From assembly GCA_040398005.1 (NCBI GenBank), contig JBBAUX010000002.1, positions 64,001 to 128,000 on the forward strand: DNA of 64,000 bases, in the 5' to 3' direction. Made by a program: the position numbers and the translations under genes. The notes under the pieces were generated by a model that was given only the letters and a program-made list of their open reading frames with translations, searched no databases and was not told where the DNA came from. Below, in pieces: positions 1-64,000 of this stretch; positions within the stretch are counted from its first letter, which is position 1, and every line of letters starts with the position of its first letter. This DNA is from Opitutales bacterium. GTDB taxonomy: Bacteria; Verrucomicrobiota; Verrucomicrobiia; Opitutales; UBA953.

Positions 1-512
1 AGGAAAGTATGGCGGGTGGAGAAACGATTGCGGATATTATTTTAGCTGGGGAAAAATCCGTATTAAATTCCAAGATTCAAAATACTCGGGTGCTGCGACT
101 CGGCGGGTTGTATGGTCCAGGCCGTCACCACCTACTTAATCAACTCATGCGTGGTGAACTTATTTTTGGTGGACGCACGGATCACTTAATTAATTACCTG
201 CATCGCGATGACGCAGCGAGTGCGGTTTTAGCAGCTTGTTTAAGTGGTCCGACGGGTTCGCGTGTTTATAATATCACGGATGGTCATCCCGTGCGGAAAG
301 ATGAACTCATTCAGTGGATTGCCAAAAAACTTAGTAAGGGTGAGCCGGTCTTTGACATCAATGCACCTGCTGGACCTCGGATGCAACGAGGTGGCCGAAC
401 GCAGCCCAGTCGATTTATTGAAAATAGCCGGGCCTTACATGAACTGAATTGGAGGCCCCGGTTTTCTTCTATATTAGAGGGCCTAACTGAAATCATTGAT
501 TTAATGGGCTAA
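1..512 (+). CDS. NAD-dependent epimerase/dehydratase (atypical SDR, YeeZ-like), probably 5'-truncated by the window edge
   Basis: LRLGGLYGPGR, NYLHRDDAA and YNITDG motifs of the extended-SDR C-terminal half; the N-terminal Rossmann motif is not in the window. Confidence 0.75.
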   Translation, partial: ESMAGGETIADIILAGEKSVLNSKIQNTRVLRLGGLYGPGRHHLLNQLMRGELIFGGRTDHLINYLHRDDAASAVLAACLSGPTGSRVYNITDGHPVRKDELIQWIAKKLSKGEPVFDINAPAGPRMQRGGRTQPSRFIENSRALHELNWRPRFSSILEGLTEIIDLMG

Positions 513-566
513 TTTCCGTTATTTTAACAAATATTTACAGGGAAAAGTTAAGTAGACCCAGTCTCA

Positions 567-622
567 TAGTCACCTATTTGTCACATGATAGTCATAGGTT
601 TGAAATGTGAAAATGGTAAGGT
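567..622 (+). promoter_or_regulatory. Tandem PHO-box-like repeats plus extended -10 element
   Basis: TAGTCAC (567), TTGTCAC (578), TAGTCAT (589), TTGAAAT (600) at exact 11-bp spacing; TGnTAAGGT at 614-622, with the hexamer 10 bp after the last repeat. Confidence 0.7.
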
Positions 623-649
623 GTGGGTGCTTTCATCACATACTATCCT

Positions 650-2095
650 ATGAATACCAACATCAAATCCATGCTCATCGCAGCTGCAGCACTCACTGCT
701 GTATCTTCGTTTGCACAAGACAAAGCCACTCTCGATCTTTTGGTCAAGAAGGGTCTTATCACCGCTGAAGAGCGCGCCAAGACATTGGACGAATCTTCAC
801 AAGCTCGCGCCGTTTCCGGCGTAGGCCGCGTTTTCCCTAAGGAAGATGCCACTAAACGCTTAACCATTGCTGGTTATTTCCAAGCTGCTTACCAGTCCTT
901 TAACTATAAGCAAGATGGTCTCGCCACCGATATGGCTAACCAAAGCCAATTCCTCATGCGTCGTCTGTACGTTGAAATTCTCGCTGACATCGGCGAAGGT
1001 ATCTCCGGTAACATCGTTCTCGATACTTCTGGTAACACTACCTCAAGCTCAACCTCTTGGTTAGATCGCGCAATCGTTTCTCACTCGAGCAACATCGGCA
1101 CTTTCGATGTTGGTTACAAGAAAGTAACCTGGGGTTACGAAGAAAGCACTCTCTCCTCACTCTTCAAAGCTTCGTCCTCGAAGTTGTACACAGTTGAGCG
1201 TGGTATCACCAATCGCTATTGGAATGAAGCTGAAAACGGTAACTCAGCTCGCTCTGATGGACGTCGTCTCGGTTTCGGTGCCCACCACACTGGTATTCAC
1301 TACTCCAGCGTAGTTAATCCACAAGGTTTTGAGTTCGGTGCCTCGGTTGTTGACAGTGCCCAAGGTCGTGTGACCGAAGGTAACGGTTCTAATGATCTTG
1401 GTTACTTCGCTAACGTCGTTTGGAATAACAAAGTTTCCGATAACGAAAAATACGCAATTGGTGTGAACTACGGTAAGACCAAGTATTTCGCTTCAACTGC
1501 AACCACTACCTATGTGACCTCTGGTGCAGTAACGACAGCTACAACATCCACCCCTGCAAGCACCTTAGCTACCATGGAAGGTTACAATCCTTTCGTACAA
1601 GCTCAGTACTTCAACTGGACTGTATACGGCGAGTACCTCTCCACCAAGGTTACCTCCTCCAAAGATGCTGCCGTTAACACTGATGACCAAGATCGCAAGC
1701 CAACTGGCTACAATGCGACCGTGGTATACAAGATTAATGATAATTGGGAAGGCGTAGCTCGCTACACCGTTCTTGATACCGATGATCGTGGCGTCAAAAT
1801 CTCTGATGGTGAGCGTGGTTTCTCCACTAAGTCTAATGCTGCTTCTCCTGCTGCGTCTGGTAACTCCGATGCTTCTTGGAACAAGTCGGACGCCGTCTAT
1901 CTCGGCTTAAACTACTACTTCACCATCCCAGTAGCTGGTGGTGCAGTTGTTAATGGTCCTAACGCCAAGATTCAGTTTGGTTTAGAGCGTGCTAACTTCA
2001 AGGGTAAAGTTACCCAGTCAGCTGGTAACGCTACACACAATAACGACAAAGCTCACGTAGACGTACTTCGTCTCCAGGCCCAAGTGGGTTTCTAA
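650..2095 (+). CDS. Outer-membrane porin, OprO/OprP (phosphate-selective)-like
   Basis: Signal peptide from ATG 650; N-terminal LDLLVKKGLIT segment; FLMRRLY motif; amphipathic beta-strands; C-terminal Phe; upstream PHO-like boxes. Confidence 0.75.
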   Translation: MNTNIKSMLIAAAALTAVSSFAQDKATLDLLVKKGLITAEERAKTLDESSQARAVSGVGRVFPKEDATKRLTIAGYFQAAYQSFNYKQDGLATDMANQSQFLMRRLYVEILADIGEGISGNIVLDTSGNTTSSSTSWLDRAIVSHSSNIGTFDVGYKKVTWGYEESTLSSLFKASSSKLYTVERGITNRYWNEAENGNSARSDGRRLGFGAHHTGIHYSSVVNPQGFEFGASVVDSAQGRVTEGNGSNDLGYFANVVWNNKVSDNEKYAIGVNYGKTKYFASTATTTYVTSGAVTTATTSTPASTLATMEGYNPFVQAQYFNWTVYGEYLSTKVTSSKDAAVNTDDQDRKPTGYNATVVYKINDNWEGVARYTVLDTDDRGVKISDGERGFSTKSNAASPAASGNSDASWNKSDAVYLGLNYYFTIPVAGGAVVNGPNAKIQFGLERANFKGKVTQSAGNATHNNDKAHVDVLRLQAQVGF

Positions 2096-2123
2096 GCTAA
2101 AGAGTTTAGTTTCATAGCACTTC

Positions 2124-2155
2124 GAGGGCCGACGAAAGTCGGCCCTCTTTATTTT
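2124..2155 (+). terminator. Intrinsic terminator after the porin
   Basis: GAGGGCCGAC-GAAA-GTCGGCCCTC followed by TTTATTTT. Confidence 0.85.
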
Positions 2156-2194
2156 ATAAATTAATGACGCGTCGACCGATCGCGGCTGCATCGA

Positions 2195-3376
2195 TTACGA
2201 CAGGCGATTCTTGTAATCTGCGTAACCGAATTTTCTCACCACCTGTACCTTGCCTGCTTGTGGATCGTAAGTGGCAATGGCTGGCAGCGGTACACCGTTA
2301 AAGGTGGTATTCTTAACAAAAGTATAATGCGACATGTCCATGAATAGAATGCGCTGGCCGATCTTTAAGGGCTCCGCGAAAGAGTAGTCGCCAATGACGT
2401 CACCCGCTAAGCAGGTAACGCTCCCGAGGCGGTAAGTATGGGGCAGCACGCCAGGCATATCAGCCCCGAGGATATCAGCCCGGTAGGGCATCTCTAGAGT
2501 GTCAGGCATATGGTTGGTCGCCGAAACGTCGATAATGGCTATATCCACGCCGTTATGAACTAAGTCTAAAATAGTTCCCACGAGTACGCCGGTACCAATA
2601 CCGACGGCTTCACCAGGTTCGAGGTAGACTTGAATGTTTTGTCCCCACTTGGCTTTAAAGTTTTTGATAATTTTAACGAGTAGTTCGATGTCGTAGCCAG
2701 GACGCGTGATGTGATGTCCACCCCCGAAGTTCACCCATTTCATCTGAGGAATAAACTCTCCGAATCTTTTCTCAAAGGCTGCCACGGTGCGTTCTAAGAC
2801 ATCAGCCCCTTGCTGACACATGGTATGAAAGTGAAGGCCTTCCAAGCCTTCTAAATCACTCGCTGATTTAATCTCTGAGCGGAGTGCGCCGAGGCGTGAG
2901 CCAGAGGCACAGGGATTATAAAGTTCGACCTCAACTTCAGCATGCTCGGGATTAACTCTCAGGCCAAACGACACTTTGCGTGTCGCAGACTTGGCTACGG
3001 CCTGATGGCGCTTCCACTGATTGATCGAATTAAAGGAAATATGGTCAGCGACTCTCAAGAGATGCACAAACTCATCATCTTTAAATGCCGGTGAATAGGC
3101 ATGCACTTCACCGTCGAATTCTTCTCGACCTAAGAGCGCTTCGTTAATTCCACTTGCGGTGGTTCCTGCGAGGTATTGGCGAATGAGTTTGGCTTCGCTG
3201 AATTGAGCAAAACCCTTGAGTGCTAAAATAATTTTCGCGCCGGAGCGGTCCATCACTCCGCGAAGAATCTTTAAGTTATTTTCTAATAAGCCGCGGTGGA
3301 GGACGTGACAGGGGCTAGGGACCTGCGAGAGGTCGATTTTCTTGAAGGCTTCTGAAAGGGGATCGGACACAGCCAA
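2195..3376 (-). CDS. nspC: Carboxy(nor)spermidine decarboxylase
   Basis: ALKGF PLP-lysine region, GLHFH, GGGHHIT, LEPGEA, HMPD.LEMPY, CLAGD, KNTTFNG; adjacent to the dehydrogenase gene. Confidence 0.92.
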   Translation of the reverse strand: MAVSDPLSEAFKKIDLSQVPSPCHVLHRGLLENNLKILRGVMDRSGAKIILALKGFAQFSEAKLIRQYLAGTTASGINEALLGREEFDGEVHAYSPAFKDDEFVHLLRVADHISFNSINQWKRHQAVAKSATRKVSFGLRVNPEHAEVEVELYNPCASGSRLGALRSEIKSASDLEGLEGLHFHTMCQQGADVLERTVAAFEKRFGEFIPQMKWVNFGGGHHITRPGYDIELLVKIIKNFKAKWGQNIQVYLEPGEAVGIGTGVLVGTILDLVHNGVDIAIIDVSATNHMPDTLEMPYRADILGADMPGVLPHTYRLGSVTCLAGDVIGDYSFAEPLKIGQRILFMDMSHYTFVKNTTFNGVPLPAIATYDPQAGKVQVVRKFGYADYKNRLS

Positions 3377-3407
3377 TAAGTGAGGGGAGATTTCTTAAGT
3401 CGCAAAT

Positions 3408-3436
3408 AAAAAGCCCGCATTGCTGCGGGCTTTTTT
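3408..3436. terminator. Hairpin with A- and T-tracts on both sides, between CASDH and nspC
   Basis: AAAAAGCCCGCA-TTGC-TGCGGGCTTTTT. Confidence 0.75.
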
Positions 3437-3454
3437 AGGTTATGTGTTTTTTAA

Positions 3455-4657
3455 TTAAACGGGCAGTTCTTGAATCTGCCAAGGGAGGCCGCGTTTATTT
3501 AATTCTTCCATGAATGGATCGGGGTCGCACTCTTCCATATTCCAAACGCCTGGTTTGAGCCATTTACCTGTGGCAACCATCGCACCGCCAATGGCTGCAG
3601 GAACGCCTGTGGTATAGCTAATCGCTTGGGACTTAACTTCCGCGTAGCACTCTTGGTGGTCGCAAACGTTGTAGATAAATACTTTGCGGGGCTTGCCGTT
3701 TTTGGTGCCCGTAATTTCGCAACCGATACAGGTCTTACCCTTGGTGCGTGGACCGAGTGAAGCGGGATCAGGCAATAAGGCTTTGAGGAATTGAATCGGA
3801 ACAATCGAGTGACCTTGGAATTCAATGGGGTCGATCCGAGTCATCCCGACATTTTCTAAAACTTTGAGGTGGTTGAGGTAGTTGTCCGAGAAGGTCATGA
3901 AGAAACGAATACGCTTCAGACCTTTGATGTTCTTGGCTAAGGATTCTAATTCCTCGTGGAAGAGGAGGTAGCTGGGTTTAGGTCCGAGTACGGGATAGTT
4001 GTAATCCACGCGTAGTTTGGGGTCGAGGGGTTCGGTTTCTATCCATTGACCGTTTTCCCAGTAGCGTCCACGCTGGGTGATTTCGCGGATATTAATTTCG
4101 GGATTAAAATTAGTAGCGAAGGCGTAACCGTGATCACCGGCATTCGCATCCATGATATCAATAGTATCAATCGTATCGAACAGGTGCTTCTGGGCGTAAG
4201 CGCAGAATACATTGGTCACACCTGGATCAAAGCCCGAACCAAGTAATGCCATTAAGCCGGCTTTTTCAAAACGCTCGCGATAATTCCACTGCCAGGAATA
4301 TTCAAACTTCGCTAAGTGAGGGGGCTCGTAGTTCGCAGTGTCGACGTAGTGAATGCCAGCATGTAAGCAGGCGTCCATCAACGGAAGATCTTGATAGGGC
4401 AGGGCAACGTTGATGAGCAACTCTGCACCGAAAGATTTAATCAGGGCGACGGTGGCTTGTACGTTGTCGGCATCGATGGCGGCTGTTTTAATCGTGCGAC
4501 CCGTGGCCGCTTTCACATCGCTCGCGATCGCTTTGCATTTATTTTCATTACGCGAGGCCAGCATGATTTCCGAAAACGCTTCGGGATGCATCGCACATTT
4601 ATGGGCGACGACGTTACCAACGCCACCCGCTCCAATAATCAGAACTTTTTTGCTCAT
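3455..4657 (-). CDS. Carboxy(nor)spermidine dehydrogenase (saccharopine dehydrogenase family)
   Basis: IIGAGGVG, NVALPYQD, DTANYEP, GFDPG, FATNFNPEINIRE, SYTTGVP; paired with nspC. Confidence 0.9.
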   Translation of the reverse strand: MSKKVLIIGAGGVGNVVAHKCAMHPEAFSEIMLASRNENKCKAIASDVKAATGRTIKTAAIDADNVQATVALIKSFGAELLINVALPYQDLPLMDACLHAGIHYVDTANYEPPHLAKFEYSWQWNYRERFEKAGLMALLGSGFDPGVTNVFCAYAQKHLFDTIDTIDIMDANAGDHGYAFATNFNPEINIREITQRGRYWENGQWIETEPLDPKLRVDYNYPVLGPKPSYLLFHEELESLAKNIKGLKRIRFFMTFSDNYLNHLKVLENVGMTRIDPIEFQGHSIVPIQFLKALLPDPASLGPRTKGKTCIGCEITGTKNGKPRKVFIYNVCDHQECYAEVKSQAISYTTGVPAAIGGAMVATGKWLKPGVWNMEECDPDPFMEELNKRGLPWQIQELPV

Positions 4658-4779
4658 AGGATACCTTAATTTCTGTCATCATCTGCGAGAGGGGAAAGAA
4701 AAAAGGATACACAGTGAGAGACTTGGCACGGGTGACCCCTTAGACGCTTTGGAAGGTCTAGGAAAGTCGCCCTTTTGGC

Positions 4780-4856
4780 TGGCGGGATGGACGGGACTCG
4801 AACCCGCGACCTCCGCAGTGACAGTGCGGCGCTCTAACCAACTGAGCTACCACCCC
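4780..4856 (-). tRNA. tRNA-Asp (GTC)
   Basis: Reverse complement GGGGTGGTAGCTCAGTTGGTTAGAGCGCCGCACTGTCACTGCGGAGGTCGCGGGTTCGAGTCCCGTCCATCCCGCCA folds as a cloverleaf with encoded CCA. Confidence 0.97.
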
Positions 4857-4925
4857 AGTAGCCAAAAGGAAGGGTAAGAAAGGTTTCCAGGACCCACTCT
4901 GTCAAACGGAAAACCGCTAAAAAGG

Positions 4926-6182
4926 TTATCTAATCTGACCAGTTCCAGTAACTTCGAACTTCCAAGTGGTTAATTCGCGTAAGCCCATAGGTCCCCGGGC
5001 GTGAAGGCGGTCGGTACTAATGCCTACTTCGGCCCCAAAGCCGAACTCTCCGCCATCCGTAAAGCGCGTGCTGGCGTTCCAGTAGACACAGGCACTGTCG
5101 ATTTGGGCAAGAAATTGGCGAGCTACAGCCTCGTCCGCCGTAATAATAGCGTCGGAGTGATGAGAGCCCAAGGTTTCGATATGGCTGACCGCAGCCTCTA
5201 GGCCGTCGACAACTTTGATATTTATAATAAGTTCGAGGTGCTCCGTGAGGTAATCTTGATCGGTGGCTCGTTTCGCCGTCGTAATAAATTTCTGGGTCTG
5301 CTCACAGCCTCTGACTTCAGTTTTATGAGCACTCAAAGCAGTACCGAGCGCAGGCAGAAATTCTGCGGCGATACTTTTATCCACTAAAACTGTTTCAGCG
5401 GCATTGCACGCGCTCGGTCTTTGACACTTGGCATTAATGATAATGCGTTCGGCCATTTTTAAATCGGCCTTAGCGTGAACATAGACGTGGCAGATACCGG
5501 CGTCGTGTTTAATCACCGGCACTTTGGCTGAATTAACCACGGCTTCAATTAAGCCAGGGCCACCGCGAGGAACAATGATGTCGACGATTCCACGAAGTGA
5601 ACCGAGTGCAGGTACGGCTTCGCGATCAGTGAAAGGCAATAGCGTTACCGCTGCGGTAGGTAGGCTGACCGCTTTTAATCCTTCAGCAAAAGATTCTGCT
5701 AAGGCGATGTTCGTGTGCACGGCTTCGCTACCGCCACGTAAGATACAGGCGTTACCTGATTTTAAACACAGCGCGGCGGCATCGACGGTCACATTAGGCC
5801 GTGATTCAAAAATAATAGCTACGAGACCCAGAGGAACTCGGCGACGAACAATTTTTAATCCGTTGGGTCTATCCCAACTCTCCACGACTTCACCCACAGG
5901 ATCAGGTAATTTTGCAACAGATTCGCAAGCTGCAGCGATATCTTCGAGTCGACTCGTATCTAGGCGCAGACGATCAGTCATCGCCTCGGTCAGTCCTTTC
6001 ACTTTCGCTTGAGCGAGGTCTTGCTGATTAGCGGAAAGGATTTTCGCAGCGTTGGATCTGACGGCTTTGGCGGCAGCCATGAGTGCAGCGGTACGAGTAG
6101 CTGTAGACGATAAAGCAACCACCCGGGCCGATTGTTTTGCAAGAGTGGCGAGTGCAGTGACGCGTTGGAGCAATTCGCTCAT
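4926..6182 (-). CDS. proA: Gamma-glutamyl phosphate reductase
   Basis: IFESRPNVT, LRGGSEA, CNAAET, NASTRFTDG, HARGPMGL. Confidence 0.96.
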   Translation of the reverse strand: MSELLQRVTALATLAKQSARVVALSSTATRTAALMAAAKAVRSNAAKILSANQQDLAQAKVKGLTEAMTDRLRLDTSRLEDIAAACESVAKLPDPVGEVVESWDRPNGLKIVRRRVPLGLVAIIFESRPNVTVDAAALCLKSGNACILRGGSEAVHTNIALAESFAEGLKAVSLPTAAVTLLPFTDREAVPALGSLRGIVDIIVPRGGPGLIEAVVNSAKVPVIKHDAGICHVYVHAKADLKMAERIIINAKCQRPSACNAAETVLVDKSIAAEFLPALGTALSAHKTEVRGCEQTQKFITTAKRATDQDYLTEHLELIINIKVVDGLEAAVSHIETLGSHHSDAIITADEAVARQFLAQIDSACVYWNASTRFTDGGEFGFGAEVGISTDRLHARGPMGLRELTTWKFEVTGTGQIR

Positions 6183-6958
6183 CGTAAATCAAAAAGGGTC
6201 CCTAATTTTTTATGAGCGGCAATCTCGAGGAGAACATTTTTCCGGCGGCCATTAGCGATTTGCGTTTTTACTTTTCCAAGAGCAGCAATTTCGGCCGCTT
6301 GTAATTTAGTAATCATACCGCCGACATTGCGTTCGGAACCCGCGCCCCCGGCGAGGCTGCGTAATTTAGCATCAATCTTTTTCACGTGAGGAATGAGTTC
6401 TCCGGTGCCATCAGACTTGGTCATCAAGCCATCAATACCCGAGAGAATAATTAATAAATCGGCCTGAACGAGTGCTGCGACGTGAGCCGAGAGGCGATCA
6501 TTGTCGCCGACACGAATTTCTTCATCCGCGATGGCATCATTCTCATTGATAATCGGCACGAATTTTTTTCGGGCTAATAATAAATCCAGAGTAGCTCGTG
6601 CATTATTGGTGCAGGTGCGACTATCTAAATCCCAATAAGTGAGAAGCATTTGAGCACCGAGTAGATGGTGGCGGGCAAAATGTTTTCGATACACCGACAT
6701 TAATTCAGGCTGTCCGACCGTTGCGCAGGCTTGGAGTTCGCGGGCATCTTTAGGACGCTTCACTAATTTCATGGCAGTCATACCGGAGGCGACGGCACCG
6801 GAGGTGACGATAACGACTTCGATGCCGCGCTTCATGAGTACGGCTACCTGGTCGCAGATACGTCCGATTTGGGCGCTATCGACTTTACCGTCTGCGCGGG
6901 TGAGCAGGCCGGAGCCTAATTTAATGACCCAACGTTTTGGCATGGTTATGGCAGACAA
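6179..6958 (-). CDS. proB: Glutamate 5-kinase, short form without PUA domain
   Basis: VIKLGSG, VTSGAV, PIINEND, GDNDRL, GGMITK; overlaps proA by 4 nt; ATG 6943 is an alternative start. Confidence 0.93.
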   Translation of the reverse strand: MSAITMPKRWVIKLGSGLLTRADGKVDSAQIGRICDQVAVLMKRGIEVVIVTSGAVASGMTAMKLVKRPKDARELQACATVGQPELMSVYRKHFARHHLLGAQMLLTYWDLDSRTCTNNARATLDLLLARKKFVPIINENDAIADEEIRVGDNDRLSAHVAALVQADLLIILSGIDGLMTKSDGTGELIPHVKKIDAKLRSLAGGAGSERNVGGMITKLQAAEIAALGKVKTQIANGRRKNVLLEIAAHKKLGTLFDLR

Positions 6959-6989
6959 GTTAGCCGATGACTGGCGTCAATGTCCAGCG

Positions 6990-8036
6990 TCAGAGTGACG
7001 AACCTTCTTGGCTGGGAGGCACTAGGCCAATTGCTCGCCAGCCTTTTGGGCTAAGAACGCGACCTTGGGGTGTGCGGGAGATGTAGCCTTCGAGCACTAA
7101 AAAGGGTTCATGAACTTCTTCGAGTGTATGGGCATCTTCGCCGATGGCGGCACCGATACTATTTAATCCAACTGGCCCACCGTTGTGTTTTTCGGCCATC
7201 GCTCGGAGGAATCGGTGATCCATTTCATCTAAACCATTCTGATCGATTTCAAGTAATTCTAAAGCCGCCGCCGTAATTTTAGCGTCCGCTTTACCTTCAG
7301 CACGCTCGAGTGCATAGTCGCGTGTGAAGCGTAATAAATTATTCACGATACGAGGAGTACCTCTAGCGCGACGGGAAACTTCTTCGGCGCCACCTTGGTC
7401 AAGGGTGAGATTTAATAACAGCGCGTTGCGTTGTACAATCGAGAGGAGTTGTTCCTGATTATAATAATCGAGGCGAGTCTGTAAGGTGAATCGACTGCGC
7501 AAGGGTGCAGTGAGTAATCCGGTCCGCGTGGTTGCACCGATCAGAGTAAATTTAGGTAATTCGAGACGAACGCTCCGTGCGTTGGGACCTTGATCGATCA
7601 TGATATCGATACGGAAATCTTCCATCGCTGAATATAAGAATTCTTCTACCGTTTTGGGAATGCGATGAATTTCATCGATGAATAAAATCTCGCCTTCTTG
7701 AAGGCTAGTGAGAAGACCAGCGAGGTCGGAAGCTTTTTCAATGACTGGTCCGGAAGTGATGCGAATAGTTTTATTCATCTCGCCCGCTAAAATCATGGCG
7801 AGGGTGGTTTTGCCGAGGCCGGGTGGGCCGTGAATGAGAATGTGATCGAGGGTGCGACTTTCACGTCGAGCCGCGCCGACCATGACTTTTAAGCGTTCCA
7901 CGGTGCGTGCTTGGCCGACAAAGCTATCGAATTTTTCGGGTCGTAAAGCTTGGTCTAAGTGACGATCGGGCGAAGCCGCTTCGCCTTTGCCCAAGGATTT
8001 CTTGGGGGAGTCGGAAGGATTTTTGCCAGCGGCCAT
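6990..8036 (-). CDS. ruvB: Holliday junction branch migration helicase RuvB
   Basis: GPPGLGKTT, FIDEIHR, GATTRTG, RGTPR, RTPQGR. Confidence 0.97.
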   Translation of the reverse strand: MAAGKNPSDSPKKSLGKGEAASPDRHLDQALRPEKFDSFVGQARTVERLKVMVGAARRESRTLDHILIHGPPGLGKTTLAMILAGEMNKTIRITSGPVIEKASDLAGLLTSLQEGEILFIDEIHRIPKTVEEFLYSAMEDFRIDIMIDQGPNARSVRLELPKFTLIGATTRTGLLTAPLRSRFTLQTRLDYYNQEQLLSIVQRNALLLNLTLDQGGAEEVSRRARGTPRIVNNLLRFTRDYALERAEGKADAKITAAALELLEIDQNGLDEMDHRFLRAMAEKHNGGPVGLNSIGAAIGEDAHTLEEVHEPFLVLEGYISRTPQGRVLSPKGWRAIGLVPPSQEGSSL

Positions 8037-8073
8037 AAGTTTAAATTAAGAAGAAAAATTATTTAAGCAATCA

Positions 8074-9366
8074 TCACTCCTCGGCAAAACCCTTGGGCAT
8101 GGCGGAGGAGGGCAGTCGCTCGATGTCGGCACCTAGGTTGCGAAGTCTTTCTTCGAATTGTTCGTATCCTCGGTCCAAGTGATAAAGTCTTTGGACCCAG
8201 GTTTCGCCCGTGGCGGCGAGTGCGGCGAGTATCAGTGCGGCGGAGGCACGTAAGTCGGAGGCCATCACGGGTGCACCGGAAAGTGGGCGATCGCCGTAGA
8301 CGGCAGCGGTGGATCCTTCGATGGCAATTTCTGCACCCATCCGTTGTAACTCTGCGGCGTGCATGAATCGTGACGGATAAATTTTTTCGGTAAAGGTGCT
8401 GCGTCCGGGTACTTTTAATTGCAGGGCCATGAATTGCGCTTGGAGGTCGGTGGGAAATCCAGGATAAGGTTCAGTAATAATTTCCACTGCTTGGGTTGGT
8501 TGTCCGAAAGCCCGAATCGTATCTTCACTCGTTTCGATGTGAACGCCGACCTCTTTAAGTTTTTCGAGAAACGCGGTGAGGTGTTGAGGGTTACAGTGCG
8601 TCACCGTTAAGTCTCCACCCGTAATCGCTGCAGCGACGAGATAAGTTCCCGTTTCAATGCGATCCGAAATAATCGTATGTTCGCAACCGTGTAATTTTTC
8701 GACTCCTTCAATAGTGATTAAGGGTGTACCGTGACCACTGATTTTCGCGCCCATTTTATTGAGTAAACTACAAAGGTCACTGATTTCGGGTTCGAGGGCC
8801 GCAGACTCAATTCTCGTAAGGCCGGGAGTGAGTGTCGCCGCCATAATTATATTGGCTGTGCCGGTGACGGTGCTACCCATCGGACCGCCCATAAAAACAT
8901 TTTCACCTCGAGCTTGCTGGGCGTTTACTTTGATCACGCCGTTTTCTACTTCGACGATACAGTTTAAAGTTTCTAAACCTTTTAAGTGTAAATCAATCGG
9001 ACGAATGCCGATGATACAGCCACCAGGAAGAGCCATCTCGGCTTGGCGGAGTCGTCCGACTAAGGCGCCGAGTAGACAGACCGAAGCTCTCATCTTTCGT
9101 ACTAAATCATAAGGAGTGCGATGGGTGATTTCTTCGGCCGTGATGGTCCAAGTACCTTTTTGTGGATTCTCTATTTTTGCTCCTTGGTGTTTTAAAATTT
9201 CAACCATGAAGCGCACGTCACTTAAATTCGGAACGTTGTGCAGCGTGACGGTTTCGTGGGTGAGGAGGGCGGCCGCTAAAATAGGGAGAGCGGAATTTTT
9301 TGAACCCGACGCACGCAGTGAACCTTTGATGGGATTGCCTCCACGAATGCGTGCGACTTCGAGCAT
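8074..9366 (-). CDS. murA: UDP-N-acetylglucosamine 1-carboxyvinyltransferase
   Basis: GSKNSALP, MRAS, LPGGC.IG.RPIDLH, PGFPTDLQ, DLRA, HLDRGY. Confidence 0.97.
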   Translation of the reverse strand: MLEVARIRGGNPIKGSLRASGSKNSALPILAAALLTHETVTLHNVPNLSDVRFMVEILKHQGAKIENPQKGTWTITAEEITHRTPYDLVRKMRASVCLLGALVGRLRQAEMALPGGCIIGIRPIDLHLKGLETLNCIVEVENGVIKVNAQQARGENVFMGGPMGSTVTGTANIIMAATLTPGLTRIESAALEPEISDLCSLLNKMGAKISGHGTPLITIEGVEKLHGCEHTIISDRIETGTYLVAAAITGGDLTVTHCNPQHLTAFLEKLKEVGVHIETSEDTIRAFGQPTQAVEIITEPYPGFPTDLQAQFMALQLKVPGRSTFTEKIYPSRFMHAAELQRMGAEIAIEGSTAAVYGDRPLSGAPVMASDLRASAALILAALAATGETWVQRLYHLDRGYEQFEERLRNLGADIERLPSSAMPKGFAEE

Positions 9367-9382
9367 GATTTAATTTTTATAT

Positions 9383-9411
9383 AAAAAAAGGGGGTGCAAA
9401 TTGCACCCCCT
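9383..9411 (-). terminator. Intrinsic terminator after the disordered-protein gene
   Basis: AGGGGGTGCAA/TTGCACCCCCT inverted repeat followed by a T-tract on the minus strand. Confidence 0.8.
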
Positions 9412-9417
9412 AATTTT

Positions 9418-10197
9418 TTATCCTTGGCGAGGACCTTGTCGACGGAAGTTTGGTCGACTTCCACGACGCGGACCACCTTGGCCGCCATGAGGGCGAGGAC
9501 CGTCGCGATAATCACGAGGGCCGCGACTGCGCTGAGGGTTTCGGCTGGGTGATGCTGTTGCTGATGACTTTACGGAAATACCGAAAAGAGAAGCAATTTT
9601 ACGTTTCAAGTTAGCCCAAAAACCAATCGGTGATTGTTCAGGAATCACGACGGGATCGATGTGTAACTTTTGACGTTCAGGGCGTGGTTCACGACGAGCT
9701 TGTGGCGCAGCATAGGCGTTTTCTTGGCGCTCATGTTGTGGTTCACGTGGTTCACGTGGAGCACGATAGGGAGGACGCGAGTCACGTTCAAAACGTTGTT
9801 GCTCATGACGAGGCTGTTCTTGGCGAGGCTCGCGAGGAGCTTGGTAAGATGCAGGAGTGGCTTGAGTTGGACGAGGCTGTTTGGCCAATTCACCGGAAAG
9901 TGATTCGGTGACTTGAGCGGGATTTTCGATCACGCCGATTGAAGGACGTGAGTTTGCGGTTTTGCCACTGGGGGCGACGTTTGAAGGAGTACCACGACGA
10001 CCAAATTGCTTAGGTGTTGAGATAGTTCCGGGTTTGACGGCGGGTTCGGTGGAAGCACCGATTACTGACATAGGGGGGAGGGTCGCGTGAGCGACTTCCA
10101 ACTTAGATTCGGTAATGCGTGGTGCTGGGTTTGTTGCCACGGGGGCAACGGACGGTGAGGAAGTATTTTCCTGACCTTTATTTTCTTCTGGGTTCAT
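9418..10197 (-). CDS. Hypothetical low-complexity Pro/Arg/Gln-rich protein with one amphipathic helix
   Basis: 259-aa ORF with its own terminator, APREPR repeats, GFWANLKRKIASLFG helix and RG-rich C-terminus. Confidence 0.75.
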   Translation of the reverse strand: MNPEENKGQENTSSPSVAPVATNPAPRITESKLEVAHATLPPMSVIGASTEPAVKPGTISTPKQFGRRGTPSNVAPSGKTANSRPSIGVIENPAQVTESLSGELAKQPRPTQATPASYQAPREPRQEQPRHEQQRFERDSRPPYRAPREPREPQHERQENAYAAPQARREPRPERQKLHIDPVVIPEQSPIGFWANLKRKIASLFGISVKSSATASPSRNPQRSRGPRDYRDGPRPHGGQGGPRRGSRPNFRRQGPRQG

Positions 10198-10470
10198 TTT
10201 CTCTTGGATGTGGCGACTTAGTTAGTAGGTCGCTGGGTGATGACCGTCTCTGCCGTTGTGGCTGATGGGTCGGTATTTTCGGTTTCCTGCTTTTGACTTA
10301 TGTTGAATAAGAGAGGTACCGAAGGTGCTAAGATTCTCATCTTAGAACCCCTGTGAATAAGTGTCTCCCCCTACTTTAACAATAAGAAAGTCCCCATTCC
10401 GCCAAAATGGTGAAAATTTGTTCATAATTCGCCCTTTTAGGCCTTTAATTGAGGTGGGCTAGCCCCGGGT

Positions 10471-11907
10471 CTAGCGTGCCTCGTCGGTAAAGCGCTGCTC
10501 TCGGATCAGGGTAATTTTGATGTTACCCTGGTAGGAGAGTTTTTCCTCGATGGCGGAACGGAGCCGGCGAAGTAATTCGCTCGCGGCAAAGTCGTCCACT
10601 TTCACGGGATCGACGATGACGCGAAGTTCGCGGCCCGATTGAAAGGCGTAGGCTTCTTTGACGCCTTCAAAGGTGAGCACTAACTCTTCAAGATTCTTTA
10701 CGCGTTGAGCGTAACTTTCTAAAGTCGATGAACGAGCGCCTGGGCGGGAGCCGGAAACGCTATCCGCAATCATCACGAGAGGTGCCAATAAACTTTCCGC
10801 TTCTACTTCGCGGTGGTGAGCGGCGACGGCGTTGACAACGCGTGGGTCTTCGCCGACGCGACGAAGGAGATTCGCTCCGGCAGCGGCATGAGTTAATCCA
10901 TTATCCGCATCAATCGCTTTTCCTAAATCATGTAATAATCCAGCCCGCTTCGCGAGTACGGGGTCGATGCCAATTTCTGCCGCGAGTACGGCGCAGACTT
11001 GGGCCACTTCGACGGAGTGAGCTAAAGTATTTTGATTGGAGGATAAACGGAAATGCAGTCGGCCTAATAATTCTTCGACCTTCACATCCATCGGAGGAAG
11101 GCCTAAATCTCGCACCGCTTCGTGTCCTAAATGTTGCGCGTGGCGTGTGACTTCATTTTCTGCCGTAAGTACAAATTCTTCAATTAAAGTAGGGGTGATG
11201 CGACCATCCTTAACCATTCTTTCTAGAGCGATACGAGCGACTTCGCGACGGACGGGATCGAAACAAGAAATTAAAACCATGCCTGGGGTTTCATCGACGA
11301 GCAGGGTGGCACCCGTGCTTTGTTCGAAGGTGCGAATGTTGCGACCCTCACGACCAATTAAACGCCCCTTCATATCTTCGCTGGGAATAGAAACAGAAAC
11401 CGCGGTCGCATCTTGCGTTGTCGTAGTCGTCAGTCTTTGCATCGCTGTGATTAAAATCCGACGTGCTTCTTCTTCGGTTTCTTGTTCGGGACGATCGAGA
11501 TTTTCTTCACGCAAGCGTCGTGCCTCACTCTCATATTTTTTTTGTAGTGACTCAAAAGCGAGCTGTTTAGCTTCATCGGACTTTAAGCCCGAGAGTCGTA
11601 ATATTTCTTTTTGTAAAAATTCACGCTCTTTTTCGTTCGCTGTCTTTAAGGCGGCGACGGCGTCGGCCTCAGATTGCGCGAGCACCAGGAGTCGCCCTGC
11701 TTCACGTTGCGAGGCTTCCACTTTAACTTGCAGTTCAGAGGTTTCCAGCGAGGCCTCCCGTTTTGCTAACTCGATTTCATTTTTTAAACGTTCCTCGTAC
11801 AGAGCTTTGATGGTCTGGGCTCTCCATTTCAAAAAAGCGTAAGCGACCATCATCCCTGCAAAAAAGATGACTACGGAAATTGTACTTTGATCGGTGGCAA
11901 AAGCCAT
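10471..11907 (-). CDS. rny: Ribonuclease Y
   Basis: N-terminal TM helix, coiled coil, KH domain (MKGRLIGREGRNI), HD domain (LLHDLGK), SRPGAR. Confidence 0.93.
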   Translation of the reverse strand: MAFATDQSTISVVIFFAGMMVAYAFLKWRAQTIKALYEERLKNEIELAKREASLETSELQVKVEASQREAGRLLVLAQSEADAVAALKTANEKEREFLQKEILRLSGLKSDEAKQLAFESLQKKYESEARRLREENLDRPEQETEEEARRILITAMQRLTTTTTQDATAVSVSIPSEDMKGRLIGREGRNIRTFEQSTGATLLVDETPGMVLISCFDPVRREVARIALERMVKDGRITPTLIEEFVLTAENEVTRHAQHLGHEAVRDLGLPPMDVKVEELLGRLHFRLSSNQNTLAHSVEVAQVCAVLAAEIGIDPVLAKRAGLLHDLGKAIDADNGLTHAAAGANLLRRVGEDPRVVNAVAAHHREVEAESLLAPLVMIADSVSGSRPGARSSTLESYAQRVKNLEELVLTFEGVKEAYAFQSGRELRVIVDPVKVDDFAASELLRRLRSAIEEKLSYQGNIKITLIREQRFTDEAR

Positions 11908-12018
11908 ACAGTTGAAGTCGGTGTGGTCGGCTTTTAAAAGTTACCAGCTCCGCCCAGTCCGCAAGCCCTTTCGGGAGGTTCGCCTTGCACATTGTCTTTT
12001 AGATGTTTGATTTTAGAG

Positions 12019-13347
12019 ATGTCTCGCCTTTTTGAGAGTGAAGGAGCTCAGGTGTCTGCCTGGTGGGAGAAATTTGCCAATTTTTCTTGGCGGACGGATT
12101 GGACACAGGTGGTCATTATTTTAGCGTTAAGCACCTTAGGGGTCGTCGCGATTAAATCAGCAGGCTCTTACCGGCAGACCAATTTTGAAACGCCGCAGAT
12201 GATTTATGTGGGCATTGGTTGGTTGGCTTACTGGATGATCTCCTCGTTGGATTATCGTAAGCTACGTGTCCACGCGCGCCGCATTTATTTAATCGGGATT
12301 CTCCTGCTGGTACCGATATCTTTTTGTGCATTTTTTAAAATAAATATTGGTTCATTTATTCGGAGTATTAACGGCGCACGTCGCTGGATGGATTTCGGTC
12401 CTTTTTCCATTCAGCCTTCCGAATTTGCCAAAGTTTCCGCCCTCATTTTTATCGCGGCGGTCTTGGTCTTAAATCCGATTGGGTCGTGGCGTAAGTCGTG
12501 GCCCACGGTCGTCAAGGTTTTGGCCGCGGCCGGCCTACCGTTTGTCTTGATTTTTGTGCAGCCTGACTTAGGCTCTGCCCTCATCTACCTTCCACTGTCA
12601 TTTGCCTTGTTGTTTGTTGCCGGCCTGAGTTCCAGGTTTTTCATGGTGGCGGGATTGAGTGCCGTCTTATTGGGAGCCGTGGTTGCAGTAGATTTAGTTT
12701 CTTACGCTTCCAAAGTGACGGCGTACGCTAAAGCGCATGAAGATGATTTAAATCCCGCCAAAGCGATTCGCGGAAAACATGAAGATACGGCCTGGTTTTT
12801 TCTTTTGAAGGATTATCAACGCGAACGCTTACTTTCCTTTGTAGCACCTTCCATCATTGATCCGCGCGGACGCGGGGCGACGTGGAATGTGAAACAGGCT
12901 GTCATCGCGGTCGGGCGTGGCGGATTAGAAGGACAGGGCATCGGTAAAGGCACCCAAGCGAAGTATGGTTACCTTCCGGAAGCGGCGGCGCATAATGATT
13001 TTCTATTTTCGGGAATGGCTGAAGAAATTGGTTTTCGCGGGGGACTCTTTGTCGTGGTCGCTTTTGCTTGGTTGCTCTGGCGCATTGTGCGAACCGCCTT
13101 AATGGCCATCGACCGCTTTGGATCTTTGTTAGCAATTGGTGCCGCTGTGATTATCGGCACCCATGTCGTTATTAATATCGGCATGAATATCGATTTAATG
13201 CCCGTCACGGGCGTTCCACTACCTTTCCTCAGTTACGGGGGGTCCTTTATTCTCAGCTGCTTTTTGCTTCTCGGATTAGTCCAGAGCGTCCATCGACATT
13301 CGGTGGATGGCGGTGAGAATAGGGGGACTCCAGTAACTGGCATTTAA
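12019..13347 (+). CDS. rodA: SEDS peptidoglycan glycosyltransferase RodA
   Basis: GARRW, QPSEFAK, QPDLGS, HNDF.F, PVTGVPLPFLSYGGS; rodA-rng gene order; ATG 12019 preferred over TTG 11992. Confidence 0.88.
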   Translation: MSRLFESEGAQVSAWWEKFANFSWRTDWTQVVIILALSTLGVVAIKSAGSYRQTNFETPQMIYVGIGWLAYWMISSLDYRKLRVHARRIYLIGILLLVPISFCAFFKINIGSFIRSINGARRWMDFGPFSIQPSEFAKVSALIFIAAVLVLNPIGSWRKSWPTVVKVLAAAGLPFVLIFVQPDLGSALIYLPLSFALLFVAGLSSRFFMVAGLSAVLLGAVVAVDLVSYASKVTAYAKAHEDDLNPAKAIRGKHEDTAWFFLLKDYQRERLLSFVAPSIIDPRGRGATWNVKQAVIAVGRGGLEGQGIGKGTQAKYGYLPEAAAHNDFLFSGMAEEIGFRGGLFVVVAFAWLLWRIVRTALMAIDRFGSLLAIGAAVIIGTHVVINIGMNIDLMPVTGVPLPFLSYGGSFILSCFLLLGLVQSVHRHSVDGGENRGTPVTGI

Positions 13348-13362
13348 CGCCATACTACTGCG

Positions 13363-15087
13363 ATGACCGACCAAAATAATTCCGACGATAACCTAAACGA
13401 CCTCCCTGAAGAAAGCACACCGCCGACTTCCTCCGGGGTTGATCCTAAGCAACTCGCTGAAGAAGCCGCGCAACGTCGCAAAGAGTTACCGCTCTTGCAA
13501 CGCATCGTGAAGCACTTCTCCAAAGACCGTGCTAATTATCGCGAACTCGTCATTAATGCCGAGACGCTCGAAAAGCGCGTCGCCCTGCTCACGAATGGCG
13601 TGCTCGATAAATTTGAAATCGAACACAAAGGCGAAAACCGCATGGTCGGTTCAATCTTTAAAGGTCGCGTGCAAAATCTCGAAGCCGGATTAAAAGCCGC
13701 CTTCGTTGATATCGGTCAGTCTAAAAATGCCTTCCTGCATTACTGGGATATGTTGCCGGCCGCGAATGACTCGCAGGTTGAATTTATCCGCGACAATGAA
13801 TCGGCTGAACAAAAACAACGTAAAGCACGCTACCAAGCGAAAGACATTCCGACGCTGTTTCCTGCGGGGTCTGATATCGTCATCCAGGTCGTTAAAGACA
13901 CCATCGGAACTAAAGGTCCTCGTTCGACAACCAACATCGCACTCCCCGGAAGATTTGTAGTCTTAATGCCCTTTAGTGGTGCTTGCGGTGTTTCCCGAAA
14001 AATTGAAGAAGCTCCTGAGCGTGAACGTTTGAAGGATATTTTACGTTCACTCACGATTCCTGAAGGCATGGGTGTAATCATCCGCACGGCGGGTGAAGGT
14101 AAGCAGGCGCGTTGGTTTGTCCGCGATCTCCATATGTTACTGCGCCGCTGGCAATCGATTGTTGAGAAGATCAACAAGTCGGAACAAAAGGCGATCTTAC
14201 TCTACACTGAGCCAGGTTTAATTGAACGAACCGTTCGCGATTTCCTCACCGAAGAAGTGGATCGTATTCTGGTCGATAATCCTGAGGACTTTAAAATCGT
14301 CCAAGACTTGGTTGCGGAAATTTCTCCGCGTTCCAGTTCACGCGTCGAACTTTATAAAGAGCCGATTCCCGTTTTCGAACGCTACAATATCGAACGTCAG
14401 ATTGAACAACTTTTCCAACGTCGCGTTCCACTGCCTAGCGGTGGCGAAATTGTAATTGATGAAACCGAAGCGCTGACCGCGATTGACGTTAACACGGGCT
14501 CGCACCGCGGTACGACCAAAGATGGTAAAGACTATATTTTACAGGCTAATATCGAGGCCGTCACCGAGGGTGCCCGCCAAATCAAGCTCCGCAATTTAGG
14601 GGGCTTAATCATGATTGATACCATCGATATGAAAAACCCCAAGGATCGTAAAACCGTTTACGATATTTTGCGCGAGGCGATGGAAGACGATCGAGCCAAG
14701 CACCAGATTTTACCGATTTCCCAATTAGGCGTGTTGCAGATGACTCGTCAGCGTCACACCGAATCGAATACGACTTCGATGTACATGGATTGTCCGCATT
14801 GTCAGGGTCGCGGTATCGTTAAAAATCCTCGAACCGTCTCGGTGGAAATTCAACGTAAGCTTTTAAGTGTGATCCGTCGCTTGCGCGAACAAGTGGGTCC
14901 AGACAAAGAATTAGAAATTAATATTCTGCTTCACCCGATTAACTTGGATCGCATCGTGAAAGAAGACCGCGAATATTTCCGCGATTTAATGAAGTCATGT
15001 AAGGTTCGTCTGGGCACTAAGCCTGACGCTACTTACAGCATTGAAACGTTTAAATTATTCGACGGTGCGGGCAAAGAATTGCGCTAA
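13363..15087 (+). CDS. Ribonuclease E/G family protein (catalytic domain, no long C-terminal scaffold)
   Basis: S1 domain (AAFVDIG, KGPR), IIRTA, IDVNTG, LRNLGGLI.ID.IDM, CPHCQGRG Zn-link. Confidence 0.92.
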   Translation: MTDQNNSDDNLNDLPEESTPPTSSGVDPKQLAEEAAQRRKELPLLQRIVKHFSKDRANYRELVINAETLEKRVALLTNGVLDKFEIEHKGENRMVGSIFKGRVQNLEAGLKAAFVDIGQSKNAFLHYWDMLPAANDSQVEFIRDNESAEQKQRKARYQAKDIPTLFPAGSDIVIQVVKDTIGTKGPRSTTNIALPGRFVVLMPFSGACGVSRKIEEAPERERLKDILRSLTIPEGMGVIIRTAGEGKQARWFVRDLHMLLRRWQSIVEKINKSEQKAILLYTEPGLIERTVRDFLTEEVDRILVDNPEDFKIVQDLVAEISPRSSSRVELYKEPIPVFERYNIERQIEQLFQRRVPLPSGGEIVIDETEALTAIDVNTGSHRGTTKDGKDYILQANIEAVTEGARQIKLRNLGGLIMIDTIDMKNPKDRKTVYDILREAMEDDRAKHQILPISQLGVLQMTRQRHTESNTTSMYMDCPHCQGRGIVKNPRTVSVEIQRKLLSVIRRLREQVGPDKELEINILLHPINLDRIVKEDREYFRDLMKSCKVRLGTKPDATYSIETFKLFDGAGKELR

Positions 15088-15090
15088 GCG

Positions 15091-15585
15091 ATGTCGGCGA
15101 CAGCCCTAGAGATTCGTCCGGTCGATTGGTTGAAGTCGGACGAGTCTCAGGCGGTCGTTGAAGTTTTAAATTCCTACGCCGCACACACCGTCGGTGGCGG
15201 TGTGCCCTTGTCATTCGAGGTACGAGCCAATCTCAGTGCTGAACTCGCCAAACGTCCGCAGGCCCTGGTTCTGTTAGCGTGGTTAGGCGGCCAAGCGGTC
15301 GGTTTGGTCATCGCCTTTGAAGGATTCTCTACTTTTGCCTGTCGCCCCTTAATGAATATCCACGATCTGGCGGTGTTGCCCAAGTTTCAATGTCGAGGCG
15401 TGGGTAAAGCGTTAATGGCCGCGGTTGAGGCGGAGGCGCAGCGGCGTGGTTGTTGTAAACTCACGCTCGAAGTCTTGGAGCATAATCAACACGCCCGGAA
15501 ACTTTATGAGGCAGTCGGTTTTGCTTCGTATCAACTCGATCCTGCCACGGGCCGAGCGCTTTTCTTAGAAAAGAAATTAGCTTAG
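15091..15585 (+). CDS. GNAT family N-acetyltransferase
   Basis: NIHDLAV, RGVGKALM acetyl-CoA motif A, LEVLEHN..A..LY..VGF. Confidence 0.85.
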   Translation: MSATALEIRPVDWLKSDESQAVVEVLNSYAAHTVGGGVPLSFEVRANLSAELAKRPQALVLLAWLGGQAVGLVIAFEGFSTFACRPLMNIHDLAVLPKFQCRGVGKALMAAVEAEAQRRGCCKLTLEVLEHNQHARKLYEAVGFASYQLDPATGRALFLEKKLA

Positions 15586-15586
15586 T

Positions 15587-17482
15587 CTAAGCCTTCGGGC
15601 GGTGGGCCAATAAGCGTAGTCCGTTTAAGCATACGATGACGGTGCTGCCTTCATGAACCATCACGCCGAGAGATAAGGTGGCACCTCGGAAGATGACAAT
15701 GGTGGCCATCGTTAATGCGGCGCCGACCGAGATTATAATATTAATACGAATCGCGGTACGGGCCGCTTTACTCAGTTCGATGGCATTAAGAAGCTTCTCA
15801 ATTTTGTCGTCCATCAGAACGACATCACTGGATTCGAGAGCGGCATCGCTTCCTCGGCTACCCATCGCAATAGCGATATCGGCGGCGACTAAGCTAGGGG
15901 CGTCATTCACGCCATCACCGACCATGGCGACGATGTGTCCTTCCGATGAAATTTTTCGAACCGTTTGCATTTTCGCTTCGGGCGAGAGCGCCGCTGCGAA
16001 TTTCTCGACGCCCACTTTCTTGGCCGCGACGGCGGCCGCTTCTTCGCGATCGCCGGTAAGCATGATGGTGTGAATGCCTAACTGATGGAGGGCGGAAAGG
16101 GTGGCGGCGCTTTGTTCGCGAACTTCGTCGACCAAGGTGACGCGAGCGATGGTTGTGCCATCCGATGCCCACACTTCGCTAATAATAGCACCACTGTCTG
16201 TATTGGTGGAAGGGAGTGCGGCACAGCCGACAAAGTCACGTCCGCCGACTTTCCAGGTTGTACCGTTAATGACACCAGAAATTCCTTTACCTGGGAAGTT
16301 GGAGAGACCGCTGACTGAAAGACATTGTGCACCTTCTGCCCGACAGGCCTTGAGGATACCGCGGGCAAAGGGGTGGGTTGAATTAGACTCAACAGAAAGC
16401 AATGCCGACAGTGTTTTGCCGCGATTTTCGGGTGGATAAACTTCGAGCGATGAGACGACGGGCTCACCCGAAGTTAACGTTCCCGTTTTATCAAAGCAGA
16501 TGGTGTTCACTCCGGAAAGTCGTTCAACCGCAGCGCCACCTCGGAATAAGATTCCTTGGCGAGCACCTGCAGCGATGGCGGCTAAGATAGCGGATGGAAC
16601 GGAGAGGACGAGTGCGCAGGGGCTGAGAACCACCATGAGAGTCATTGCGCGATAGAGTGCCGACGTTTCTCCGCCCATGACGGGGTTGTTTAGGACGTAA
16701 TATTGGTAGAGAAAGAAAATGAGCGACGCGGAGAGCGTAAAGATGGCATAGATGTCGCCCCAGCGATCAATGGCGCGCTGGGCCGGGGCTTTGCTTTCTT
16801 GTGCTTCGCGAATCAGCGCAATGATGCGTTGCAGGGAACTATCTTTTTCAGCCTTGGTGACTAAAACAACCAGCCGTCCCCAACTATTTAAGGTACCACT
16901 GGAAACTAAGCTGCCTGTTTTTTTATCCACCGGTTTTGCTTCACCCGTTAGAGTGCTTTCATCCACCGAACTTTCTCCCGACACAACCTGGCCATCGGCA
17001 GGAACTAACTCACCCGGGAGGACGATTATTTGATGTCCAGGTTTCAGTGCACTGACGGAAATAATACTTTCTTTACCATCACTTTCAATCAAGCGGGCCT
17101 GCTTGGGAGCGCGATCTAAGAGGGCATCAATGGCCCCTCGGGTGCGGAACATTGCATAGTGTTCAATCGCCCCTGCAGTGGAGAATAGAAAGAGCAGCAG
17201 TGCACCTTCTTCAGGGTGACCAATAATCCATGAACCACCTGCAACAAGGATCATCAAAGTGTGCACATCGACTCTTTTTTCGCGCAGTGACGCCCAACCG
17301 TCGATGAGCGCATCCCATCCACCAGCAAGACACGAGACGGCGAGTAGTAATGTGGAGATCCAGTGAAGCGAATTTTCGGGTGGATAGGAATGACTGACGA
17401 GAAGCGCGAGAAGTCCGAATAAACCACTTATCACCGCGAATACTGCGAGTTTTTTCCACTCATCATGATGTTTATCGCTCAT
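15587..17482 (-). CDS. Heavy-metal P-type ATPase, P1B-4 subclass (Co/Fe/Zn efflux)
   Basis: LTGE, SPC in the metal-binding helix, DKTGT, HP, GDGVND, HEGST; no N-terminal metal-binding domain. Confidence 0.9.
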   Translation of the reverse strand: MSDKHHDEWKKLAVFAVISGLFGLLALLVSHSYPPENSLHWISTLLLAVSCLAGGWDALIDGWASLREKRVDVHTLMILVAGGSWIIGHPEEGALLLFLFSTAGAIEHYAMFRTRGAIDALLDRAPKQARLIESDGKESIISVSALKPGHQIIVLPGELVPADGQVVSGESSVDESTLTGEAKPVDKKTGSLVSSGTLNSWGRLVVLVTKAEKDSSLQRIIALIREAQESKAPAQRAIDRWGDIYAIFTLSASLIFFLYQYYVLNNPVMGGETSALYRAMTLMVVLSPCALVLSVPSAILAAIAAGARQGILFRGGAAVERLSGVNTICFDKTGTLTSGEPVVSSLEVYPPENRGKTLSALLSVESNSTHPFARGILKACRAEGAQCLSVSGLSNFPGKGISGVINGTTWKVGGRDFVGCAALPSTNTDSGAIISEVWASDGTTIARVTLVDEVREQSAATLSALHQLGIHTIMLTGDREEAAAVAAKKVGVEKFAAALSPEAKMQTVRKISSEGHIVAMVGDGVNDAPSLVAADIAIAMGSRGSDAALESSDVVLMDDKIEKLLNAIELSKAARTAIRINIIISVGAALTMATIVIFRGATLSLGVMVHEGSTVIVCLNGLRLLAHRPKA

Positions 17483-17684
17483 ATTTATATGATTTAACTC
17501 TAAAAATAATATTGGTCAACCTTAGGGGTGTCGGTGGAGAAAATTTCTGCTCACGTGATTCATTTTTCGGACAGAATTTTTTCTAAAAACGAGTGAGGAA
17601 TTTTTCACCATCGGCTCTGAGTGAATTTCCTCTTGCGCTCTGCGCATAAATGTCTATCAATCGTCATTAAGAGTTAACCGCAAC

Positions 17685-18071
17685 GTGACTAACCGAACCG
17701 AAACCATCAGCGAAAGTCTCATCACCGTGTCCCTTCCTACGAAGTTACACACTGAAGCAATCGCTTTTCAGCAACGCGCCGGCTTGTCTAATTTGAGCGA
17801 AGTGATCAGGCATGCGTTAGAGAATTGTCCTGAGAATCGTTTGAACGTTGAACCAACCAACTCCCGCCAAGTGTCTTTCCGAGTCCCCTCGGAGCTCCGC
17901 ACTCGTATTACCCGTCAGGCTCGTCAGGCCCGGGTGAGTGTAGGGCGCATCGTCAGGGTGGCGCTTCAGTCGCTGCCCTCTAACCCAACAACGAACATCA
18001 CAACTATGGCAAAAAAGAAAAAAGCTGCTAAGAAATCAGTAGCTAAAAAAGCCAAATCCAAGAAGAAATAA
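17685..18071 (+). CDS. Tandem ribbon-helix-helix (CopG-like) protein with Lys/Ala-rich histone-like tail
   Basis: Two beta-alpha-alpha units (ITVSLP...NLSEVIRHAL; QVSFRVP...SVGRIVRVAL) followed by MAKKKKAAKKSVAKKAKSKKK. Confidence 0.7.
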   Translation: MTNRTETISESLITVSLPTKLHTEAIAFQQRAGLSNLSEVIRHALENCPENRLNVEPTNSRQVSFRVPSELRTRITRQARQARVSVGRIVRVALQSLPSNPTTNITTMAKKKKAAKKSVAKKAKSKKK

Positions 18072-18130
18072 TTCTTCTCGGACTCTCCGTCGCTAAGGCG
18101 GATGGCACTGGTTTCATTACCAGCTAAAAC

Positions 18131-18158
18131 AAGGACCCTCGTAAGGGGGTCCTTTTCT
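18131..18158 (+). terminator. Intrinsic terminator after the RHH/histone-tail gene
   Basis: AAGGACCCTC-GTAA-GGGGGTCCTT followed by TTCT. Confidence 0.75.
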
Positions 18159-18203
18159 GTTGGCTTGAAAAGCGGCGAGAGGGAAGTTTGAGTCTCCCCA
18201 TCC

Positions 18204-19463
18204 ATGACACCTCCCTCCGCTAGCGCTGGTCGTATCACTATCACGAACGGCACACTGAATGTACCCGATCACCCCATCATTCCTTTTATCGAAGGTGACG
18301 GTACGGGCCCGGATATCTGGCGCGCTTCGGTTCGTGTCTTCGATGCTGCCGTAGCCAAAGCTTATCACGGAAAACGTAAAATTGAATGGCTCGAAGTTTT
18401 AGCGGGCGAAAAATCTTTCAAGAAAACGAACGATTGGTTACCCGAAGCCACCCTCACGGCTTTTCGAGATTATCTCGTCGGAATCAAAGGACCGCTCACC
18501 ACTCCGACCGGTGGTGGCATTCGTTCGCTTAATGTCGCGCTCCGCCAACAATTGGATCTCTACGTTTGTCTCCGTCCGGTGCAATGGTTCATCGGCGTTC
18601 CTTCACCTGTAAAAAATCCCGGTAAAGTAAATATGGTAATTTTCCGCGAGAACACCGAAGATATTTACGCTGGAATTGATTTTGAAGCGGGCTCGGAAGT
18701 CGCGCTCAAAACTTTGGAGTTTATCAAGACGAACTTCCCCAAAGAGTTTAAGAAAATCCGCTTTGGTGCAGAGCAACCCGCGACCGTCGGCCTCGGAATT
18801 AAGCCCGTTTCTAAGCCTGGTTCTGAACGTTTAATCCGTTCGGCGATTCAATATGCCATCGAGAATAAGCGTAAATCTCTGACCTTAGTTCATAAAGGAA
18901 ATATCATGAAATACACCGAAGGGGCTTTCATGAAATGGGGATACGATTTGGCGAAAAATGAATTTGGTGCCGTAGAAATCGAGGGCGGCCCTTGGTGCAA
19001 AATTCCTGAAGGCAAGCCCGGTGCTGGCCTCGTGATTAAAGACGCGATTGCGGACATCACCCTACAACAAATTCTGACACGTCCGACCGACTTCGACGTC
19101 ATCGCGACGCTGAATCTTAATGGCGATTATCTTTCCGACGCCCTTGCTGCGCAAGTGGGCGGTATCGGTATCGCTCCCGGTGGAAATATTAATTATCTAA
19201 CCGGACATGCGATCTTTGAGGCGACCCACGGTACTGCGCCGAAGTATGCTGATAAGGACGTCGTCAATCCTGGCTCCGTCGTTCTCAGTGGCGAAATGAT
19301 GTTCCGCTACCTGGGTTGGACCGAAGCGGCTGATCTCATTCTAAAAGGTTTGAATGGTGCGATTGGTGGTGGTCGCGTGACTTATGATTTCGCCCGACAA
19401 ATGGAAGGTGCGAAGGAAATTAAGTGCTCGGAGTTCGGGGATGCGATTATCGAAAAAATGTAG
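18204..19463 (+). CDS. icd: Isocitrate dehydrogenase (NADP+, E. coli-type)
   Basis: [61 protein letters not shown]. Confidence 0.96.
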
Positions 19464-19492
19464 TTCATCCTTTATTTTATTAGCTAAATTCG

Positions 19493-19531
19493 AACAGGGC
19501 AGGCCTTCTTGAGGCTTGCCCTGTTATTTTT
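19493..19531 (+). terminator. Intrinsic terminator after icd
   Basis: AACAGGGCAGGCCT-TCTTG-AGGCTTGCCCTGTT followed by ATTTTT. Confidence 0.8.
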
Positions 19532-19551
19532 AATAAGACAAATTTCTCTTC

Positions 19552-20319
19552 ATGAAAAACTCGCTGCGTGCACTGGCTTTAACCGTATTTACAATGGGCG
19601 TCGCCCAAGCTCAAAACACCCCGAGCAGTCCCTTAGGTTCCGACCTTTCGGTTCGTGCTAATTTTTCGTGGGCTTCAAAAAATGTTGCCCGTGGTAAAGA
19701 GCGCTCCAGCGAGGAAGGTTTATTTCAATGTCAATTAACGGTCGAGTACGCCGTCCCCACCATCATCGGCACCTCTGTTTATTTCAGTGGCTATAGTGCA
19801 GATAGTTTTGAAAAAGTTTACGGCGCCGGTGTTCGTCGCAGCATGGAATGCGGCACGCTTGATATTGGCTACCAGCATACCAAGGCTAATAATCACTTCG
19901 TGAATACGAATGGTGTTGCGGGTTATACTTTGGCACCGTCCGACAATGAATATTACATCGGACTCGTTTTATCGAAGGATGTTTTTCTCCGTCCTTCGGC
20001 TTACCTGTTTTATAGCGATGAGTTAAGACAGTATAACTTCGTCGTTTCGGCCCGTAAGGATTTCGACGGAAGTGATATTGGCTTATCCGCGATCAATATT
20101 GTAACCAAGCTCTATGCCGGTTCGATCTACGCATCGGACTCGAATTGGGATACGGCCAACTCTTACCTGTATGCTGGTGCCTCGATGGATTTCATTTATG
20201 CTATCAGTCCTAGCGCTAGCGTGGGCACCGGGCTTAATTTCGCGTATAATAATGATAATGCGGCAGACACTAAGGGTGGAGTCTTCTGGTACCGTTTTTT
20301 TGCTAATTTCCGCTTTTAA
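19552..20319 (+). CDS. Outer-membrane beta-barrel protein, possibly TorF-like porin
   Basis: Signal peptide, ASKNVARG segment resembling the S.Y..RG start of TorF-like barrels, aromatic-rich strands, C-terminal FRF. Confidence 0.6.
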   Translation: MKNSLRALALTVFTMGVAQAQNTPSSPLGSDLSVRANFSWASKNVARGKERSSEEGLFQCQLTVEYAVPTIIGTSVYFSGYSADSFEKVYGAGVRRSMECGTLDIGYQHTKANNHFVNTNGVAGYTLAPSDNEYYIGLVLSKDVFLRPSAYLFYSDELRQYNFVVSARKDFDGSDIGLSAINIVTKLYAGSIYASDSNWDTANSYLYAGASMDFIYAISPSASVGTGLNFAYNNDNAADTKGGVFWYRFFANFRF

Positions 20320-20453
20320 GGGGCAAAGTAGGGTTTTTGGCTAAATCGCCTAAACATCCTCTCTCTAATTAAAAGCACTCTCACCGTATGATTTGCCCAT
20401 TCGGGTGTTGACGGAGGGGTCTCAAGCCTCATTTTCCGACTTTCCCTCTTTTT

Positions 20454-20897
20454 ATGAAGACCACGCTAGCTAAGAATGTGCAGCTCAAAGACAAAACTTG
20501 GTACATTATTGATGCCAAGGACCAAGTCCTCGGACGCCTCGCAGTCAAAATTTCCAACGTCCTCCGCGGACGTCATAAACCCACCTACACTCCACACGTG
20601 GACACAGGTGATTACGTCATCGTGATCAACGCAGACAAAGTGCGCTTAACCGGCACCAAAGAAACCGACAAAACTTACATGTTCTACACCGGTTGGGTAG
20701 GTACTGCTTACCGCCGCACAGTTTCTGCTATGCGCGAACGTCGTCCTGAATTTATCGTTAAGCACGCGGTCAAAGGCATGCTTCCTAAAAATCGTTTAGC
20801 GAATGACATGCTCCTTAAGCTTCGCGTTTACGCTGGTGAAAAGCACGATCAAGCTGCTTCCAACCCAGTTCCATTCCCATCCTTTCCTAAGGTCTAA
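20454..20897 (+). CDS. rplM: 50S ribosomal protein L13
   Basis: WYIIDA, LGRLA, HKPTYTPHVDTGD, AVKGMLPKN. Confidence 0.98.
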   Translation: MKTTLAKNVQLKDKTWYIIDAKDQVLGRLAVKISNVLRGRHKPTYTPHVDTGDYVIVINADKVRLTGTKETDKTYMFYTGWVGTAYRRTVSAMRERRPEFIVKHAVKGMLPKNRLANDMLLKLRVYAGEKHDQAASNPVPFPSFPKV

Positions 20898-20913
20898 TTT
20901 TTAATATTACTCA

Positions 20914-21315
20914 ATGAGCGCCACTAAGTCATCCGCCATCACTGCCGTCGGCCGTCGTAAGACTGCTTCGGCTCGTATCCGCCTTTCTCGCGGAACTGGA
21001 GTTATTTCCGTCAACGGAAAACCTGTAGAAGAATATCTTTACACTGAAGCCCTCGTTAAAGCGGCCACTGCTCCATTGCGAACAGCGGGTCTCGAAGGCC
21101 AAGTAGACGTTTCGGTTAATGTTATCGGCGGTGGTCCTAACGGCCAAGCTGGTGCCATTTCCCACGGATTAGCTCGCGCCCTCCAAAAGATGGATGCGAC
21201 TCTTCGTGCTCCACTCAAGAAAGAAGGCCTCCTTACCCGCGATGGTCGTATGCGCGAACGTAAGAAGCCCGGTCAGCCAGGCGCCCGCAAGCGCTTCCAG
21301 TTCTCGAAGCGCTAA
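20914..21315 (+). CDS. rpsI: 30S ribosomal protein S9
   Basis: GRRKT, GGG..GQAGA, ERKKPG, RFQFSKR. Confidence 0.98.
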   Translation: MSATKSSAITAVGRRKTASARIRLSRGTGVISVNGKPVEEYLYTEALVKAATAPLRTAGLEGQVDVSVNVIGGGPNGQAGAISHGLARALQKMDATLRAPLKKEGLLTRDGRMRERKKPGQPGARKRFQFSKR

Positions 21316-21335
21316 ACCGCCTCGGAAAAGGAAGA

Positions 21336-21365
21336 AAAAAGGCCCCGGCACCCCGGGGCCTTTTT
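21336..21365 (+). terminator. Intrinsic terminator after rpsI
   Basis: GGCCCCGG-CACC-CCGGGGCC followed by TTTTT. Confidence 0.88.
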
Positions 21366-21426
21366 GTTGGCGAGTTTTGCTATGTCCAAACGACCATTCC
21401 TCCCTTAACTTTTTATCAATCACACC

Positions 21427-22476
21427 ATGTCTCAATCACTGATCCAAGTCGGCATCGTTGGCGCCTCTGGCTACACAGGCGAAGAGCTCGTTGGTATCCT
21501 CGCCCAACACCCCCACGTCGAACTCGCGATGGTTTGCTCGCGGTCCCTCGCCGGAAAAAAAGTGGTGGATGAGCTGCCTAGACTCCGGGGCAAGGTGAAT
21601 GCAAATTTAGTTTTTTCTGCATCCTCACCTCAAGAGTGTGCCGCTTCCGCGGTCGGCGTTTGGTTTTTGGCTCTGCCTCATGGGGTCGCTACCGAATACG
21701 CCCAGCCTCTCGTGGCTGCAGGGAAAAAGGTTTTGGATCTCTCGGCCGATTTTCGGCTGAAGGATTTACAGATTTATAAAAAATATTACGGCCACGATCA
21801 TCCCGCGCCCCAACTCACTTCGCAGGCGCGGTATGTGATTCCCGAATTACAACTGGATGATGCTTGGAAGAAGATTTCCCTCGTGGCTTGCCCCGGTTGC
21901 TACCCAACCAGCATTCAAATCCCTATCATCCCTTTATTACGGGCTGGCTTAATTAAGCCCGAGCCCGGTCGGTGCATTATTAATTCTTACAGCGGCGTAT
22001 CGGGAGCAGGTAAGAAAGCCGATGTAAATTACCTTTTCTGTGAGCGGGATGGGTCGATGAAAGCCTATGGTATTCCGAATCACAGACATATCGCGGAAAT
22101 CGAAGAACAACTGAGCGGAGCTGCCGGTAAAGCTATCGTCGTCCAATTTAATCCACACCTCGCTCCGATGCATCGAGGTATTTCGACCACGATTGTGGTT
22201 CCGGCCAATGGAGCCACGGCCGCCCAAGTTGAAAACTGCTGGCAAAAAGCTTTTGCCGATAAGCCTTTCGTTTCGATTTTAAAATCAGGCGATTTTCCCG
22301 ATACCGCCCACGTGGCGTACTCAAATCAAATCGAGATTTCGGTGGTCGCCGATGAACGGACCGGAAATTTAATTATCACTTCAGTCATTGATAACTTATT
22401 GAAAGGCGCGGGCGGTCAGGCCGTGCAAATTCTTAATCTGATGATGGGCTGGAACGAAACCACCGGATTACGTTAA
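21427..22476 (+). CDS. argC: N-acetyl-gamma-glutamyl-phosphate reductase
   Basis: GASGYTG, ALPHG, DLSADFR, PGCYPT, SGVSGAG, DNLLKGAGGQAVQ. Confidence 0.96.
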   Translation: MSQSLIQVGIVGASGYTGEELVGILAQHPHVELAMVCSRSLAGKKVVDELPRLRGKVNANLVFSASSPQECAASAVGVWFLALPHGVATEYAQPLVAAGKKVLDLSADFRLKDLQIYKKYYGHDHPAPQLTSQARYVIPELQLDDAWKKISLVACPGCYPTSIQIPIIPLLRAGLIKPEPGRCIINSYSGVSGAGKKADVNYLFCERDGSMKAYGIPNHRHIAEIEEQLSGAAGKAIVVQFNPHLAPMHRGISTTIVVPANGATAAQVENCWQKAFADKPFVSILKSGDFPDTAHVAYSNQIEISVVADERTGNLIITSVIDNLLKGAGGQAVQILNLMMGWNETTGLR

Positions 22477-22490
22477 TTTACAACATCTCT

Positions 22491-23720
22491 ATGGATATTG
22501 ATTTTATTGATGACTCAGCAGGTCTGTCCGACGTCCCCGGTTTCCGGGTTGGGGCCGCCGGGTGCGATATTAGAAATAAGAACTTGGATCGACTCGACCT
22601 CACTTTAATCGTCGCTGACCAACCCTGCAGTGCCGCGGGTGTATTTACGACGAACGACGTCAAAGCCGCACCCGTTCGGTATTCACAAAATATTTTATTA
22701 CTTTCCAAAGGAAAAATCAGGGGTGTCGTCGCCAACAGTGGCAACGCAAATGCTTGCACTTCCCAACAAGGGGATGTTGACGCTCAACTGATGGCGGAAC
22801 TTTCGGCCAAAGCCGTGGGTACGCCCACCGAAGCTTTTCTGGTTTGTTCAACCGGAAGAATTGGCGAGTTACTGCCCATGGCGAAGGTCGCTCTAGGTAT
22901 AAACACCGCTAGCCAAAATTTGTCGAATAAAGCGACCGAAGGTCGGAGAGCCGCTGAATCTATTTTAACCTCCGATACTAGACCTAAAACAGCGACCGCT
23001 TCGTTTGTCTGGCAGGGCAAAAAGGTAACAGTCGCAGGCTTTGCTAAAGGTGCTGGTATGATTGAGCCGAACATGGCGACGATGTTGGCGTTTGTGGCTA
23101 CCGATGCCGATGTGAACGCCGTCACTCTCAAAAAATCTTTATTATCCGCGACTCAACAATCGTTCAATTGCGTGAGCGTCGATGGTGATATGTCGACCAA
23201 CGACACAGTCATCTTGATGGCCTCAGGCGTTTCTAAAGTAGTCGTTGATGAAAAGGCTGATCCAGATTTGCGAAAACTTTTCCAAGCCACTTTAGATAAA
23301 ATCTGTTTTGCGTTGGCGGAAAAAATTGTCGGTGATGGTGAAAAAATCACGAAAGTTGTCTCGGTCGAAGTTCACGGTGCGCGGACGCGTGCAGACGCCG
23401 AAAAAATTGCTCGGGCCATTGGCAATTCGTTACTCGTCAAATCCTCTTGGTTTGGTGAAGACCCTAACTGGGGACGTTTAGCGGATGCGGCTGGCTACGC
23501 CCGGACGGGTTTAGATGAAGCTAAATTAGACATCCACTATAACGACGTGTCCGCCGTGGTGGGTGGACGTCCGATTCCTGAAAATAAGCCTCAGTGGAAG
23601 GAAGTGGTTAAAGCTCGGCAGTTTAAGGTTAGAATCAACCTGAACCTTGGTTCGGCCCATTTCCGTTTACTCGCGTCGGATCTCACCGATGGATACGTGA
23701 ACTACAACAAGAGCGAGTAA
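22491..23720 (+). CDS. argJ: Ornithine acetyltransferase / N-acetylglutamate synthase
   Basis: NSGNANACT, STGRIG, KGAGMIEPNMATML, DGDMSTND, DPNWGR. Confidence 0.96.
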   Translation: MDIDFIDDSAGLSDVPGFRVGAAGCDIRNKNLDRLDLTLIVADQPCSAAGVFTTNDVKAAPVRYSQNILLLSKGKIRGVVANSGNANACTSQQGDVDAQLMAELSAKAVGTPTEAFLVCSTGRIGELLPMAKVALGINTASQNLSNKATEGRRAAESILTSDTRPKTATASFVWQGKKVTVAGFAKGAGMIEPNMATMLAFVATDADVNAVTLKKSLLSATQQSFNCVSVDGDMSTNDTVILMASGVSKVVVDEKADPDLRKLFQATLDKICFALAEKIVGDGEKITKVVSVEVHGARTRADAEKIARAIGNSLLVKSSWFGEDPNWGRLADAAGYARTGLDEAKLDIHYNDVSAVVGGRPIPENKPQWKEVVKARQFKVRINLNLGSAHFRLLASDLTDGYVNYNKSE

Positions 23721-23773
23721 GATTATTTTCCAATTGCCCGTTGGCTTTCCACCCTCACTTTTAAATCTGTCTG

Positions 23774-24655
23774 ATGAGTACGCCTGCTGTCCATAAAGCT
23801 GAAGTTCTTCTTGAAGCACTTCCTTATATCCAAAAATTCCGTGGCTCCACCTTCGTGGTCAAATACGGCGGAAGTTTTATGGATGATCCTAGTCCTGAAG
23901 GCAGAGACCGGGTCGCTACCGATATTGCATTTTTAGCCGCCGTCGGCATTCAAGTCGTCGTCGTTCACGGCGGAGGCAAAGCGATTACTCGGGCCATGGA
24001 AACTGCTGGAATTAAATCTGAGTTCCGTGGCGGGATGCGGGTGACTGATGCGGCCACTGTAAAAATTGTCGAAGATACTTTGAACAAAGAAATCAACGGA
24101 CAGATCTGCGATTCACTTCGGGCGCGGGGTGCTAATCCACTCGGCATGCCAGGCAATCACGTTAACTTGTGCGAAAAACTTTTAGGTACTGATGAAGCTG
24201 GTAATCCCATCGATATCGGCTTCGTGGGTGATATTAAATTTGTGAAAGCAAAATTAATAAAAAAAGCTTTAGCGGATGGGTTTCTCCCGGTCGTTTCACC
24301 GATGGCGTTGGATGGAGATGACCACCCCTATAACACCAACGCGGATGTTGCCGCTGCTGCCATTGCCAATTCTCTGCGGGCCAGAAGGCTCATTTTTATG
24401 AGCGATGTGCCAGGTTTGTTGGCTGATCCGAAAGATCCATCGACTTTAATTACTACCTTAAAGGTGGGCGAAGTGGATGAGCTTAAAAAGAAGGGCGTGA
24501 TCGCTGGAGGAATGATTCCTAAAGTGGATAGCGCGGTTAAGGCACTCAAAGAAGGAGTACGGAGAGTGCACTTTATTGATGGTCGGGTTCCTCATTCACT
24601 GCTCTTAGAAGTCTTTACCGATAAGGGTATCGGCACGGAGATTGTCCACGGATAA
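23774..24655 (+). CDS. argB: Acetylglutamate kinase
   Basis: [38 protein letters not shown]. Confidence 0.96.
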
Positions 24656-25884
24656 TGTTACACGACTCTGTCCATTCTTCCGACGAGTCTGCCAAACTCT
24701 ATATCCAATTTTTGGCTAAAAATTATTCGACTCAAGCCATTACCTTGGTGAAGGGTAAGGGTACGCGGGTGTGGGATGCCCACGGAAAAGCCTATTTAGA
24801 TTTTGCCTCAGGAATTGCCGTCAACTCAGTCGGTCATGCTCATCCTGTGATGGTTAAAAGAATCAGTGAGCAGGCTGAAAAATTAATTCACGTCAGCAAT
24901 CTCTACCGGAATGAGCCTCAAGCTAAGTTGGTTGAATCGCTTTCAAAATATTGTGGCTCCGGAAGATTTTTATTTTGTAACAGCGGTGCTGAAGCTAATG
25001 AAGCGCTTTTAAAACTCGCCCGGCTTCACGGTAAGAAAAAATCAGGCGTTGAAGGAAAATGTATCGGAGTCGTGGTTGCCGAAAAAGCCTTTCACGGGCG
25101 GACCTTTGGGGGTATGTCTGCCACTCCTCAGGAGAAAATCCAATCAGGCTTTAGACCCTTATTGACAGGCTTTTCCTCGGCTCCGCTGAATGACATCGCT
25201 GCTTGGGATAAAGCCATCAGTGCCACCGACACCGCTGCGGTTTTATTAGAAACCATTCAAGGGGAGGGTGGTATCTTTCCAGCTGATCCCGTTTTCTTAC
25301 AACAACTGCAAAAAATCTGTCAGGAAAGAAATGTCTTATTACTCATTGATGAAATTCAGTGCGGTATTGGTCGAACGGGTAAATTCTTTGCCTATGAATT
25401 CTCGGGAATTAAACCTGACGCGATTGCGATGGCGAAAGGCCTCGGTGGCGGATTTCCCATTGGTGCTATCTGGATGGCTCCACCGTATGATGAACTTTTT
25501 CAGCCTGGTTCGCACGGTACCACGTTTGGTGGTGGTGCTTTAGCAGCGGCCGCCGCCCTCTCCGTTATCGAAATTATTGAAAGTGAAAATCTCGTTGCTC
25601 GGGTGGCTGCCCAATCTCCGGCCTGGCATGAATCTCTGAAAAAATTAGCGCAAAAGTATCCTACGATTATCAAAGAAATTCGGGGTGTCGGATACATGGT
25701 CGGTGTCGGGATGAATATTGATCCGCTTCCCGTCGTTGCTGCTCTGCGTGAAGCAGGATTGTTGACCGTACCGGCGAGTGGAATTGCGATACGGTTGTTG
25801 CCGCCATTAAATGCGACAGTCGCCGAGTTAAATGAGGCTGTCGAAATTTTTGACCGGGTGTTAAGTGCGTGGAAAGTCGCTTAA
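24655..25884 (+). CDS. argD: Acetylornithine aminotransferase
   Basis: NSGAEANE, FHGRT, IQGEGG, DEIQCG.GRTG, AKGLGGGFPIG, HGTTFGG; within the arg operon. Confidence 0.93.
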   Translation: MLHDSVHSSDESAKLYIQFLAKNYSTQAITLVKGKGTRVWDAHGKAYLDFASGIAVNSVGHAHPVMVKRISEQAEKLIHVSNLYRNEPQAKLVESLSKYCGSGRFLFCNSGAEANEALLKLARLHGKKKSGVEGKCIGVVVAEKAFHGRTFGGMSATPQEKIQSGFRPLLTGFSSAPLNDIAAWDKAISATDTAAVLLETIQGEGGIFPADPVFLQQLQKICQERNVLLLIDEIQCGIGRTGKFFAYEFSGIKPDAIAMAKGLGGGFPIGAIWMAPPYDELFQPGSHGTTFGGGALAAAAALSVIEIIESENLVARVAAQSPAWHESLKKLAQKYPTIIKEIRGVGYMVGVGMNIDPLPVVAALREAGLLTVPASGIAIRLLPPLNATVAELNEAVEIFDRVLSAWKVA

Positions 25885-25952
25885 ACCGCTATTCCAGCAC
25901 ATTTTCGCCTGTCCAAAATCGTTTCGCTAGATAGTTTTAAACACCTTCTCTC

Positions 25953-26897
25953 ATGCGTCACTTCCTCAAAGAGACCGATTTAAGTTTGGCTGAAATCCAA
26001 TCGATTTTTGCCCAGGCTGCTTTGTTGAAATCGCAAAGGGGTCAGGCTAAATCTCAGGATCTCGCCCAGCAGTCCTGGGGCCTACTTTTTTTCAAGAAGA
26101 GTACCCGGACCCGAGTTTCTTTTCAGGTCGGCGTCCATGAACTTGGCGGACAGCCCGTCATGCTGAATGCGGATGACATGCAAATCTCGCGTGGCGAAAC
26201 GGTAGCGGATACCGCAAAAGTTTTATCACGTTATTTGCATGGCATGGTTATCCGGTGCCATGAACACAAACTCTTAGAAGATTTTGCTCAATCGGGCACG
26301 ATACCAGTCGTGAATGCATTATCTGACTTCCTGCACCCCTGTCAGTTTATGACTGATATGTTCACGCTCGCGGAACGTTGGTCGAAAGGAAAACCAGAAA
26401 ATTTTGCGAGTTCCTTAAAAGGACGGAAGGTTGCTTTCTTGGGTGACACTGCCTGTAACATGGCGAACTCATTTATTCTCGGCGGAGCTGCTCTCGGTGT
26501 GGAAATTGCTTTAGCGGGTCCAGCTGGCTACGAGCCCACCGCAGAAATTAAACAACAGCTTAAAAAAGATGGACTCAAGGAAACATTTACTTTTACGACC
26601 GACGCCGCTGCTGCGGTTAAGGGTGCAGACATGGTTTATACCGATGTTTGGGTGAGCATGGGCATGGAGGCTGAAAAGGCCGAAAGACTTAAAACCATGC
26701 AACCTTATCAAGTGAATTCGAAGCTGATGGCTCTGGCTAAACCCGATGCGTATTTCATGCACTGCTTGCCTGCTCACCCAGGCGAAGAAGTAACCGCCGA
26801 AGTTTTAGCGAGTCCGCAAAGCATTATTTTTGATCAAGCGGAAAACAGACTCCACGTGCAAAAAGCCATTCTCGCCCATTTAACCCGACACCGCTAA
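25953..26897 (+). CDS. argF: Ornithine carbamoyltransferase
   Basis: STRTR, HPCQ, YTDVWVSMG, HCLP, QAENRLH. Confidence 0.96.
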   Translation: MRHFLKETDLSLAEIQSIFAQAALLKSQRGQAKSQDLAQQSWGLLFFKKSTRTRVSFQVGVHELGGQPVMLNADDMQISRGETVADTAKVLSRYLHGMVIRCHEHKLLEDFAQSGTIPVVNALSDFLHPCQFMTDMFTLAERWSKGKPENFASSLKGRKVAFLGDTACNMANSFILGGAALGVEIALAGPAGYEPTAEIKQQLKKDGLKETFTFTTDAAAAVKGADMVYTDVWVSMGMEAEKAERLKTMQPYQVNSKLMALAKPDAYFMHCLPAHPGEEVTAEVLASPQSIIFDQAENRLHVQKAILAHLTRHR

Positions 26898-26915
26898 TTT
26901 ATTATTTAATATACC

Positions 26916-28172
26916 ATGAGTAAGAAAAAGAAAATCGTCCTCGCCTATTCGGGCGGACTCGACACCTCCGTCCTCCTATCTTGGATTAAGGATAAGCATC
27001 ATGCCGAGATGATCGCATTTTGCGCCGACATCGGCCAAGAAGATGAGTTGAAGGGCTTGAAGCAAAAAGCGCTCAAGACCGGTGCGTCTAAACTTTATAT
27101 TGATGACCTCCAAGAGGAATTCGCCCGCGACTTTATTTTCCCGATGATGCAAGCGGGTGCGATTTACGAAGGTCAATACTACCTCGGTACATCGATTGCC
27201 CGTCCACTCATCGCCAAGCGCATGGTTGAGATTGCTCGCAAAGAAGGTGCGACCGCCATTGCTCACGGTGCGACGGGTAAGGGTAATGACCAAGTGCGTT
27301 TTGAATTAACCTGTGCGGCCTTAGCACCTGATTTAGAAATCATCGCGCCATGGCGTAATGAGGAATTCCGTGCCGATTTCCCCGGTCGTGCTGAAATGAT
27401 CGCCTATTGCGCGAAGAATAAAATCCCGGTCGAAGCGAGTGCGAAAAAGCCCTATTCTTCGGATCGAAACCTTCTTCACATTTCTTATGAAGCTGGCATT
27501 CTAGAGGATCCTTGGATGGATGCTTTTGCACCTGCGAACAAGGCCATGTTCAAACTTTCCGTTTCACCGGAAGACGCTCCGAATAAACCTGAGTATGTTG
27601 AACTCGAATTCCGCCAAGGTGATTGTATCGCGGTAAACGGTAAGAAGATGAATCCGCTCGGAGTGATGCGCACGCTGAATAAAATCGGTGGCCGTCATGG
27701 CGTCGGTCGAGTCGACATGGTAGAAAATCGTTTCGTCGGCATGAAGAGTCGCGGCGTTTATGAAACACCAGGCGGTACGATTTTACATTTCGCTCACCGT
27801 CAGATTGAATCCTTAACCATGGATCGCGAAGTGATGCACTTACGCGACTCTTTAGTTCCTCGTTACGCGACCTTAGTTTACAATGGTTTCTGGTATGCTC
27901 CCGAGCGCCTAGCCCTACAGGCACTCATCACTGAATCTCAACGCAACGTGACTGGCACGGTTCGTGTGAAACTCTATAAAGGTGGTACTTATGTCGCAGG
28001 TCGAAAGAGTCCTCGCTCGTTGTACAATCCACATATTGCGACGATGGAAGCGGATCCAACCAAAGCTTACAATCAAGACGACGCTACGGGATTCATTCGC
28101 CTCAATGGTTTACGTTTACGCGTGAACTCAAAGGTCAATGGCGTGCAGAACTTAAGTAAGACCGTTCGATAA
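26916..28172 (+). CDS. argG: Argininosuccinate synthase
   Basis: [38 protein letters not shown]. Confidence 0.97.
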
Positions 28173-28190
28173 CACTAAGACACACCGATT

Positions 28191-28219
28191 AAAAAAGGCG
28201 TCCAGTGGACGCCTTTTTT
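28191..28219. terminator. Bidirectional terminator between argG and tRNA-Cys
   Basis: AAAAAAGGCGTCCA-G-TGGACGCCTTTTTT between convergent genes. Confidence 0.85.
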
Positions 28220-28231
28220 GTTACTTTAAAT

Positions 28232-28306
28232 TGGAGGCGCGGGTCGGAATTGAACCGACGCATGGGGCTTTTGCAGAGCCCGGCCTTACCACTTGGCTAC
28301 CGCGCC
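28232..28306 (-). tRNA. tRNA-Cys (GCA)
   Basis: Reverse complement GGCGCGGTAGCCAAGTGGTAAGGCCGGGCTCTGCAAAAGCCCCATGCGTCGGTTCAATTCCGACCCGCGCCTCCA; U73 discriminator. Confidence 0.96.
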
Positions 28307-28402
28307 TAACACCTACAGGGCGTACTCTGCCACTTGTTAACTTTCTTTCAAGGGTTTTATGCAATGGCTTTCCTTTCTCAAATTATCCATTAAAACAGGG
28401 TA

Positions 28403-28894
28403 ATGTCAGCCCAACCTCCCTATCGTATTGGACTCGGTTACGACATTCATCCGCTCGTCTCTGGCCGTCCCTGTATTCTGGGAGGGGTCACGATTCCCTC
28501 AACGATGGGCCCTGATGGGCATTCCGACGCCGATGTTTTATTGCACGCCGTAGCCGACGCACTTTTGGGCGCGGCCGGACTTCGCGATATCGGATATTAT
28601 TTTCCGAATACGGATCCAAATATCAAAAATATCAAATCCGACCTGATTGTTAAAAAGGCTCTCGAGGAGATAAAAAAGTTGGGATGGATCGTGGGGAATA
28701 TCGACGTGGTCGTCATCGCCGAACAGCCAAAAATTTCTGAACACATCACCCAAATCAAAAAATCTATTTCAGGACTTTTAGAAGTGGGCGAAGATCAAGT
28801 CGGGGTAAAGGCGACGACGAATGAAGGGATGGACTCGATTGGCCAGGGTAGGGCTATTGCGGTTCAGGCTATTTGCATGCTTTTGAAAGCCTAA
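28403..28894 (+). CDS. ispF: 2-C-methyl-D-erythritol 2,4-cyclodiphosphate synthase
   Basis: RIGLGYDIH, GHSDADV..HA, DIG..FP, VKATTNE. Confidence 0.96.
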   Translation: MSAQPPYRIGLGYDIHPLVSGRPCILGGVTIPSTMGPDGHSDADVLLHAVADALLGAAGLRDIGYYFPNTDPNIKNIKSDLIVKKALEEIKKLGWIVGNIDVVVIAEQPKISEHITQIKKSISGLLEVGEDQVGVKATTNEGMDSIGQGRAIAVQAICMLLKA

Positions 28895-28958
28895 ATAGAG
28901 GGTTTAGTCCTTTCCGTCTTGTCAAATCGGTCTAAACAAACTCTCTCCAATTAAATCT

Positions 28959-29372
28959 ATGGAGCAGACCCTTATTATTTTAAAACCCGATTGTATGGAG
29001 CACCGCCATTATGGCACTGTTCTCGCGCGCTTTGAAGCTGCTGGTTTTGACATTCAAGCCTGCAAATTAACCCGCCTCACGCCTGGTCAATTACGCGAAC
29101 ACTATGCGCACGTTGCGGATAAACCTTTTTATCCTGACATCGAAACTTTCATGTCCTCACGTCCCGTGATTATCGCTGTCTTAAGCGGTCAAAACGTCAT
29201 CGCTCGCGTGCGTGAATTGCTCGGACCCACGAATTCAAAAGTCGCTCCTAAAGGCACCATTCGCGGTGATTTTGGAACGGAGATGATGCGCAATGTTTGT
29301 CACGCCTCGGACAGCCCAGAGGCTGCCGCTGCTGAAATCAAACGTTTTTTTAGCGCGACCGAAATTTTCTAA
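28959..29372 (+). CDS. ndk: Nucleoside diphosphate kinase
   Basis: TLIILKPD, GTIRGDF, N.CHASDS. Confidence 0.96.
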   Translation: MEQTLIILKPDCMEHRHYGTVLARFEAAGFDIQACKLTRLTPGQLREHYAHVADKPFYPDIETFMSSRPVIIAVLSGQNVIARVRELLGPTNSKVAPKGTIRGDFGTEMMRNVCHASDSPEAAAAEIKRFFSATEIF

Positions 29373-29409
29373 GTCTGCTACTTTCTATTTTTTTAGGGGT
29401 TTTAAAAGA

Positions 29410-30006
29410 GTGCACCGCTCATTTTTAAACTTCCTCAGCTTAGTAATATTTTCTTCGGTTGCCATCGCGGAGACTCCGAAGGCAAAATCTGATTTTGTTC
29501 TAAAGAGTTCGGTGATGATGGAGGGTGGAAGTATGCCCAAGGAATTTACGGGAGATGGTGCGGGTATTAGTCCGCCGCTGGAGTGGAAGGGCGCACCCGC
29601 AGGTACAAAATCTTTTGTCGTGATCATGCATCATTTCCCGCATGAAGGCGACCCGGCCCGCTGGTATTGGATTTTATATAATATTCCAAATACCATAACT
29701 TCCCTCGTAAAAGCGACCAAGGGTGTCGGCGTGAATGGCTCTAATTGCGTAGGTCCCGATTTAGCTTACGCACCGCCGCACTCTAAGGGACCAGGCATTA
29801 AAAAATACACGATCAGCATTTATGCTTTGTCTGCTCAGCCGAAATTAACGGTAACCGGTAAACAGTTGAATCGTGAGGCGATGCTGGCTGCTATTAAAGA
29901 TATTACACTGGGTCAGGCAGAGCTTAATTTTACGTATGATCGGACTGACGTGGTCTCGGCCGAAAAGGGTAGTGATGCGAGTTCGTCCAAAGGAAGTCGT
30001 CGTTAA
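29410..30006 (+). CDS. YbhB/YbcL family PEBP protein, probably exported
   Basis: DG.GISPPLEW..AP.GTKSF, WILYNIP, YAPP, YALS; signal-like N-terminus from GTG 29410. Confidence 0.8.
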   Translation: MHRSFLNFLSLVIFSSVAIAETPKAKSDFVLKSSVMMEGGSMPKEFTGDGAGISPPLEWKGAPAGTKSFVVIMHHFPHEGDPARWYWILYNIPNTITSLVKATKGVGVNGSNCVGPDLAYAPPHSKGPGIKKYTISIYALSAQPKLTVTGKQLNREAMLAAIKDITLGQAELNFTYDRTDVVSAEKGSDASSSKGSRR

Positions 30007-30098
30007 AAGGGCGCTTAACCCCCATCGGGGTAACTTTTTCGAGTTTTTTTGTGACTTCCCCGTTGCCCTTGGGTGGGTAAATTAAACAAAGTCTAACC

Positions 30099-31367
30099 AT
30101 GTTAGACCCTAAGTTATTTCGTGAGCAAATCGACACTGTCCGTAAGGGCATTGCTCGTAAAAAATTTCAAGTGGATCTCGAGGCTGTCTTAGCGGCCGAC
30201 GAAGTTCGCCGTCACGCCGTTGCTGAATTTGAAAACGCCCGTGCTTTACAAAACGCAGCGAATAAAGAGATGGCCACGATGCCCAAGGGTTCGCCTGAAT
30301 TTCAAGTAAAGTTGGCGGAGATGAAAGAGGCTTCGGCTCGCGTTAAGGAATTAGAAAAGAAAGTCAGCGAAGCGGAAGAAGTTTGGAAACAGGTCAGCTT
30401 AACGGTTCCCAATATTCCCCATGACTCGGTGCCCGAAGGTCGCACCGAAAATGAAAATAAAGTTCACTCAACCTGGGGTGACGTAGAGCAGTTAATTTCC
30501 CCAGCCGCCAAGCCCCACTGGGATATCGCTTGGTTTTCCAAAGCGATTGATTTTGAGCGCGGCGTCAAAGTCGCCGGGGCGGGTTTCCCTTTTTATATTG
30601 GTGATATGGCACGTTTAGTGCGTGCGCTGATTCAATTCTTTTTAGAAGAAGCCAATGCCGCCGGATACACCGAAGTGCACGCTCCCTTATTGGTGAATGC
30701 GGCGAGTGCGACGGCGACCGGTCAGTTGCCTGATAAAGAAGGACAAATGTATCACGCCCAAACGGATGATTTTTATTTAATTCCGACCGCCGAAGTTCCT
30801 GTGACGAATTTTTTCCGTGACGAGATTTTAGACGAAGCCTCGTTGCCCGTAAAACGGGTCGGTTACACGCCTTGTTTCCGTCGTGAAGCGGGTAGTTGGG
30901 GTGCTCACGTGCGTGGCCTGAATCGCCTGCATCAATTCGATAAAGTGGAATTGGTTAAATGGACGCATCCCAGTGAGTCGTTTAATGAGTTAGAAAAATT
31001 ACGCGGGGACGCTGAGCGCATTTTACAGAAACTGAATTTACCTTATCGCGTGTTATTGATTTGTGCCGGGGATATTGGTTTCTCGCATAGCAAACAATAC
31101 GATCTCGAAGTTTGGGCGGGCGGTCAGAAGCGCTGGTTAGAAGTTTCCAGCTGTTCTAACTTCACTGATTTCCAAGCACGTCGTGCCGGTATTCGCTATC
31201 GTCCCAAAGATGGAAAAGTAGAATACGCTCACACCTTAAACGGTTCAGCTCTGGGCCTACCTCGCGTATTAGCGGCGATTCTCGAAAATAATTTACAGCC
31301 CGATGGGAGTGTCGTTGTTCCGGAAGCCCTGCGTCGATGGTACGGCAAGGAAACTATCAAATTCTAA
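30099..31367 (+). CDS. serS: Serine--tRNA ligase
   Basis: LIPTAEVP, CFRREAG, RLHQFDKVE, EVSSCSNFTDFQARR, HTLNGS. Confidence 0.97.
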   Translation: MLDPKLFREQIDTVRKGIARKKFQVDLEAVLAADEVRRHAVAEFENARALQNAANKEMATMPKGSPEFQVKLAEMKEASARVKELEKKVSEAEEVWKQVSLTVPNIPHDSVPEGRTENENKVHSTWGDVEQLISPAAKPHWDIAWFSKAIDFERGVKVAGAGFPFYIGDMARLVRALIQFFLEEANAAGYTEVHAPLLVNAASATATGQLPDKEGQMYHAQTDDFYLIPTAEVPVTNFFRDEILDEASLPVKRVGYTPCFRREAGSWGAHVRGLNRLHQFDKVELVKWTHPSESFNELEKLRGDAERILQKLNLPYRVLLICAGDIGFSHSKQYDLEVWAGGQKRWLEVSSCSNFTDFQARRAGIRYRPKDGKVEYAHTLNGSALGLPRVLAAILENNLQPDGSVVVPEALRRWYGKETIKF

Positions 31368-31368
31368 A

Positions 31369-32772
31369 GTGTTTTCAGCTCCTGCCTCATTGCAAAAAAT
31401 TAAAACCGCGGCGTCACAATTACCGGAATTGTCACTGCCTAGTTCGCTCTTAGGTAAAAAAGTTGCGGTGGCAGTCTCGGGTGGTGCCGACTCGATTTAT
31501 TTATTGTGTGCACTCTCGGTGAATCCTGCGATTCGCCCAAATTTATTGGTCTTACACTTTGATCACGCGGCACGTGGCATTGAGTCTACCCATGATGCCT
31601 TATTCGTGAAGGAGGTTTGTCAGTCTTTGGGCGTTCCCTGTTATCTCGGTCGCCGAACGGAGGAAGGTCCGGCCTCCGAAGCGACATTGCGTGAAGCCCG
31701 AAATGCTTTTTTTGCCGAACAGCGAAAACTTCACGACTTTAATATTATTTGTACGGCGCATCATCTCGATGACGTTGCTGAAACGTTATTAATGAGACTG
31801 GCTCGTGGGGCCGGATTAACAGGTCTTTCGGCACCCCGCGTTTTGCAGAATTTTCGTGATGGGCATTTGCGATACCGTCCTTTGATTGCCGCCCGCTTGG
31901 GTAAAAAAGATATTTTAGAAGGTCTGCAACGCGTAGATATTCCCTGGCGTGAGGATGCCACCAACCAACTGCCTATCGTTAAGCGGAATCGGATTCGTCG
32001 TTGGTTAAATAAAAACGCCGAAGAAGCTTTAGGACCTGATTACACGAAGGGCTTTGCTCAATCGGCCGACATTATTGAACAGGCGCGTACGGCCCTATTA
32101 ACTTGGGCGAAGGATCTAGGCTGCGTAAAAAACTCTGACGGAGTTTTGGATGTGACTGCTCTGAAAAATCGACCGGTGGCATTGGCTTATGTCGTGATTC
32201 ATGAATTTCTCCAGGAGTGTGGATTGGGTGCCGTGCAAGGCGCCACCTTAGAACTTTTAGTAAGACATTTATGCGCGGGCACCGATGTGCAGATGTCGGT
32301 GCTTTCAAAATTAGTTAAAATTAAAAACGGAAAATGTTTTTTAACGCCGGAAGCCTTGGCTCCCCTGGGAACGCAATTGCGAAGTCTGACCTTAGGCGTG
32401 CTCGATGGCGAAACCGGTTTGTTGGCAGAAGTCGTGACTGTTGACGAAAACCTCTGGGCAAAATTGTCACGGGGAGACATTCCGCCCACCAAAGAAGTCT
32501 ACTTGTCATCCGCGGCGGTCGGTCTCATTTTCTGGAGGGGGAGAATGGAAGGGGACCGCTATCAGCCTCTTGGCTCGAGTGGCACGGCCAAGGTCTCCGA
32601 TCTTTTAATTAACCGAAAAGTACCGTCAGAGTTGCGCGAAAACCTTCCCGTTGTTCTTTTAAATCAAGAAATTATCTGGGTTCCTTCTAATCCGCCTGCG
32701 GAATTATACAGGTTAAGTGGACCCGTTAAAGGGGCTCTCCGATTGACTTGGCTTAACCCCTGCTTAATCTGA
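31369..32772 (+). CDS. tilS: tRNA(Ile)-lysidine synthetase
   Basis: AVSGGADS PP-loop, AHHLDD.AETLLMRL.RG, RPL, RNRIR; directly upstream of ftsH; start approximate. Confidence 0.9.
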   Translation: MFSAPASLQKIKTAASQLPELSLPSSLLGKKVAVAVSGGADSIYLLCALSVNPAIRPNLLVLHFDHAARGIESTHDALFVKEVCQSLGVPCYLGRRTEEGPASEATLREARNAFFAEQRKLHDFNIICTAHHLDDVAETLLMRLARGAGLTGLSAPRVLQNFRDGHLRYRPLIAARLGKKDILEGLQRVDIPWREDATNQLPIVKRNRIRRWLNKNAEEALGPDYTKGFAQSADIIEQARTALLTWAKDLGCVKNSDGVLDVTALKNRPVALAYVVIHEFLQECGLGAVQGATLELLVRHLCAGTDVQMSVLSKLVKIKNGKCFLTPEALAPLGTQLRSLTLGVLDGETGLLAEVVTVDENLWAKLSRGDIPPTKEVYLSSAAVGLIFWRGRMEGDRYQPLGSSGTAKVSDLLINRKVPSELRENLPVVLLNQEIIWVPSNPPAELYRLSGPVKGALRLTWLNPCLI

Positions 32773-32782
32773 ATCTCCCCCG

Positions 32783-34753
32783 ATGAGCCAAGATAACAAC
32801 GAGGATAACAATCGAGTTAAAGCTAAGCCTTTAATCGTATGGATCATATTAATTGGTCTAGTTGCACTGCTAGTTAACTACAGTGCACCACCCGCCAATA
32901 GCGTTCAGAAGTTGAGCGTGACCGAAGTCCTCTCTCTCGCCCAAGAGAAGAAGGTGAAAAATCTTTCTATCAAATCCGACTCCACCGCTGGCTCCAACAG
33001 CTGGTATGAAGTGACCGGAGAGTTGGATGTTAAGGGTGCCTCGGCTGACGATAAGACAAAATTCCTGGCGAAGGGTCGCTTAACCGAAAAAGAATTCGAA
33101 GGTCTGCGCGGTGCGGTAGCCAAAGACGCCTTTAAAGAAGTTCCCGAACAGACGGGCTTAACGATGTTCCTTTATAACGTTCTGCCCACCTTACTGATTT
33201 CGGGCTTGGTCTTGTATATGATGTTTCGCTTTTTACGTAATGCGAACAAAGGCGCAATGCAATTTGCCAAATCCCGCGCTCGTTTAAATGCGAACGAAAA
33301 TGAAGGCACGACATTTAAAGATGTGGCCGGATGTGATGAAGCGAAAGAAGAAGTGAAAGAGATTGTCGATTTTCTCCGTGATCCCAAACGCTTCACCAAA
33401 ATGGGTGCGTCTATTCCGAAAGGAATTTTAATGGTGGGACCTCCCGGAACAGGTAAGACCCTTCTCGCTCGTGCCGTTGCCGGAGAAGCGAAAGTTCCTT
33501 TCTTAAGTATCAGCGGTTCCGACTTCGTTGAAATGTTTGTCGGCGTGGGTGCAGCTCGAGTTCGTGACACTTTTGAACAAGCCCGTAAGCTCGCTCCTTG
33601 TATTGTATTTATTGATGAAATTGATGCAGTCGGTCGTCAACGTGGCGCCGGTGTTGGTGGTGGAAATGATGAGCGCGAACAAACGCTCAACTCCTTGCTC
33701 GTGGAGATGGATGGTTTTGATGGTCAGGCTGGCGTCATTGTTATCGGTGCCACTAATCGTGCTGATGTTCTCGACCAAGCTCTCTTACGTCCGGGTCGCT
33801 TCGATCGCCAAGTCTTTGTTGATTTACCAGACTTGCGAGGCCGTGAAGCCGTTCTCGCCGTTCACGCTAAACGTTTCCAATTAGCTCCCTCGGTTGATCT
33901 AAATCGTATCGCTCGCATTACCACCGGAATGTCGGGTGCTGATTTAGCGAATTTATTAAACGAAGGTGCTCTGCATGCTGGTCGTCGTAATCGCGATAAG
34001 GTTGAGATGTCTGACATCGAAGAAGCCCGTGATAAAATTGCCTATGGTCGTGAGCGTCGTCGCGCGATGGATGAAGAAGATCGTCGCAGCACGGCGTACC
34101 ACGAAGCGGGTCACGCAATCGTGCAAGCGGTCGTTGATGATGGCATGATGCCTATTCACAAAGTAACGATTCTTCCTCGTGGTCGTGCCCTGGGTATGGC
34201 CATGTTCCTACCGAAGAAAGACATTCTCGGATATTCTAAGGCCCGTTTACTGACTTATATTTGTACGGCGATGGCTGGTCGCGTGGGAGAAAAAGTAGTC
34301 ACTGGCGATGTATCCAATGGTGCTTCCTCGGATATCAAACAAGCCACCCGCATGGCCCGTCAAATGGTCTGCGATTGGGGTATGAGCGAGCTTGGTCCTA
34401 TTTCTTATAACGAAAATTCTGATACCGTTTTCTTAGGTCGCGAAATTTCACGTACCCAATCACACAGCGATGAAACCGCTCGTCGCATCGACGATGCTGT
34501 TGCTAAAATTGTGAGCGAGCAATATGCCCGCGCCGAAAAAATCATTGCCGAGCACGCGGATGCCCATCGCAAGATTGCCGAAGCTTTACTCGAGCATGAG
34601 ACTTTAGACGGCGTTCATGTGATGGAAATTCTCCAGACGGGTTCGATGCAGACCCCGATTGTGGGATCACCTGTGCCTAACTTAGTTCGCGAGCCGAGCC
34701 CTGATGGTCCCCCACCAGAGCCAGGCTCACAAGCCACGCCGACCCCTGCTTGA
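32783..34753 (+). CDS. ftsH: ATP-dependent zinc metalloprotease FtsH
   Basis: Two TM helices, [31 protein letters not shown]. Confidence 0.98.
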
Positions 34754-34791
34754 GGTTTGCCCTCGAAGGTTTTAAGGCTTAGAACTCTGCT

Positions 34792-35364
34792 ATGGTCATC
34801 GGACTCACTGGCGGTATCGGTTGTGGAAAATCCACGGCCGCCGGCTTTTTTAAGTCCCATGGTTTTGTCGTGATTGATTCCGATGTCTTAGCGCACCAAG
34901 CGCTCAACGAATCCCAAACACTCGCCCAATTGAAATCGCGCTGGGGTTCGGCCTGTATTCAGAATGATGGTACAGCCGATCGAGAGTGGATTGGTAAAAA
35001 AGTATTTTTTGATCCGACGGAGAAAATCTTTTTGGAATCCATCATCCACCCGCGCATTGCCGCCCTGCGGCAAGAGGCGATGGCCGATTCATCCAAGTCT
35101 TACATTCTAGAAATCCCTCTTTTATTCGAGTTGGGCCTCACTCAGGGGTTGGTCGCTACGGTATGCGTCGCGTCTTCGGATGAAGTCCGATTGCATCGCA
35201 TGGAATCCCGGGGGTTAAGTCGAGCTGAGGCCCAGAAGCGTATAAATTCGCAAATGCCTATCAGTGAGAAGGTTAAGAAATCAAATTTCGTGATTTGGAA
35301 TGATGGCAGCTTAGACTTTCTGAAAGTCGAAGTGGATAAATGTGTGCAGATATTAAAAGGCTAA
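34792..35364 (+). CDS. coaE: Dephospho-CoA kinase
   Basis: GLTGGIGCGKS, IIHP, EIPLLFE, RINSQM. Confidence 0.94.
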   Translation: MVIGLTGGIGCGKSTAAGFFKSHGFVVIDSDVLAHQALNESQTLAQLKSRWGSACIQNDGTADREWIGKKVFFDPTEKIFLESIIHPRIAALRQEAMADSSKSYILEIPLLFELGLTQGLVATVCVASSDEVRLHRMESRGLSRAEAQKRINSQMPISEKVKKSNFVIWNDGSLDFLKVEVDKCVQILKG

Positions 35365-35496
35365 GAATTGGCTGATTTCTGGATAGTTTGCGATTGCCGA
35401 GAGGGTGGGTAGATTTACTTTTCGATTTCCCCTATTTCTTCTTACCGAGAACTAGGTTCAATACCCCCCCCAACCCCATTTAGGAATCCCTACCCT

Positions 35497-37212
35497 GTGA
35501 CGACCGCCGACGATTTCGTCATTCAATTCATACAAGACAAGGGACTGGTGTCCTCTGCTCTAGTATCCGAGGCCCGCGAGGCGCTTGGTGCTATCCCCGA
35601 TGGCCAGAATCCCGATACCCTAGCGATCGCGAAATTAGTTGAGACCGGTAAGGTCACTTGGGCGGTTATCTGCAAAGCGCTGGGTAAGGAATTCGACATG
35701 GAAGTTGTCGACTTGGCCCAGGTTTCACCGGCGGAAGAATTACTCAAACTGATTAGTCGCGAGCAGGCTGAGCGTCATAATATTTTACCACTGCAAATGG
35801 ATGGCGTTGAGCTGCTCGTTGCGATTTCGGATCCGCTCGATACCGAAACGCTCGATTCACTTTCGCGTGTCTTAAAACTTACTTTAAATCCAAAACTCGC
35901 ACCGCCTGATGAACTGAAGGCCGCAATCAATCGCTGTTACAGTGGGGGCGCGGTGAATGTATCGTACGAGGATGTTTTTGGTAAGAGTGAAGATGGTATG
36001 TCGGTCGATCTTCCTCAAGGGGGCGAAATTAAAGAAGACGACGCTCCCATTATTCGCTATGTGAATTCCCTGATTGTGGATGCGATTCGTCGTAAGGCTT
36101 CAGATATTCACCTAGAACCTTTAGAAAAAAGATTCCGTGTTCGTTTCCGTATCGATGGTGTGCTCCAAGAAATGAAAGGCCCACCTAAGCGCTTACAAGC
36201 TTCCGTCATTTCCCGCCTTAAATTAATGGCCGAAGTGTCACTCGCGGAAAAACGTATTCCGCAAGACGGACGTATTCAGGCTCGGACGGGTGGACGCGAT
36301 ATCGACTTACGTGTATCCGTTTTACCAACCGTTTATGGCGAATCAATCGTCATGCGTATTCTCGATAAAGAAGGACTGAAATTAGGTCTTCCTGAATTGG
36401 GGTTCTTCGCGGATGACCAAGCTAAATTCCAAGGTTTAATTTCAGGTTCGGATGGTGTGTTCCTCGTGACGGGTCCAACCGGTTCTGGTAAATCGACCAC
36501 CCTTTATTCAGCGCTGAATTATATTAATAAGCCCGACCGTAAAATTATTACCGTTGAAGATCCTGTTGAGTATCAGATGGCTGGTATCAATCAGGTCCAA
36601 GTAAAACGTGATGTGGGAATGACTTTCGCCGCCGCGCTTCGTGCGATGTTACGTCAGGCACCAAACATTGTGATGATTGGTGAAATTCGAGATTTAGAAA
36701 CCGCTGAAATTTCGATTAACGCGGCGCTTACTGGTCACATGGTATTCTCAACCTTGCACACTAATGATTCCGTCAGTGCGGTGACTCGTCTCGTCGATAT
36801 CGGCGTGAAACCTTTCTTAGTTTCAGCCGCGCTACGTGGAGCTCTCGCTCAACGTCTCGTTCGTCGCGTTTGTCAGTCTTGCGCTCAACCTTATAAACCC
36901 ACGGCGAAAGAACTTTATACGATTGGTATGTCCGAACAGGATATTGCGGGTGCCACGCCGATGAAGGGTGCGGGCTGTCCAAAATGTAATGAACGCGGTT
37001 ACAAAGGCCGTCGTGGCGTCTTCGAACTTTTTGTCATCACTGAAGAAGTCCAAGAAATGATTTACGGAGGTGCCACACTCGTCGCACTCCGTCGCAAAGC
37101 GCGCGAAGCCGGCATGCGCACCATGCGTGAGGACGGCCAACGTAAGGTCGCTTCGGGTATGACCACCATCGAAGAAGTCATGGGCGCCACCGTCGCGGAC
37201 GACGTTATATAA
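35497..37212 (+). CDS. Type IV pilus/T2SS assembly ATPase (PilB/GspE family), copy 1
   Basis: [48 protein letters not shown], two CxxC motifs. Confidence 0.92.
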   Translation: MTTADDFVIQFIQDKGLVSSALVSEAREALGAIPDGQNPDTLAIAKLVETGKVTWAVICKALGKEFDMEVVDLAQVSPAEELLKLISREQAERHNILPLQMDGVELLVAISDPLDTETLDSLSRVLKLTLNPKLAPPDELKAAINRCYSGGAVNVSYEDVFGKSEDGMSVDLPQGGEIKEDDAPIIRYVNSLIVDAIRRKASDIHLEPLEKRFRVRFRIDGVLQEMKGPPKRLQASVISRLKLMAEVSLAEKRIPQDGRIQARTGGRDIDLRVSVLPTVYGESIVMRILDKEGLKLGLPELGFFADDQAKFQGLISGSDGVFLVTGPTGSGKSTTLYSALNYINKPDRKIITVEDPVEYQMAGINQVQVKRDVGMTFAAALRAMLRQAPNIVMIGEIRDLETAEISINAALTGHMVFSTLHTNDSVSAVTRLVDIGVKPFLVSAALRGALAQRLVRRVCQSCAQPYKPTAKELYTIGMSEQDIAGATPMKGAGCPKCNERGYKGRRGVFELFVITEEVQEMIYGGATLVALRRKAREAGMRTMREDGQRKVASGMTTIEEVMGATVADDVI

Positions 37213-37221
37213 TTAATAAAA

Positions 37222-38292
37222 ATGGCCTACGATCTCAACCAACTCCTGGAAGCCATGATTGAAAATGGGGCCTCCGATCTCCATTTGCACGTGGGTCGTG
37301 CGCCTTGTTTGCGCGTGAGTGGAAGTGTGATTTCAGTCGAAGGTGCGGCCTTAACCTCTGAAGATACTAAAAATATTGTTAACTCCATTATTCCTGCGGT
37401 GCATGTCGACCGACTGAAACAAGAGGGTGGTTGCGATTTCGGTATGTCTTTCCGAGGTAAAGCGCGGTTACGCGTTAATGTCCACCGTGCCAAAGGAGAG
37501 TTGGGAATAGTTCTCCGTTTAATTCCTGCAGATATTTACACGCTCGAAGACTTACGTCTACCGCCGATTGTAAAAGACTTACTGCGCCGTCCGCGTGGTT
37601 TGATTTTAGTAACCGGCCCGACGGGTTCCGGTAAATCTACCACACTCGCCTCGATGGTGAATTGGATTAACGACAATATCGATGGACACATTGTAACTAT
37701 CGAAGACCCGATTGAATATTTCCATACACACAAAGGTTGTGTAGTTACCCAGCGCGAAGTGCATAGTGACGTTCCCTCGTTTGCCGAAGGCGTACGGGCG
37801 TCTCTGCGTCAAGATCCTGATGTCATTCTTATCGGTGAAATGCGTGACTTAGAAACCATTGAAGCCGCCATCACCGCTGCGGAAACGGGTCACCTCGTTT
37901 TTGCGACACTCCATACCACGGGTGCCGCGCGGACGGTAGACCGTATCTTAGATGCGTTTCCTGCGGGTGCGCGTGATCAGATTCGCGTGCAGCTTTCTTC
38001 CTCAATCATTGCGATCATCTCACAGTGCTTACCGCGCACCGTGGATGATAAACGTGTGGCCGCTTACGAAATCATGGTTCGCACGGATGGTATTGCCGCG
38101 AAGATTCGTGAAAATAAAACTTTCCAAATTACCTCCGACATCGAAACGGGCGGCGGTCGCGGCATGCGCACGCTTGATGCTGATTTATTAGCGCTGTTTA
38201 ATCAGGGTAAAATCAGTGAAGACGAGGTGATGACTTATTGCCAAGACAGCGAAATGGTCCGTTCGCGTCTTAACCCTAAAACCAAAATTTAA
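37222..38292 (+). CDS. pilT: Type IV pilus retraction ATPase
   Basis: [51 protein letters not shown]. Confidence 0.88.
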
Positions 38293-38306
38293 ACTTACTA
38301 TTTACC

Positions 38307-39992
38307 ATGTTTGAAGACCACAGCGATATCATGCGCGACATTGCCATCGAGGGAAAACTCCTCGATCAAACGCAAGCAGATGAAATATGGGAGTCCCACG
38401 CGACCACCGGAAAGTCTTTCGCTGACAGCTTGGTCGACGCCAACCTCGCCGATCGTCCGTCTTTACTCCAAGCAATTGCGGATCACTTAGGCGTTCAATT
38501 TTATTCAGTTATTCCGACCACCGATCAGGATGATATCTCTAAAGTTCTCAAACCAGCCCAAGCCCACAAGTACGCGGTAGTTCCCGTGGCTGATGAAGCC
38601 GGTAAATTAACCTTCGTTGCGAAAGATCCTTTCAACTCAGCCATTGTCAATGAGCTGACCTTTATCCTGAAGCGCGAAAATATTGAGTTGGCCGTCGCTG
38701 ATCCCGATATGGTCGATGCAGCGGTCATCCGTGTTTATGGTGAGCCGTCTGCTTCATCGATGGATGACTTGTTGGGTGAGTTTGACCAAATTGATACAGC
38801 TGCAGTGGCCGATGATGATGTCGCCAGTGCCGCCAGCCAGGCTCCGATTATTCGTTTCGTTGATTTAGTTCTCCAGGAAGCAGTGAAAGCCAAAGCGTCC
38901 GATATTCACTTCGAACCTTTTGAAGACCAATTCCGTATTCGTTACCGTATCGACGGCTCGCTCTACGAGATGGCTCCACCGCCTAAGAATTTAGCCAATG
39001 CGGTGACGGCTCGGGTAAAAGTTTTATCGGCACTCAATATTGCCGAGCGAAGAATCCCCCAAGATGGACGGATTAAAACTACAATTAGCGGTCGCCAAAT
39101 CGATCTTCGTGTTTCGACTCTGCCCACCCAATTTGGTGAGTCGGTCGTGTTGCGTATTCTCGATAAGACGGTCGTCAATCTGAGCCTCGATGCGCTCTCG
39201 ATGCAGGAAGATATCAAAGAGGGCATTCGCGCGATGGTGAACAAGCCTAATGGTATTTTTATTGTTACTGGTCCTACCGGCTCCGGTAAAACCACCACAC
39301 TTTATTCTGCGTTGCGTGAAGTAAATACGGAGGATGTAAAAATTCTCACGGCGGAAGATCCCGTTGAATACGAAGTCGAAGGTATCATGCAGGTTCCGAT
39401 TAATCACCAAGTCGGCTTAACTTTCGCCGCCGCGCTTCGTTCGTTCCTTCGTCAAGATCCTGATACCATCATGGTGGGAGAAATTCGCGATATCGAGACC
39501 GCACAAATTGCCGTGCAAGCATCGCTCACCGGCCACGTGGTTTTATCCACACTCCACACCAATGACGCTCCAGGTGCGGTGACTCGACTGATCGATATGG
39601 GCCTCGAGCCATTCTTAATTTCTGCATCCATCGAAGGGATTTTAGCTCAGCGATTACTGCGTCGCATTTGCAAAACCTGTCGTACCGCTTACGAGCCAGA
39701 TAAAGAAGTCATCAGCATGCTCGACGTCGACGCTCTCGAAATCGCCAACAAGAAATTCTACTTCGGTAAAGGTTGTCCTGATTGTAATCGCTCGGGTTAT
39801 AAAGGCCGCCAAGGCCTCTTTGAATTAATGACCATTTCGGACTCGATTCGCACTCTCATCACTCAGCGCGCTCCGACCTTAGTACTGAAGCAAAAGGCTA
39901 TTGAAGTCGGTATGCGTCCCTTGCGCGATGACGGCTTACGCTGTATTTTCGATGGTTTAACTACTATTGAAGAAGTTCTGAAATACACCTAA
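38307..39992 (+). CDS. Type IV pilus/T2SS assembly ATPase (PilB/GspE family), copy 2
   Basis: [44 protein letters not shown], two CxxC motifs. Confidence 0.92.
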
Positions 39993-40013
39993 TCTTTCTA
40001 CCCAACCACTCCC

Positions 40014-41255
40014 ATGCCTGAATACAAGTATAACGCTATTGATCGTAATGGTGCGCAAACCACCGGTAAGATCGAAGCCCCGAACGACGAACAAGCTCGT
40101 CAGAAATTAATGGCTCGTGGCCTCATGGTCACTTCCTTGGTTGGTGATACGGGCGCGGCGAAGCCAGTGGTTGCCGCAGCTGCTGCCCCTAAAAAATCTT
40201 TTAGTTTCGGCTCTAAAGTTTCTGCGGAAGACGTCACCACGATGACCCGTCAGTTAGCGACGCTGATTGTGGCTGGCTTACCTTTATTGCGTGCGTTAGA
40301 ATTGATTCACAAACAAGAACGCAATCCTCACTTCAAAGAAGTCTTGGGTATGATTGCGGATAGCGTTTCCCAAGGTAATAATTTATCTGAGGCGCTTGCC
40401 GCTCACCCTAAAGTTTTTGACCGTCTCTTCATTAACATGGTGAAAGCAGGGGAGGCCGGTGGCGTGCTTGATAAAGTATTAGATCGTCTAGCAAAGTTCC
40501 GTGAAAAAGCACAACGCATTCAGAAGAAAGTTAAATCAGCGATGGTTTATCCAGGCGTGGTTGTTTCTGTGGCCGTGGTCATCGTCTATATTTTGATGGT
40601 TAAAGTCGTTCCCTCGTTCCAAAAACTTTTGAGTAGTCAGAAGTTGGCTTTACCGCCTTTAACCCAGTTGGTGGTCGGTATTTCTACCGCCTTGACTGAT
40701 TACTGGTATGTGACGCCGTTCGTTATCTTCGGTATCTACTACGGCATGAAACTTTGGCTATCGTCTACGAAAGGTAAGGAACTTTTCGACCGGATTATTT
40801 TCAAGTTACCCAAAATTGGTGGCTTCGTCCAAATTGTTTCTGTTTCGCGCTTCGCTCGTACCTTCGGAACTTTGATGGCTTCAGGCGTTCCCATTCTCCA
40901 AGCTATTAATATTACACGTGATACCTTAGACAACGTCGTCATCGCTAATTCCTTAGAGCGCGTGCATGATCGCGTGCGTGATGGTGAGCCGCTTTCTGTG
41001 CCTCTCGAACAAACCGGAGTGTTCCCTCAAATGGTTACTTCGATGATTCAAGTCGGCGAAGAAACTGGTCAGCTACCTGAGATGTTAAATCGCGTGGCCG
41101 ATATTTATGACGAAGAAGTGGACAACGCGGTGACCGCACTCACTTCGATTATTGAACCAGTACTCATCGTATTCCTCGCGGTCGTGGTTGGTGCCATCGT
41201 TCTTGCGATGTTCCTGCCGCTCATTGCGCTGATCACGAAGATGACGGGTGGATAA
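40014..41255 (+). CDS. pilC: Type IV pilus/T2SS inner-membrane platform protein (PilC/GspF)
   Basis: RQLATL..AGLPL, AGE.GG.L, AMVYP, GEETGQL, IIEP, MFLP. Confidence 0.9.
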   Translation: MPEYKYNAIDRNGAQTTGKIEAPNDEQARQKLMARGLMVTSLVGDTGAAKPVVAAAAAPKKSFSFGSKVSAEDVTTMTRQLATLIVAGLPLLRALELIHKQERNPHFKEVLGMIADSVSQGNNLSEALAAHPKVFDRLFINMVKAGEAGGVLDKVLDRLAKFREKAQRIQKKVKSAMVYPGVVVSVAVVIVYILMVKVVPSFQKLLSSQKLALPPLTQLVVGISTALTDYWYVTPFVIFGIYYGMKLWLSSTKGKELFDRIIFKLPKIGGFVQIVSVSRFARTFGTLMASGVPILQAINITRDTLDNVVIANSLERVHDRVRDGEPLSVPLEQTGVFPQMVTSMIQVGEETGQLPEMLNRVADIYDEEVDNAVTALTSIIEPVLIVFLAVVVGAIVLAMFLPLIALITKMTGG

Positions 41256-41285
41256 TTAGGCCCTGAATTCATTGCCCAAAAAAGG

Positions 41286-41321
41286 AGCCGGCATACGTAC
41301 CCCTACGTATGCCGGCTTTTT
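41286..41321 (+). terminator. Intrinsic terminator after pilC (14-bp perfect stem)
   Basis: AGCCGGCATACGTA-CCCC-TACGTATGCCGGCT followed by TTTT; A-run on the 5' side, so possibly bidirectional. Confidence 0.85.
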
Positions 41322-41436
41322 ATTACTATTTTAACTTACTTACCCCATTGCCCCGTAGGACAAATTTATAACCTAAAGACTAACGATTTTTGGGCTTTTG
41401 CAAGAAATTTCCAGAGACTCCCACCGCCTCATCCTA

Positions 41437-41449
41437 TAAGTGCTTGATT
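41437..41449 (-). promoter_or_regulatory. IHF-consensus site just downstream of the tRNA-Met 3' end
   Basis: Minus strand AATCAAGCACTTA matches WATCAAnnnnTTR; overlaps the TCCTATAA/TTATAGGA inverted repeat. Confidence 0.45.
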
Positions 41450-41465
41450 TATAGGACTTTAAAAT

Positions 41466-41543
41466 TGGGTGCAGGGGTAGGATTTGAACCTACGACCTTC
41501 AGGTTATGAGCCTGACGAGCTAACCGGGCTGCTCCACCCTGCA
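41466..41543 (-). tRNA. tRNA-Met (CAT), initiator type
   Basis: Reverse complement TGCAGGGTGGAGCAGCCCGGTTAGCTCGTCAGGCTCATAACCTGAAGGTCGTAGGTTCAAATCCTACCCCTGCACCCA; A11:U24 pair, CTCATAA loop, TTCAAAT T-loop. Confidence 0.93.
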
Positions 41544-41729
41544 ATAAGTGGGAGGTGCAACAGAAAGCTTAAATGGACGAGTCGCAAGCCATTTCTGCAT
41601 GGATCCTTTTAACGCAATCTCATCGATATAGATAAGGCATTTGTTACAGATTTGTGCCAACGCCTCTGGGGTGTTAATTGGGGTTGGAACTTTCGCTATG
41701 AAAATTGATGTTCATAGCTGTACCCAGTT

Positions 41730-43004
41730 ATGTCAGATACCCCTCCCAATCCTCCCTCGGCAGAAGTTGATGATGCTATCGATGCACAAGGCGAGCAAGT
41801 GGCCATTCGTCAAAAGCAGGGCTTCTGGGCACGCCTTGGTGGCGGTGGTTTGATGGTTTCGTTGATGATTCACTTTTTCTTGGTCGTCGTCGCGGTGTTC
41901 TGGGTAGTTTCAACCTGGACCGATTCCACTAAACGCGAGCCCACTCAATTTGCAACGGGTGCGGGTGGTGGTAACGATGGTGATCGTGCGAAAATTTATC
42001 AGCATCGCCTGCAGCAAAAAAATATGAAGTCGTTGGCCAAGAGCACACCGCGCCTGACTTCTAAAAATCCGAACTCCACGATTTCACTGCCCGACATTCC
42101 TAATGTGTCTACCTCGTCGATGGTCTCAGGCGCTACGATGGGTGGTTCCTCTAAAGGCTTCGGCGGCGGTTCAGGTGGCGGAATAGGCTCAGGCCAAGGT
42201 CTGGGTGTAGGTGGTGGTAAAAATCCAGTCGGAAAATTTAAGCCCGTGATGGGCGCTAAAATCCAGGCCACAAAAGTGGCGGTGTTTATGGATTCCTCGA
42301 GATCCATGGCTCGTTATTTAGACCGAGTTGAGAGCGAAATCCGTAAACAATTCCCGGATGCCGACGTCTTTATGTACAGCGGAATTTGGACCAACACGAT
42401 TGGTAACGTGGTGATGGGCGGCAGTAAATATAAGGGCACCTACAGCGATAAAACCAAAGGCGGCGCGAAAAATACCGATATCGAAAAATTAACCACCAAG
42501 GGTAAGAGTATTTTCAGAGAGCATGATAAGAGTTTTCAGACGGGCTGCGTGGGCGCATGGGTTGATATTATGAAGAATCAGCGAGAGTATGATGCTTTAA
42601 TTATTTTCTCGGACTTCCAAGATGGCGTTACGCAATACCGCGAAAAAGACAAAAATGGCGGAGCTAAGTATTACTATGGTAGCGATAAGTTTGAAACCGT
42701 TTATGCTGATGGCGTGAGAGCAAAACATCCTACCGATGATCGTACCGAACAAGAGAAGGGTTGGGAAAAGGAATGGTTGAAGGTATTTGGCGAAGCGAAT
42801 AGCGGTAAAGGACCTCGACTCTATTTATTTTCAACTGAGACAGAGCCACAGGCTATTTTTGAAAAATGCGTAAAGGCATCGGGTGGACAAAGTAAAATGG
42901 TGGAATGGTTGAGAACTGGAGGAAATCCACCAGCCGTTACCGAAGAAGAACCAACTGAAATTAAAAAGAGTTCGGTAAGCACACCAGCTAACACCAATCG
43001 ATAG
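41730..43004 (+). CDS. Membrane-anchored protein: SxxxH TM helix, Gly-rich linker, vWA-like domain (paralog 1)
   Basis: VSLMIHFFLVVVAVFWVV; GFGGGSGGGIGSGQG; AVFMDSSRSM (MIDAS DxSxS); IIFSD. Confidence 0.7.
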   Translation: MSDTPPNPPSAEVDDAIDAQGEQVAIRQKQGFWARLGGGGLMVSLMIHFFLVVVAVFWVVSTWTDSTKREPTQFATGAGGGNDGDRAKIYQHRLQQKNMKSLAKSTPRLTSKNPNSTISLPDIPNVSTSSMVSGATMGGSSKGFGGGSGGGIGSGQGLGVGGGKNPVGKFKPVMGAKIQATKVAVFMDSSRSMARYLDRVESEIRKQFPDADVFMYSGIWTNTIGNVVMGGSKYKGTYSDKTKGGAKNTDIEKLTTKGKSIFREHDKSFQTGCVGAWVDIMKNQREYDALIIFSDFQDGVTQYREKDKNGGAKYYYGSDKFETVYADGVRAKHPTDDRTEQEKGWEKEWLKVFGEANSGKGPRLYLFSTETEPQAIFEKCVKASGGQSKMVEWLRTGGNPPAVTEEEPTEIKKSSVSTPANTNR

Positions 43005-43077
43005 TTAGAAGGTATTAGGTCAATGTGCCTAGTACGCTAATCTTGTCGGTCGGCTGTGCGGCGTTGAATGGTCATGT

Positions 43078-44142
43078 ATGTCGCATGGTACCGTTCGTCA
43101 GCGAAAATCACCACAGACCTGGAAGGGTTTTGTGACTTCGCTCTTTGTGCATGGAATTTTATTAGGCTTAGCTTGTTGGATCGTCTTGGCTTCACCAATC
43201 GCTGTGAAAATACATCAAGACCCTGATTTATTTGTCACGGCGAGTGGTTCAGCAAAGCCGGCGACCACCACGCAGGCATATACCATTAAAAATTCTCCAA
43301 AAAGATTTCAGGGGGCGACTCGTCTTTCCGTAAATAATAATAACGCCTCCATCGCTTTGCCCGAGCTGACCGGTATTTCCGATATGATGAGTTCTAGTTT
43401 TAGTATGGAGAAGGGGATGGGGCGTGAGGGACTCGGCCAGGGCCAGGGAATGTCGTTCGGGGGTATGGTTGACTCGCGGACCTTAGTTGGAAAATTCGTG
43501 ATGGGTGCCTCCATTCGCGCCCAACGGATTGCCGTGTATCTAGACTGTTCCGGATCCATGCGACCTTACTTAACGCAAGTGACTCAAGAAATTAAAAATC
43601 AATTTCCTGATGCGGATGTATTTCGATTTGATGGAGCCCGCGTCGTCAGTTTGGAAAATAATATTGTCTACGGAAAAACTTTTCATGGCGACGCACCACG
43701 CTTAACCGAAGCGCCTACGCAAACGATTGATTCTGAATTAACCTCAGAAGGTCGCCAGCTTTTGAGTCGCATTCGGACGGCTTGTGAAAAGGGTTCCTTG
43801 GGTGCGTGGATTGATCGATTGTTAGCGGAAGACTATGACGCGCTTGTGGTATTTTCGGACTTTCAAGACGGCGTGAGAATTTACGAAGAAAATAATAAAG
43901 GGGCCCCCACCTTGATTTATTCCGATAGTAATTACCATAAGGTCGGAGCGGTTATGCCCGTTAAACCTTGGCAGGGTAAGTGGATAGACGCCTTTACAAA
44001 AGGGGCTACAGGTCACGGACCTAAACTGTATCTATTTTCTATTCATCAGCCCCCCCAGGGCTTATTAAAGGCCTGCGTGGAGGCCTCGGGCGGCAGTTCA
44101 GTATCCGTGAGCTGGCTTAAGTCGGGTCAACGGCCTGATTAG
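43078..44142 (+). CDS. Membrane-anchored protein: SxxxH TM helix, linker, vWA-like domain (paralog 2)
   Basis: TSLFVHGILLGLACWIVL; AVYLDCSGSM; shares QFPDADVF, GAW.D, YDAL..FSDFQDGV, GP.LYLFS, ASGG with paralog 1. Confidence 0.7.
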   Translation: MSHGTVRQRKSPQTWKGFVTSLFVHGILLGLACWIVLASPIAVKIHQDPDLFVTASGSAKPATTTQAYTIKNSPKRFQGATRLSVNNNNASIALPELTGISDMMSSSFSMEKGMGREGLGQGQGMSFGGMVDSRTLVGKFVMGASIRAQRIAVYLDCSGSMRPYLTQVTQEIKNQFPDADVFRFDGARVVSLENNIVYGKTFHGDAPRLTEAPTQTIDSELTSEGRQLLSRIRTACEKGSLGAWIDRLLAEDYDALVVFSDFQDGVRIYEENNKGAPTLIYSDSNYHKVGAVMPVKPWQGKWIDAFTKGATGHGPKLYLFSIHQPPQGLLKACVEASGGSSVSVSWLKSGQRPD

Positions 44143-44185
44143 GCTTGGCGGTTGCACCCCGGCTGAAGTTGGTTTGGATAAAGTG

Positions 44186-44605
44186 ATGGAAATATTTAAG
44201 GCAGAGTACCGTGCGAATTTTTCGGATACCGATGCTGCGGGCATTATCCATTTCTCGACCATCTTCTTCTGGGTCGAAGCCACCGAGGAGGCCTTGTATC
44301 GACAACTTAAATTGCCGTTTCTTAAATCTGACGGAAATAAGTTAACGGGTTTTCCTCGGGTACGCGTGGAGTGCGATTATCTCGCCCCTATTTATCGTGA
44401 AGACCTAGTGGTGATTGAATTATCGCCCCGTGAGCTAGGGGATAAAAAAATTATTTGGAATTTTAAGGCCAAGGTCGGAGACAAAGAAGTAGCCAATGGG
44501 GCATTGACGACGGTCTACGCTTGGCGCGAAGGGCAGGGGCCGATGTCTGCGGCACTCGTACCGTTAGAAACCAAGACTACATTTGAAAATTTTTTTAAGG
44601 CGTAA
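44186..44605 (+). CDS. Acyl-CoA thioesterase (4HBT/YbgC hot-dog family)
   Basis: F.DTDAAGIIHF, CDYLAP. Confidence 0.82.
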   Translation: MEIFKAEYRANFSDTDAAGIIHFSTIFFWVEATEEALYRQLKLPFLKSDGNKLTGFPRVRVECDYLAPIYREDLVVIELSPRELGDKKIIWNFKAKVGDKEVANGALTTVYAWREGQGPMSAALVPLETKTTFENFFKA

Positions 44606-44614
44606 CCGTGTGTG

Positions 44615-45511
44615 ATGAGTGATTCCGGTCTGATCCATAATTTTAGTCATCAGGCCCTGGGCACACGATTCTGGATCCGTATTGCCGATGAGGACTATGC
44701 CTTCGCCGAACGCGCTGCTGAGTCTGTTTTCTTTACCCTCGATCGTCTAGACTCGGATTTAAATGGAGTTGGTTCGGATGGAGCCCTTGCGCTGATTAAT
44801 CAATTACCGGAAGGTGAAATGATTTCAGTCAGCGAAGACTTTGGCGCGCTTTGGAAATTTTCTGAAACTTTTAATAAAGAAACCGCGGGGGTTTTTGATG
44901 TATCAGCTGGAAGTCTCTTCCGTTATTGGACCGAGCGCGGTTCCGATGAATTTAATCCTGATGATCCCGTTTGGGAAAAAACTTTTCAGGATTACAAAAG
45001 CGGAAAATTTTCTCTAGAAGGTAATGAACTCACCCGCCAACAGGGCGGAAGCGTTATCGACTTAAGCGGCATTATTCACGGGTATGCCTGTGATCGCATG
45101 GCAGAAATGTTAGAAAGTAATTGGGGTATTCACCGGGCGATTTTAGGTGCCGGCAGTAATGTCGTTTTGGCATTGGATCCTCCAGGAGAAGCCCGAGGTT
45201 GGCGGGTGGGACTAGGTCGCACCCTAGAGCTTAAGTTATGTCGTACGGCACTCGCCAGTAAGCCGAATAACTGCATGAAGTCCTGTTTGGTGAATCCTTT
45301 GACGGGTCTCGCAGCGCCTTTAAGTCATGAAGCTATTCGTGCAGTGGCAAATACCGCATTAGAAGCCGAGGCATTGACGACGGTGGGGGTCTTGCTGTCT
45401 CAATCCGAAATCGAAAGTTTACTCACGCGAGTTTTAACCCGCGGACTCTGGCTGCCCGGCGGCGACTGTCTCGGGATGTTTAAGAATCTGGATTTAACGA
45501 GTCGAAACTAA
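44615..45511 (+). CDS. ApbE-family FAD:protein FMN transferase-like protein, divergent
   Basis: ALGT, T.GVFDVS.G.L...W, IDLSGI..GYA.D, GWRVG, NPLTG. Confidence 0.7.
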   Translation: MSDSGLIHNFSHQALGTRFWIRIADEDYAFAERAAESVFFTLDRLDSDLNGVGSDGALALINQLPEGEMISVSEDFGALWKFSETFNKETAGVFDVSAGSLFRYWTERGSDEFNPDDPVWEKTFQDYKSGKFSLEGNELTRQQGGSVIDLSGIIHGYACDRMAEMLESNWGIHRAILGAGSNVVLALDPPGEARGWRVGLGRTLELKLCRTALASKPNNCMKSCLVNPLTGLAAPLSHEAIRAVANTALEAEALTTVGVLLSQSEIESLLTRVLTRGLWLPGGDCLGMFKNLDLTSRN

Positions 45512-45514
45512 CAC

Positions 45515-47272
45515 TTACTGATTAATCATCTTCTCGATATCCAGCTGAAGCTTTTCGCGGTTATCGGAGAAGAGGTACGTGTCAGAGGATACGCAATTCA
45601 AGGCGGAGATGAGAACATCGCGCGGAGGGCGACGCGTATCCATGAGTCGACGGATATAGACTTCGACATCACCGGCAATTTCTTGGTGTTCGATTTTTAG
45701 CTTAACAATTTGTAAAAGCAGGGGCTGGTTATTCTCGTTCATTAAGTGTGCTTGAATGAGCATGTTATTGGCTTCGACGAATCGTTTAGCCTGAATCAAT
45801 TTTTTACCCGTGGCGATGAGGAGTTGGGGCGGAATGCGCCGGTTCTCCAAGAGGCGGGTTAAATTAATTAAACCAATTTCTGGCTGATCATCGGCGAAGT
45901 ACGCGATACATTTTAAAGCATCGAGCGCGATTTTCGTATCGGCCAGCCACTGCTCGCGTTCGATTTGAGACAAGAGTTCATCAATCAGCAAAATCGCATC
46001 GTGCGGGCGGCCAGCATTAATCAGACACTCAGCGTGGGTGAGGGCGAATTTGGTACGACTAGGAAAACGATTTTGCTCGGAGAGGGTGAGCAAGCGAGCG
46101 GTGAGTTTTGCATCAAAATTATCATTGGCGTACTGTGCTAACTCGAGCATCGCCTGCTCTCTCCGGCCGTATTTCTTAATAATTTTTTCAATTTCACTAT
46201 TCCGTTTTTGTAGGTTTTCAGGACCCGTTGTTAAGTGTAGCGATTGAATGTAAGGGCTGAAATTTTCTGGGTTATTAATAATGATTAAGTCTAGGCAATC
46301 CCGGGCTTCTTTGATGCTGCCCATGTCTTTAAGCCAGCGTGCCTTAATTTCTAGGAGTCGCATCACCCCAGGATAGTTTTTGATGGCGGTATTAAGCAGC
46401 TTAATCGCCTCGGGTTTTTCGCCCAATTCGTACATTAACTGACAGCGTAAGAGAAATCCTTCCGGATTGGTCTCGAGCGTGTAGTCGCGAATTAACTTGG
46501 AGGCCTCGCTGTAATTACCGCGGAAAAAGTTGGCCTGCGCTTCGGCTAGTTTAAGGTCTTCCCGGATGACTGGGCTGAGTTGTTTGTTGGGTAGGTATTT
46601 TTTAGCGGTGTTGATGACTCGGGTATCTTGGTCGAGCATGAAGCAACGCGTTAGATAATTTCTAAAAATCTCCGGATTATTTAATCCGAAATCGAGGGAA
46701 TTTTCTAAAATTAGAAAAGCGTCAATCGAACGGCCAAACGCAAAGTATAAGTCGGCGCAAAGTTTTTGCGCTTCCGCGTTCCGCGGCGTCAGACTCGCAC
46801 CCGTCCCAATGTATTTTGCGAATTCAGCAAAGTCGCCACGTTCTAAGGCAGCCTTGGCCACACTAACGAAATATTCCCCCTTGTGATTTAAGTGGGCGAC
46901 TTTTCCGTGGTCTTTCTCTGGGTTGTAATCAATGATTTTTTGACGACTACGCAGGCTAACTTCTTCGGGTTTGAGAAAGAAATTAACGGTGTTGTCGATG
47001 GCGGTGTCGTAATAAAACAAATAAACATCAGTCCGGCGTGTGGTTGTAATTCCATACATGTAACGTTCCCGAAAATACATAAACTCGGAGGACAGTAACC
47101 ATAAGCCAAAAAGTAAAAAAGGCAGAATGCCTGCGATTCGTCGGACGTTTAAACTATAAACCTTTTTGCTATATCCAAATTGTTCAACGAAAACAGTGCC
47201 GAATAAAATAGCCCGAGTACGCTTCTTATTCGGGTCGATACCGTAATCATATTTCTCTTCTTTCTTTTTCAT
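45515..47272 (-). CDS. Membrane-anchored tetratricopeptide-repeat protein
   Basis: One TM helix (ILPFLLFGLWLL) followed by repeated helical pairs with TPR-like A/L/Y pattern; ATG 47272 preferred. Confidence 0.65.
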   Translation of the reverse strand: MKKKEEKYDYGIDPNKKRTRAILFGTVFVEQFGYSKKVYSLNVRRIAGILPFLLFGLWLLSSEFMYFRERYMYGITTTRRTDVYLFYYDTAIDNTVNFFLKPEEVSLRSRQKIIDYNPEKDHGKVAHLNHKGEYFVSVAKAALERGDFAEFAKYIGTGASLTPRNAEAQKLCADLYFAFGRSIDAFLILENSLDFGLNNPEIFRNYLTRCFMLDQDTRVINTAKKYLPNKQLSPVIREDLKLAEAQANFFRGNYSEASKLIRDYTLETNPEGFLLRCQLMYELGEKPEAIKLLNTAIKNYPGVMRLLEIKARWLKDMGSIKEARDCLDLIIINNPENFSPYIQSLHLTTGPENLQKRNSEIEKIIKKYGRREQAMLELAQYANDNFDAKLTARLLTLSEQNRFPSRTKFALTHAECLINAGRPHDAILLIDELLSQIEREQWLADTKIALDALKCIAYFADDQPEIGLINLTRLLENRRIPPQLLIATGKKLIQAKRFVEANNMLIQAHLMNENNQPLLLQIVKLKIEHQEIAGDVEVYIRRLMDTRRPPRDVLISALNCVSSDTYLFSDNREKLQLDIEKMINQ

Positions 47273-47319
47273 GGACGGCACATTAACCAAACAATTGAGA
47301 AACGAGGCAAGAGAGGAGT

Positions 47320-49338
47320 CTAGGAGATGAAATCTGTAGCAATTTCGACAGATTCCGTGGGATTAAGACAGGTTTTGCCTATGCAAATCTGGAATCCGAC
47401 GACTGAGTCGTCCAGGCGCAGGATGAGGGGGCGGTAAGCCCTTGCCTGAGAATTTGCACCATACATACCCGTAATTTTTTCATGGAGTTGATCCAATTGA
47501 TCAGCTCTTTGATATTTAACGACCACCCAGCCTGTTGCCTGACGCGTAAACGCATCCAATGCATGAGCCACACCGTGCGGCACATTTTTCACCAATCCTC
47601 CGTAGGCCTTACTTAAATCAAAGAAATGATTAGAGAGATTGGTTTCTTCGAGCAAAACTTCCAACTGTGCATAGACCTGTAGGATCATGGAATTTCCCGC
47701 CGGAACGGCATTATCAAACCAATCTTTTTGCCTCACCGAAAGGTCATCGCGATTCTTAGAAACCATAAAGTAGCCGACGGCATGCGAATCACGGAATTTA
47801 ATTTCGACCATCTCCATTATTTTTTTGGCTCTTCTAAGATAGTCAGTGTGTTGAGTACCGAGTCCCCAATCCGCATAGGCACCGAGCGCTAGTTCAGCTT
47901 CCGCCAAACTCGCATAGTTAGTCATGATACCTTCACCGCTCGCTTTATCTTTATACCAGGTTGTAAATAAATTGATTTCACCACGACTCTCGTGTGCTAG
48001 GTTCTTCCAAAGACTATTTTCGGCCGCCGCCGCGATTTTTACCCAATCTTTACGGCCAAAAATCCACCCAGCCTTGGCCAAGTTTTTAATCACTAAGGCA
48101 TTCCAACCGAGCAAGATCTTGTCGTCGCGCAGTGGTTGCGGTCTTTGCTCGCGAATTTTTAATAACTTTTGTCGGGCTAACTTAAATTTTCCCCGCTCTT
48201 TAATATTTCCTCTAAGTTTGGGAATATTGGCTCCTTCAAAATTGCCTTGATCGGTGATCCCGTAGGCCTGAGCAAAATCTCGCGCTTGTTCGCCGAGTGC
48301 TTCAACAATTTCAATAGGCTTCCAAATATAAGTCGTGCCTTCATGGTGATCAGTATCTGCATCGAGTGAAGTCGCAAAGAGTCCACTCACGGTTAACATC
48401 TCACGATTTAACCATTCAATGGTTTCTTCAACGACCGCCAAGTAAAGAGGGTCGCGATAACGTGACCACGCTTCAGCATAGGTGCCAATGAGCTGAGCAT
48501 TGTCATAAAGCATTTTTTCGAAATGCGGCACCGTCCAATCACGATCCACGCAGTAGCGGTGAAACCCACCTCCGATTTGATCATACAGCCCACCGCGAGC
48601 CATGGCACCTAAAGTCACCGTAATCACCGCATCCAGTCGGGTCGCCAAAGCCCGATCATTATCCGCTGCCTTGGTGGCCCTAATCCCTAATAGAAAATCA
48701 ATAACTGAGGGGTTGGGAAATTTAGGTGCACCGCTAAAGCCTCCGTACGTGTCGTCGTGATTTTCACAAATACGTTTAGCGGCTTCGATTAAATCGGGTG
48801 GAGTAGGGGCTAGACCATTAGCGTCAGGTGCGACCGTTAAATGAGTGAGATTTTTTGCAATGGCATCCGCATTCGCCGCTAATTCATTTTTGTTACTGTG
48901 ATAAAAATCGGCGACGCGCATTAATAATTGTGGCCAGGGTACTTGTCCCTGTCCTCGATCCTCGGGCGGAAAATAAGTTCCACCAAAAAAAGGTCGTCCG
49001 TCGGGTAAACAAAAACAATTCAACGGCCAGCCACCCTGACCCTGAATCATCTGCACCGCATCCATCATCAACTTGTCCACTTCAGGTTTTTCTTCCCGAT
49101 CTACTTTGATGCAGACAAAATGCTTATTCATTAATTCCGCAGTGTAGGCCTGCTCGAAAGATTCACGGGCCATGACGTGACACCAGTGACAGGAGGAATA
49201 ACCCACGGATACTAAAACGGGCTTATTCAGTTTCTTCGCTTCCGCAAAAGCCTCGGCACACCACGGCCACCAGTGGACTGGATTCTCGGCATGTTGGCGT
49301 AGATACAATGAAGACTCTTGGGCTAAGCGATTAGACAC
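47320..49338 (-). CDS. YyaL/SPATA20-like protein (thioredoxin domain plus alpha/alpha barrel)
   Basis: NRL...[47 protein letters not shown]. Confidence 0.9.
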
Positions 49339-49448
49339 GGCTCTAACCTTGCCAAAGAGTCGGTAGGTGCAAGTCTGACCTTGCACAGGCTTCGACTTGC
49401 CCGCGGCTTAATTTGTGCGTAATTCTTTGTTTTTCGAGATTCTGTCCG

Positions 49449-51146
49449 ATGTCTAAAATTCAGATTTTAACTCCCACGGTCGCCAATCAAATCGCGGCCG
49501 GCGAAGTCGTCGAACGCCCCGCCGCGGTAGTTAAGGAATTATTAGAAAACTCTCTCGATGCTGGAGCGAAAAGAGTGACGGTAGATTTTTCAAGAGGCGG
49601 TAAGGCGTATGTGATTATCGAAGATGACGGAGTGGGGATGAGTCCCGCCGACGCCTTACTCAGCCTCGAACGTCACGCCACCAGCAAGATTCGCCTCGCC
49701 TCTGATTTAGATCGCATCGCCACTTTCGGATTTCGCGGTGAGGCCTTGCCATCTATTGCCAGCGTCTCGCGCTTCACATTAAACACGCGATTGACTGACG
49801 CCGCTTCGGGCACGGAAATTTACATCAACGGAGGCAAAGTCATTCATCAACGCGATCACGGAATGCCCGTCGGCACGCGCATTGAAGTCTCTAATTTATT
49901 TCATCCAGTTCCGGCCCGACTGAAATTCCTAAAGTCAGACGAAACCGAAGCTGCCCATATTATTCGCTTAGTTCGTCTCTACGCTGTGGCGCATCCTGAA
50001 GTCGGATTTTTATTAAAAGAAGATGGAAGAGAAATTTTTCGTTCCCCTGGCCACGTACCTCTGCTTGAGAGGGTAAGAGTCATTTGGGGTAAACAAGTTG
50101 CTGAAGAAGTCAGCGTGATGCCATTGTTTGAAGTTAAGGGCATGCGTATTACGGGTCTGCTTGGAAAACCAGGCGTGAGTCGTGGTACTCGCCAAGATCT
50201 GGTCACTGTAGTGAATGGACGCCCCGTCGACAGCCGTACCATGGCCTTCGCGACTACAGAGAGTTATCACACGCTCATTCCTAAAGGTCGCTATCCACTG
50301 GCTTTTATCTTCCTCGAAATTAATCCAGCCTGGGTTGATGTGAATGTGCATCCCGCCAAACGCGAAGTGCGTTTTCGTGATGAAGCGAGCGTGCGTGGCT
50401 TTATTATTCAGTCACTGCTGTCAGTCTTGCGATCTAAGGGTGGCGACGGACTGCCCGTTGCAACAATCCTGCCCGCGGCGCCAGTGTTTAGCGTACCTGC
50501 AGTTACGAGCGTCCAAAGTAATCCAACACCTTCATCTGTGCCCGTTGCAGTGTCGACTAATTCTCAGAGTCTTAAGTTGGGTTGGAAGCTTTTATCACGA
50601 CTCCGCGAAGAGCGTGCGGTTTTTGAAACTCCCACCGGCTTAGCTATTTTAGATATCGGTGCTGCTCACCAAAGAATTTTATACGAAGATATTTTAAAAC
50701 AGTTTTCTGAACAAACTCCACTTAGTCAGCCATTACTCATTCCTTTAAATCTAGAACTCGAACCACTGCCCGCGGCGGTCTTAAAAGAGAAGAATGATTT
50801 ACTCACTGCAGCAGGATTTTCTTTTGAAGAATACGGCCGAAACTTCTGGCGTATCAATGCACTGCCGACTTGGTTGAATCCGGAAGACTCCTTAACCTTC
50901 ATCCGAGATTTATTGGCTGAAATGGCCAGACGTGAAGGTGATTTCGGTAAGCCAGCCTTAGCCTATGATGCCTTGGCTCGCCTGGCGGTTATTAAAGCTC
51001 GGAAAAAAGGCGATGCATTATCCGACCACGAACTTTTACAGTTAGTGCATAAACTTTTCCAAACATCTCAGCCCGGAGTCGACCCACGTGGACATAAGAC
51101 TTATCTTGAGTGGACCGATGCTGATTTTACCCGTCGCCTAAGTTAA
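49449..51146 (+). CDS. mutL: DNA mismatch repair protein MutL
   Basis: ANQIAAGEVVERP, KELLENSLDAGA, RHATSK, GFRGEAL.SI, VDVNVHP.KREVRF. Confidence 0.95.
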   Translation: MSKIQILTPTVANQIAAGEVVERPAAVVKELLENSLDAGAKRVTVDFSRGGKAYVIIEDDGVGMSPADALLSLERHATSKIRLASDLDRIATFGFRGEALPSIASVSRFTLNTRLTDAASGTEIYINGGKVIHQRDHGMPVGTRIEVSNLFHPVPARLKFLKSDETEAAHIIRLVRLYAVAHPEVGFLLKEDGREIFRSPGHVPLLERVRVIWGKQVAEEVSVMPLFEVKGMRITGLLGKPGVSRGTRQDLVTVVNGRPVDSRTMAFATTESYHTLIPKGRYPLAFIFLEINPAWVDVNVHPAKREVRFRDEASVRGFIIQSLLSVLRSKGGDGLPVATILPAAPVFSVPAVTSVQSNPTPSSVPVAVSTNSQSLKLGWKLLSRLREERAVFETPTGLAILDIGAAHQRILYEDILKQFSEQTPLSQPLLIPLNLELEPLPAAVLKEKNDLLTAAGFSFEEYGRNFWRINALPTWLNPEDSLTFIRDLLAEMARREGDFGKPALAYDALARLAVIKARKKGDALSDHELLQLVHKLFQTSQPGVDPRGHKTYLEWTDADFTRRLS

Positions 51147-51148
51147 AA

Positions 51149-53134
51149 TTAGCGTCGGCCCTTCGGACGTTTTTTTGCCGTCGCTGGCTTGCCCGTGCGA
51201 AGGGCTTCAATCTGATCTCTCAGTTGAGCCGCCTTTTCGAATTGTAGCTCGTCGGCTGCTTCTAACATTTCCGTTTCTAAATCAGCCAACACATGGGCAA
51301 TGTCGCGGTCACTCGTGCCTTCAGTGACTTCTAAAATTTCCTCTTCTTCATCCACGAGGCTTTCTTCAATAGCCCGAACCGTGCTCTTCGGTGTGATTCC
51401 GTGTTTGAGGTTGTAGGCGGCCTGACGTTTACGTCGATCACCACAAATGGTTAACGCCTTAGTAATCGATTTAGTCATGACGTCTGCGTACAATAAGACT
51501 TTACCTTCTAAATGTCGTGCCGCCCGACCCGAGGTCTGAATTAAGCTGGTTTCACTACGTAAAAATCCTTCTTTGTCTGCGTCGAGAATTCCGACGAGTG
51601 CCACTTCCGGAAGGTCGAGTCCTTCACGCAGAAGATTTACTCCGACGAGTACGTCAAATTTTCCGGCCCGCAGTCGACGTAATATTTCAACGCGCTCAAT
51701 GGCGTCGATATCGGAGTGAAGATATTCAACCTTGAGTCCGCTCTCTCTCATGAATTGCGAGAGGTCTTCTGACATCCGTTTCGTTAAAGTGGTTACGAGC
51801 GTACGATAGCCTCTAGCGGCTACGGCCTTGGCTTCACCGATAATGTCTTCGACCTGACCTTTGATAGGTCTGACTTCCATGACCGGATCAAGAAGTCCGG
51901 TCGGTCTGATGACTTGTTCGGCGATAACAGTGGAAACTTTATACTCATGAGCGGCAGGCGTTGCCGAAACGTAAATCGTCTGACCTGAAATAGTATCAAA
52001 CTCCTCGGGCCGTAGGGGGCGATTCTCCATCGCCGAGGGTAGACGGAATCCGAAGTCTACGAGCTTTTCTTTCCGTGCTCGGTCACCGTGATACATCCCG
52101 CCGATTTGGGAAACGGAAACGTGGCTTTCATCAATGAATATGAGCTTATCGTCAGGAAAGAAATCGAGCAAGCAGTGTGGACGTTCACCGGGTTTTCGGC
52201 CCGACATGTGCATCGAATAGTTTTCAATACCCGAACAGAATCCGGTTTCACGCAGCATCTCGAGATCATGTTCAACACGCATCCGAATCCGCTGCGCTTC
52301 CACGAGTCGGTTAGCTTTTTCAAAAGTAGCGACCCGCTCTTCAAGTTCGCTACGAATAGCCTCGGCAGCGGTTTTTACACGAGCGGCGGAGGTGACATAC
52401 TGATTCGCTGGATAGAGATCGAATTTATCCAAGGACTTTCCTGCTTTTAAAGTTATCGCATCGAGTTCACGAATATTTTCTAAAGTATCGCCCCAGAACT
52501 CTAAGCGAATAGCTGACTCCATGTACGCGGGCCAGATATCAATCGTTTCACCGCGTGCTCGGAAATTACACCGTTCTAAAATCGCATCATTTCGTGAGTA
52601 CTGATTGTTTACCAGTCGGGTTAGTAGATCATCACGTTTAATGACTAGTCCCTTGTGCAGGGGAATCATCAACGCCAGGAAGTCTTCGGGTGAGCCTAAT
52701 CCGTAGATACAAGAAACGGAGGCAATCACGATGACATCGCGTCGGGAGAGTAGGGCGCTGCTCGCACTGATCCGTAAACGTTCTATATCCTCATTAATGG
52801 CCGAGTCTTTCTCAATAAATGTATCGGTCGAAGGAACGTAAGCTTCGGGCTGATAGTAATCGTAGTAACTGACAAAGTATTCGACGGCGTTTTCGGGGAA
52901 AAAGTTTTTAAACTCGGAATAAAGTTGGGCCGCTAAAGTCTTATTATGTGAAACAATCAGCGCCGGACGCTGTTGGCGGGCGATGATATTCGCCATGGTG
53001 AAGGTTTTTCCGGAGCCGGTGACCCCGAGTAAAGTCTGACGAAGATTTCCCGCTTCGATGGATTTATTTAAAGCGTCAATCGCCCCAGGCTGATCGCCGG
53101 CGGGGACATAGTTAGACTTTAAACGAAACTCCAT
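51149..53134 (-). CDS. uvrB: Excinuclease ABC subunit B
   Basis: GDQP.AI, GVTGSGKT, YYDYYQPEAY, DESH, NLLREGLDLPEV, C-terminal UVR domain. Confidence 0.98.
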   Translation of the reverse strand: MEFRLKSNYVPAGDQPGAIDALNKSIEAGNLRQTLLGVTGSGKTFTMANIIARQQRPALIVSHNKTLAAQLYSEFKNFFPENAVEYFVSYYDYYQPEAYVPSTDTFIEKDSAINEDIERLRISASSALLSRRDVIVIASVSCIYGLGSPEDFLALMIPLHKGLVIKRDDLLTRLVNNQYSRNDAILERCNFRARGETIDIWPAYMESAIRLEFWGDTLENIRELDAITLKAGKSLDKFDLYPANQYVTSAARVKTAAEAIRSELEERVATFEKANRLVEAQRIRMRVEHDLEMLRETGFCSGIENYSMHMSGRKPGERPHCLLDFFPDDKLIFIDESHVSVSQIGGMYHGDRARKEKLVDFGFRLPSAMENRPLRPEEFDTISGQTIYVSATPAAHEYKVSTVIAEQVIRPTGLLDPVMEVRPIKGQVEDIIGEAKAVAARGYRTLVTTLTKRMSEDLSQFMRESGLKVEYLHSDIDAIERVEILRRLRAGKFDVLVGVNLLREGLDLPEVALVGILDADKEGFLRSETSLIQTSGRAARHLEGKVLLYADVMTKSITKALTICGDRRKRQAAYNLKHGITPKSTVRAIEESLVDEEEEILEVTEGTSDRDIAHVLADLETEMLEAADELQFEKAAQLRDQIEALRTGKPATAKKRPKGRR

Positions 53135-53140
53135 ACTGAT

Positions 53141-53806
53141 TTAGAAAATCTTACCTTGCACAATCCACTGAGGATTCACTTCGGATAAATTATTAACAAT
53201 GTGATGAGCGTTATGGGCCAATAAAATTTCGCGGGTATGCGTGGTCGCCAAAGCAATGGTGGTGAAGCCGCCGGCAAGTCCGGCTTGTATTCCCGAGAAG
53301 GAATCTTCGAAGACAAAGGAATTTTTAGGCTCACCGCCCGCGAGCGCACAGGCTTTGAGAAATACTTCCGGGTTGGGTTTTCCTTGGGTCACATCCTCAC
53401 TTGATACGGCTCCTTGGAAGTGGTCAGCTAAGTCAAAGAGCTCGAAAGAAAGTGCGAGATTGGCCTTATGGGTGGACGTGCCAATTACACAAGGAATGCC
53501 CAATGATTTAAGGGCGTTGGTGAGTTCTTTGACCCCTGGGAGTAATCGAATAAGTCCGGTCCGTGCGATGGTACGGTAATGAGCTTCTTTTTTCTCGGAC
53601 AGTCGGCGAATTTCTTGAGGGTCTTTGGACCAGCCTAAGATATTGGGAATGATGACTTCATTTAATTTCCCGAATCCTAATTTAAAATGATTGGGGACGA
53701 GTGGAAGATTTTCTTCCTTGGCTAAACTTTGCCACGCACGCTCGTGGGCGATGGAGGAATCGATGACGACGCCGTCCCAATCAAATACAGCAACGGTAGA
53801 TGACAT
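53141..53806 (-). CDS. HAD-family phosphatase (beta-phosphoglucomutase-like)
   Basis: FDWDGV, KP.PEVF, FEDS..GI.AG. Confidence 0.85.
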   Translation of the reverse strand: MSSTVAVFDWDGVVIDSSIAHERAWQSLAKEENLPLVPNHFKLGFGKLNEVIIPNILGWSKDPQEIRRLSEKKEAHYRTIARTGLIRLLPGVKELTNALKSLGIPCVIGTSTHKANLALSFELFDLADHFQGAVSSEDVTQGKPNPEVFLKACALAGGEPKNSFVFEDSFSGIQAGLAGGFTTIALATTHTREILLAHNAHHIVNNLSEVNPQWIVQGKIF

Positions 53807-53808
53807 GA

Positions 53809-55272
53809 TTAATGTTTGTCCCAGGCTAAAGTGACTTTTACTGGACGATGTTCCCAGACATTGAGCGGTTCAAAGATTTGTCCGGGTGCTAAAATATTAT
53901 TAGGGTCCAAGGCTTTCTTGACTGCTATCATCGCTGCAATTTCAGCGGGTGAGTGTTGCAGGCTGAGGAAAGGAGATTTGGCGATGCCGATGCCGTGCTC
54001 GCCGGTGATAGCTCCGCCCAGTTCGACTACTTTCTTCATCACTTCATGGATGGCTTTCTCGGCTTTCTTGCAGTCTTCAGGATTATCCCGATTGTACATG
54101 ATGTGTACGTGGAAGTTTCCATCGGCGGCGTGACCGAAGGTCGGAGTAGGTAGACCAATCTTATCGCGTACTTCGCGAGTGTATTTAATTAACGCCACGT
54201 AGCTCTTAAAAGGTACCACGATGTCTTCGTTTAACTTCGCATTCCCGAGGGAATACATGGCCTGTGAGCAGGTGCGGCGAATGTCCCAGAGCTTTTCCGC
54301 TTCAACTTCGTTATCGGTTGCGCGTGAAGCGACGCCAAATTTCTTAATCCACAGGTTAATTTTCACGGCGTCATCCGCGAGTGCCGCAGGATGTCCGTCG
54401 ATTTCGACTAATAAAACCGCACACGTTTCTTTGATGCCGCCCAGCTCTTCGGTGGTGAATACCCGGCTGCCGCGTTGTTTTTCTGCGGCTTCAACGGTTT
54501 GCGTATCTAAAAATTCAAAGACCGATGGATTAATTCTTGAACCCATTAATTCAGCAGCTGCTTCGAGCGCACTCTCGTCGGTACGACAGGCAACTAAGAA
54601 GGTGCGACGAGCTAAAGGTTTATTCACGAGTTTGATGGTCGCTTTGGTGATAATTCCTAAGGTGCCTTCGGATCCGATCCAGAGGTCGCGTAAATTAATT
54701 CCGCTGACAAACTTTCTTAAAGGGGCACCCCATTTTACTTTTTCCCCTGTTGGAAGAAATCCTTCCAGGGCATAGACATGGTCGCGAACAACCCCGTATT
54801 TTGCGGCTCGAAGTCCTCCTGCGTTCGTCGCGATGTTTCCACCGATACTACAATATTTCAGCGATGAAGGATCAGGTGGAAAAAATAATCCGTATGGTGC
54901 GGCTAAATCATTGATGTGCGCGGTGATGGCTCCTGGTTGTACAGTCGCCATGGCCGAGATAGGATCGATTTCAATTTTGTCCCAGTGATCCAAGTGAATA
55001 ACCCATCCGCCTTTAATGGGAGAACTTGCCCCTGCGTTACCGGTGCCACGTCCGCGCACGGTGACCGGAACTTTATGTTGGTTGGCTAATTTTAAAACCG
55101 TACCAATATCCTCTTCAACTTTTGGACGAATCACCGCTTCGGGCATGAACGACAAACGCATGTTATCGAAGGACGCAGCGAAGCAGGTTGCTTCATCTGT
55201 AAAAACTCTCTCGGGTCCGAGAAGCTTACTGAGCTCTTGCGTTGCCGCGGGATGAGTTTGAAGTGGAGCCAT
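53809..55272 (-). CDS. FAD-linked oxidase, GlcD/D-lactate dehydrogenase family
   Basis: PPDPSS, IGGNIATNAGG, GSEGTLG, GHAADGN.H, GEHGIG, DP.NIL.PG. Confidence 0.88.
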   Translation of the reverse strand: MAPLQTHPAATQELSKLLGPERVFTDEATCFAASFDNMRLSFMPEAVIRPKVEEDIGTVLKLANQHKVPVTVRGRGTGNAGASSPIKGGWVIHLDHWDKIEIDPISAMATVQPGAITAHINDLAAPYGLFFPPDPSSLKYCSIGGNIATNAGGLRAAKYGVVRDHVYALEGFLPTGEKVKWGAPLRKFVSGINLRDLWIGSEGTLGIITKATIKLVNKPLARRTFLVACRTDESALEAAAELMGSRINPSVFEFLDTQTVEAAEKQRGSRVFTTEELGGIKETCAVLLVEIDGHPAALADDAVKINLWIKKFGVASRATDNEVEAEKLWDIRRTCSQAMYSLGNAKLNEDIVVPFKSYVALIKYTREVRDKIGLPTPTFGHAADGNFHVHIMYNRDNPEDCKKAEKAIHEVMKKVVELGGAITGEHGIGIAKSPFLSLQHSPAEIAAMIAVKKALDPNNILAPGQIFEPLNVWEHRPVKVTLAWDKH

Positions 55273-55292
55273 CGCTCACCCATCAAGCACGA

Positions 55293-57236
55293 TTAGCCTA
55301 ATTCTGCAAGCCACGCCGTGGCTTCCGCATCCGAAGGCATACGCCAATCGCCACGCGGGGAAAGGGCGACCGAGCCGACTTTTGGCCCGTCTGGCATTGA
55401 AGAACGCTTATATTGCTGGCTGAAGAAGCGAGTCAGGAAGGTTTTTAGCCAATATTTAATTTCCACCGTATCGTACTTACCGGCGAAGGCATGTTCCGTG
55501 AGCCAAAGAACTTTAGCCGGGCGGAATCCATTGCGAATAAAGTGGAAGAGGAAGAAATCGTGTAACTCATAAGGGCCAACTAAGAGCTCGGTTTGTTGAG
55601 TCATTTCACCGTTAGTTCCGATAGGTAAAAGTTCGGGGCTAACGGGTGTGGCGACAATGTCTTCGAGCAGAGCACGTTCATGACCGACGTGACGTGCGTG
55701 GGCGGCCCACGAGACCAAGTGTTTAACTAAAGTTTTAGGTACGCCGATGTTTACATGGTACATCGACATGTGATCCGCGTTGAATGTGCACCAACCGAGA
55801 GCGGCTTCCGAGAGGTCACCCGTACCCACGACTAAACCTTGGGTTTGATTAGCGATATCCATGAGCACTTGAGTGCGTTCACGTGCTTGCGCGTTTTCAA
55901 AAGTAATATCGAATTTACCAGTCGGGTGTTCGATGTCTTTAAGGTGATTATCAACCGCACTACCAATAGGGATTTCACGTGCAGTGATGCCGAGTGCATC
56001 CATCAATTTACGTGCATTGATACGTGTGCGCTCGGTTGTGCCAGGTCCAGGCAAAGTGACGCCGATGATTCCTTTCCGATCTAAACCCAAGCGACCAAAC
56101 GCTTCGAGCATGACTAAAAGTGCGAGCGTAGAATCGAGTCCGCCCGAAACTCCGATGACAGCATGCTTGACTCCCGTGTGACGGAGACGACGTGCTAAGC
56201 CTGTAGATTGAATCGCAAAAATTTCCTGACTGTTTTCGTCGCGACGTTGAGCGTCCGATGGCACGAAGGGATGTTGTGAGAAACGACGACGGAGTTTGGG
56301 CGTAGTGCCGGCCGGATGTTTAACTTCGAAACTAATGAAGCGCGGTTGGTACGAAGGAATCTGCCCGAAGAAAGTGCTATTGCGGCGACGTTCGGCCTGC
56401 AATTTGTCGACATCGACCTGCGATACTAACAGGGATAATTCGAAGCGAAAACGCTCAGATTCACCAAGAATTAAGCCATTTTCAGCAATTAAGCCGTGTC
56501 CGCTGTACACGACATCGGTACTCGATTCTCCTGCGCCCGCCGCAGCGTAAATGTAAGCAGCTAAGCAACGAGCCGATTGCGAACGCACGAGATCGCGACG
56601 ATAATTTGCTTTGGTGAGAAGTTCGTCACTCGCCGAAAGATTACAGAGGAGGGTGGCACCGGCTAAAGCTTGCGCACCGCTCGGAGGTTCGACTGCCCAG
56701 AGGTCTTCGCAGAGTTCAATTCCGACTACGCAATCTGGAACATCTTTAGCTTGGAAAAGTAAATCGATACCGAAGGGAACTTTTTTTCCAAATAATTCTA
56801 CTTCTTGAAAATGAGCGACGCGACTCGAAGCGAACCAACGTTGTTCGTAAAATTCGCCCGAGTTAGGTAAGTGAGTTTTGGGAACCACACCTAAAATATT
56901 TCCGTGCGAGACGAAGACACCGACGTTGTAGAGTCGTCCCGAAATTTCTAGAGGCAACCCGATGAGGGCCGTGAGGGAGAGTCGAGCAGTCGCTTCGGCG
57001 ATCTTGGAGAGTCCGGCGAGGGCACTGTTAAGCAGAGTTCGTTGGCCGAATAAGTCACCGCAGCTGTAACCCGTGAGGCAAAGTTCAGGTAGCACGACGA
57101 TTTCAGATCCTTCGGCTGCTGCCTTCTCGAGCGCTTGGATAATGTGCTGGGCATTGGCTGCAGGATCGCCCAGCCGCAGGGCTGGGGAGGCGGCTGCAAC
57201 GGTTACAAAACCGAATGGATGTGTACTTTTTGCCAT
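55293..57236 (-). CDS. nadE: Glutamine-dependent NAD+ synthetase
   Basis: Nitrilase-like domain (PELC.TGY, PK, CEDLW) plus SGGLDS, ENAQARER, GTGDLSE; start at ATG 57236. Confidence 0.95.
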   Translation of the reverse strand: MAKSTHPFGFVTVAAASPALRLGDPAANAQHIIQALEKAAAEGSEIVVLPELCLTGYSCGDLFGQRTLLNSALAGLSKIAEATARLSLTALIGLPLEISGRLYNVGVFVSHGNILGVVPKTHLPNSGEFYEQRWFASSRVAHFQEVELFGKKVPFGIDLLFQAKDVPDCVVGIELCEDLWAVEPPSGAQALAGATLLCNLSASDELLTKANYRRDLVRSQSARCLAAYIYAAAGAGESSTDVVYSGHGLIAENGLILGESERFRFELSLLVSQVDVDKLQAERRRNSTFFGQIPSYQPRFISFEVKHPAGTTPKLRRRFSQHPFVPSDAQRRDENSQEIFAIQSTGLARRLRHTGVKHAVIGVSGGLDSTLALLVMLEAFGRLGLDRKGIIGVTLPGPGTTERTRINARKLMDALGITAREIPIGSAVDNHLKDIEHPTGKFDITFENAQARERTQVLMDIANQTQGLVVGTGDLSEAALGWCTFNADHMSMYHVNIGVPKTLVKHLVSWAAHARHVGHERALLEDIVATPVSPELLPIGTNGEMTQQTELLVGPYELHDFFLFHFIRNGFRPAKVLWLTEHAFAGKYDTVEIKYWLKTFLTRFFSQQYKRSSMPDGPKVGSVALSPRGDWRMPSDAEATAWLAELG

Positions 57237-57321
57237 TTTTGGCGCGGTAACGCGTATGTTCACCGTTGACCCTTGGCGAGGCAACCCGAAAGGTTTACCC
57301 ATCCCTCGTTTTGGGGCTGAT

Positions 57322-58275
57322 ATGTCAAAAATGTCACTAAAAGAAGTCACTGTTTTCTCCCCCGCCACGGTCGCAAACGTGGCGTGCGGATTCGACGTGC
57401 TTGGTTTCGCCATCGAGAAGCCGGGCGACGAAATTGTTGTCCGTCGATCCGATAAGCCTGGATTCCGCATCACCAAGATTACCGGTGATGATGGCCGACT
57501 GCCCTTAGAGCCCAAATTAAATACTGCGGGTGTTGCTGTACTCGATCTGCTTCGTCACCTCGGTTTGGGTGACATCGGTATCGAAATGGAGATACACAAG
57601 AAGATGCCTTTCGGCAGCGGACTCGGTTCCAGCGCTGCCAGTGCGGTGGCTGGTGCCTTCGCGGTAAATCATTTACTCGGTGAACCTCTTACCCGACGTC
57701 AACTTTTACCATTCGTCGTTGCGGGTGAAGCTGCCGCTGATGGCGCCTGGCATGCCGACAATGTGGGTCCGTGTTTATTGGGCGGAATCACTTTAATTCG
57801 TTCGAACGCAGAACTCGATGTTCATAATATTCCGATCCCTAATAATCTTTGGGCAGCGGTCGTGCATCCTGACATCGTGGTGCTGACGAAGGTCGCGCGC
57901 GAAATCATGCCTCGTCACGTCCAATTAGAAACTGCGATTCAACAAAGCGGAAACTTAGGTGGATTGATTTCTGGTCTGTACCAAAGTGATTACGCTTTAA
58001 TCGGTCGATCGTTGCATGATGCGATTGCTGAACCGCACCGTCAGCGTCTCATTCCTGAATTTTATCGTGCGAAGCGCGTAGCAATGTCTGCTGGTGCACT
58101 AGGATTTTCCATCTCTGGTGCGGGCCCGAGCGTTTTTGCACTCTGTGAAGGTGAGAAGGTTGCCCAGGAAGTCGCTAAAGCAGTGACCGAGGTTTTTGCA
58201 TCGGTACCGATTAAGGCAACTCCCTACGTTTCACGTATCAATCCTAAGGGCGTCCATGTCATCTCCGAAAAATAA
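57322..58275 (+). CDS. thrB: Homoserine kinase
   Basis: PATVANV.CGFD.LG, PFGSGLGSSAAS, HADNV, ISGAGPS; start ATG 57322 or 57331. Confidence 0.94.
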   Translation: MSKMSLKEVTVFSPATVANVACGFDVLGFAIEKPGDEIVVRRSDKPGFRITKITGDDGRLPLEPKLNTAGVAVLDLLRHLGLGDIGIEMEIHKKMPFGSGLGSSAASAVAGAFAVNHLLGEPLTRRQLLPFVVAGEAAADGAWHADNVGPCLLGGITLIRSNAELDVHNIPIPNNLWAAVVHPDIVVLTKVAREIMPRHVQLETAIQQSGNLGGLISGLYQSDYALIGRSLHDAIAEPHRQRLIPEFYRAKRVAMSAGALGFSISGAGPSVFALCEGEKVAQEVAKAVTEVFASVPIKATPYVSRINPKGVHVISEK

Positions 58276-59581
58276 GTTAGAATTTATTTCCACTGCCGAT
58301 GCTTCACAAAGTGCCTCATTGCGTGAGGTCCTACTTTCATCGATGCCAGGGAAGGGCGGACTGTGGGTGCCGAAAGTCATTCCACAAATCACGCCCGACT
58401 TCATTGAGCAGCATCGTAACGACACTTATGCGCAACTCGCCGAAGCCGTCATCGCTCCTTATTTTGCGGATGAGCTGGGCCCCGATGTTTTAAAGCGTCT
58501 TTGTAATGAGGCTTTTAATTTCCCTGTACCACTGATTTATCCTGAGGGTTATCAAGGTAAACCGGAGAGTGTGATTAGTGTCTTAGAATTATTTCAAGGC
58601 CCATCCGCAGCCTTTAAAGATTTTGCCGTACGACTACTGGTACGTATTACCGCGCATGTCTTAGGAAAAGATTTTCCAGAACTCACCATCCTCGCAGCGA
58701 CATCGGGCGATACCGGTGGTGCGGTGACTGAAGCTTGTGCTAACGTTCCCGGTGTTCGTGCCGTGGTTCTTTATCCGCGAATCGGTGTGAGCACGGTGCA
58801 GGAATCGCAAATTGCACGCCGCCGCCCCGGTGTCGTAGCTATTTCCGTAGATGGTACGTTTGATGACTGTCAGGCCTTAGTAAAACGTGCCTTAGCTGAT
58901 CAAGCACTCAGTCAGCGCCGTCCCTTACTCACGGCTAATTCCATCAATCCTGTTCGTCTGATTGCCCAGGTTCCTTTTGCTTTCCATGTCCGTCGCCTGT
59001 TGGCCAAAAATCAGCGCCTCGCGATTATTGTTCCCTCGGGTAATTTAGGAAATGTAGGCGCGGTTCAATTGGCTCGTCGCATGGGCTTGCCGGTCGACTC
59101 GTTAATCGCTGCGACCAATATAAATTCTCCGCTACCCGATTTATTTGCGACCGGTAAGTATCAAGCTCGTCGTTCCACTCCGACCGCTTCGAATGCGATG
59201 GATATTGGTGACCCCAATAATTTACCACGTCTCTTAGCTTGGAACCAAGGTGGACCTGCCGTGCATGCCGTGACGGTGACTGACGCTGAAACGCTCGATG
59301 TGATGCGTCGCGTTCGTGACCAAGGTGGATATGTTGTATGTCCGCACACCGCCGTCGGTTGGAAAGCAGCCGAAGATTATATTAAAAATAATCAGAACAC
59401 TCAGGTCGTGGTCTTTGGCACGGCACACCCTGCTAAGTTTCCTGAAATTTTAGAACAAGCCTTCGGCGATCGCAACGCTTCCACTTTCCCATACGCATTA
59501 CCAGCTCCTGAGCCATTGCGTACGGGCAATGATTACGAAGCGATTCGTACGATTTTAGAATCCGAAGCCGGCTTCAGATAA
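58256..59581 (+). CDS. thrC: Threonine synthase
   Basis: LELFQGPS.AFKDF, ATSGDTG, FDDCQ, ANSIN, VPSGN.GN, TAHPAKF. Confidence 0.93.
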   Translation: MSSPKNKLEFISTADASQSASLREVLLSSMPGKGGLWVPKVIPQITPDFIEQHRNDTYAQLAEAVIAPYFADELGPDVLKRLCNEAFNFPVPLIYPEGYQGKPESVISVLELFQGPSAAFKDFAVRLLVRITAHVLGKDFPELTILAATSGDTGGAVTEACANVPGVRAVVLYPRIGVSTVQESQIARRRPGVVAISVDGTFDDCQALVKRALADQALSQRRPLLTANSINPVRLIAQVPFAFHVRRLLAKNQRLAIIVPSGNLGNVGAVQLARRMGLPVDSLIAATNINSPLPDLFATGKYQARRSTPTASNAMDIGDPNNLPRLLAWNQGGPAVHAVTVTDAETLDVMRRVRDQGGYVVCPHTAVGWKAAEDYIKNNQNTQVVVFGTAHPAKFPEILEQAFGDRNASTFPYALPAPEPLRTGNDYEAIRTILESEAGFR

Positions 59582-59719
59582 TTACTTCTGAGCGTTTTCA
59601 ACTGGAGCTTTAGTGGCTTCAGCTTTGGCGCCGTCTTTTTTCTGAGGGGCTTCGATGACGACGATGCAACCTGACAGTGCTAACGCGATTAAAGAGAAGA
59701 AGAGGGCGGACAGTTTCAT
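59582..59719 (-). CDS. Small lipoprotein (45 aa), not in the supplied ORF track
   Basis: Hand translation MKLSALFFSLIALALSGCIVVIEAPQKKDGAKAEATKAPVENAQK*; lipobox LSGC; fills the exbD-thrC gap. Confidence 0.8.
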   Translation of the reverse strand: MKLSALFFSLIALALSGCIVVIEAPQKKDGAKAEATKAPVENAQK

Positions 59720-59737
59720 ATTTGTTATAAAAATTAT

Positions 59738-60181
59738 TTATTCTGGTTCAGCAACCGAGAAGGTGATGTTGCTGATGTCGGCGCGTGCTAAAATATCGAG
59801 AACATTGATGACTCTCTCATAACGGGCCGCTTCCTCGGCTTGTACGGTGATCAGAAGTTTAGTCTTAGATTGTTTAGCGGCTTGGGCCATCTTGGTCATC
59901 TCATTGAAGAGACCTTCCAGTTCGCGGTCCTGCGGCTGACCTACCGGATCTTCGTTGATGGTGATTTGTCCATTCTCTGCGACACCGATGGTAACTTCAT
60001 CAGGCATTTCGGTTTCTTTGGCAGTCTCTGCATTGCCTGGTAGAGTCGTTTTTAATTCATGTTCCACTTTGACGGCACCGGCCATGACCATGAAGAAAAG
60101 CATGATGACGAAGACCACGTCGATCATTGGGGCGATTTGGAATCCGGCATCCGATGGAGTTTCTTGAGGGGCGAGGCGCAT
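59738..60181 (-). CDS. ExbD/TolR family protein, copy 1
   Basis: IAPMIDVVFVIMLFFMV TM helix with conserved Asp; periplasmic domain. Confidence 0.9.
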   Translation of the reverse strand: MRLAPQETPSDAGFQIAPMIDVVFVIMLFFMVMAGAVKVEHELKTTLPGNAETAKETEMPDEVTIGVAENGQITINEDPVGQPQDRELEGLFNEMTKMAQAAKQSKTKLLITVQAEEAARYERVINVLDILARADISNITFSVAEPE

Positions 60182-60183
60182 TT

Positions 60184-60624
60184 TTATTCGTCGCGGTTGA
60201 GGCCGGAGAAGGCGATGTTATCGATGCCAGCTTCCGCACCCCATTCGAGTGCTTTGGAAATAAATTTGGCCTGACATTGGCGATCGGCGCGAATGAGCAG
60301 TCGGAATTTTTCGTTGGTACCTTTGCGGGCAGCGAGTTCTTTAGAAATGCCGTCCTTGTCGTTGATATCTAGCTCGCGGTCATCGAGTTTGTATTTGGCC
60401 TGACCCGTACTCGCGTCCCAAGAAATATTAATCAAACCGGCAGCAGCTTTGTCGTCGCGTTTTACCCCATGGACGGCGACGGGGAGTTTAATATTTTTAT
60501 CGACCTTCAAGACTTGGGCTGAGGTGATGGACATGAAGAAAATCAGTAAGACCAGGAGCACGTCGATCATCGGTGCTACTTGGAATTCTGGTTCTCCGTC
60601 CCCGCCTCCGCCTCCTCCTGCCAT
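60184..60624 (-). CDS. ExbD/TolR family protein, copy 2
   Basis: VAPMIDVLLVLLIFFM; LLIRAD. Confidence 0.9.
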   Translation of the reverse strand: MAGGGGGGDGEPEFQVAPMIDVLLVLLIFFMSITSAQVLKVDKNIKLPVAVHGVKRDDKAAAGLINISWDASTGQAKYKLDDRELDINDKDGISKELAARKGTNEKFRLLIRADRQCQAKFISKALEWGAEAGIDNIAFSGLNRDE

Positions 60625-60652
60625 AGTAAGTCTTAGTGTTTAAGGGGTGAAC

Positions 60653-61438
60653 TTAAGCGGAGGGTGGAGTGCTGGAGGCATTCCAATCAGGCTTAGCGGC
60701 GTAGATTTCGTCATCACCGATGGCGCGACCTTGGACTTCGTCGTAAGGGAAGGAACGGAATAATCCAGTGACGATTTCTTGAACGTCATGAATTCCTTTT
60801 TGAATACGATTACGTAAGAGGTAGTAGCAAATGAACGCAGGGATTGCGATGAAGAGACCCGAAGCGGTTGCCACGAGAACTTCGCCGATCGCACCAGCGA
60901 GCTGTGAAGGGTCGCCTACGCCTGATGAACCAAGCTTATCAAACGCCTTCATCATACCAGTCACGGTGCCGGTGAGACCAATCATCGGAGTACAGACTCC
61001 AATCACTGAGAGGTAAGATGCACGGCCCATGAGGTCGCCCTGGATGCGAGAAACTTCAGAGATGATCGCTTCTTCAGTCATGACTTTGCCGTCGGGTGCG
61101 AGAGCCACACCAGCGCGAACGACTTCGGCGACGGGTGAGCCTGCGCTTTTAGCGAAGTTGTAGGCACCGACGTAATCACCACGCTTGAAGAGCTCGCGTA
61201 ATTGGGTGACGTGGCTGGCCGGATAAAGTTTTTGTGCGCTGGTGCGGATGGTACCATCAACGATGAACCAGATCATGGCGACCGAGCATAGAGTGATCGG
61301 GTACATGACCCAGCCACCTTCAACGAAGAGGTGCATCATGGTTTTTTCTTTAACGCCGGCAGCTTCTTGAGCGCAGGCAAGGATGGTCATCATTCCGAGG
61401 AAGGCCATCGTGAGGAGGGGGAGGCGGATTGTCTTCAT
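60653..61438 (-). CDS. MotA/TolQ/ExbB proton channel protein
   Basis: GGWVMYP, PMIGLTGTVTGM, GEVLVATASGL.IAIPA; signal-like N-terminus from ATG 61438. Confidence 0.92.
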   Translation of the reverse strand: MKTIRLPLLTMAFLGMMTILACAQEAAGVKEKTMMHLFVEGGWVMYPITLCSVAMIWFIVDGTIRTSAQKLYPASHVTQLRELFKRGDYVGAYNFAKSAGSPVAEVVRAGVALAPDGKVMTEEAIISEVSRIQGDLMGRASYLSVIGVCTPMIGLTGTVTGMMKAFDKLGSSGVGDPSQLAGAIGEVLVATASGLFIAIPAFICYYLLRNRIQKGIHDVQEIVTGLFRSFPYDEVQGRAIGDDEIYAAKPDWNASSTPPSA

Positions 61439-61494
61439 GGTAAATAAGGGGTGTTGGATTTGATTTAGGTTGAGATTAAAAAGGGGGCAAGGGT

Positions 61495-62511
61495 TCACTT
61501 GCTCATTTCCTGAGGTTTTTCCTCTGCTGCGTCCGTAGTGGGTTTTACAGGGGCTTCGGGGATGAATTCGGCATCCTTAATCTTACCGGCATCGGCTTCA
61601 GCTTCGAGGCGTTCCTCTTTAGGCAGAAGTTTTTTGGCTTCTTCGGCTTCTTTGGAAAGAGGGTAGTTGGTGATGAGGTTACGGAGGTAGCGATTGGAAA
61701 CTTCTTCGAGCTTTTGCTCCTTGGTGGTTGGACCATCCATGCCGCGGAAGGCTTTGGCGGCGCCTAAAAGTGCTTTGGGGATTTGTTCGACTTGGGAACC
61801 GTAGAAAACAGGAACACGTAAAAAGGTGTTCATCGCATTTTCATATTTTTTAGTTACGAGCAGGGAACTTCCTTTGAGAATATGTAAGCGAGCGAGAATT
61901 TCTACGTCGTCGATATTCTTAATGAGCTCAGTGGATTCGGTAATGACTTTTTCGTAGTCAGCCTTGCGGTAGCTTTGAACGAGTCGGGCTAATTTAATTT
62001 TGGTGCTGAGTTCAGGCTGGGTACCATCATCGGCGCGTTCGAGGTTTTCTAAGAAACTCGAAATCGCGGCATCGTTCTCGAGTCGATCCAACGCATCTAA
62101 TTTAATCATCGATGCTTTTAACCACCAGGAACCTGGAACTTTTTTTAGTGGTTCGAAGAATTTAATCACGGGCTCAATTTCATCGAGAGCCAGGTTGGGT
62201 TCGCCGCGGCTGACATAGATTTGGGCTTGAGCAATTTTTTCGGGTTGGGCCCAGACGATGCCTTCCACTTCACTGATTTTTTTGGTTAAAACCATGTCGA
62301 CGTCACCTTGGCGACTGGTGCGTTCAATCGTTCCCTTGGTCGTACTGATAATCGCCTTCTTCGGATCAACGAGAGGTTTGGGTGGTAGAGACTTGTCCAT
62401 TTTGAATGGATCATTCACATCCCAGCGTTCGTTATTTTTGAAGAAGAGGGTTTGGGCTTCGCTGACCAGTGGGGCGAAGAGCATGAAGAGAAATAGATAA
62501 GCAGCTCGCAT
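61495..62511 (-). CDS. Exported TPR-containing protein
   Basis: Signal peptide (..VSEA-Q), TPR-like pairs, C-terminal LITNYP.S.EA motif. Confidence 0.7.
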   Translation of the reverse strand: MRAAYLFLFMLFAPLVSEAQTLFFKNNERWDVNDPFKMDKSLPPKPLVDPKKAIISTTKGTIERTSRQGDVDMVLTKKISEVEGIVWAQPEKIAQAQIYVSRGEPNLALDEIEPVIKFFEPLKKVPGSWWLKASMIKLDALDRLENDAAISSFLENLERADDGTQPELSTKIKLARLVQSYRKADYEKVITESTELIKNIDDVEILARLHILKGSSLLVTKKYENAMNTFLRVPVFYGSQVEQIPKALLGAAKAFRGMDGPTTKEQKLEEVSNRYLRNLITNYPLSKEAEEAKKLLPKEERLEAEADAGKIKDAEFIPEAPVKPTTDAAEEKPQEMSK

Positions 62512-62515
62512 GGTC

Positions 62516-64000
62516 TTAGAGTGATAGCATTAAGATTTTAGCTTCTTTGGCCTCCGGAGTGTCCTTGATGCGGTCCTTGGAGAGCATTTCCGCGAGGAGC
62601 AATTTAGCTTCAGGTTTTTGACCTAATTTTCCGGCTAAAATTTTGGCCGTACCGAGATAGGATTTGGCTGACCAGAATTCATACTTCTTCCAGGTTTGGT
62701 AACAGCGGCGATAGAAAGCGACCGCTTCGGCAGAGTTGCCTTGGCGCTCTTCCATGAGTCCAATCCAGTAAAGACAGCCCGCGGTAGTCTCACCTTTCCA
62801 CTCCTTGGTCTTAACAATCTCTTCAAAGCCTTTACGCGCTTCTTCGTAGCGTCCTAATTCTGCTAAAGCACGAGCGTGAGCAAATTTGATATCCTTTTCT
62901 TTGGACATCACGATGTTGTTGTCCGTGGCCTCATTACAGAGGTCGAGTGCTTCTTTAAATTTACCTTGGTTGAGGCGAACTTCTGCCATGCCTGCAAAAC
63001 CGAAGTCAGCATACTCCGATGAACGATGGTGCTCGAGCAGGTATTGATAAAGCCCTTCGGCGGCTGGATAATTTCTTTTCGCCACGAGATGATCTCCCAC
63101 TACACCGAGGAGGGTGGAGCTGAGTTCTTCGGCTTTATAGTTATTGGAAATCTTGCGGAAGTAGAGGTCGGTCTTTTCCGGATTGCGTAAGAAGGTTGAG
63201 AGCTGGGCGAGGGCGAAATAGCCGCGCGCTTGGGCGATTAAGGAGTCTTTGTTTTGCTCGAGTTTAAGTAACTGAGACATTTCCTGTTCAGCTTTCTCAG
63301 CGGTATAGGCCTTAGGGTCGAGAGCGATACCCGGCTTGACACGTTTTACCTTACGCGAGATTTTTTCAGCTAAGAAAATAATCAACTTCTCGGAGCCTTC
63401 TTGTTTACGGTCATTGATGGATTCGGCGACGGACTTTGAAAGCATCGCGAGCGCTTCAGTTTTTGCGGCCTGGATGCTGACTTGTCGGTCCTTCTCGATT
63501 TGATCCAGTTCCGCGGCGAGCACGTCGGAGAGTTTAGCCACTTCAGCCTTAGCAGCAGCTAATACGCCCGGGGTGGTGCTATCTGCTTTGGTTAAATCAT
63601 CTACCTTCCGACGGGCCACTGCTAAGAGTGCACTGTATTTCTTCTGGGTGGCTTCGGTGCGTTGCGAGAATTCTGGCTTATCGCCCATGCGCTCAGTCGC
63701 TTTAATGATCTCGTAGAGGTACGACATCGCCTTGGGGCTATTGTGGTCCCAATCGTAGATTTCTTGATAAAGGTTTTTAAGTTTTTGATGTTCGCCGCGA
63801 CCCGAGAGAAGTTTGTTGAGTTGTTGCACGACAAATTCCAAAGCACTGGCATTATTTTTACTCGATTTCGTAGCAGCAATGTAAGCCTCGATAGATTTTA
63901 CGATATGGACTTCTTTTTCTTTTTCGAGGCGTTGTTTTTCTAAAGTATATTTCTTTTTAGCCGCAGGCTCCCCGTTGGTTTTGATATTATTATCCGCCGT
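62516..64000 (-). CDS. Large TPR-repeat protein, 5' end outside the window
   Basis: Multiple TPR motifs; I checked by hand that the frame stays open from 63841 to the window edge. Confidence 0.75.
   Translation of the reverse strand, partial: TADNNIKTNGEPAAKKKYTLEKQRLEKEKEVHIVKSIEAYIAATKSSKNNASALEFVVQQLNKLLSGRGEHQKLKNLYQEIYDWDHNSPKAMSYLYEIIKATERMGDKPEFSQRTEATQKKYSALLAVARRKVDDLTKADSTTPGVLAAAKAEVAKLSDVLAAELDQIEKDRQVSIQAAKTEALAMLSKSVAESINDRKQEGSEKLIIFLAEKISRKVKRVKPGIALDPKAYTAEKAEQEMSQLLKLEQNKDSLIAQARGYFALAQLSTFLRNPEKTDLYFRKISNNYKAEELSSTLLGVVGDHLVAKRNYPAAEGLYQYLLEHHRSSEYADFGFAGMAEVRLNQGKFKEALDLCNEATDNNIVMSKEKDIKFAHARALAELGRYEEARKGFEEIVKTKEWKGETTAGCLYWIGLMEERQGNSAEAVAFYRRCYQTWKKYEFWSAKSYLGTAKILAGKLGQKPEAKLLLAEMLSKDRIKDTPEAKEAKILMLSL

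Follow-up and report, generated by a model that had tools for sequence, protein, structure and literature searches.

Near-exclusive use of CGG, AGA and AGG codons in five arginine biosynthesis genes of an Opitutales bacterium

Why should genes that make arginine be written in the arginine codons that the rest of the genome seldom uses, while the last gene of the same operon contains none of them? The question is raised by the argCJBDFG operon of an Opitutales bacterium, located in a window (the whole stretch of DNA analysed) of 64,000 nucleotides next to rplM and rpsI, two highly expressed genes that adjoin it and serve here as an internal contrast (Table 1). A hairpin terminator closes the rplM-rpsI unit and is followed, after about 60 nt, by the start of argC. 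At the other end of the operon, argG starts 18 nt past argF, within the same transcription unit, and encodes the most conserved protein in the neighbourhood. All seven arg genes, including the separately located argH, score above the curated NCBIfam cut-offs and represent arginine biosynthesis by the acetyl cycle; the operon and argH are not linked, and the two contigs concerned measure 179 kb and 143 kb. The host is a small freshwater bacterium, and its close relatives are lake MAGs. Throughout, CGG, AGA and AGG are termed rare Arg codons, and the rare share of a gene is their fraction among all of its Arg codons.

Table 1. Features of the arginine operon, its flanks and the unlinked argH gene, with Arg codon usage
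Feature	Position	Strand	Identification	Arg codons	Rare share
rplM	20454-20897	+	NCBIfam TIGR01066, above cut-off	CGT4 CGC7	0/11
rpsI	20914-21315	+	NCBIfam NF001099, above cut-off		0/15
hairpin terminator, two-way, 13-pair stem, T runs on both sides	21336..21365	.	terminator scan, sequence read		
argC, N-acetyl-gamma-glutamyl-phosphate reductase	21427..22476	+	TIGR01850, 385.8 bits	CGT1 CGA1 CGG8 AGA2	10/12
argJ, bifunctional ornithine acetyltransferase/N-acetylglutamate synthase	22491..23720	+	NF003802, 417.6 bits	CGT4 CGA2 CGG7 AGA5 AGG1	13/19
argB, acetylglutamate kinase	23774..24655	+	TIGR00761, 220 bits	CGT2 CGG8 AGA3 AGG1	12/14
argD, acetylornithine transaminase	24655..25884	+	TIGR00707, 449.5 bits	CGT1 CGA1 CGG8 AGA4	12/14
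argF, ornithine carbamoyltransferase	25953..26897	+	NF001986, 395.1 bits		6/13
argG, argininosuccinate synthase	26916..28172	+	NF001770, 594.9 bits	CGT11 CGC13 CGA4	0/28
hairpin terminator, 14 pairs and T run, ends the argCJBDFG unit	28190..28220	+	terminator scan		
argH	G000:C4:2015-3421, other contig		TIGR00838		25/26

The per-gene rare counts given for the six operon genes in a preliminary description of the locus were reproduced exactly, as was the restriction of rplM to CGT and CGC. As a background we used our own ORF-based set of 1197 genes, 1043 of which have at least eight Arg codons; the rare share is 0.167 genome-wide, 0.16 in the median gene and 0.56 at the 99th percentile. Ranked by this measure, the top five of the 1043 genes are argH, which is the highest of all, argD, argB, argC and argJ, and every gene outside these five has a rare share of at most 0.63. 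The pooled count for the five is 72/85 (binomial p = 9e-43 against the genome value), and the probability that the top five of 1043 would all fall within the seven arg genes by chance is 2e-12. The non-arg genes of the window use rare codons at 152 of 1040 Arg positions. Thus argC, argJ, argB, argD and argH are recoded to near-exclusive CGG/AGA/AGG, and argF is partly recoded, its intermediate share recurring across the seven closest MAGs (5/14 to 9/15).

The limits of the recoding differ from those that had been proposed. The preliminary description saw a switch of codon class at argG, but the lack of rare codons there is ordinary for the codon adaptation of this gene (rare codons are equally missing from 41 of the 462 genes that have 20 or more Arg codons), and the anomaly lies in argC/J/B/D/H. 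A division between early and late steps of the pathway fails too, as argH, which encodes the enzyme of the final step, is recoded most strongly. The genes carA (3/19) and carB (4/59), which had been named as further genes to check, are ordinary, and the same is true of argS; together with argG and argF, the car genes show that any protection does not extend to all enzymes that serve the product. The lower Arg content noted for the upstream enzymes was borne out, with 3.4-4.8% in argC/J/B/D/F, 5.6% in ArgH and 6.7% in ArgG around a genome mean of 5.53%; argC and argD are the poorest, at 3.4% (12th percentile). A shift of cognate codons comparable to that of Arg was not seen in the Leu and Thr pathway genes of this genome. 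When the outlier scan was extended to other amino-acid classes, argH remained the strongest case (p = 9e-19), the sole comparable one being ATA in an AT-rich, foreign-looking gene.

The deviation concerns a single codon family and a single reading frame. In Arg-specific codon deviation the arg genes rank 1, 4, 7, 12 and 16 of 1197, and when deviations are added up over the remaining 17 codon families, all arg genes fall between the 3rd and 56th percentile, as native genes do. Their CAI without Arg codons, computed against 26 verified ribosomal-protein and elongation factor (EF) genes, lies at the 58th to 84th percentile, which is fairly well adapted; at such values a rare share of 0.08-0.16 is expected, and even the lowest expression quintile reaches 0.60 at most. 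Low expression and horizontal transfer, either of which the preliminary description regarded as fatal to its reading, are both excluded by this combination of native and fairly well-adapted codon families. Counted per kb in frames 0, +1 and +2, CGT/CGC/CGA occur 2.24, 13.28 and 32.76 times in the five genes vs 15.29, 12.70 and 30.05 in the genome, and CGG/AGA/AGG 12.42, 14.83 and 20.52 times vs 3.07, 16.75 and 20.65. Since the shift is confined to frame 0, it acts at decoding and not via a motif, a nuclease site or mutation context. Arg positions are affected throughout each protein, irrespective of place; three pairs of adjacent Arg codons occur in the recoded genes, all mixed (CGG-AGA, AGA-AGG, CGG-AGA), and same-codon tandems (CGG-CGG, AGA-AGA) are missing from them.

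The tRNA-Arg gene set, which had been singled out as a point to check, comprises one gene each with the anticodons ACG, CCG, TCT and CCT. The ACG anticodon is presumably modified to ICG, and this tRNA serves 83% of the Arg codons of the genome and 97% of those in ribosomal proteins and elongation factors. CGG, AGA and AGG are read by the three minor, single-copy tRNAs (anticodons CCG, UCU and CCU), whose codons account for 17% and 2.5%, respectively. The resulting ratios of codon demand are 11.1:1 for ICG:CCG and 11.9:1 for ICG:AGA.

Eight close lake MAGs, from different isolates, carry the same pattern. In seven MAGs with 96-98% ArgC identity the rare share of argCJBD is 0.78-0.86 vs 0.00-0.16 in the flanking genes; argG has 0/28 in each of the seven closest MAGs, and argH of genome G008 has 26/28. 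The pattern is weaker, yet still significant, in genomes with other GC contents and of other families (G001, 61/104 vs 52/255; G014, 39/75 vs 47/249; G035, 46/91 vs 18/119; G037, 76/109 vs 59/157; G033, 47/114 vs 19/118), and there is little or no pattern in G005 (13/111 vs 39/296), G013 (13/119 vs 15/162) and L120 (4/74 vs 15/162). High-GC relatives choose CGG and the low-GC G036 AGA/AGG as well; the common feature is the class of codons not read by ICG, rather than one codon. Neither low GC nor small size is by itself enough to give the pattern, which is missing from argJ (2/22) and argD (0/22) of L141, an independent low-GC3 lineage. GC3 ranges from 0.43 to 0.96 across the genus, and both the GC3 and the four-fold divergence of the arg genes follow each host genome.

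Conservation, another point that the preliminary description had proposed to check, extends to the synonymous sites themselves. Within the eight-genome clade, the CGG sites of argCJBD (19/27 invariant, pi 0.127) were compared with four-fold sites of the same genes (138/598 invariant, pi 0.384; p = 5e-7), with G-ending four-fold sites (17/123 invariant; p = 1e-8) and with CGG sites in 11 neighbouring genes (3/12 invariant, pi 0.50). The argCJBD CGG sites evolve about three times more slowly than the four-fold sites of the same genes, and their synonymous identity is under purifying selection in this clade.

Other means of arginine control were sought. As the preliminary description had suggested, argR was not found, here genome-wide (the genome is 93.9% complete): TIGR01529 gave no match at E <= 1 and the best PF02863 match, at E = 0.3, is below the cut-off. 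With up to three mismatches to the E. coli consensus, from which other phyla may differ, ARG boxes number 13 in the window vs 13.4 expected, and none falls in 21300-21430, ahead of argC. An Rfam scan of 19000-30000 returned only tRNA above the gathering score and no leader family; no leader ORF or attenuator was found before argC, where the short distance from the terminator leaves no room for a leader peptide. The lack of ArgR is not, as had been supposed, a special feature of a streamlined genome, given that PF02863 is present in only 1 of the 41 Opitutales genomes searched and its presence does not follow the codon pattern; many relatives also devoid of ArgR have little or no pattern.

We consider it probable that the five genes exemplify, in an extreme form, the known idea of starvation-robust codon choice by selective tRNA charging. 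According to PMC1183508, theory expects an isoacceptor to keep its charge when its codons are used little in relation to its concentration, and this was confirmed in E. coli for Thr, Leu and Arg. With arginine limiting, the heavily used ICG tRNA would be the first to lose its charge and ribosomes on bulk mRNAs would stall at CGU/CGC/CGA; the lightly used minor tRNAs would remain charged, arg mRNAs would be read at full speed, and arginine enzymes would make up more of the newly made protein with no regulator needed. The low Arg content of argC and argD points the same way, toward less dependence on Arg-tRNA, and the searches for ArgR, ARG box, leader and Rfam element, none of which was found, also support this explanation. 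Its direction, already proposed in the preliminary description, agrees with papers on E. coli and human cells: AGA/AGG/CGG are described as the starvation-insensitive Arg codons (preprint 10.64898/2026.02.22.707322), human cells limited for Arg show ribosome stalling at CGC/CGU only and loss of most of the charge of tRNA-Arg(ACG) (10.1101/321448), and translation of rare-codon mRNAs goes on in starved cells (PMC5066624). Counting against it, argG belongs to the same unit, serves the same product and has 28 ICG-type codons, an arrangement not expected of a scheme that makes the whole pathway robust; carAB and argS lack the recoding, the Leu and Thr pathways have no comparable shift, and there are relatives that lack both ArgR and the pattern. 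Furthermore, argE, argC, argB and argH of E. coli K-12 show no enrichment (9/61), which makes the generalisation in print a weak one even for its model organism. With tRNA(ICG) at an abundance more than about 11-fold that of the minor tRNAs, the theory would point in the opposite direction.

An effect in that opposite direction, which we regard as rather unlikely, would arise if the minor Arg tRNAs were the scarcest and the first to be uncharged, such that translation of arg mRNAs would depend on sufficient arginine or charged tRNA, in a rare-codon sensor with positive feedback, or their output would always be throttled. In an E. coli whole-cell model (PMC10325894), CGG, the codon of the scarcest Arg tRNA, is indeed the most sensitive, with a tandem CGG in argA as the most sensitive site and positive feedback there, and each minor Arg tRNA is a single gene here. 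However, tRNA(ACG) is also a single gene, with 11 times the codon demand, and the same-codon tandems of the model are missing. A self-reinforcing loss of the pathway would be harmful where no ArgR is found, whereas purifying selection in fact maintains the codons, and near-total replacement in combination with Arg-poor argC and argD fits the removal of hungry codons better than the placement of a few sensors. PMC5066624, 10.1101/321448 and 10.64898/2026.02.22.707322 moreover have CGG/AGA/AGG as insensitive.

Tuning of expression apart from arginine supply appears unlikely: elongation might be slowed for folding, a low constant level maintained, or a "private" tRNA channel used that avoids competition with ribosomal proteins. 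Rare codons slow elongation in many systems, which favours such tuning, and the otherwise moderately good adaptation of the arg genes would leave only their Arg codons as brakes. Still, a general brake need not pick only the codons of the pathway product, no such outliers exist in other amino-acid classes, every Arg position is affected wherever it lies in the protein, and the pattern is common to five functionally different enzymes at two loci. Recent horizontal transfer, MAG chimerism, local mutation bias or chance were tested and rejected as highly improbable. Exchange among members of a genus so variable in GC3 could give foreign-looking codon use, but the other codon families are native, the effect is frame-specific and far beyond chance, both unlinked loci and eight MAGs of different isolates reproduce it, the low-GC3 L141 lacks it in argJ and argD, and the arg genes follow each host genome in GC3 and four-fold divergence.

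Starvation-robust codon choice, as favoured here, can be set beside several known systems. Depletion of the cognate amino acid from biosynthetic enzymes (Fasani and Savageau 2014, PMC4209129) resembles the Arg-poor argC and argD; that bias is one of amino-acid content and not of synonymous codons, and argH and argG are not depleted. In mammalian cells, according to Darnell et al. 2018 (preprint 10.1101/321448, human cells) and Saikia et al. 2016 (PMC5066624), the ACG/ICG-decoded CGC/CGU codons stall, as is proposed here, and rare-codon mRNAs are still translated, although these systems have other tRNA pools and signalling and no link to arginine-biosynthesis genes. The E. coli argA prediction (Choi and Covert 2023, PMC10325894) also has rare Arg codons in an arginine gene tie synthesis to charged tRNA-Arg, but it is a simulation of a sensitive CGG-CGG tandem in one gene, unlike the whole-gene replacement in five genes, with no same-codon tandem, described here. 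In Bacillus subtilis sinR, starvation-sensitive serine codons lower a repressor, as tested by recoding (Subramaniam et al. 2013 eLife, PMC3862929); synonymous codons there turn amino-acid supply into protein level with no dedicated RNA or protein sensor, as they would here, whereas the presumed insensitive codons of the arg genes would shield biosynthetic enzymes. ArgR/ARG-box regulation and leader attenuation have the same purpose of matching arginine enzymes to supply, by means (ArgR, upstream ARG box, leader ORF, attenuator) that were not found here. The selective-charging theory for the codon bias of biosynthetic genes is reportedly due to Elf (Science, 2003), and Dittmar et al. (2005) are also said to be associated with it; PMC1183508 sets it out again. 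The arg genes share with it the movement of codons for a pathway's own amino acid to isoacceptors for which demand is low compared with supply; compared with the published case, a theory with a statistical trend in E. coli, the bias here is near-complete (72/85), restricted to five enzymes with ArgG of the operon exempt, found with no ArgR, conserved, and subject to measurable purifying selection on synonymous sites.

Five genes of arginine synthesis, argC, argJ, argB, argD and argH, carry the highest shares of the codons CGG, AGA and AGG (the minor class) in the genome under study, G000, an assembly of 1.44 Mb in 14 contigs that is 93.9% complete. The background consisted of long open reading frames that passed a codon-model filter, 1197 genes spanning about 93% of the genome, with 8242 CGT, 8619 CGC, 2993 CGA, 1790 CGG, 1669 AGA and 533 AGG codons, of which the minor class makes up 16.7%. 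The ranking was restricted to the 1043 genes that have eight or more arginine codons, and their minor share has a median of 0.16 and a 99th percentile of 0.56; argH stands first, followed by argD, argB, argC and argJ, and the next gene reaches 0.63. Pooled, the five genes hold 72 minor codons out of 85 (binomial p = 9e-43), and the probability that the top five would all fall among seven arg genes by chance is 2e-12. Our recount reproduced exactly the per-gene counts of the preliminary description for argC, argJ, argB, argD, argF and argG. Since argH is unlinked to the operon and encodes the last step of the pathway, the finding reaches beyond the region originally described, and the contrast drawn there between early and late enzymes is wrong. 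Of the genes named there as possible outliers, argCJBD and argH proved to be so, whereas carA (3/19) and carB (4/59) are ordinary, perhaps owing to their added role in pyrimidine synthesis; argS (7/45) also lies outside the recoded set and argF is halfway.

Coordinates and arginine codon counts of the features discussed (window numbering unless a contig of G000 is given)
Feature	Position (strand)	Minor/all Arg codons	Remark
argCJBDFG operon	21427..28172 (+)
argC		10/12
argJ		13/19
argB		12/14
argD		12/14
argF		6/13
argG	26916-28172	0/28
argH	G000:C4:2015-3421	25/26	separate contig
rplM		0/11
rpsI		0/15
rpsI terminator	21336-21365		perfect 13-pair hairpin between A and T runs
Terminator after argG	28190-28220		hairpin
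RNA-library contig (run X4)	20474-22163		spans rpsI terminator
Arg-Arg pair, argJ codons 152-153	22944-22949
Arg-Arg pair, argB codons 204-205	24383-24388
Arg-Arg pair, argB codons 263-264	24560-24565
LeuA-like gene	G000:C5:115522-117183 (-)
Two adjoining genes	G000:C6:60618-66814 (+)		964 and 1101 aa
TCG-rich gene	G000:C1:4312-5748 (+)		478 aa

All six operon genes (6/6) exceed the curated NCBIfam cut-offs and form a single unit between the two terminators, with argG starting 18 nt downstream of argF; the neighbours are icd, rplM, rpsI, ispF, ndk and serS. The rpsI hairpin could terminate both ways, and the RNA-library contig that crosses it could be explained by read-through or by library DNA. 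Arginine makes up 3.4% of ArgC and ArgD (12th percentile), 4.1-4.8% of ArgF, ArgJ and ArgB, 5.6% of ArgH and 6.7% of ArgG; the genome averages 5.53%. The 13 codons of the other class (CGT, CGC and CGA) left in argH and in argC, argJ, argB and argD (21427-25884) are nine CGT and four CGA; CGC is the commonest arginine codon genome-wide (36%), yet does not occur in them, and the recoded genes of the seven closest metagenome-assembled genomes (MAGs) are likewise nearly without it (0-2 CGC). The three Arg-Arg pairs in the recoded genes are all mixed (CGG-AGA, AGA-AGG and CGG-AGA), the same codon never being doubled, in a sample too small to test. A tendency of CGG and AGR to alternate along argH lacks significance (17 runs by hand count; expectation about 13.5).

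A sequence motif, nuclease site or RNA-binding site is ruled out by a frame control: in frames 0, +1 and +2, CGT/CGC/CGA occur at 2.24, 13.28 and 32.76 per kb in the five genes against 15.29, 12.70 and 30.05 in the genome, and CGG/AGA/AGG at 12.42, 14.83 and 20.52 against 3.07, 16.75 and 20.65, so that the signal is confined to codons. Neither motifs and cleavage sites nor mutation dependent on context can account for it. Horizontal transfer or chimerism, which would make all codon families atypical, is ruled out by divergence and GC3, by the relatives and by the native use of the 17 other codon families, whose summed deviation places each arg gene at the 3rd-56th percentile of all genes. Their arginine-family deviations rank 1 (argH), 4, 7, 12 and 16 of 1197, and the genes interleaved with them are long, highly expressed and biased the opposite way. 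Drift in weakly expressed genes, the other possibility raised beforehand, is excluded by two measures of adaptation. The first principal component of non-arginine codon use sets apart aconitase (verified) together with genes that we take, from their N-termini, to be rpoB/rpoC, groEL and S1; over its quintiles the minor share drops from 0.26 to 0.07, with a maximum of 0.60 in the lowest, and the arg genes lie at its 24th-71st percentile. On a codon adaptation index (CAI) referred to 26 verified ribosomal-protein and elongation-factor genes they lie at the 58th-84th percentile, where a minor share of 0.08-0.16 is expected. The arg genes are fairly well adapted, and 'bad' at arginine only.

The recoding is kept in the closest clade and is weaker or absent farther out. 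Reading frames in relatives were homology-guided (defined by tblastn), and the nearest genomes are lake-water MAGs of Opitutales/Opitutae (Verrucomicrobiota), with UBA953 at 78% ArgC identity; part of the homologous loci (L-numbers) are the same contigs as the relatives' genomes (G001-G040), so that the two sets overlap and are not independent, as kin likewise are not; L096 and L031, for instance, equal contig G008:C42 in length. In the seven loci of the closest clade (96-98% ArgC identity), argCJBD have minor shares of 0.78-0.86 and the genes flanking them 0.00-0.16, argF ranges from 5/14 to 9/15 and argG is 0/28 in every locus; argH of G008 has 26/28. Locus L139 (83% identity) is intermediate (argC 14/15, argJ 7/20, argB 6/16, argD 6/15), members of moderate GC3 (0.65-0.75) show 0.38-0.59 against 0.06-0.20, nearly all CGG, and in high-GC3 members mostly just argC is raised (about 30-50% CGG against about 10%), with no pattern in the high-GC3 G005, G013 and L120. 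Low GC or genome reduction is ruled out as a sufficient cause by L141, an independent lineage of GC3 0.45 with argC at 10/16 but argJ (2/22) and argD (0/22) unshifted, so that composition alone does not produce the pattern. Differences from the flanks at p < 0.01 occur in 7 of the 18 genomes with at least 100 background arginine codons (G001, G006, G008, G014, G033, G035 and G037). The pattern appears in four genomes from other Opitutales families, G033, G035, G036 (21/28 against 34/81, p = 4e-3, on a background of 81 codons only) and G037, and is missing in seven (G025, G026, G028, G029, G030, G039 and G040). The share in argG is low nearly everywhere, the exception being G037 (10/23).

One genus-level group (L092-L171, 75-80% ArgC identity) spans GC3 values of 0.43-0.96, with at least two low-GC3 lineages, the G000 clade and L141/L142/L144. 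ArgC sequences 76-79% identical stand in records titled Akkermansia muciniphila, Polynucleobacter meluiroseus and uncultured Klebsiella sp.; the titles of L101, L107, L118, L146 and L152 are likely taxonomic mislabels.

The synonymous identity of the recoded codons is maintained by selection, for which an eight-genome clade provides direct evidence at columns with a conserved amino acid. In argCJBD, 19 of 27 CGG sites are invariant (mean pairwise difference 0.127), compared with 138 of 598 four-fold sites (0.384; Fisher p = 5e-7) and 17 of 123 G-ending four-fold sites (0.454; p = 1e-8); among CGG sites of 11 neighbouring genes the count is 3 of 12 (0.50; Mann-Whitney p = 5e-4). Substitutions mostly exchange one minor codon for another: the mean pairwise difference in class is 0.056, against 0.213 for minor arginine codons of the neighbouring genes. 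We judge the pattern to be real and highly significant, tied to the reading frame, and both conserved and selected.

At this resolution it is also specific to arginine, with few pathways annotated and weaker effects possible: a scan of 30 codon classes yielded no other outlier gene in the pathway of its own amino acid. The top outliers are the candidate rpoB/rpoC, groEL and S1 genes, presumably highly expressed, or genes with a general G- or A-ending bias, and only one gene, AT-rich and of foreign appearance, deviates comparably to argH (p = 9e-19), in its ATA codons. No cognate shift is seen in the genes that blastp searches with E. coli K-12 proteins, the sole means of identification, gave as candidates for leuC, thrC, aspartate kinase and homoserine dehydrogenase. 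One gene is LeuA-like (26% blastp identity to the E. coli protein; CAI percentile 0.81) and uses TTA/TTG for 35 of 47 leucine codons against 0.44 genome-wide (p = 2e-5); it may be a weak leucine counterpart. Two adjoining genes on contig C6 whose A-ending codon use looks foreign (ATA 31/85, ACA 25/65) are probably acquired DNA, and a gene on contig C1 uses TCG for 19 of 32 serine codons against 0.20 genome-wide (p = 2e-6).

ARAGORN predicts 35 tRNA genes, of which four are for arginine (ACG, CCG, TCT and CCT, one copy each) and none is a UCG or GCG tRNA-Arg, so that CGT, CGC and CGA must be decoded by the ACG tRNA, presumably with its anticodon read as inosine (ICG). Codon demand per tRNA gene for this species relative to CCG is 11.1:1 and relative to AGA 11.9:1, and 97.5% of arginine codons in the ribosomal-protein and elongation-factor set belong to its class. 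In the 93.9% complete G000, profile searches for ArgR gave no match to TIGR01529 at E <= 1 and a best E of 0.3 for PF02863; the E. coli ARG box consensus, which may not be the host's, had chance-level matches and none before argC; and the region upstream of argC, at about 60 nt too short for a leader peptide, gave nothing over threshold in Rfam. These results agree with the earlier report of no argR in the window and no ARG box before argC. The link drawn there between the pattern and the absence of ArgR fails: the ArgR C-domain was found in only 1 of 41 Opitutales genomes searched, so that its absence is a lineage trait, not peculiar to G000, and its loss as a trigger cannot account for the differences between genomes.

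The proposal that codons of lightly used tRNAs would protect amino-acid biosynthetic enzymes in starvation is attributed to Elf in 2003, and to our knowledge natural support for such codon bias has so far been mostly statistical. The following sources describe the basis: under selective-charging theory, limitation leaves an isoacceptor charged if its codons are used little for its concentration and empties the heavily used ones, which has reportedly been verified in E. coli for Thr, Leu and Arg (PMC1183508); AGA, AGG and CGG are listed as starvation-insensitive arginine codons (10.64898/2026.02.22.707322, a 2026 preprint); in human cells limited for arginine, ribosomes stall at CGC and CGU only and the charge of tRNA-Arg(ACG) is down 70% (10.1101/321448); and translation of rare-codon mRNAs persists in starved cells (PMC5066624).

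By analogy with these systems we lean towards the view that the recoded codons would keep the arg enzymes being made under arginine limitation. The opposite reading takes CGG as the most sensitive codon, exerting positive feedback on arg enzyme synthesis, and an E. coli whole-cell model predicts such sensitivity of CGG, with positive feedback at argA (PMC10325894). Selection could hardly preserve a self-amplifying shutdown, and CGG-CGG tandems are missing from the five genes, all tandem pairs being mixed. Continued translation under limitation is favoured on these grounds and because a single ACG tRNA gene meets an 11-fold demand, because replacement is near total and not restricted to a few sensor codons, and because argC and argD are poor in arginine. 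The preliminary description, which saw codons tuned for translation under arginine starvation, was right in kind, though not in its early-versus-late framing or its appeal to ArgR loss.

The main point that such tuning leaves unexplained is the exemption of argG. In itself argG is not odd: in its CAI decile 27% of genes are without any minor codon and the pooled minor share is 0.076, and genome-wide 41 of the 462 genes with at least 20 arginine codons have none. Compared with argH, of practically equal CAI percentile (0.84 against 0.83), the difference has a Fisher p of 1.5e-14. No protein of the region is better conserved than ArgG: compared with five genus members (L035, L105, L115, L139 and L141) it shows 96-97% identity, whereas L13 and S9 reach 87-94% and ArgC/J/D 71-83%. 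The four-fold sites of argG are saturated, having diverged as far as those of other genes (0.58-0.67), and its GC3 varies with the host genome, which rules out that argG spread recently among members of the genus and places the unusually strong constraint at the protein level. Possibly slow or error-prone codons are most costly for ArgG, which is Arg-rich, constrained and probably abundant; possibly, too, its synthesis on minor tRNAs would load them and erode their advantage.

A wider reading, offered tentatively and in our view rather doubtful as a whole, would make the codon split the main arginine-responsive control, the ArgG exemption functional and the graded relatives a record of stepwise circuit evolution. 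ArgR-less freshwater Opitutales may have placed a regulator-free translational feedback in coding sequences; ArgG, by using the bulk tRNA, may spare a low-demand 'private channel' of minor tRNAs, or its synthesis may track bulk translation up and down; and argC may have been recoded first, then argJ, argB, argD and argH, with argF under way. Metatranscriptome contigs from four lake-water RNA libraries contain rplM-rpsI (4/4) and, in part, argC, argJ and argD, with a likeness of 93-97%; they attest presence only, possibly of DNA, and are therefore uninformative on levels or starts.

Here consecutive enzymes of similar codon adaptation differ in a near all-or-none manner, and since the pattern is frame-specific, selected and graded in relatives, the predictions of continued translation and of positive feedback are both directly testable. 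It suggests a way in which small genomes may keep enzyme synthesis in step with supply although they lack a classical repressor, and it warns annotators and gene designers that codons called 'rare' have a function in such genes. Codon choice can sense without a regulator in the serine sensor sinR of B. subtilis (PMC3862929). A literature search, with subscription journals mostly outside its reach, returned no report of such arg-gene recoding in any bacterium. In E. coli K-12, argE (1/18), argC (1/8), argB (2/9) and argH (5/26) are without the bias, whereas the arg genes of G000 are close to all-or-none; the principle is already known, and the G000 lineage is much the clearest natural example of it that we have found.

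Follow-up and report, generated by a model that had tools for sequence, protein, structure and literature searches.

Tandem proteins with vWA-like heads as candidate arms of an unlinked ExbB-ExbD-ExbD motor in an Opitutales genome

Introduction

Two adjacent genes of an Opitutales bacterium, here called A and B, encode proteins in which a TonB/TolA-type membrane helix is combined with a C-terminal domain that resembles a vWA domain, and this raises the question of what these proteins do and which motor, if any, drives them. The genes lie in a window of 64,000 nucleotides (GenBank assembly GCA_040398005.1, contig JBBAUX010000002.1, positions 64,001 to 128,000 of the forward strand), to which all coordinates below refer unless a contig is named. 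The source genome has a size of 1.44 Mb and is 93.9% complete, and the nearest named relatives are freshwater Opitutales metagenome assemblies. A preliminary description of the window had proposed that both proteins pull on targets in the envelope and that an ExbB-ExbD-ExbD operon further downstream might be their partner. As an overall explanation we consider it fairly probable that A and B are the force-transmitting arms of a proton motor of the TPR-TPR-ExbB-ExbD-ExbD type, with a predicted vWA domain as head.

Architecture and conservation of A and B

ORF A (41730..43004, plus strand) encodes a protein of 424 aa, in which translation, alignment, an AlphaFold2 model and structural matches distinguish an acidic and Pro-rich N-terminal tail, a helix with the SxxxH motif, a disordered stalk, a divergent vWA-like head and a short tail. 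It is followed after 73 bp on the same strand by ORF B (43078..44142), for which translation, alignment and a tree define a paralog of 354 aa with an S21/H25 helix, a shorter stalk and a vWA-like head (D156-x-S158-x-S160, S240, D261). Both proteins are 34% identical over 366 columns (E 8e-58), and coordinates, strand and identity confirm the tandem pair of paralogs that had been noticed before. Within the source genome they are the sole members of their own family and also the sole matches to a profile of the stalk.

The architecture given previously, with one SxxxH helix, a linker and a C-terminal DxSxS followed by FSD, is present in both translations, which also carry the motif RLT/RLS...ISLP/IALP and a Gly-rich stretch. 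DxSxS reads DSSRS in A (D188-S192) and DCSGS in B (D156-S160), and the Asp of FSD is D295 and D261, respectively. In an alignment that joins A and B to 58 of the 120 listed homologs, S44, H48, D188, S190, S192 and D295 are invariant in 60/60 sequences. Purifying selection acts on both genes (dN 0.013-0.066 and dS 0.15-1.14 in six pairwise comparisons). A tree calculated for 63 head domains united the B-type copies in one clade of 19 rows with a support of 99/98, and the duplication that led to A and B is therefore old and has been kept. Relatives of 660 aa were considered as cases of a head swap, which was rejected, as they are A orthologs with insertions within and after the vWA head. Judged from the sequences, the division of A and B into anchor, stalk and head is almost certain.

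Membrane anchor and stalk

By alignment, AlphaFold2 model and hydropathy, the membrane helix of A was placed at residues 42-60 (41853..41909, plus strand), with S44 and H48 as a TonB/TolA-type Ser-His pair that reads SLMIH in A and SLFVH (S21/H25) in B. Only a single hydrophobic segment was found per protein, the best 19-residue hydropathy being 2.66 in A and 2.21 in B and the second-best 0.80 and 0.89. The anchor His is kept in 73/74 rows of a broad alignment. From the S-x3-H-x6-L-x3-S motif only Ser and His are present, the other two places being occupied by A55 and V59.

A cleaved signal peptide at the N-terminus was considered and rejected. A has a long N-terminal tail, and A-x-A past the helix occurs in 0/65 A-type and 1/48 B-type proteins, which is 1/113 homologs, so that the N-terminus appears to be an uncleaved anchor. 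It was also considered unlikely that B is a lipoprotein, as a Cys at H+8 is found in 35/48 only, and in each case four further hydrophobic residues come after it.

The stalk of A, delimited by the model and alignments, comprises residues 62-166 (41913..42227, plus strand) and includes F74, the R108-LT...SLP121 motif and the Gly-rich stretch. It is modelled with low confidence, pLDDT being below 50 across most of residues 73-166. The domain II linker has a length of 109 residues in A and 97 in B, and is Gly-rich and not Pro-rich, with 6 Pro in the 109 residues. Phe or Met is found at H+26, the place of F74, in 72/74 rows of the broad alignment; this position is about right for a motor box, a beta-strand expected some 20-25 residues past the His, for which F74 is a candidate, and the AlphaFold2 model has no strand there.

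The vWA-like head and its metal site

In the AlphaFold2 model of A, a helix (residues 38-67) and the low-confidence part (73-166) precede an alpha/beta domain that spans about residues 167-400 and is modelled with confidence. Alignment, model and structural matches define this domain as a vWA-like head (residues 167-400, 42228..42929, plus strand), which carries D188-x-S190-x-S192, C273 at the likely place of the MIDAS Thr, and D295. Top matches in a wide structural search with the model were mostly vWA domains, the best one being an archaeal VWA2 (Z 8.2, rmsd 3.5, 124 aligned residues). Rpn10, TFIIH, Sec24 and Ku80 were also matched at Z 7.5-7.7, and the scores were middling throughout; several of the top matches have folds which we take to be vWA. 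Foldseek with the model of A yielded no match at E<=0.001, a whole-model VIA count for A gave no chain at Z>=8, and a sequence search in the PDB matched only Gly-Ser linkers. A single-sequence model of the head of A was poor (pLDDT 45.6) and was set aside.

Further indications came from relatives. VWA families occur in up to 87% of the members of Atlas neighbours with scores of 0.95-0.96, and hhalign aligned the profile of A/B through the DxSxS helix with a Pfam-positive vWA protein (98.6%). Since neither A nor B has a match in Pfam or NCBIfam, the assignment is derived from the model and the relatives, and on this basis we interpret the head as a divergent vWA domain with beta-rich insertions.

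In vWA domains of the MIDAS type, DxSxS, then a Thr and then an Asp make up one metal site. By alignment alone, the usual position of the Thr appears to be occupied by Cys (A) or Ser (B), and the 60 sequences have Ser (37), Cys (20) or Asp (3) at this likely place. The predicted site is thus incomplete by textbook standards, and metal binding by the head is a prediction from these residues. Of the vWA (MIDAS) domain that had been proposed previously, the vWA-like fold is supported by the model of A, with the lack of a Foldseek match and the residues at the Thr position as caveats.

In some relatives (for example L057-L074), a stalk-less and signal-peptide-like copy of the same head with 250 aa sits between A and B. 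A MoxR AAA+ partner, as in the Bat-type MoxR-vWA systems, was searched for by PF07726, which was not found in the 93.9%-complete genome, with a control positive in 13/14.

The candidate motor operon

The candidate partner is encoded on the minus strand from 59.7 kb onward, 15.6 kb downstream of A/B, with the order TPR(1106)-TPR(338)-ExbB-ExbD-ExbD. It begins with a TPR protein of 1106 aa, which starts outside the window (G000:C2:126516-129836; Pfam and flanking sequence) and of which the 3' part lies at 62516..64000. This is followed by a TPR-like protein of 338 aa (61495..62511; NCBIfam and profile search), an ExbB/TolQ-family subunit (60653..61498, likely start at 61435) and the two ExbDs, copy 2 at 60184..60624 and copy 1 at 59738..60181, the last three genes being assigned by Pfam and alignment. 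The existence of an ExbB-ExbD-ExbD operon without tonB was thereby confirmed, and no tonB is found past the window edge either. No arm gene lies beside the operon on either side.

Asp21 is invariant in 37/37 aligned sequences of ExbD copy 1 and in 30/30 of copy 2, and Ser51 in TM1, Thr157, Thr190 and Pro199 of ExbB (numbered from the start at 61435) are invariant in 39/39. With both Asp21 and the Ser, Thr and Pro residues of ExbB kept, the candidate motor looks intact at the level of its key residues. Cryo-EM has linked such residues of ExbB and ExbD to the docking of the Ser-His pair (PMC12215075). A Trp of ExbB, which in E. coli contacts the His of TonB (PMC12215075), is conserved at Ser+5 in the window motor versus Ser+4 in E. 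coli, a point against this motor as the partner. The same shift is seen in most ExbB orthologs that do adjoin an arm, and the TolQ-like gene of the source genome has the canonical S-x3-W spacing. A complex prediction with residues 34-126 of A, three ExbB, ExbD1 and ExbD2 scored 0.00 with an uncertain partner fold and without controls, and gives no answer either way.

Linkage of arms and motor among relatives

The window operon was singled out as motor because of the gene order in relatives. Orthologs of its ExbB outside the family, defined as matches at E<=1e-45 among 251 genomes, have in 7/7 loci a gene for a single-helix, His-bearing protein directly after the second ExbD, six of them with S/T/A-x3-H and one with G-x3-H. 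When 151 genomes were searched with the profile of A/B, 5/5 matches outside the family adjoined an operon of the TPR-TPR-ExbB-ExbD-ExbD type. One locus (L093) belongs to both sets. The stalk motifs of A and B are common to the motor-linked genes of other families.

The anticipated co-occurrence with exbBDD-TPR operons was observed as well. A stalk-only profile was positive in 38/151 genomes of an order-wide sample, and 38/38 of these have this type of ExbD, which is present in 90/151 genomes; the stalk was found in 0/61 genomes without it, counts that favour a link and are not a statistical test, as the genomes are kin and some rows of the stalk profile come from motor-adjacent genes. Stalk matches lie no more than 8 kb from this ExbD in 27/57 cases outside the family (22/31 genomes) and in 0/22 inside.

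Within the family, the A/B profile matched in 61/61 genomes and ExbB in 59/61. An arm beside the motor was found in 0/12 motor loci of the family (two of them with less than 2 kb of downstream room), and neither ExbB nor ExbD was found near the arm genes in 77 family loci. The spacing between arm and motor is 16-21 kb in 25 of the 27 family genomes with listed matches on one contig, which is most simply explained by a shared gene order. The earlier suggestion of the window operon as candidate partner is therefore supported by the gene order in relatives, but not by linkage in the family itself. Overall, it is very likely that A and B are coupled to some motor, and likely that this is the motor of the window.

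Alternative explanations

The gene neighbourhood might point to another role. A and B come after pilB-pilT-pilB-pilC, pilC or pilB is nearby in 39/77 related loci, and the genome has two secretins and nine pilin-like genes; vWA domains are known in pilus and gliding adhesins. A and B might thus be accessories of a type IV pilus or motility system, such as a PilY1-like or CglB-like vWA sensor or adhesin, and gliding motility has been proposed in a 2025 paper on vWA transducers (PMC12204202). However, a strong terminator-like hairpin of 18 pairs after pilC (41282..41321, plus strand; hairpin scan) sets ORF A apart from the pil genes, and a tRNA-Met lies between pilC and ORF A on the opposite strand (41466..41543, minus strand; tRNA search). 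On these grounds an operon link to the pil genes was rejected, and therefore adjacency alone does not make A and B pilus parts. In addition, the members L080, L082 and L094, which come from a further genus of the family, are located away from pil genes, and outside the family the stalk comes after ExbD. A promoter scan found one site versus 5.4 expected and was uninformative. A role as pilus accessory is in our view quite unlikely, and it is not exclusive, as a motor arm acting at a pilus or secretin could be compatible with coupling to the motor.

A and B might also be arms that are coupled to another motor of the genome, or to several. The source genome has four ExbB/TolQ genes including that of the window, the others belonging to a TolQ-TolR-like operon (C1:187813), a bare ExbB-ExbD pair (C1:43516) and a TPR-ExbB-ExbD operon (C9:67765), and two of these three motors have no adjoining arm. 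TonB is able to work with the motor of TolA and vice versa (PMC12215075), and the TolQ-like gene would offer the canonical docking spacing. However, linked stalk genes were always found with the TPR-TPR-ExbB-ExbD-ExbD type, which is the one motor type assessed, the TolQ-TolR-like operon owns an SxxxH TolA-like gene, and a classical Ton system is explained by a single TonB_C protein together with a single TonB-dependent receptor; we regard coupling to these other motors as improbable. The family-wide separation from any motor would also fit proteins that have become passive, membrane-anchored and metal-dependent binders since leaving the motor operon, with SxxxH as a relic or as an element that helps helices to pack, such as those of an A-B dimer, and the stalk-less heads of 250 aa illustrate that the head can exist without an anchor. 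This explanation appears very improbable: Ser and His are invariant in 60/60 sequences whereas the neighbouring helix residues are variable, the stalk motifs recur in motor-linked genes of other families, and the motor is kept without an arm at its side in 59/61 family genomes.

Proposed mechanism and function

If A and B act as arms of the window motor, S44/H48 would dock on helix TM1 of ExbB as in TonB (PMC12215075, PMC10907165). By the same analogy, a short strand past the helix, around F74, might bind the periplasmic dimer of ExbD1 and ExbD2, and proton-driven rotation would put the stalk under tension. MIDAS vWA domains grip an acidic residue of their partner through Mg2+, and the head might hold a periplasmic or outer-membrane partner in this way. 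As target, the first to consider would be the two TPR proteins, or else a channel in the outer membrane. That the arm pulls on its target via the vWA grip is what we infer here, as was done for the transducers in PMC12204202.

Regarding the function, a parallel to MUL1 was checked. mul1A has been described as a gene for the transport of mucin (PMC12570417), and both MUL1 and MUL2 reportedly serve to transport and process mucin (PMC13174399). The 338-aa TPR protein of the window scored 20.1 bits (E 3e-4) against the NCBIfam Mul1B model NF052542, for which the curated cut-off is 75 bits; it is thus not a member, and by its sequence is a distant relative of Mul1B. TPR proteins attract one another in searches, which is a caveat on this match. 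Mul1B genes above the cut-off were found in 21/251 genomes, all of one family (f41), and the loci inspected there (from 10 of 22 matches) were in 9/9 cases an ExbB-ExbD-ExbD-large TPR-Mul1B operon with no arm adjoining. Profiles of the small and large TPR genes of this family had the two TPR genes of the window as best matches in their own genome (E 2e-4 and 1e-5), with 97.6% in hhalign for the small one. In the genus that bears Mul1B, the stalk profile had no match in 5/5 genomes, which speaks against the parallel being a close one. A search of the literature, with subscription papers mostly outside its reach, found no paper that links MUL1 to ExbB/ExbD.

The source genome has six sulfatases and two secretins, which is consistent with the use of polymers. 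As a tentative proposal by analogy to the MUL1 locus, A and B might work with the motor to energise the uptake of polymers over the envelope, for which the two TPR proteins would form the scaffold.

Other heads are found on this stalk in relatives, namely PA14-like, prenyltransferase-like toroid (L130) and DUF4159 (L133) heads. At one locus (L128) a vWA arm and a PA14-like arm, whose stalks are nearly identical, are encoded in tandem behind the motor. Profile matches range from 1 to 9 per family genome, the source genome having the two vWA arms only and no PA14-type sugar-binding head. A more general model, which we consider rather unlikely, would assume for Verrucomicrobia one general-purpose, MUL1-like proton motor (TPR-TPR-ExbB-ExbD-ExbD) with interchangeable arms encoded elsewhere (vWA, PA14-like, toroid and DUF4159 heads), which pulls polymers across the envelope without TonB-dependent receptors. 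A and B would then be the core arm set, because they are the only arm set found in the 1.44-Mb genome and have been kept as two lineages.

Comparison with known systems

A and B share with TonB/TolA and their motors ExbB5-ExbD2/TolQ5-TolR2 the three-part build and the Ser-x3-His of the helix, and in the partner motor proposed here the Asp, Thr, Ser and Pro residues of the cryo-EM structures are conserved. In contrast, A and B have no TonB_C, the only match of the source genome lying elsewhere, they lack the Leu and the last Ser of SHLS, and they have no polyproline linker, which in TonB is rigid (PMC10907165). In addition, two different ExbDs are encoded here, and there is no TonB-dependent receptor or tolB-pal nearby.

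The Akkermansia MUL1 resembles the window in that the same five genes (ExbB, two ExbDs, a large and a small TPR) are found around above-cut-off Mul1B genes with no arm adjoining. The window differs by a permuted gene order, an ExbB identity of about 30% and a Mul1B match below the cut-off. The dispersed arm-like proteins of MUL1-type genomes (vWA, PA14-like and toroid) lack the His, unlike A and B. Through the parallel, this motor type is tied to a locus for which a phenotype in mucin uptake is known.

Williams-Jones et al. described vWA force transducers in 2025 (PMC12204202), which combine an SHLS helix, predicted to dock on the motor via its His, with a predicted motor box, some 100 residues of linker and a vWA fold that replaces the TonB domain. 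In Tichowtungia aerotolerans, a tandem pair of transducers is encoded with a TPR gene, one like tolQ and two different tolR-like genes, and TPR, tolQ-like and two tolR-like neighbours are a frequent context in PVC bacteria, which is not required (PMC12204202). The class was proposed from models and gene order alone, and the available text of that paper reports no phenotype. Within the same reach of the literature, it was the only paper found on vWA with ExbD in Verrucomicrobia, Planctomycetes or Opitutales; a 2026 review cites it, and a term search of the main text of the review gave no mention of vWA. A and B belong to this class known since 2025, and the novelty implied by the preliminary description, which had spoken of an uncharacterised envelope machine, does not hold, as the same motor type and tandem pair had already been described.

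Compared by description only, A and B are like the Tichowtungia transducers in the Ser-His helix, the disordered linker of about 100 residues, the C-terminal vWA fold and the tandem pair, whereas their head diverges too far to be recognised by Pfam and contains beta-rich insertions, and their linker is Gly-rich and not Pro-rich. A and B also differ in lying 15.6 kb from the motor and outside its operon, which relatives outside the family do adjoin. This suggests that arms can work unlinked from their motor, in a streamlined genome that has retained a single motor of this type along with two vWA arms. If right, this would define a minimal set of parts for testing a third type of Ton/Tol-like machine, together with a candidate route by which Verrucomicrobia with very few TonB-dependent receptors (one here) might take up polymers. 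To the class as described in 2025, the present analysis adds counts in favour of a motor that is unlinked from its arms, and it directly checks the parallel to MUL1.

Genes flanking the putative tandem arms

The tandem paralogs A and B, putative force transducers (arms) with an SxxxH helix, a stalk and a vWA-like head, are preceded in the window by coaE and then by pilB-pilT-pilB-pilC (35497-41255), in which the PilT gene is flanked on both sides by a PilB/GspE-type ATPase gene (two in all). Downstream of B lie a YbgC/FadM-like thioesterase gene, whose match scored below the cut-off, and an ApbE-like gene (44174-45511), following gaps of 31 bp and 6 bp, respectively. In most relatives, a membrane glycosyltransferase-like gene separates these two. 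In many bacteria, ybgC is the first gene of the tol-pal operon.

Variants of the putative arms in related genomes

Between A and B, locus L057 carries a stalk-less vWA head copy of about 250 aa (11471-12226) with a signal-peptide-like start. A copy at the same position was found in about 15 loci among L057-L077, all of a single lineage, in which the A orthologs reach about 660 aa and have beta-rich insertions inside and after the head. At L128, two arms adjoin the motor operon (11229-14241), one with a vWA and one with a PA14-like head; their stalks are near-identical, and there is an N-terminal SAM domain, which is likely cytoplasmic.

In the family with true Mul1B (Akkermansia mucin utilization) genes, dispersed arm-like proteins (L162, L164, L166, L168 and L171-L176) bear vWA, PA14-like or toroid heads on a membrane helix without the His, which might represent a second docking code. 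L021, L028, L041, L054 and L059 are titled Akkermansia muciniphila, Enterobacteriaceae or Klebsiella; these titles look mislabelled, as the copies and gene order are typical of the Opitutales family.

Other motor and envelope genes of the source genome

A second TPR(914)-ExbB-ExbD operon lies on contig C9 (67765-71614). Its ExbB lacks the TM1 Ser, and no arm was found in its flanks. On C1, a TolA-like SxxxH protein (189102-189866) is encoded 3' of TolQ-TolR-like genes and had neither a Pfam TonB_C nor an NCBIfam match. The sole OmpA/Pal-like gene of the genome is isolated on C7. On C3, a secretin (975 aa) follows three upstream genes (63534-70213), one of which likely encodes a PilM-like protein; this cluster appears to resemble the MUL2-type cluster portrayed in PMC13174399.
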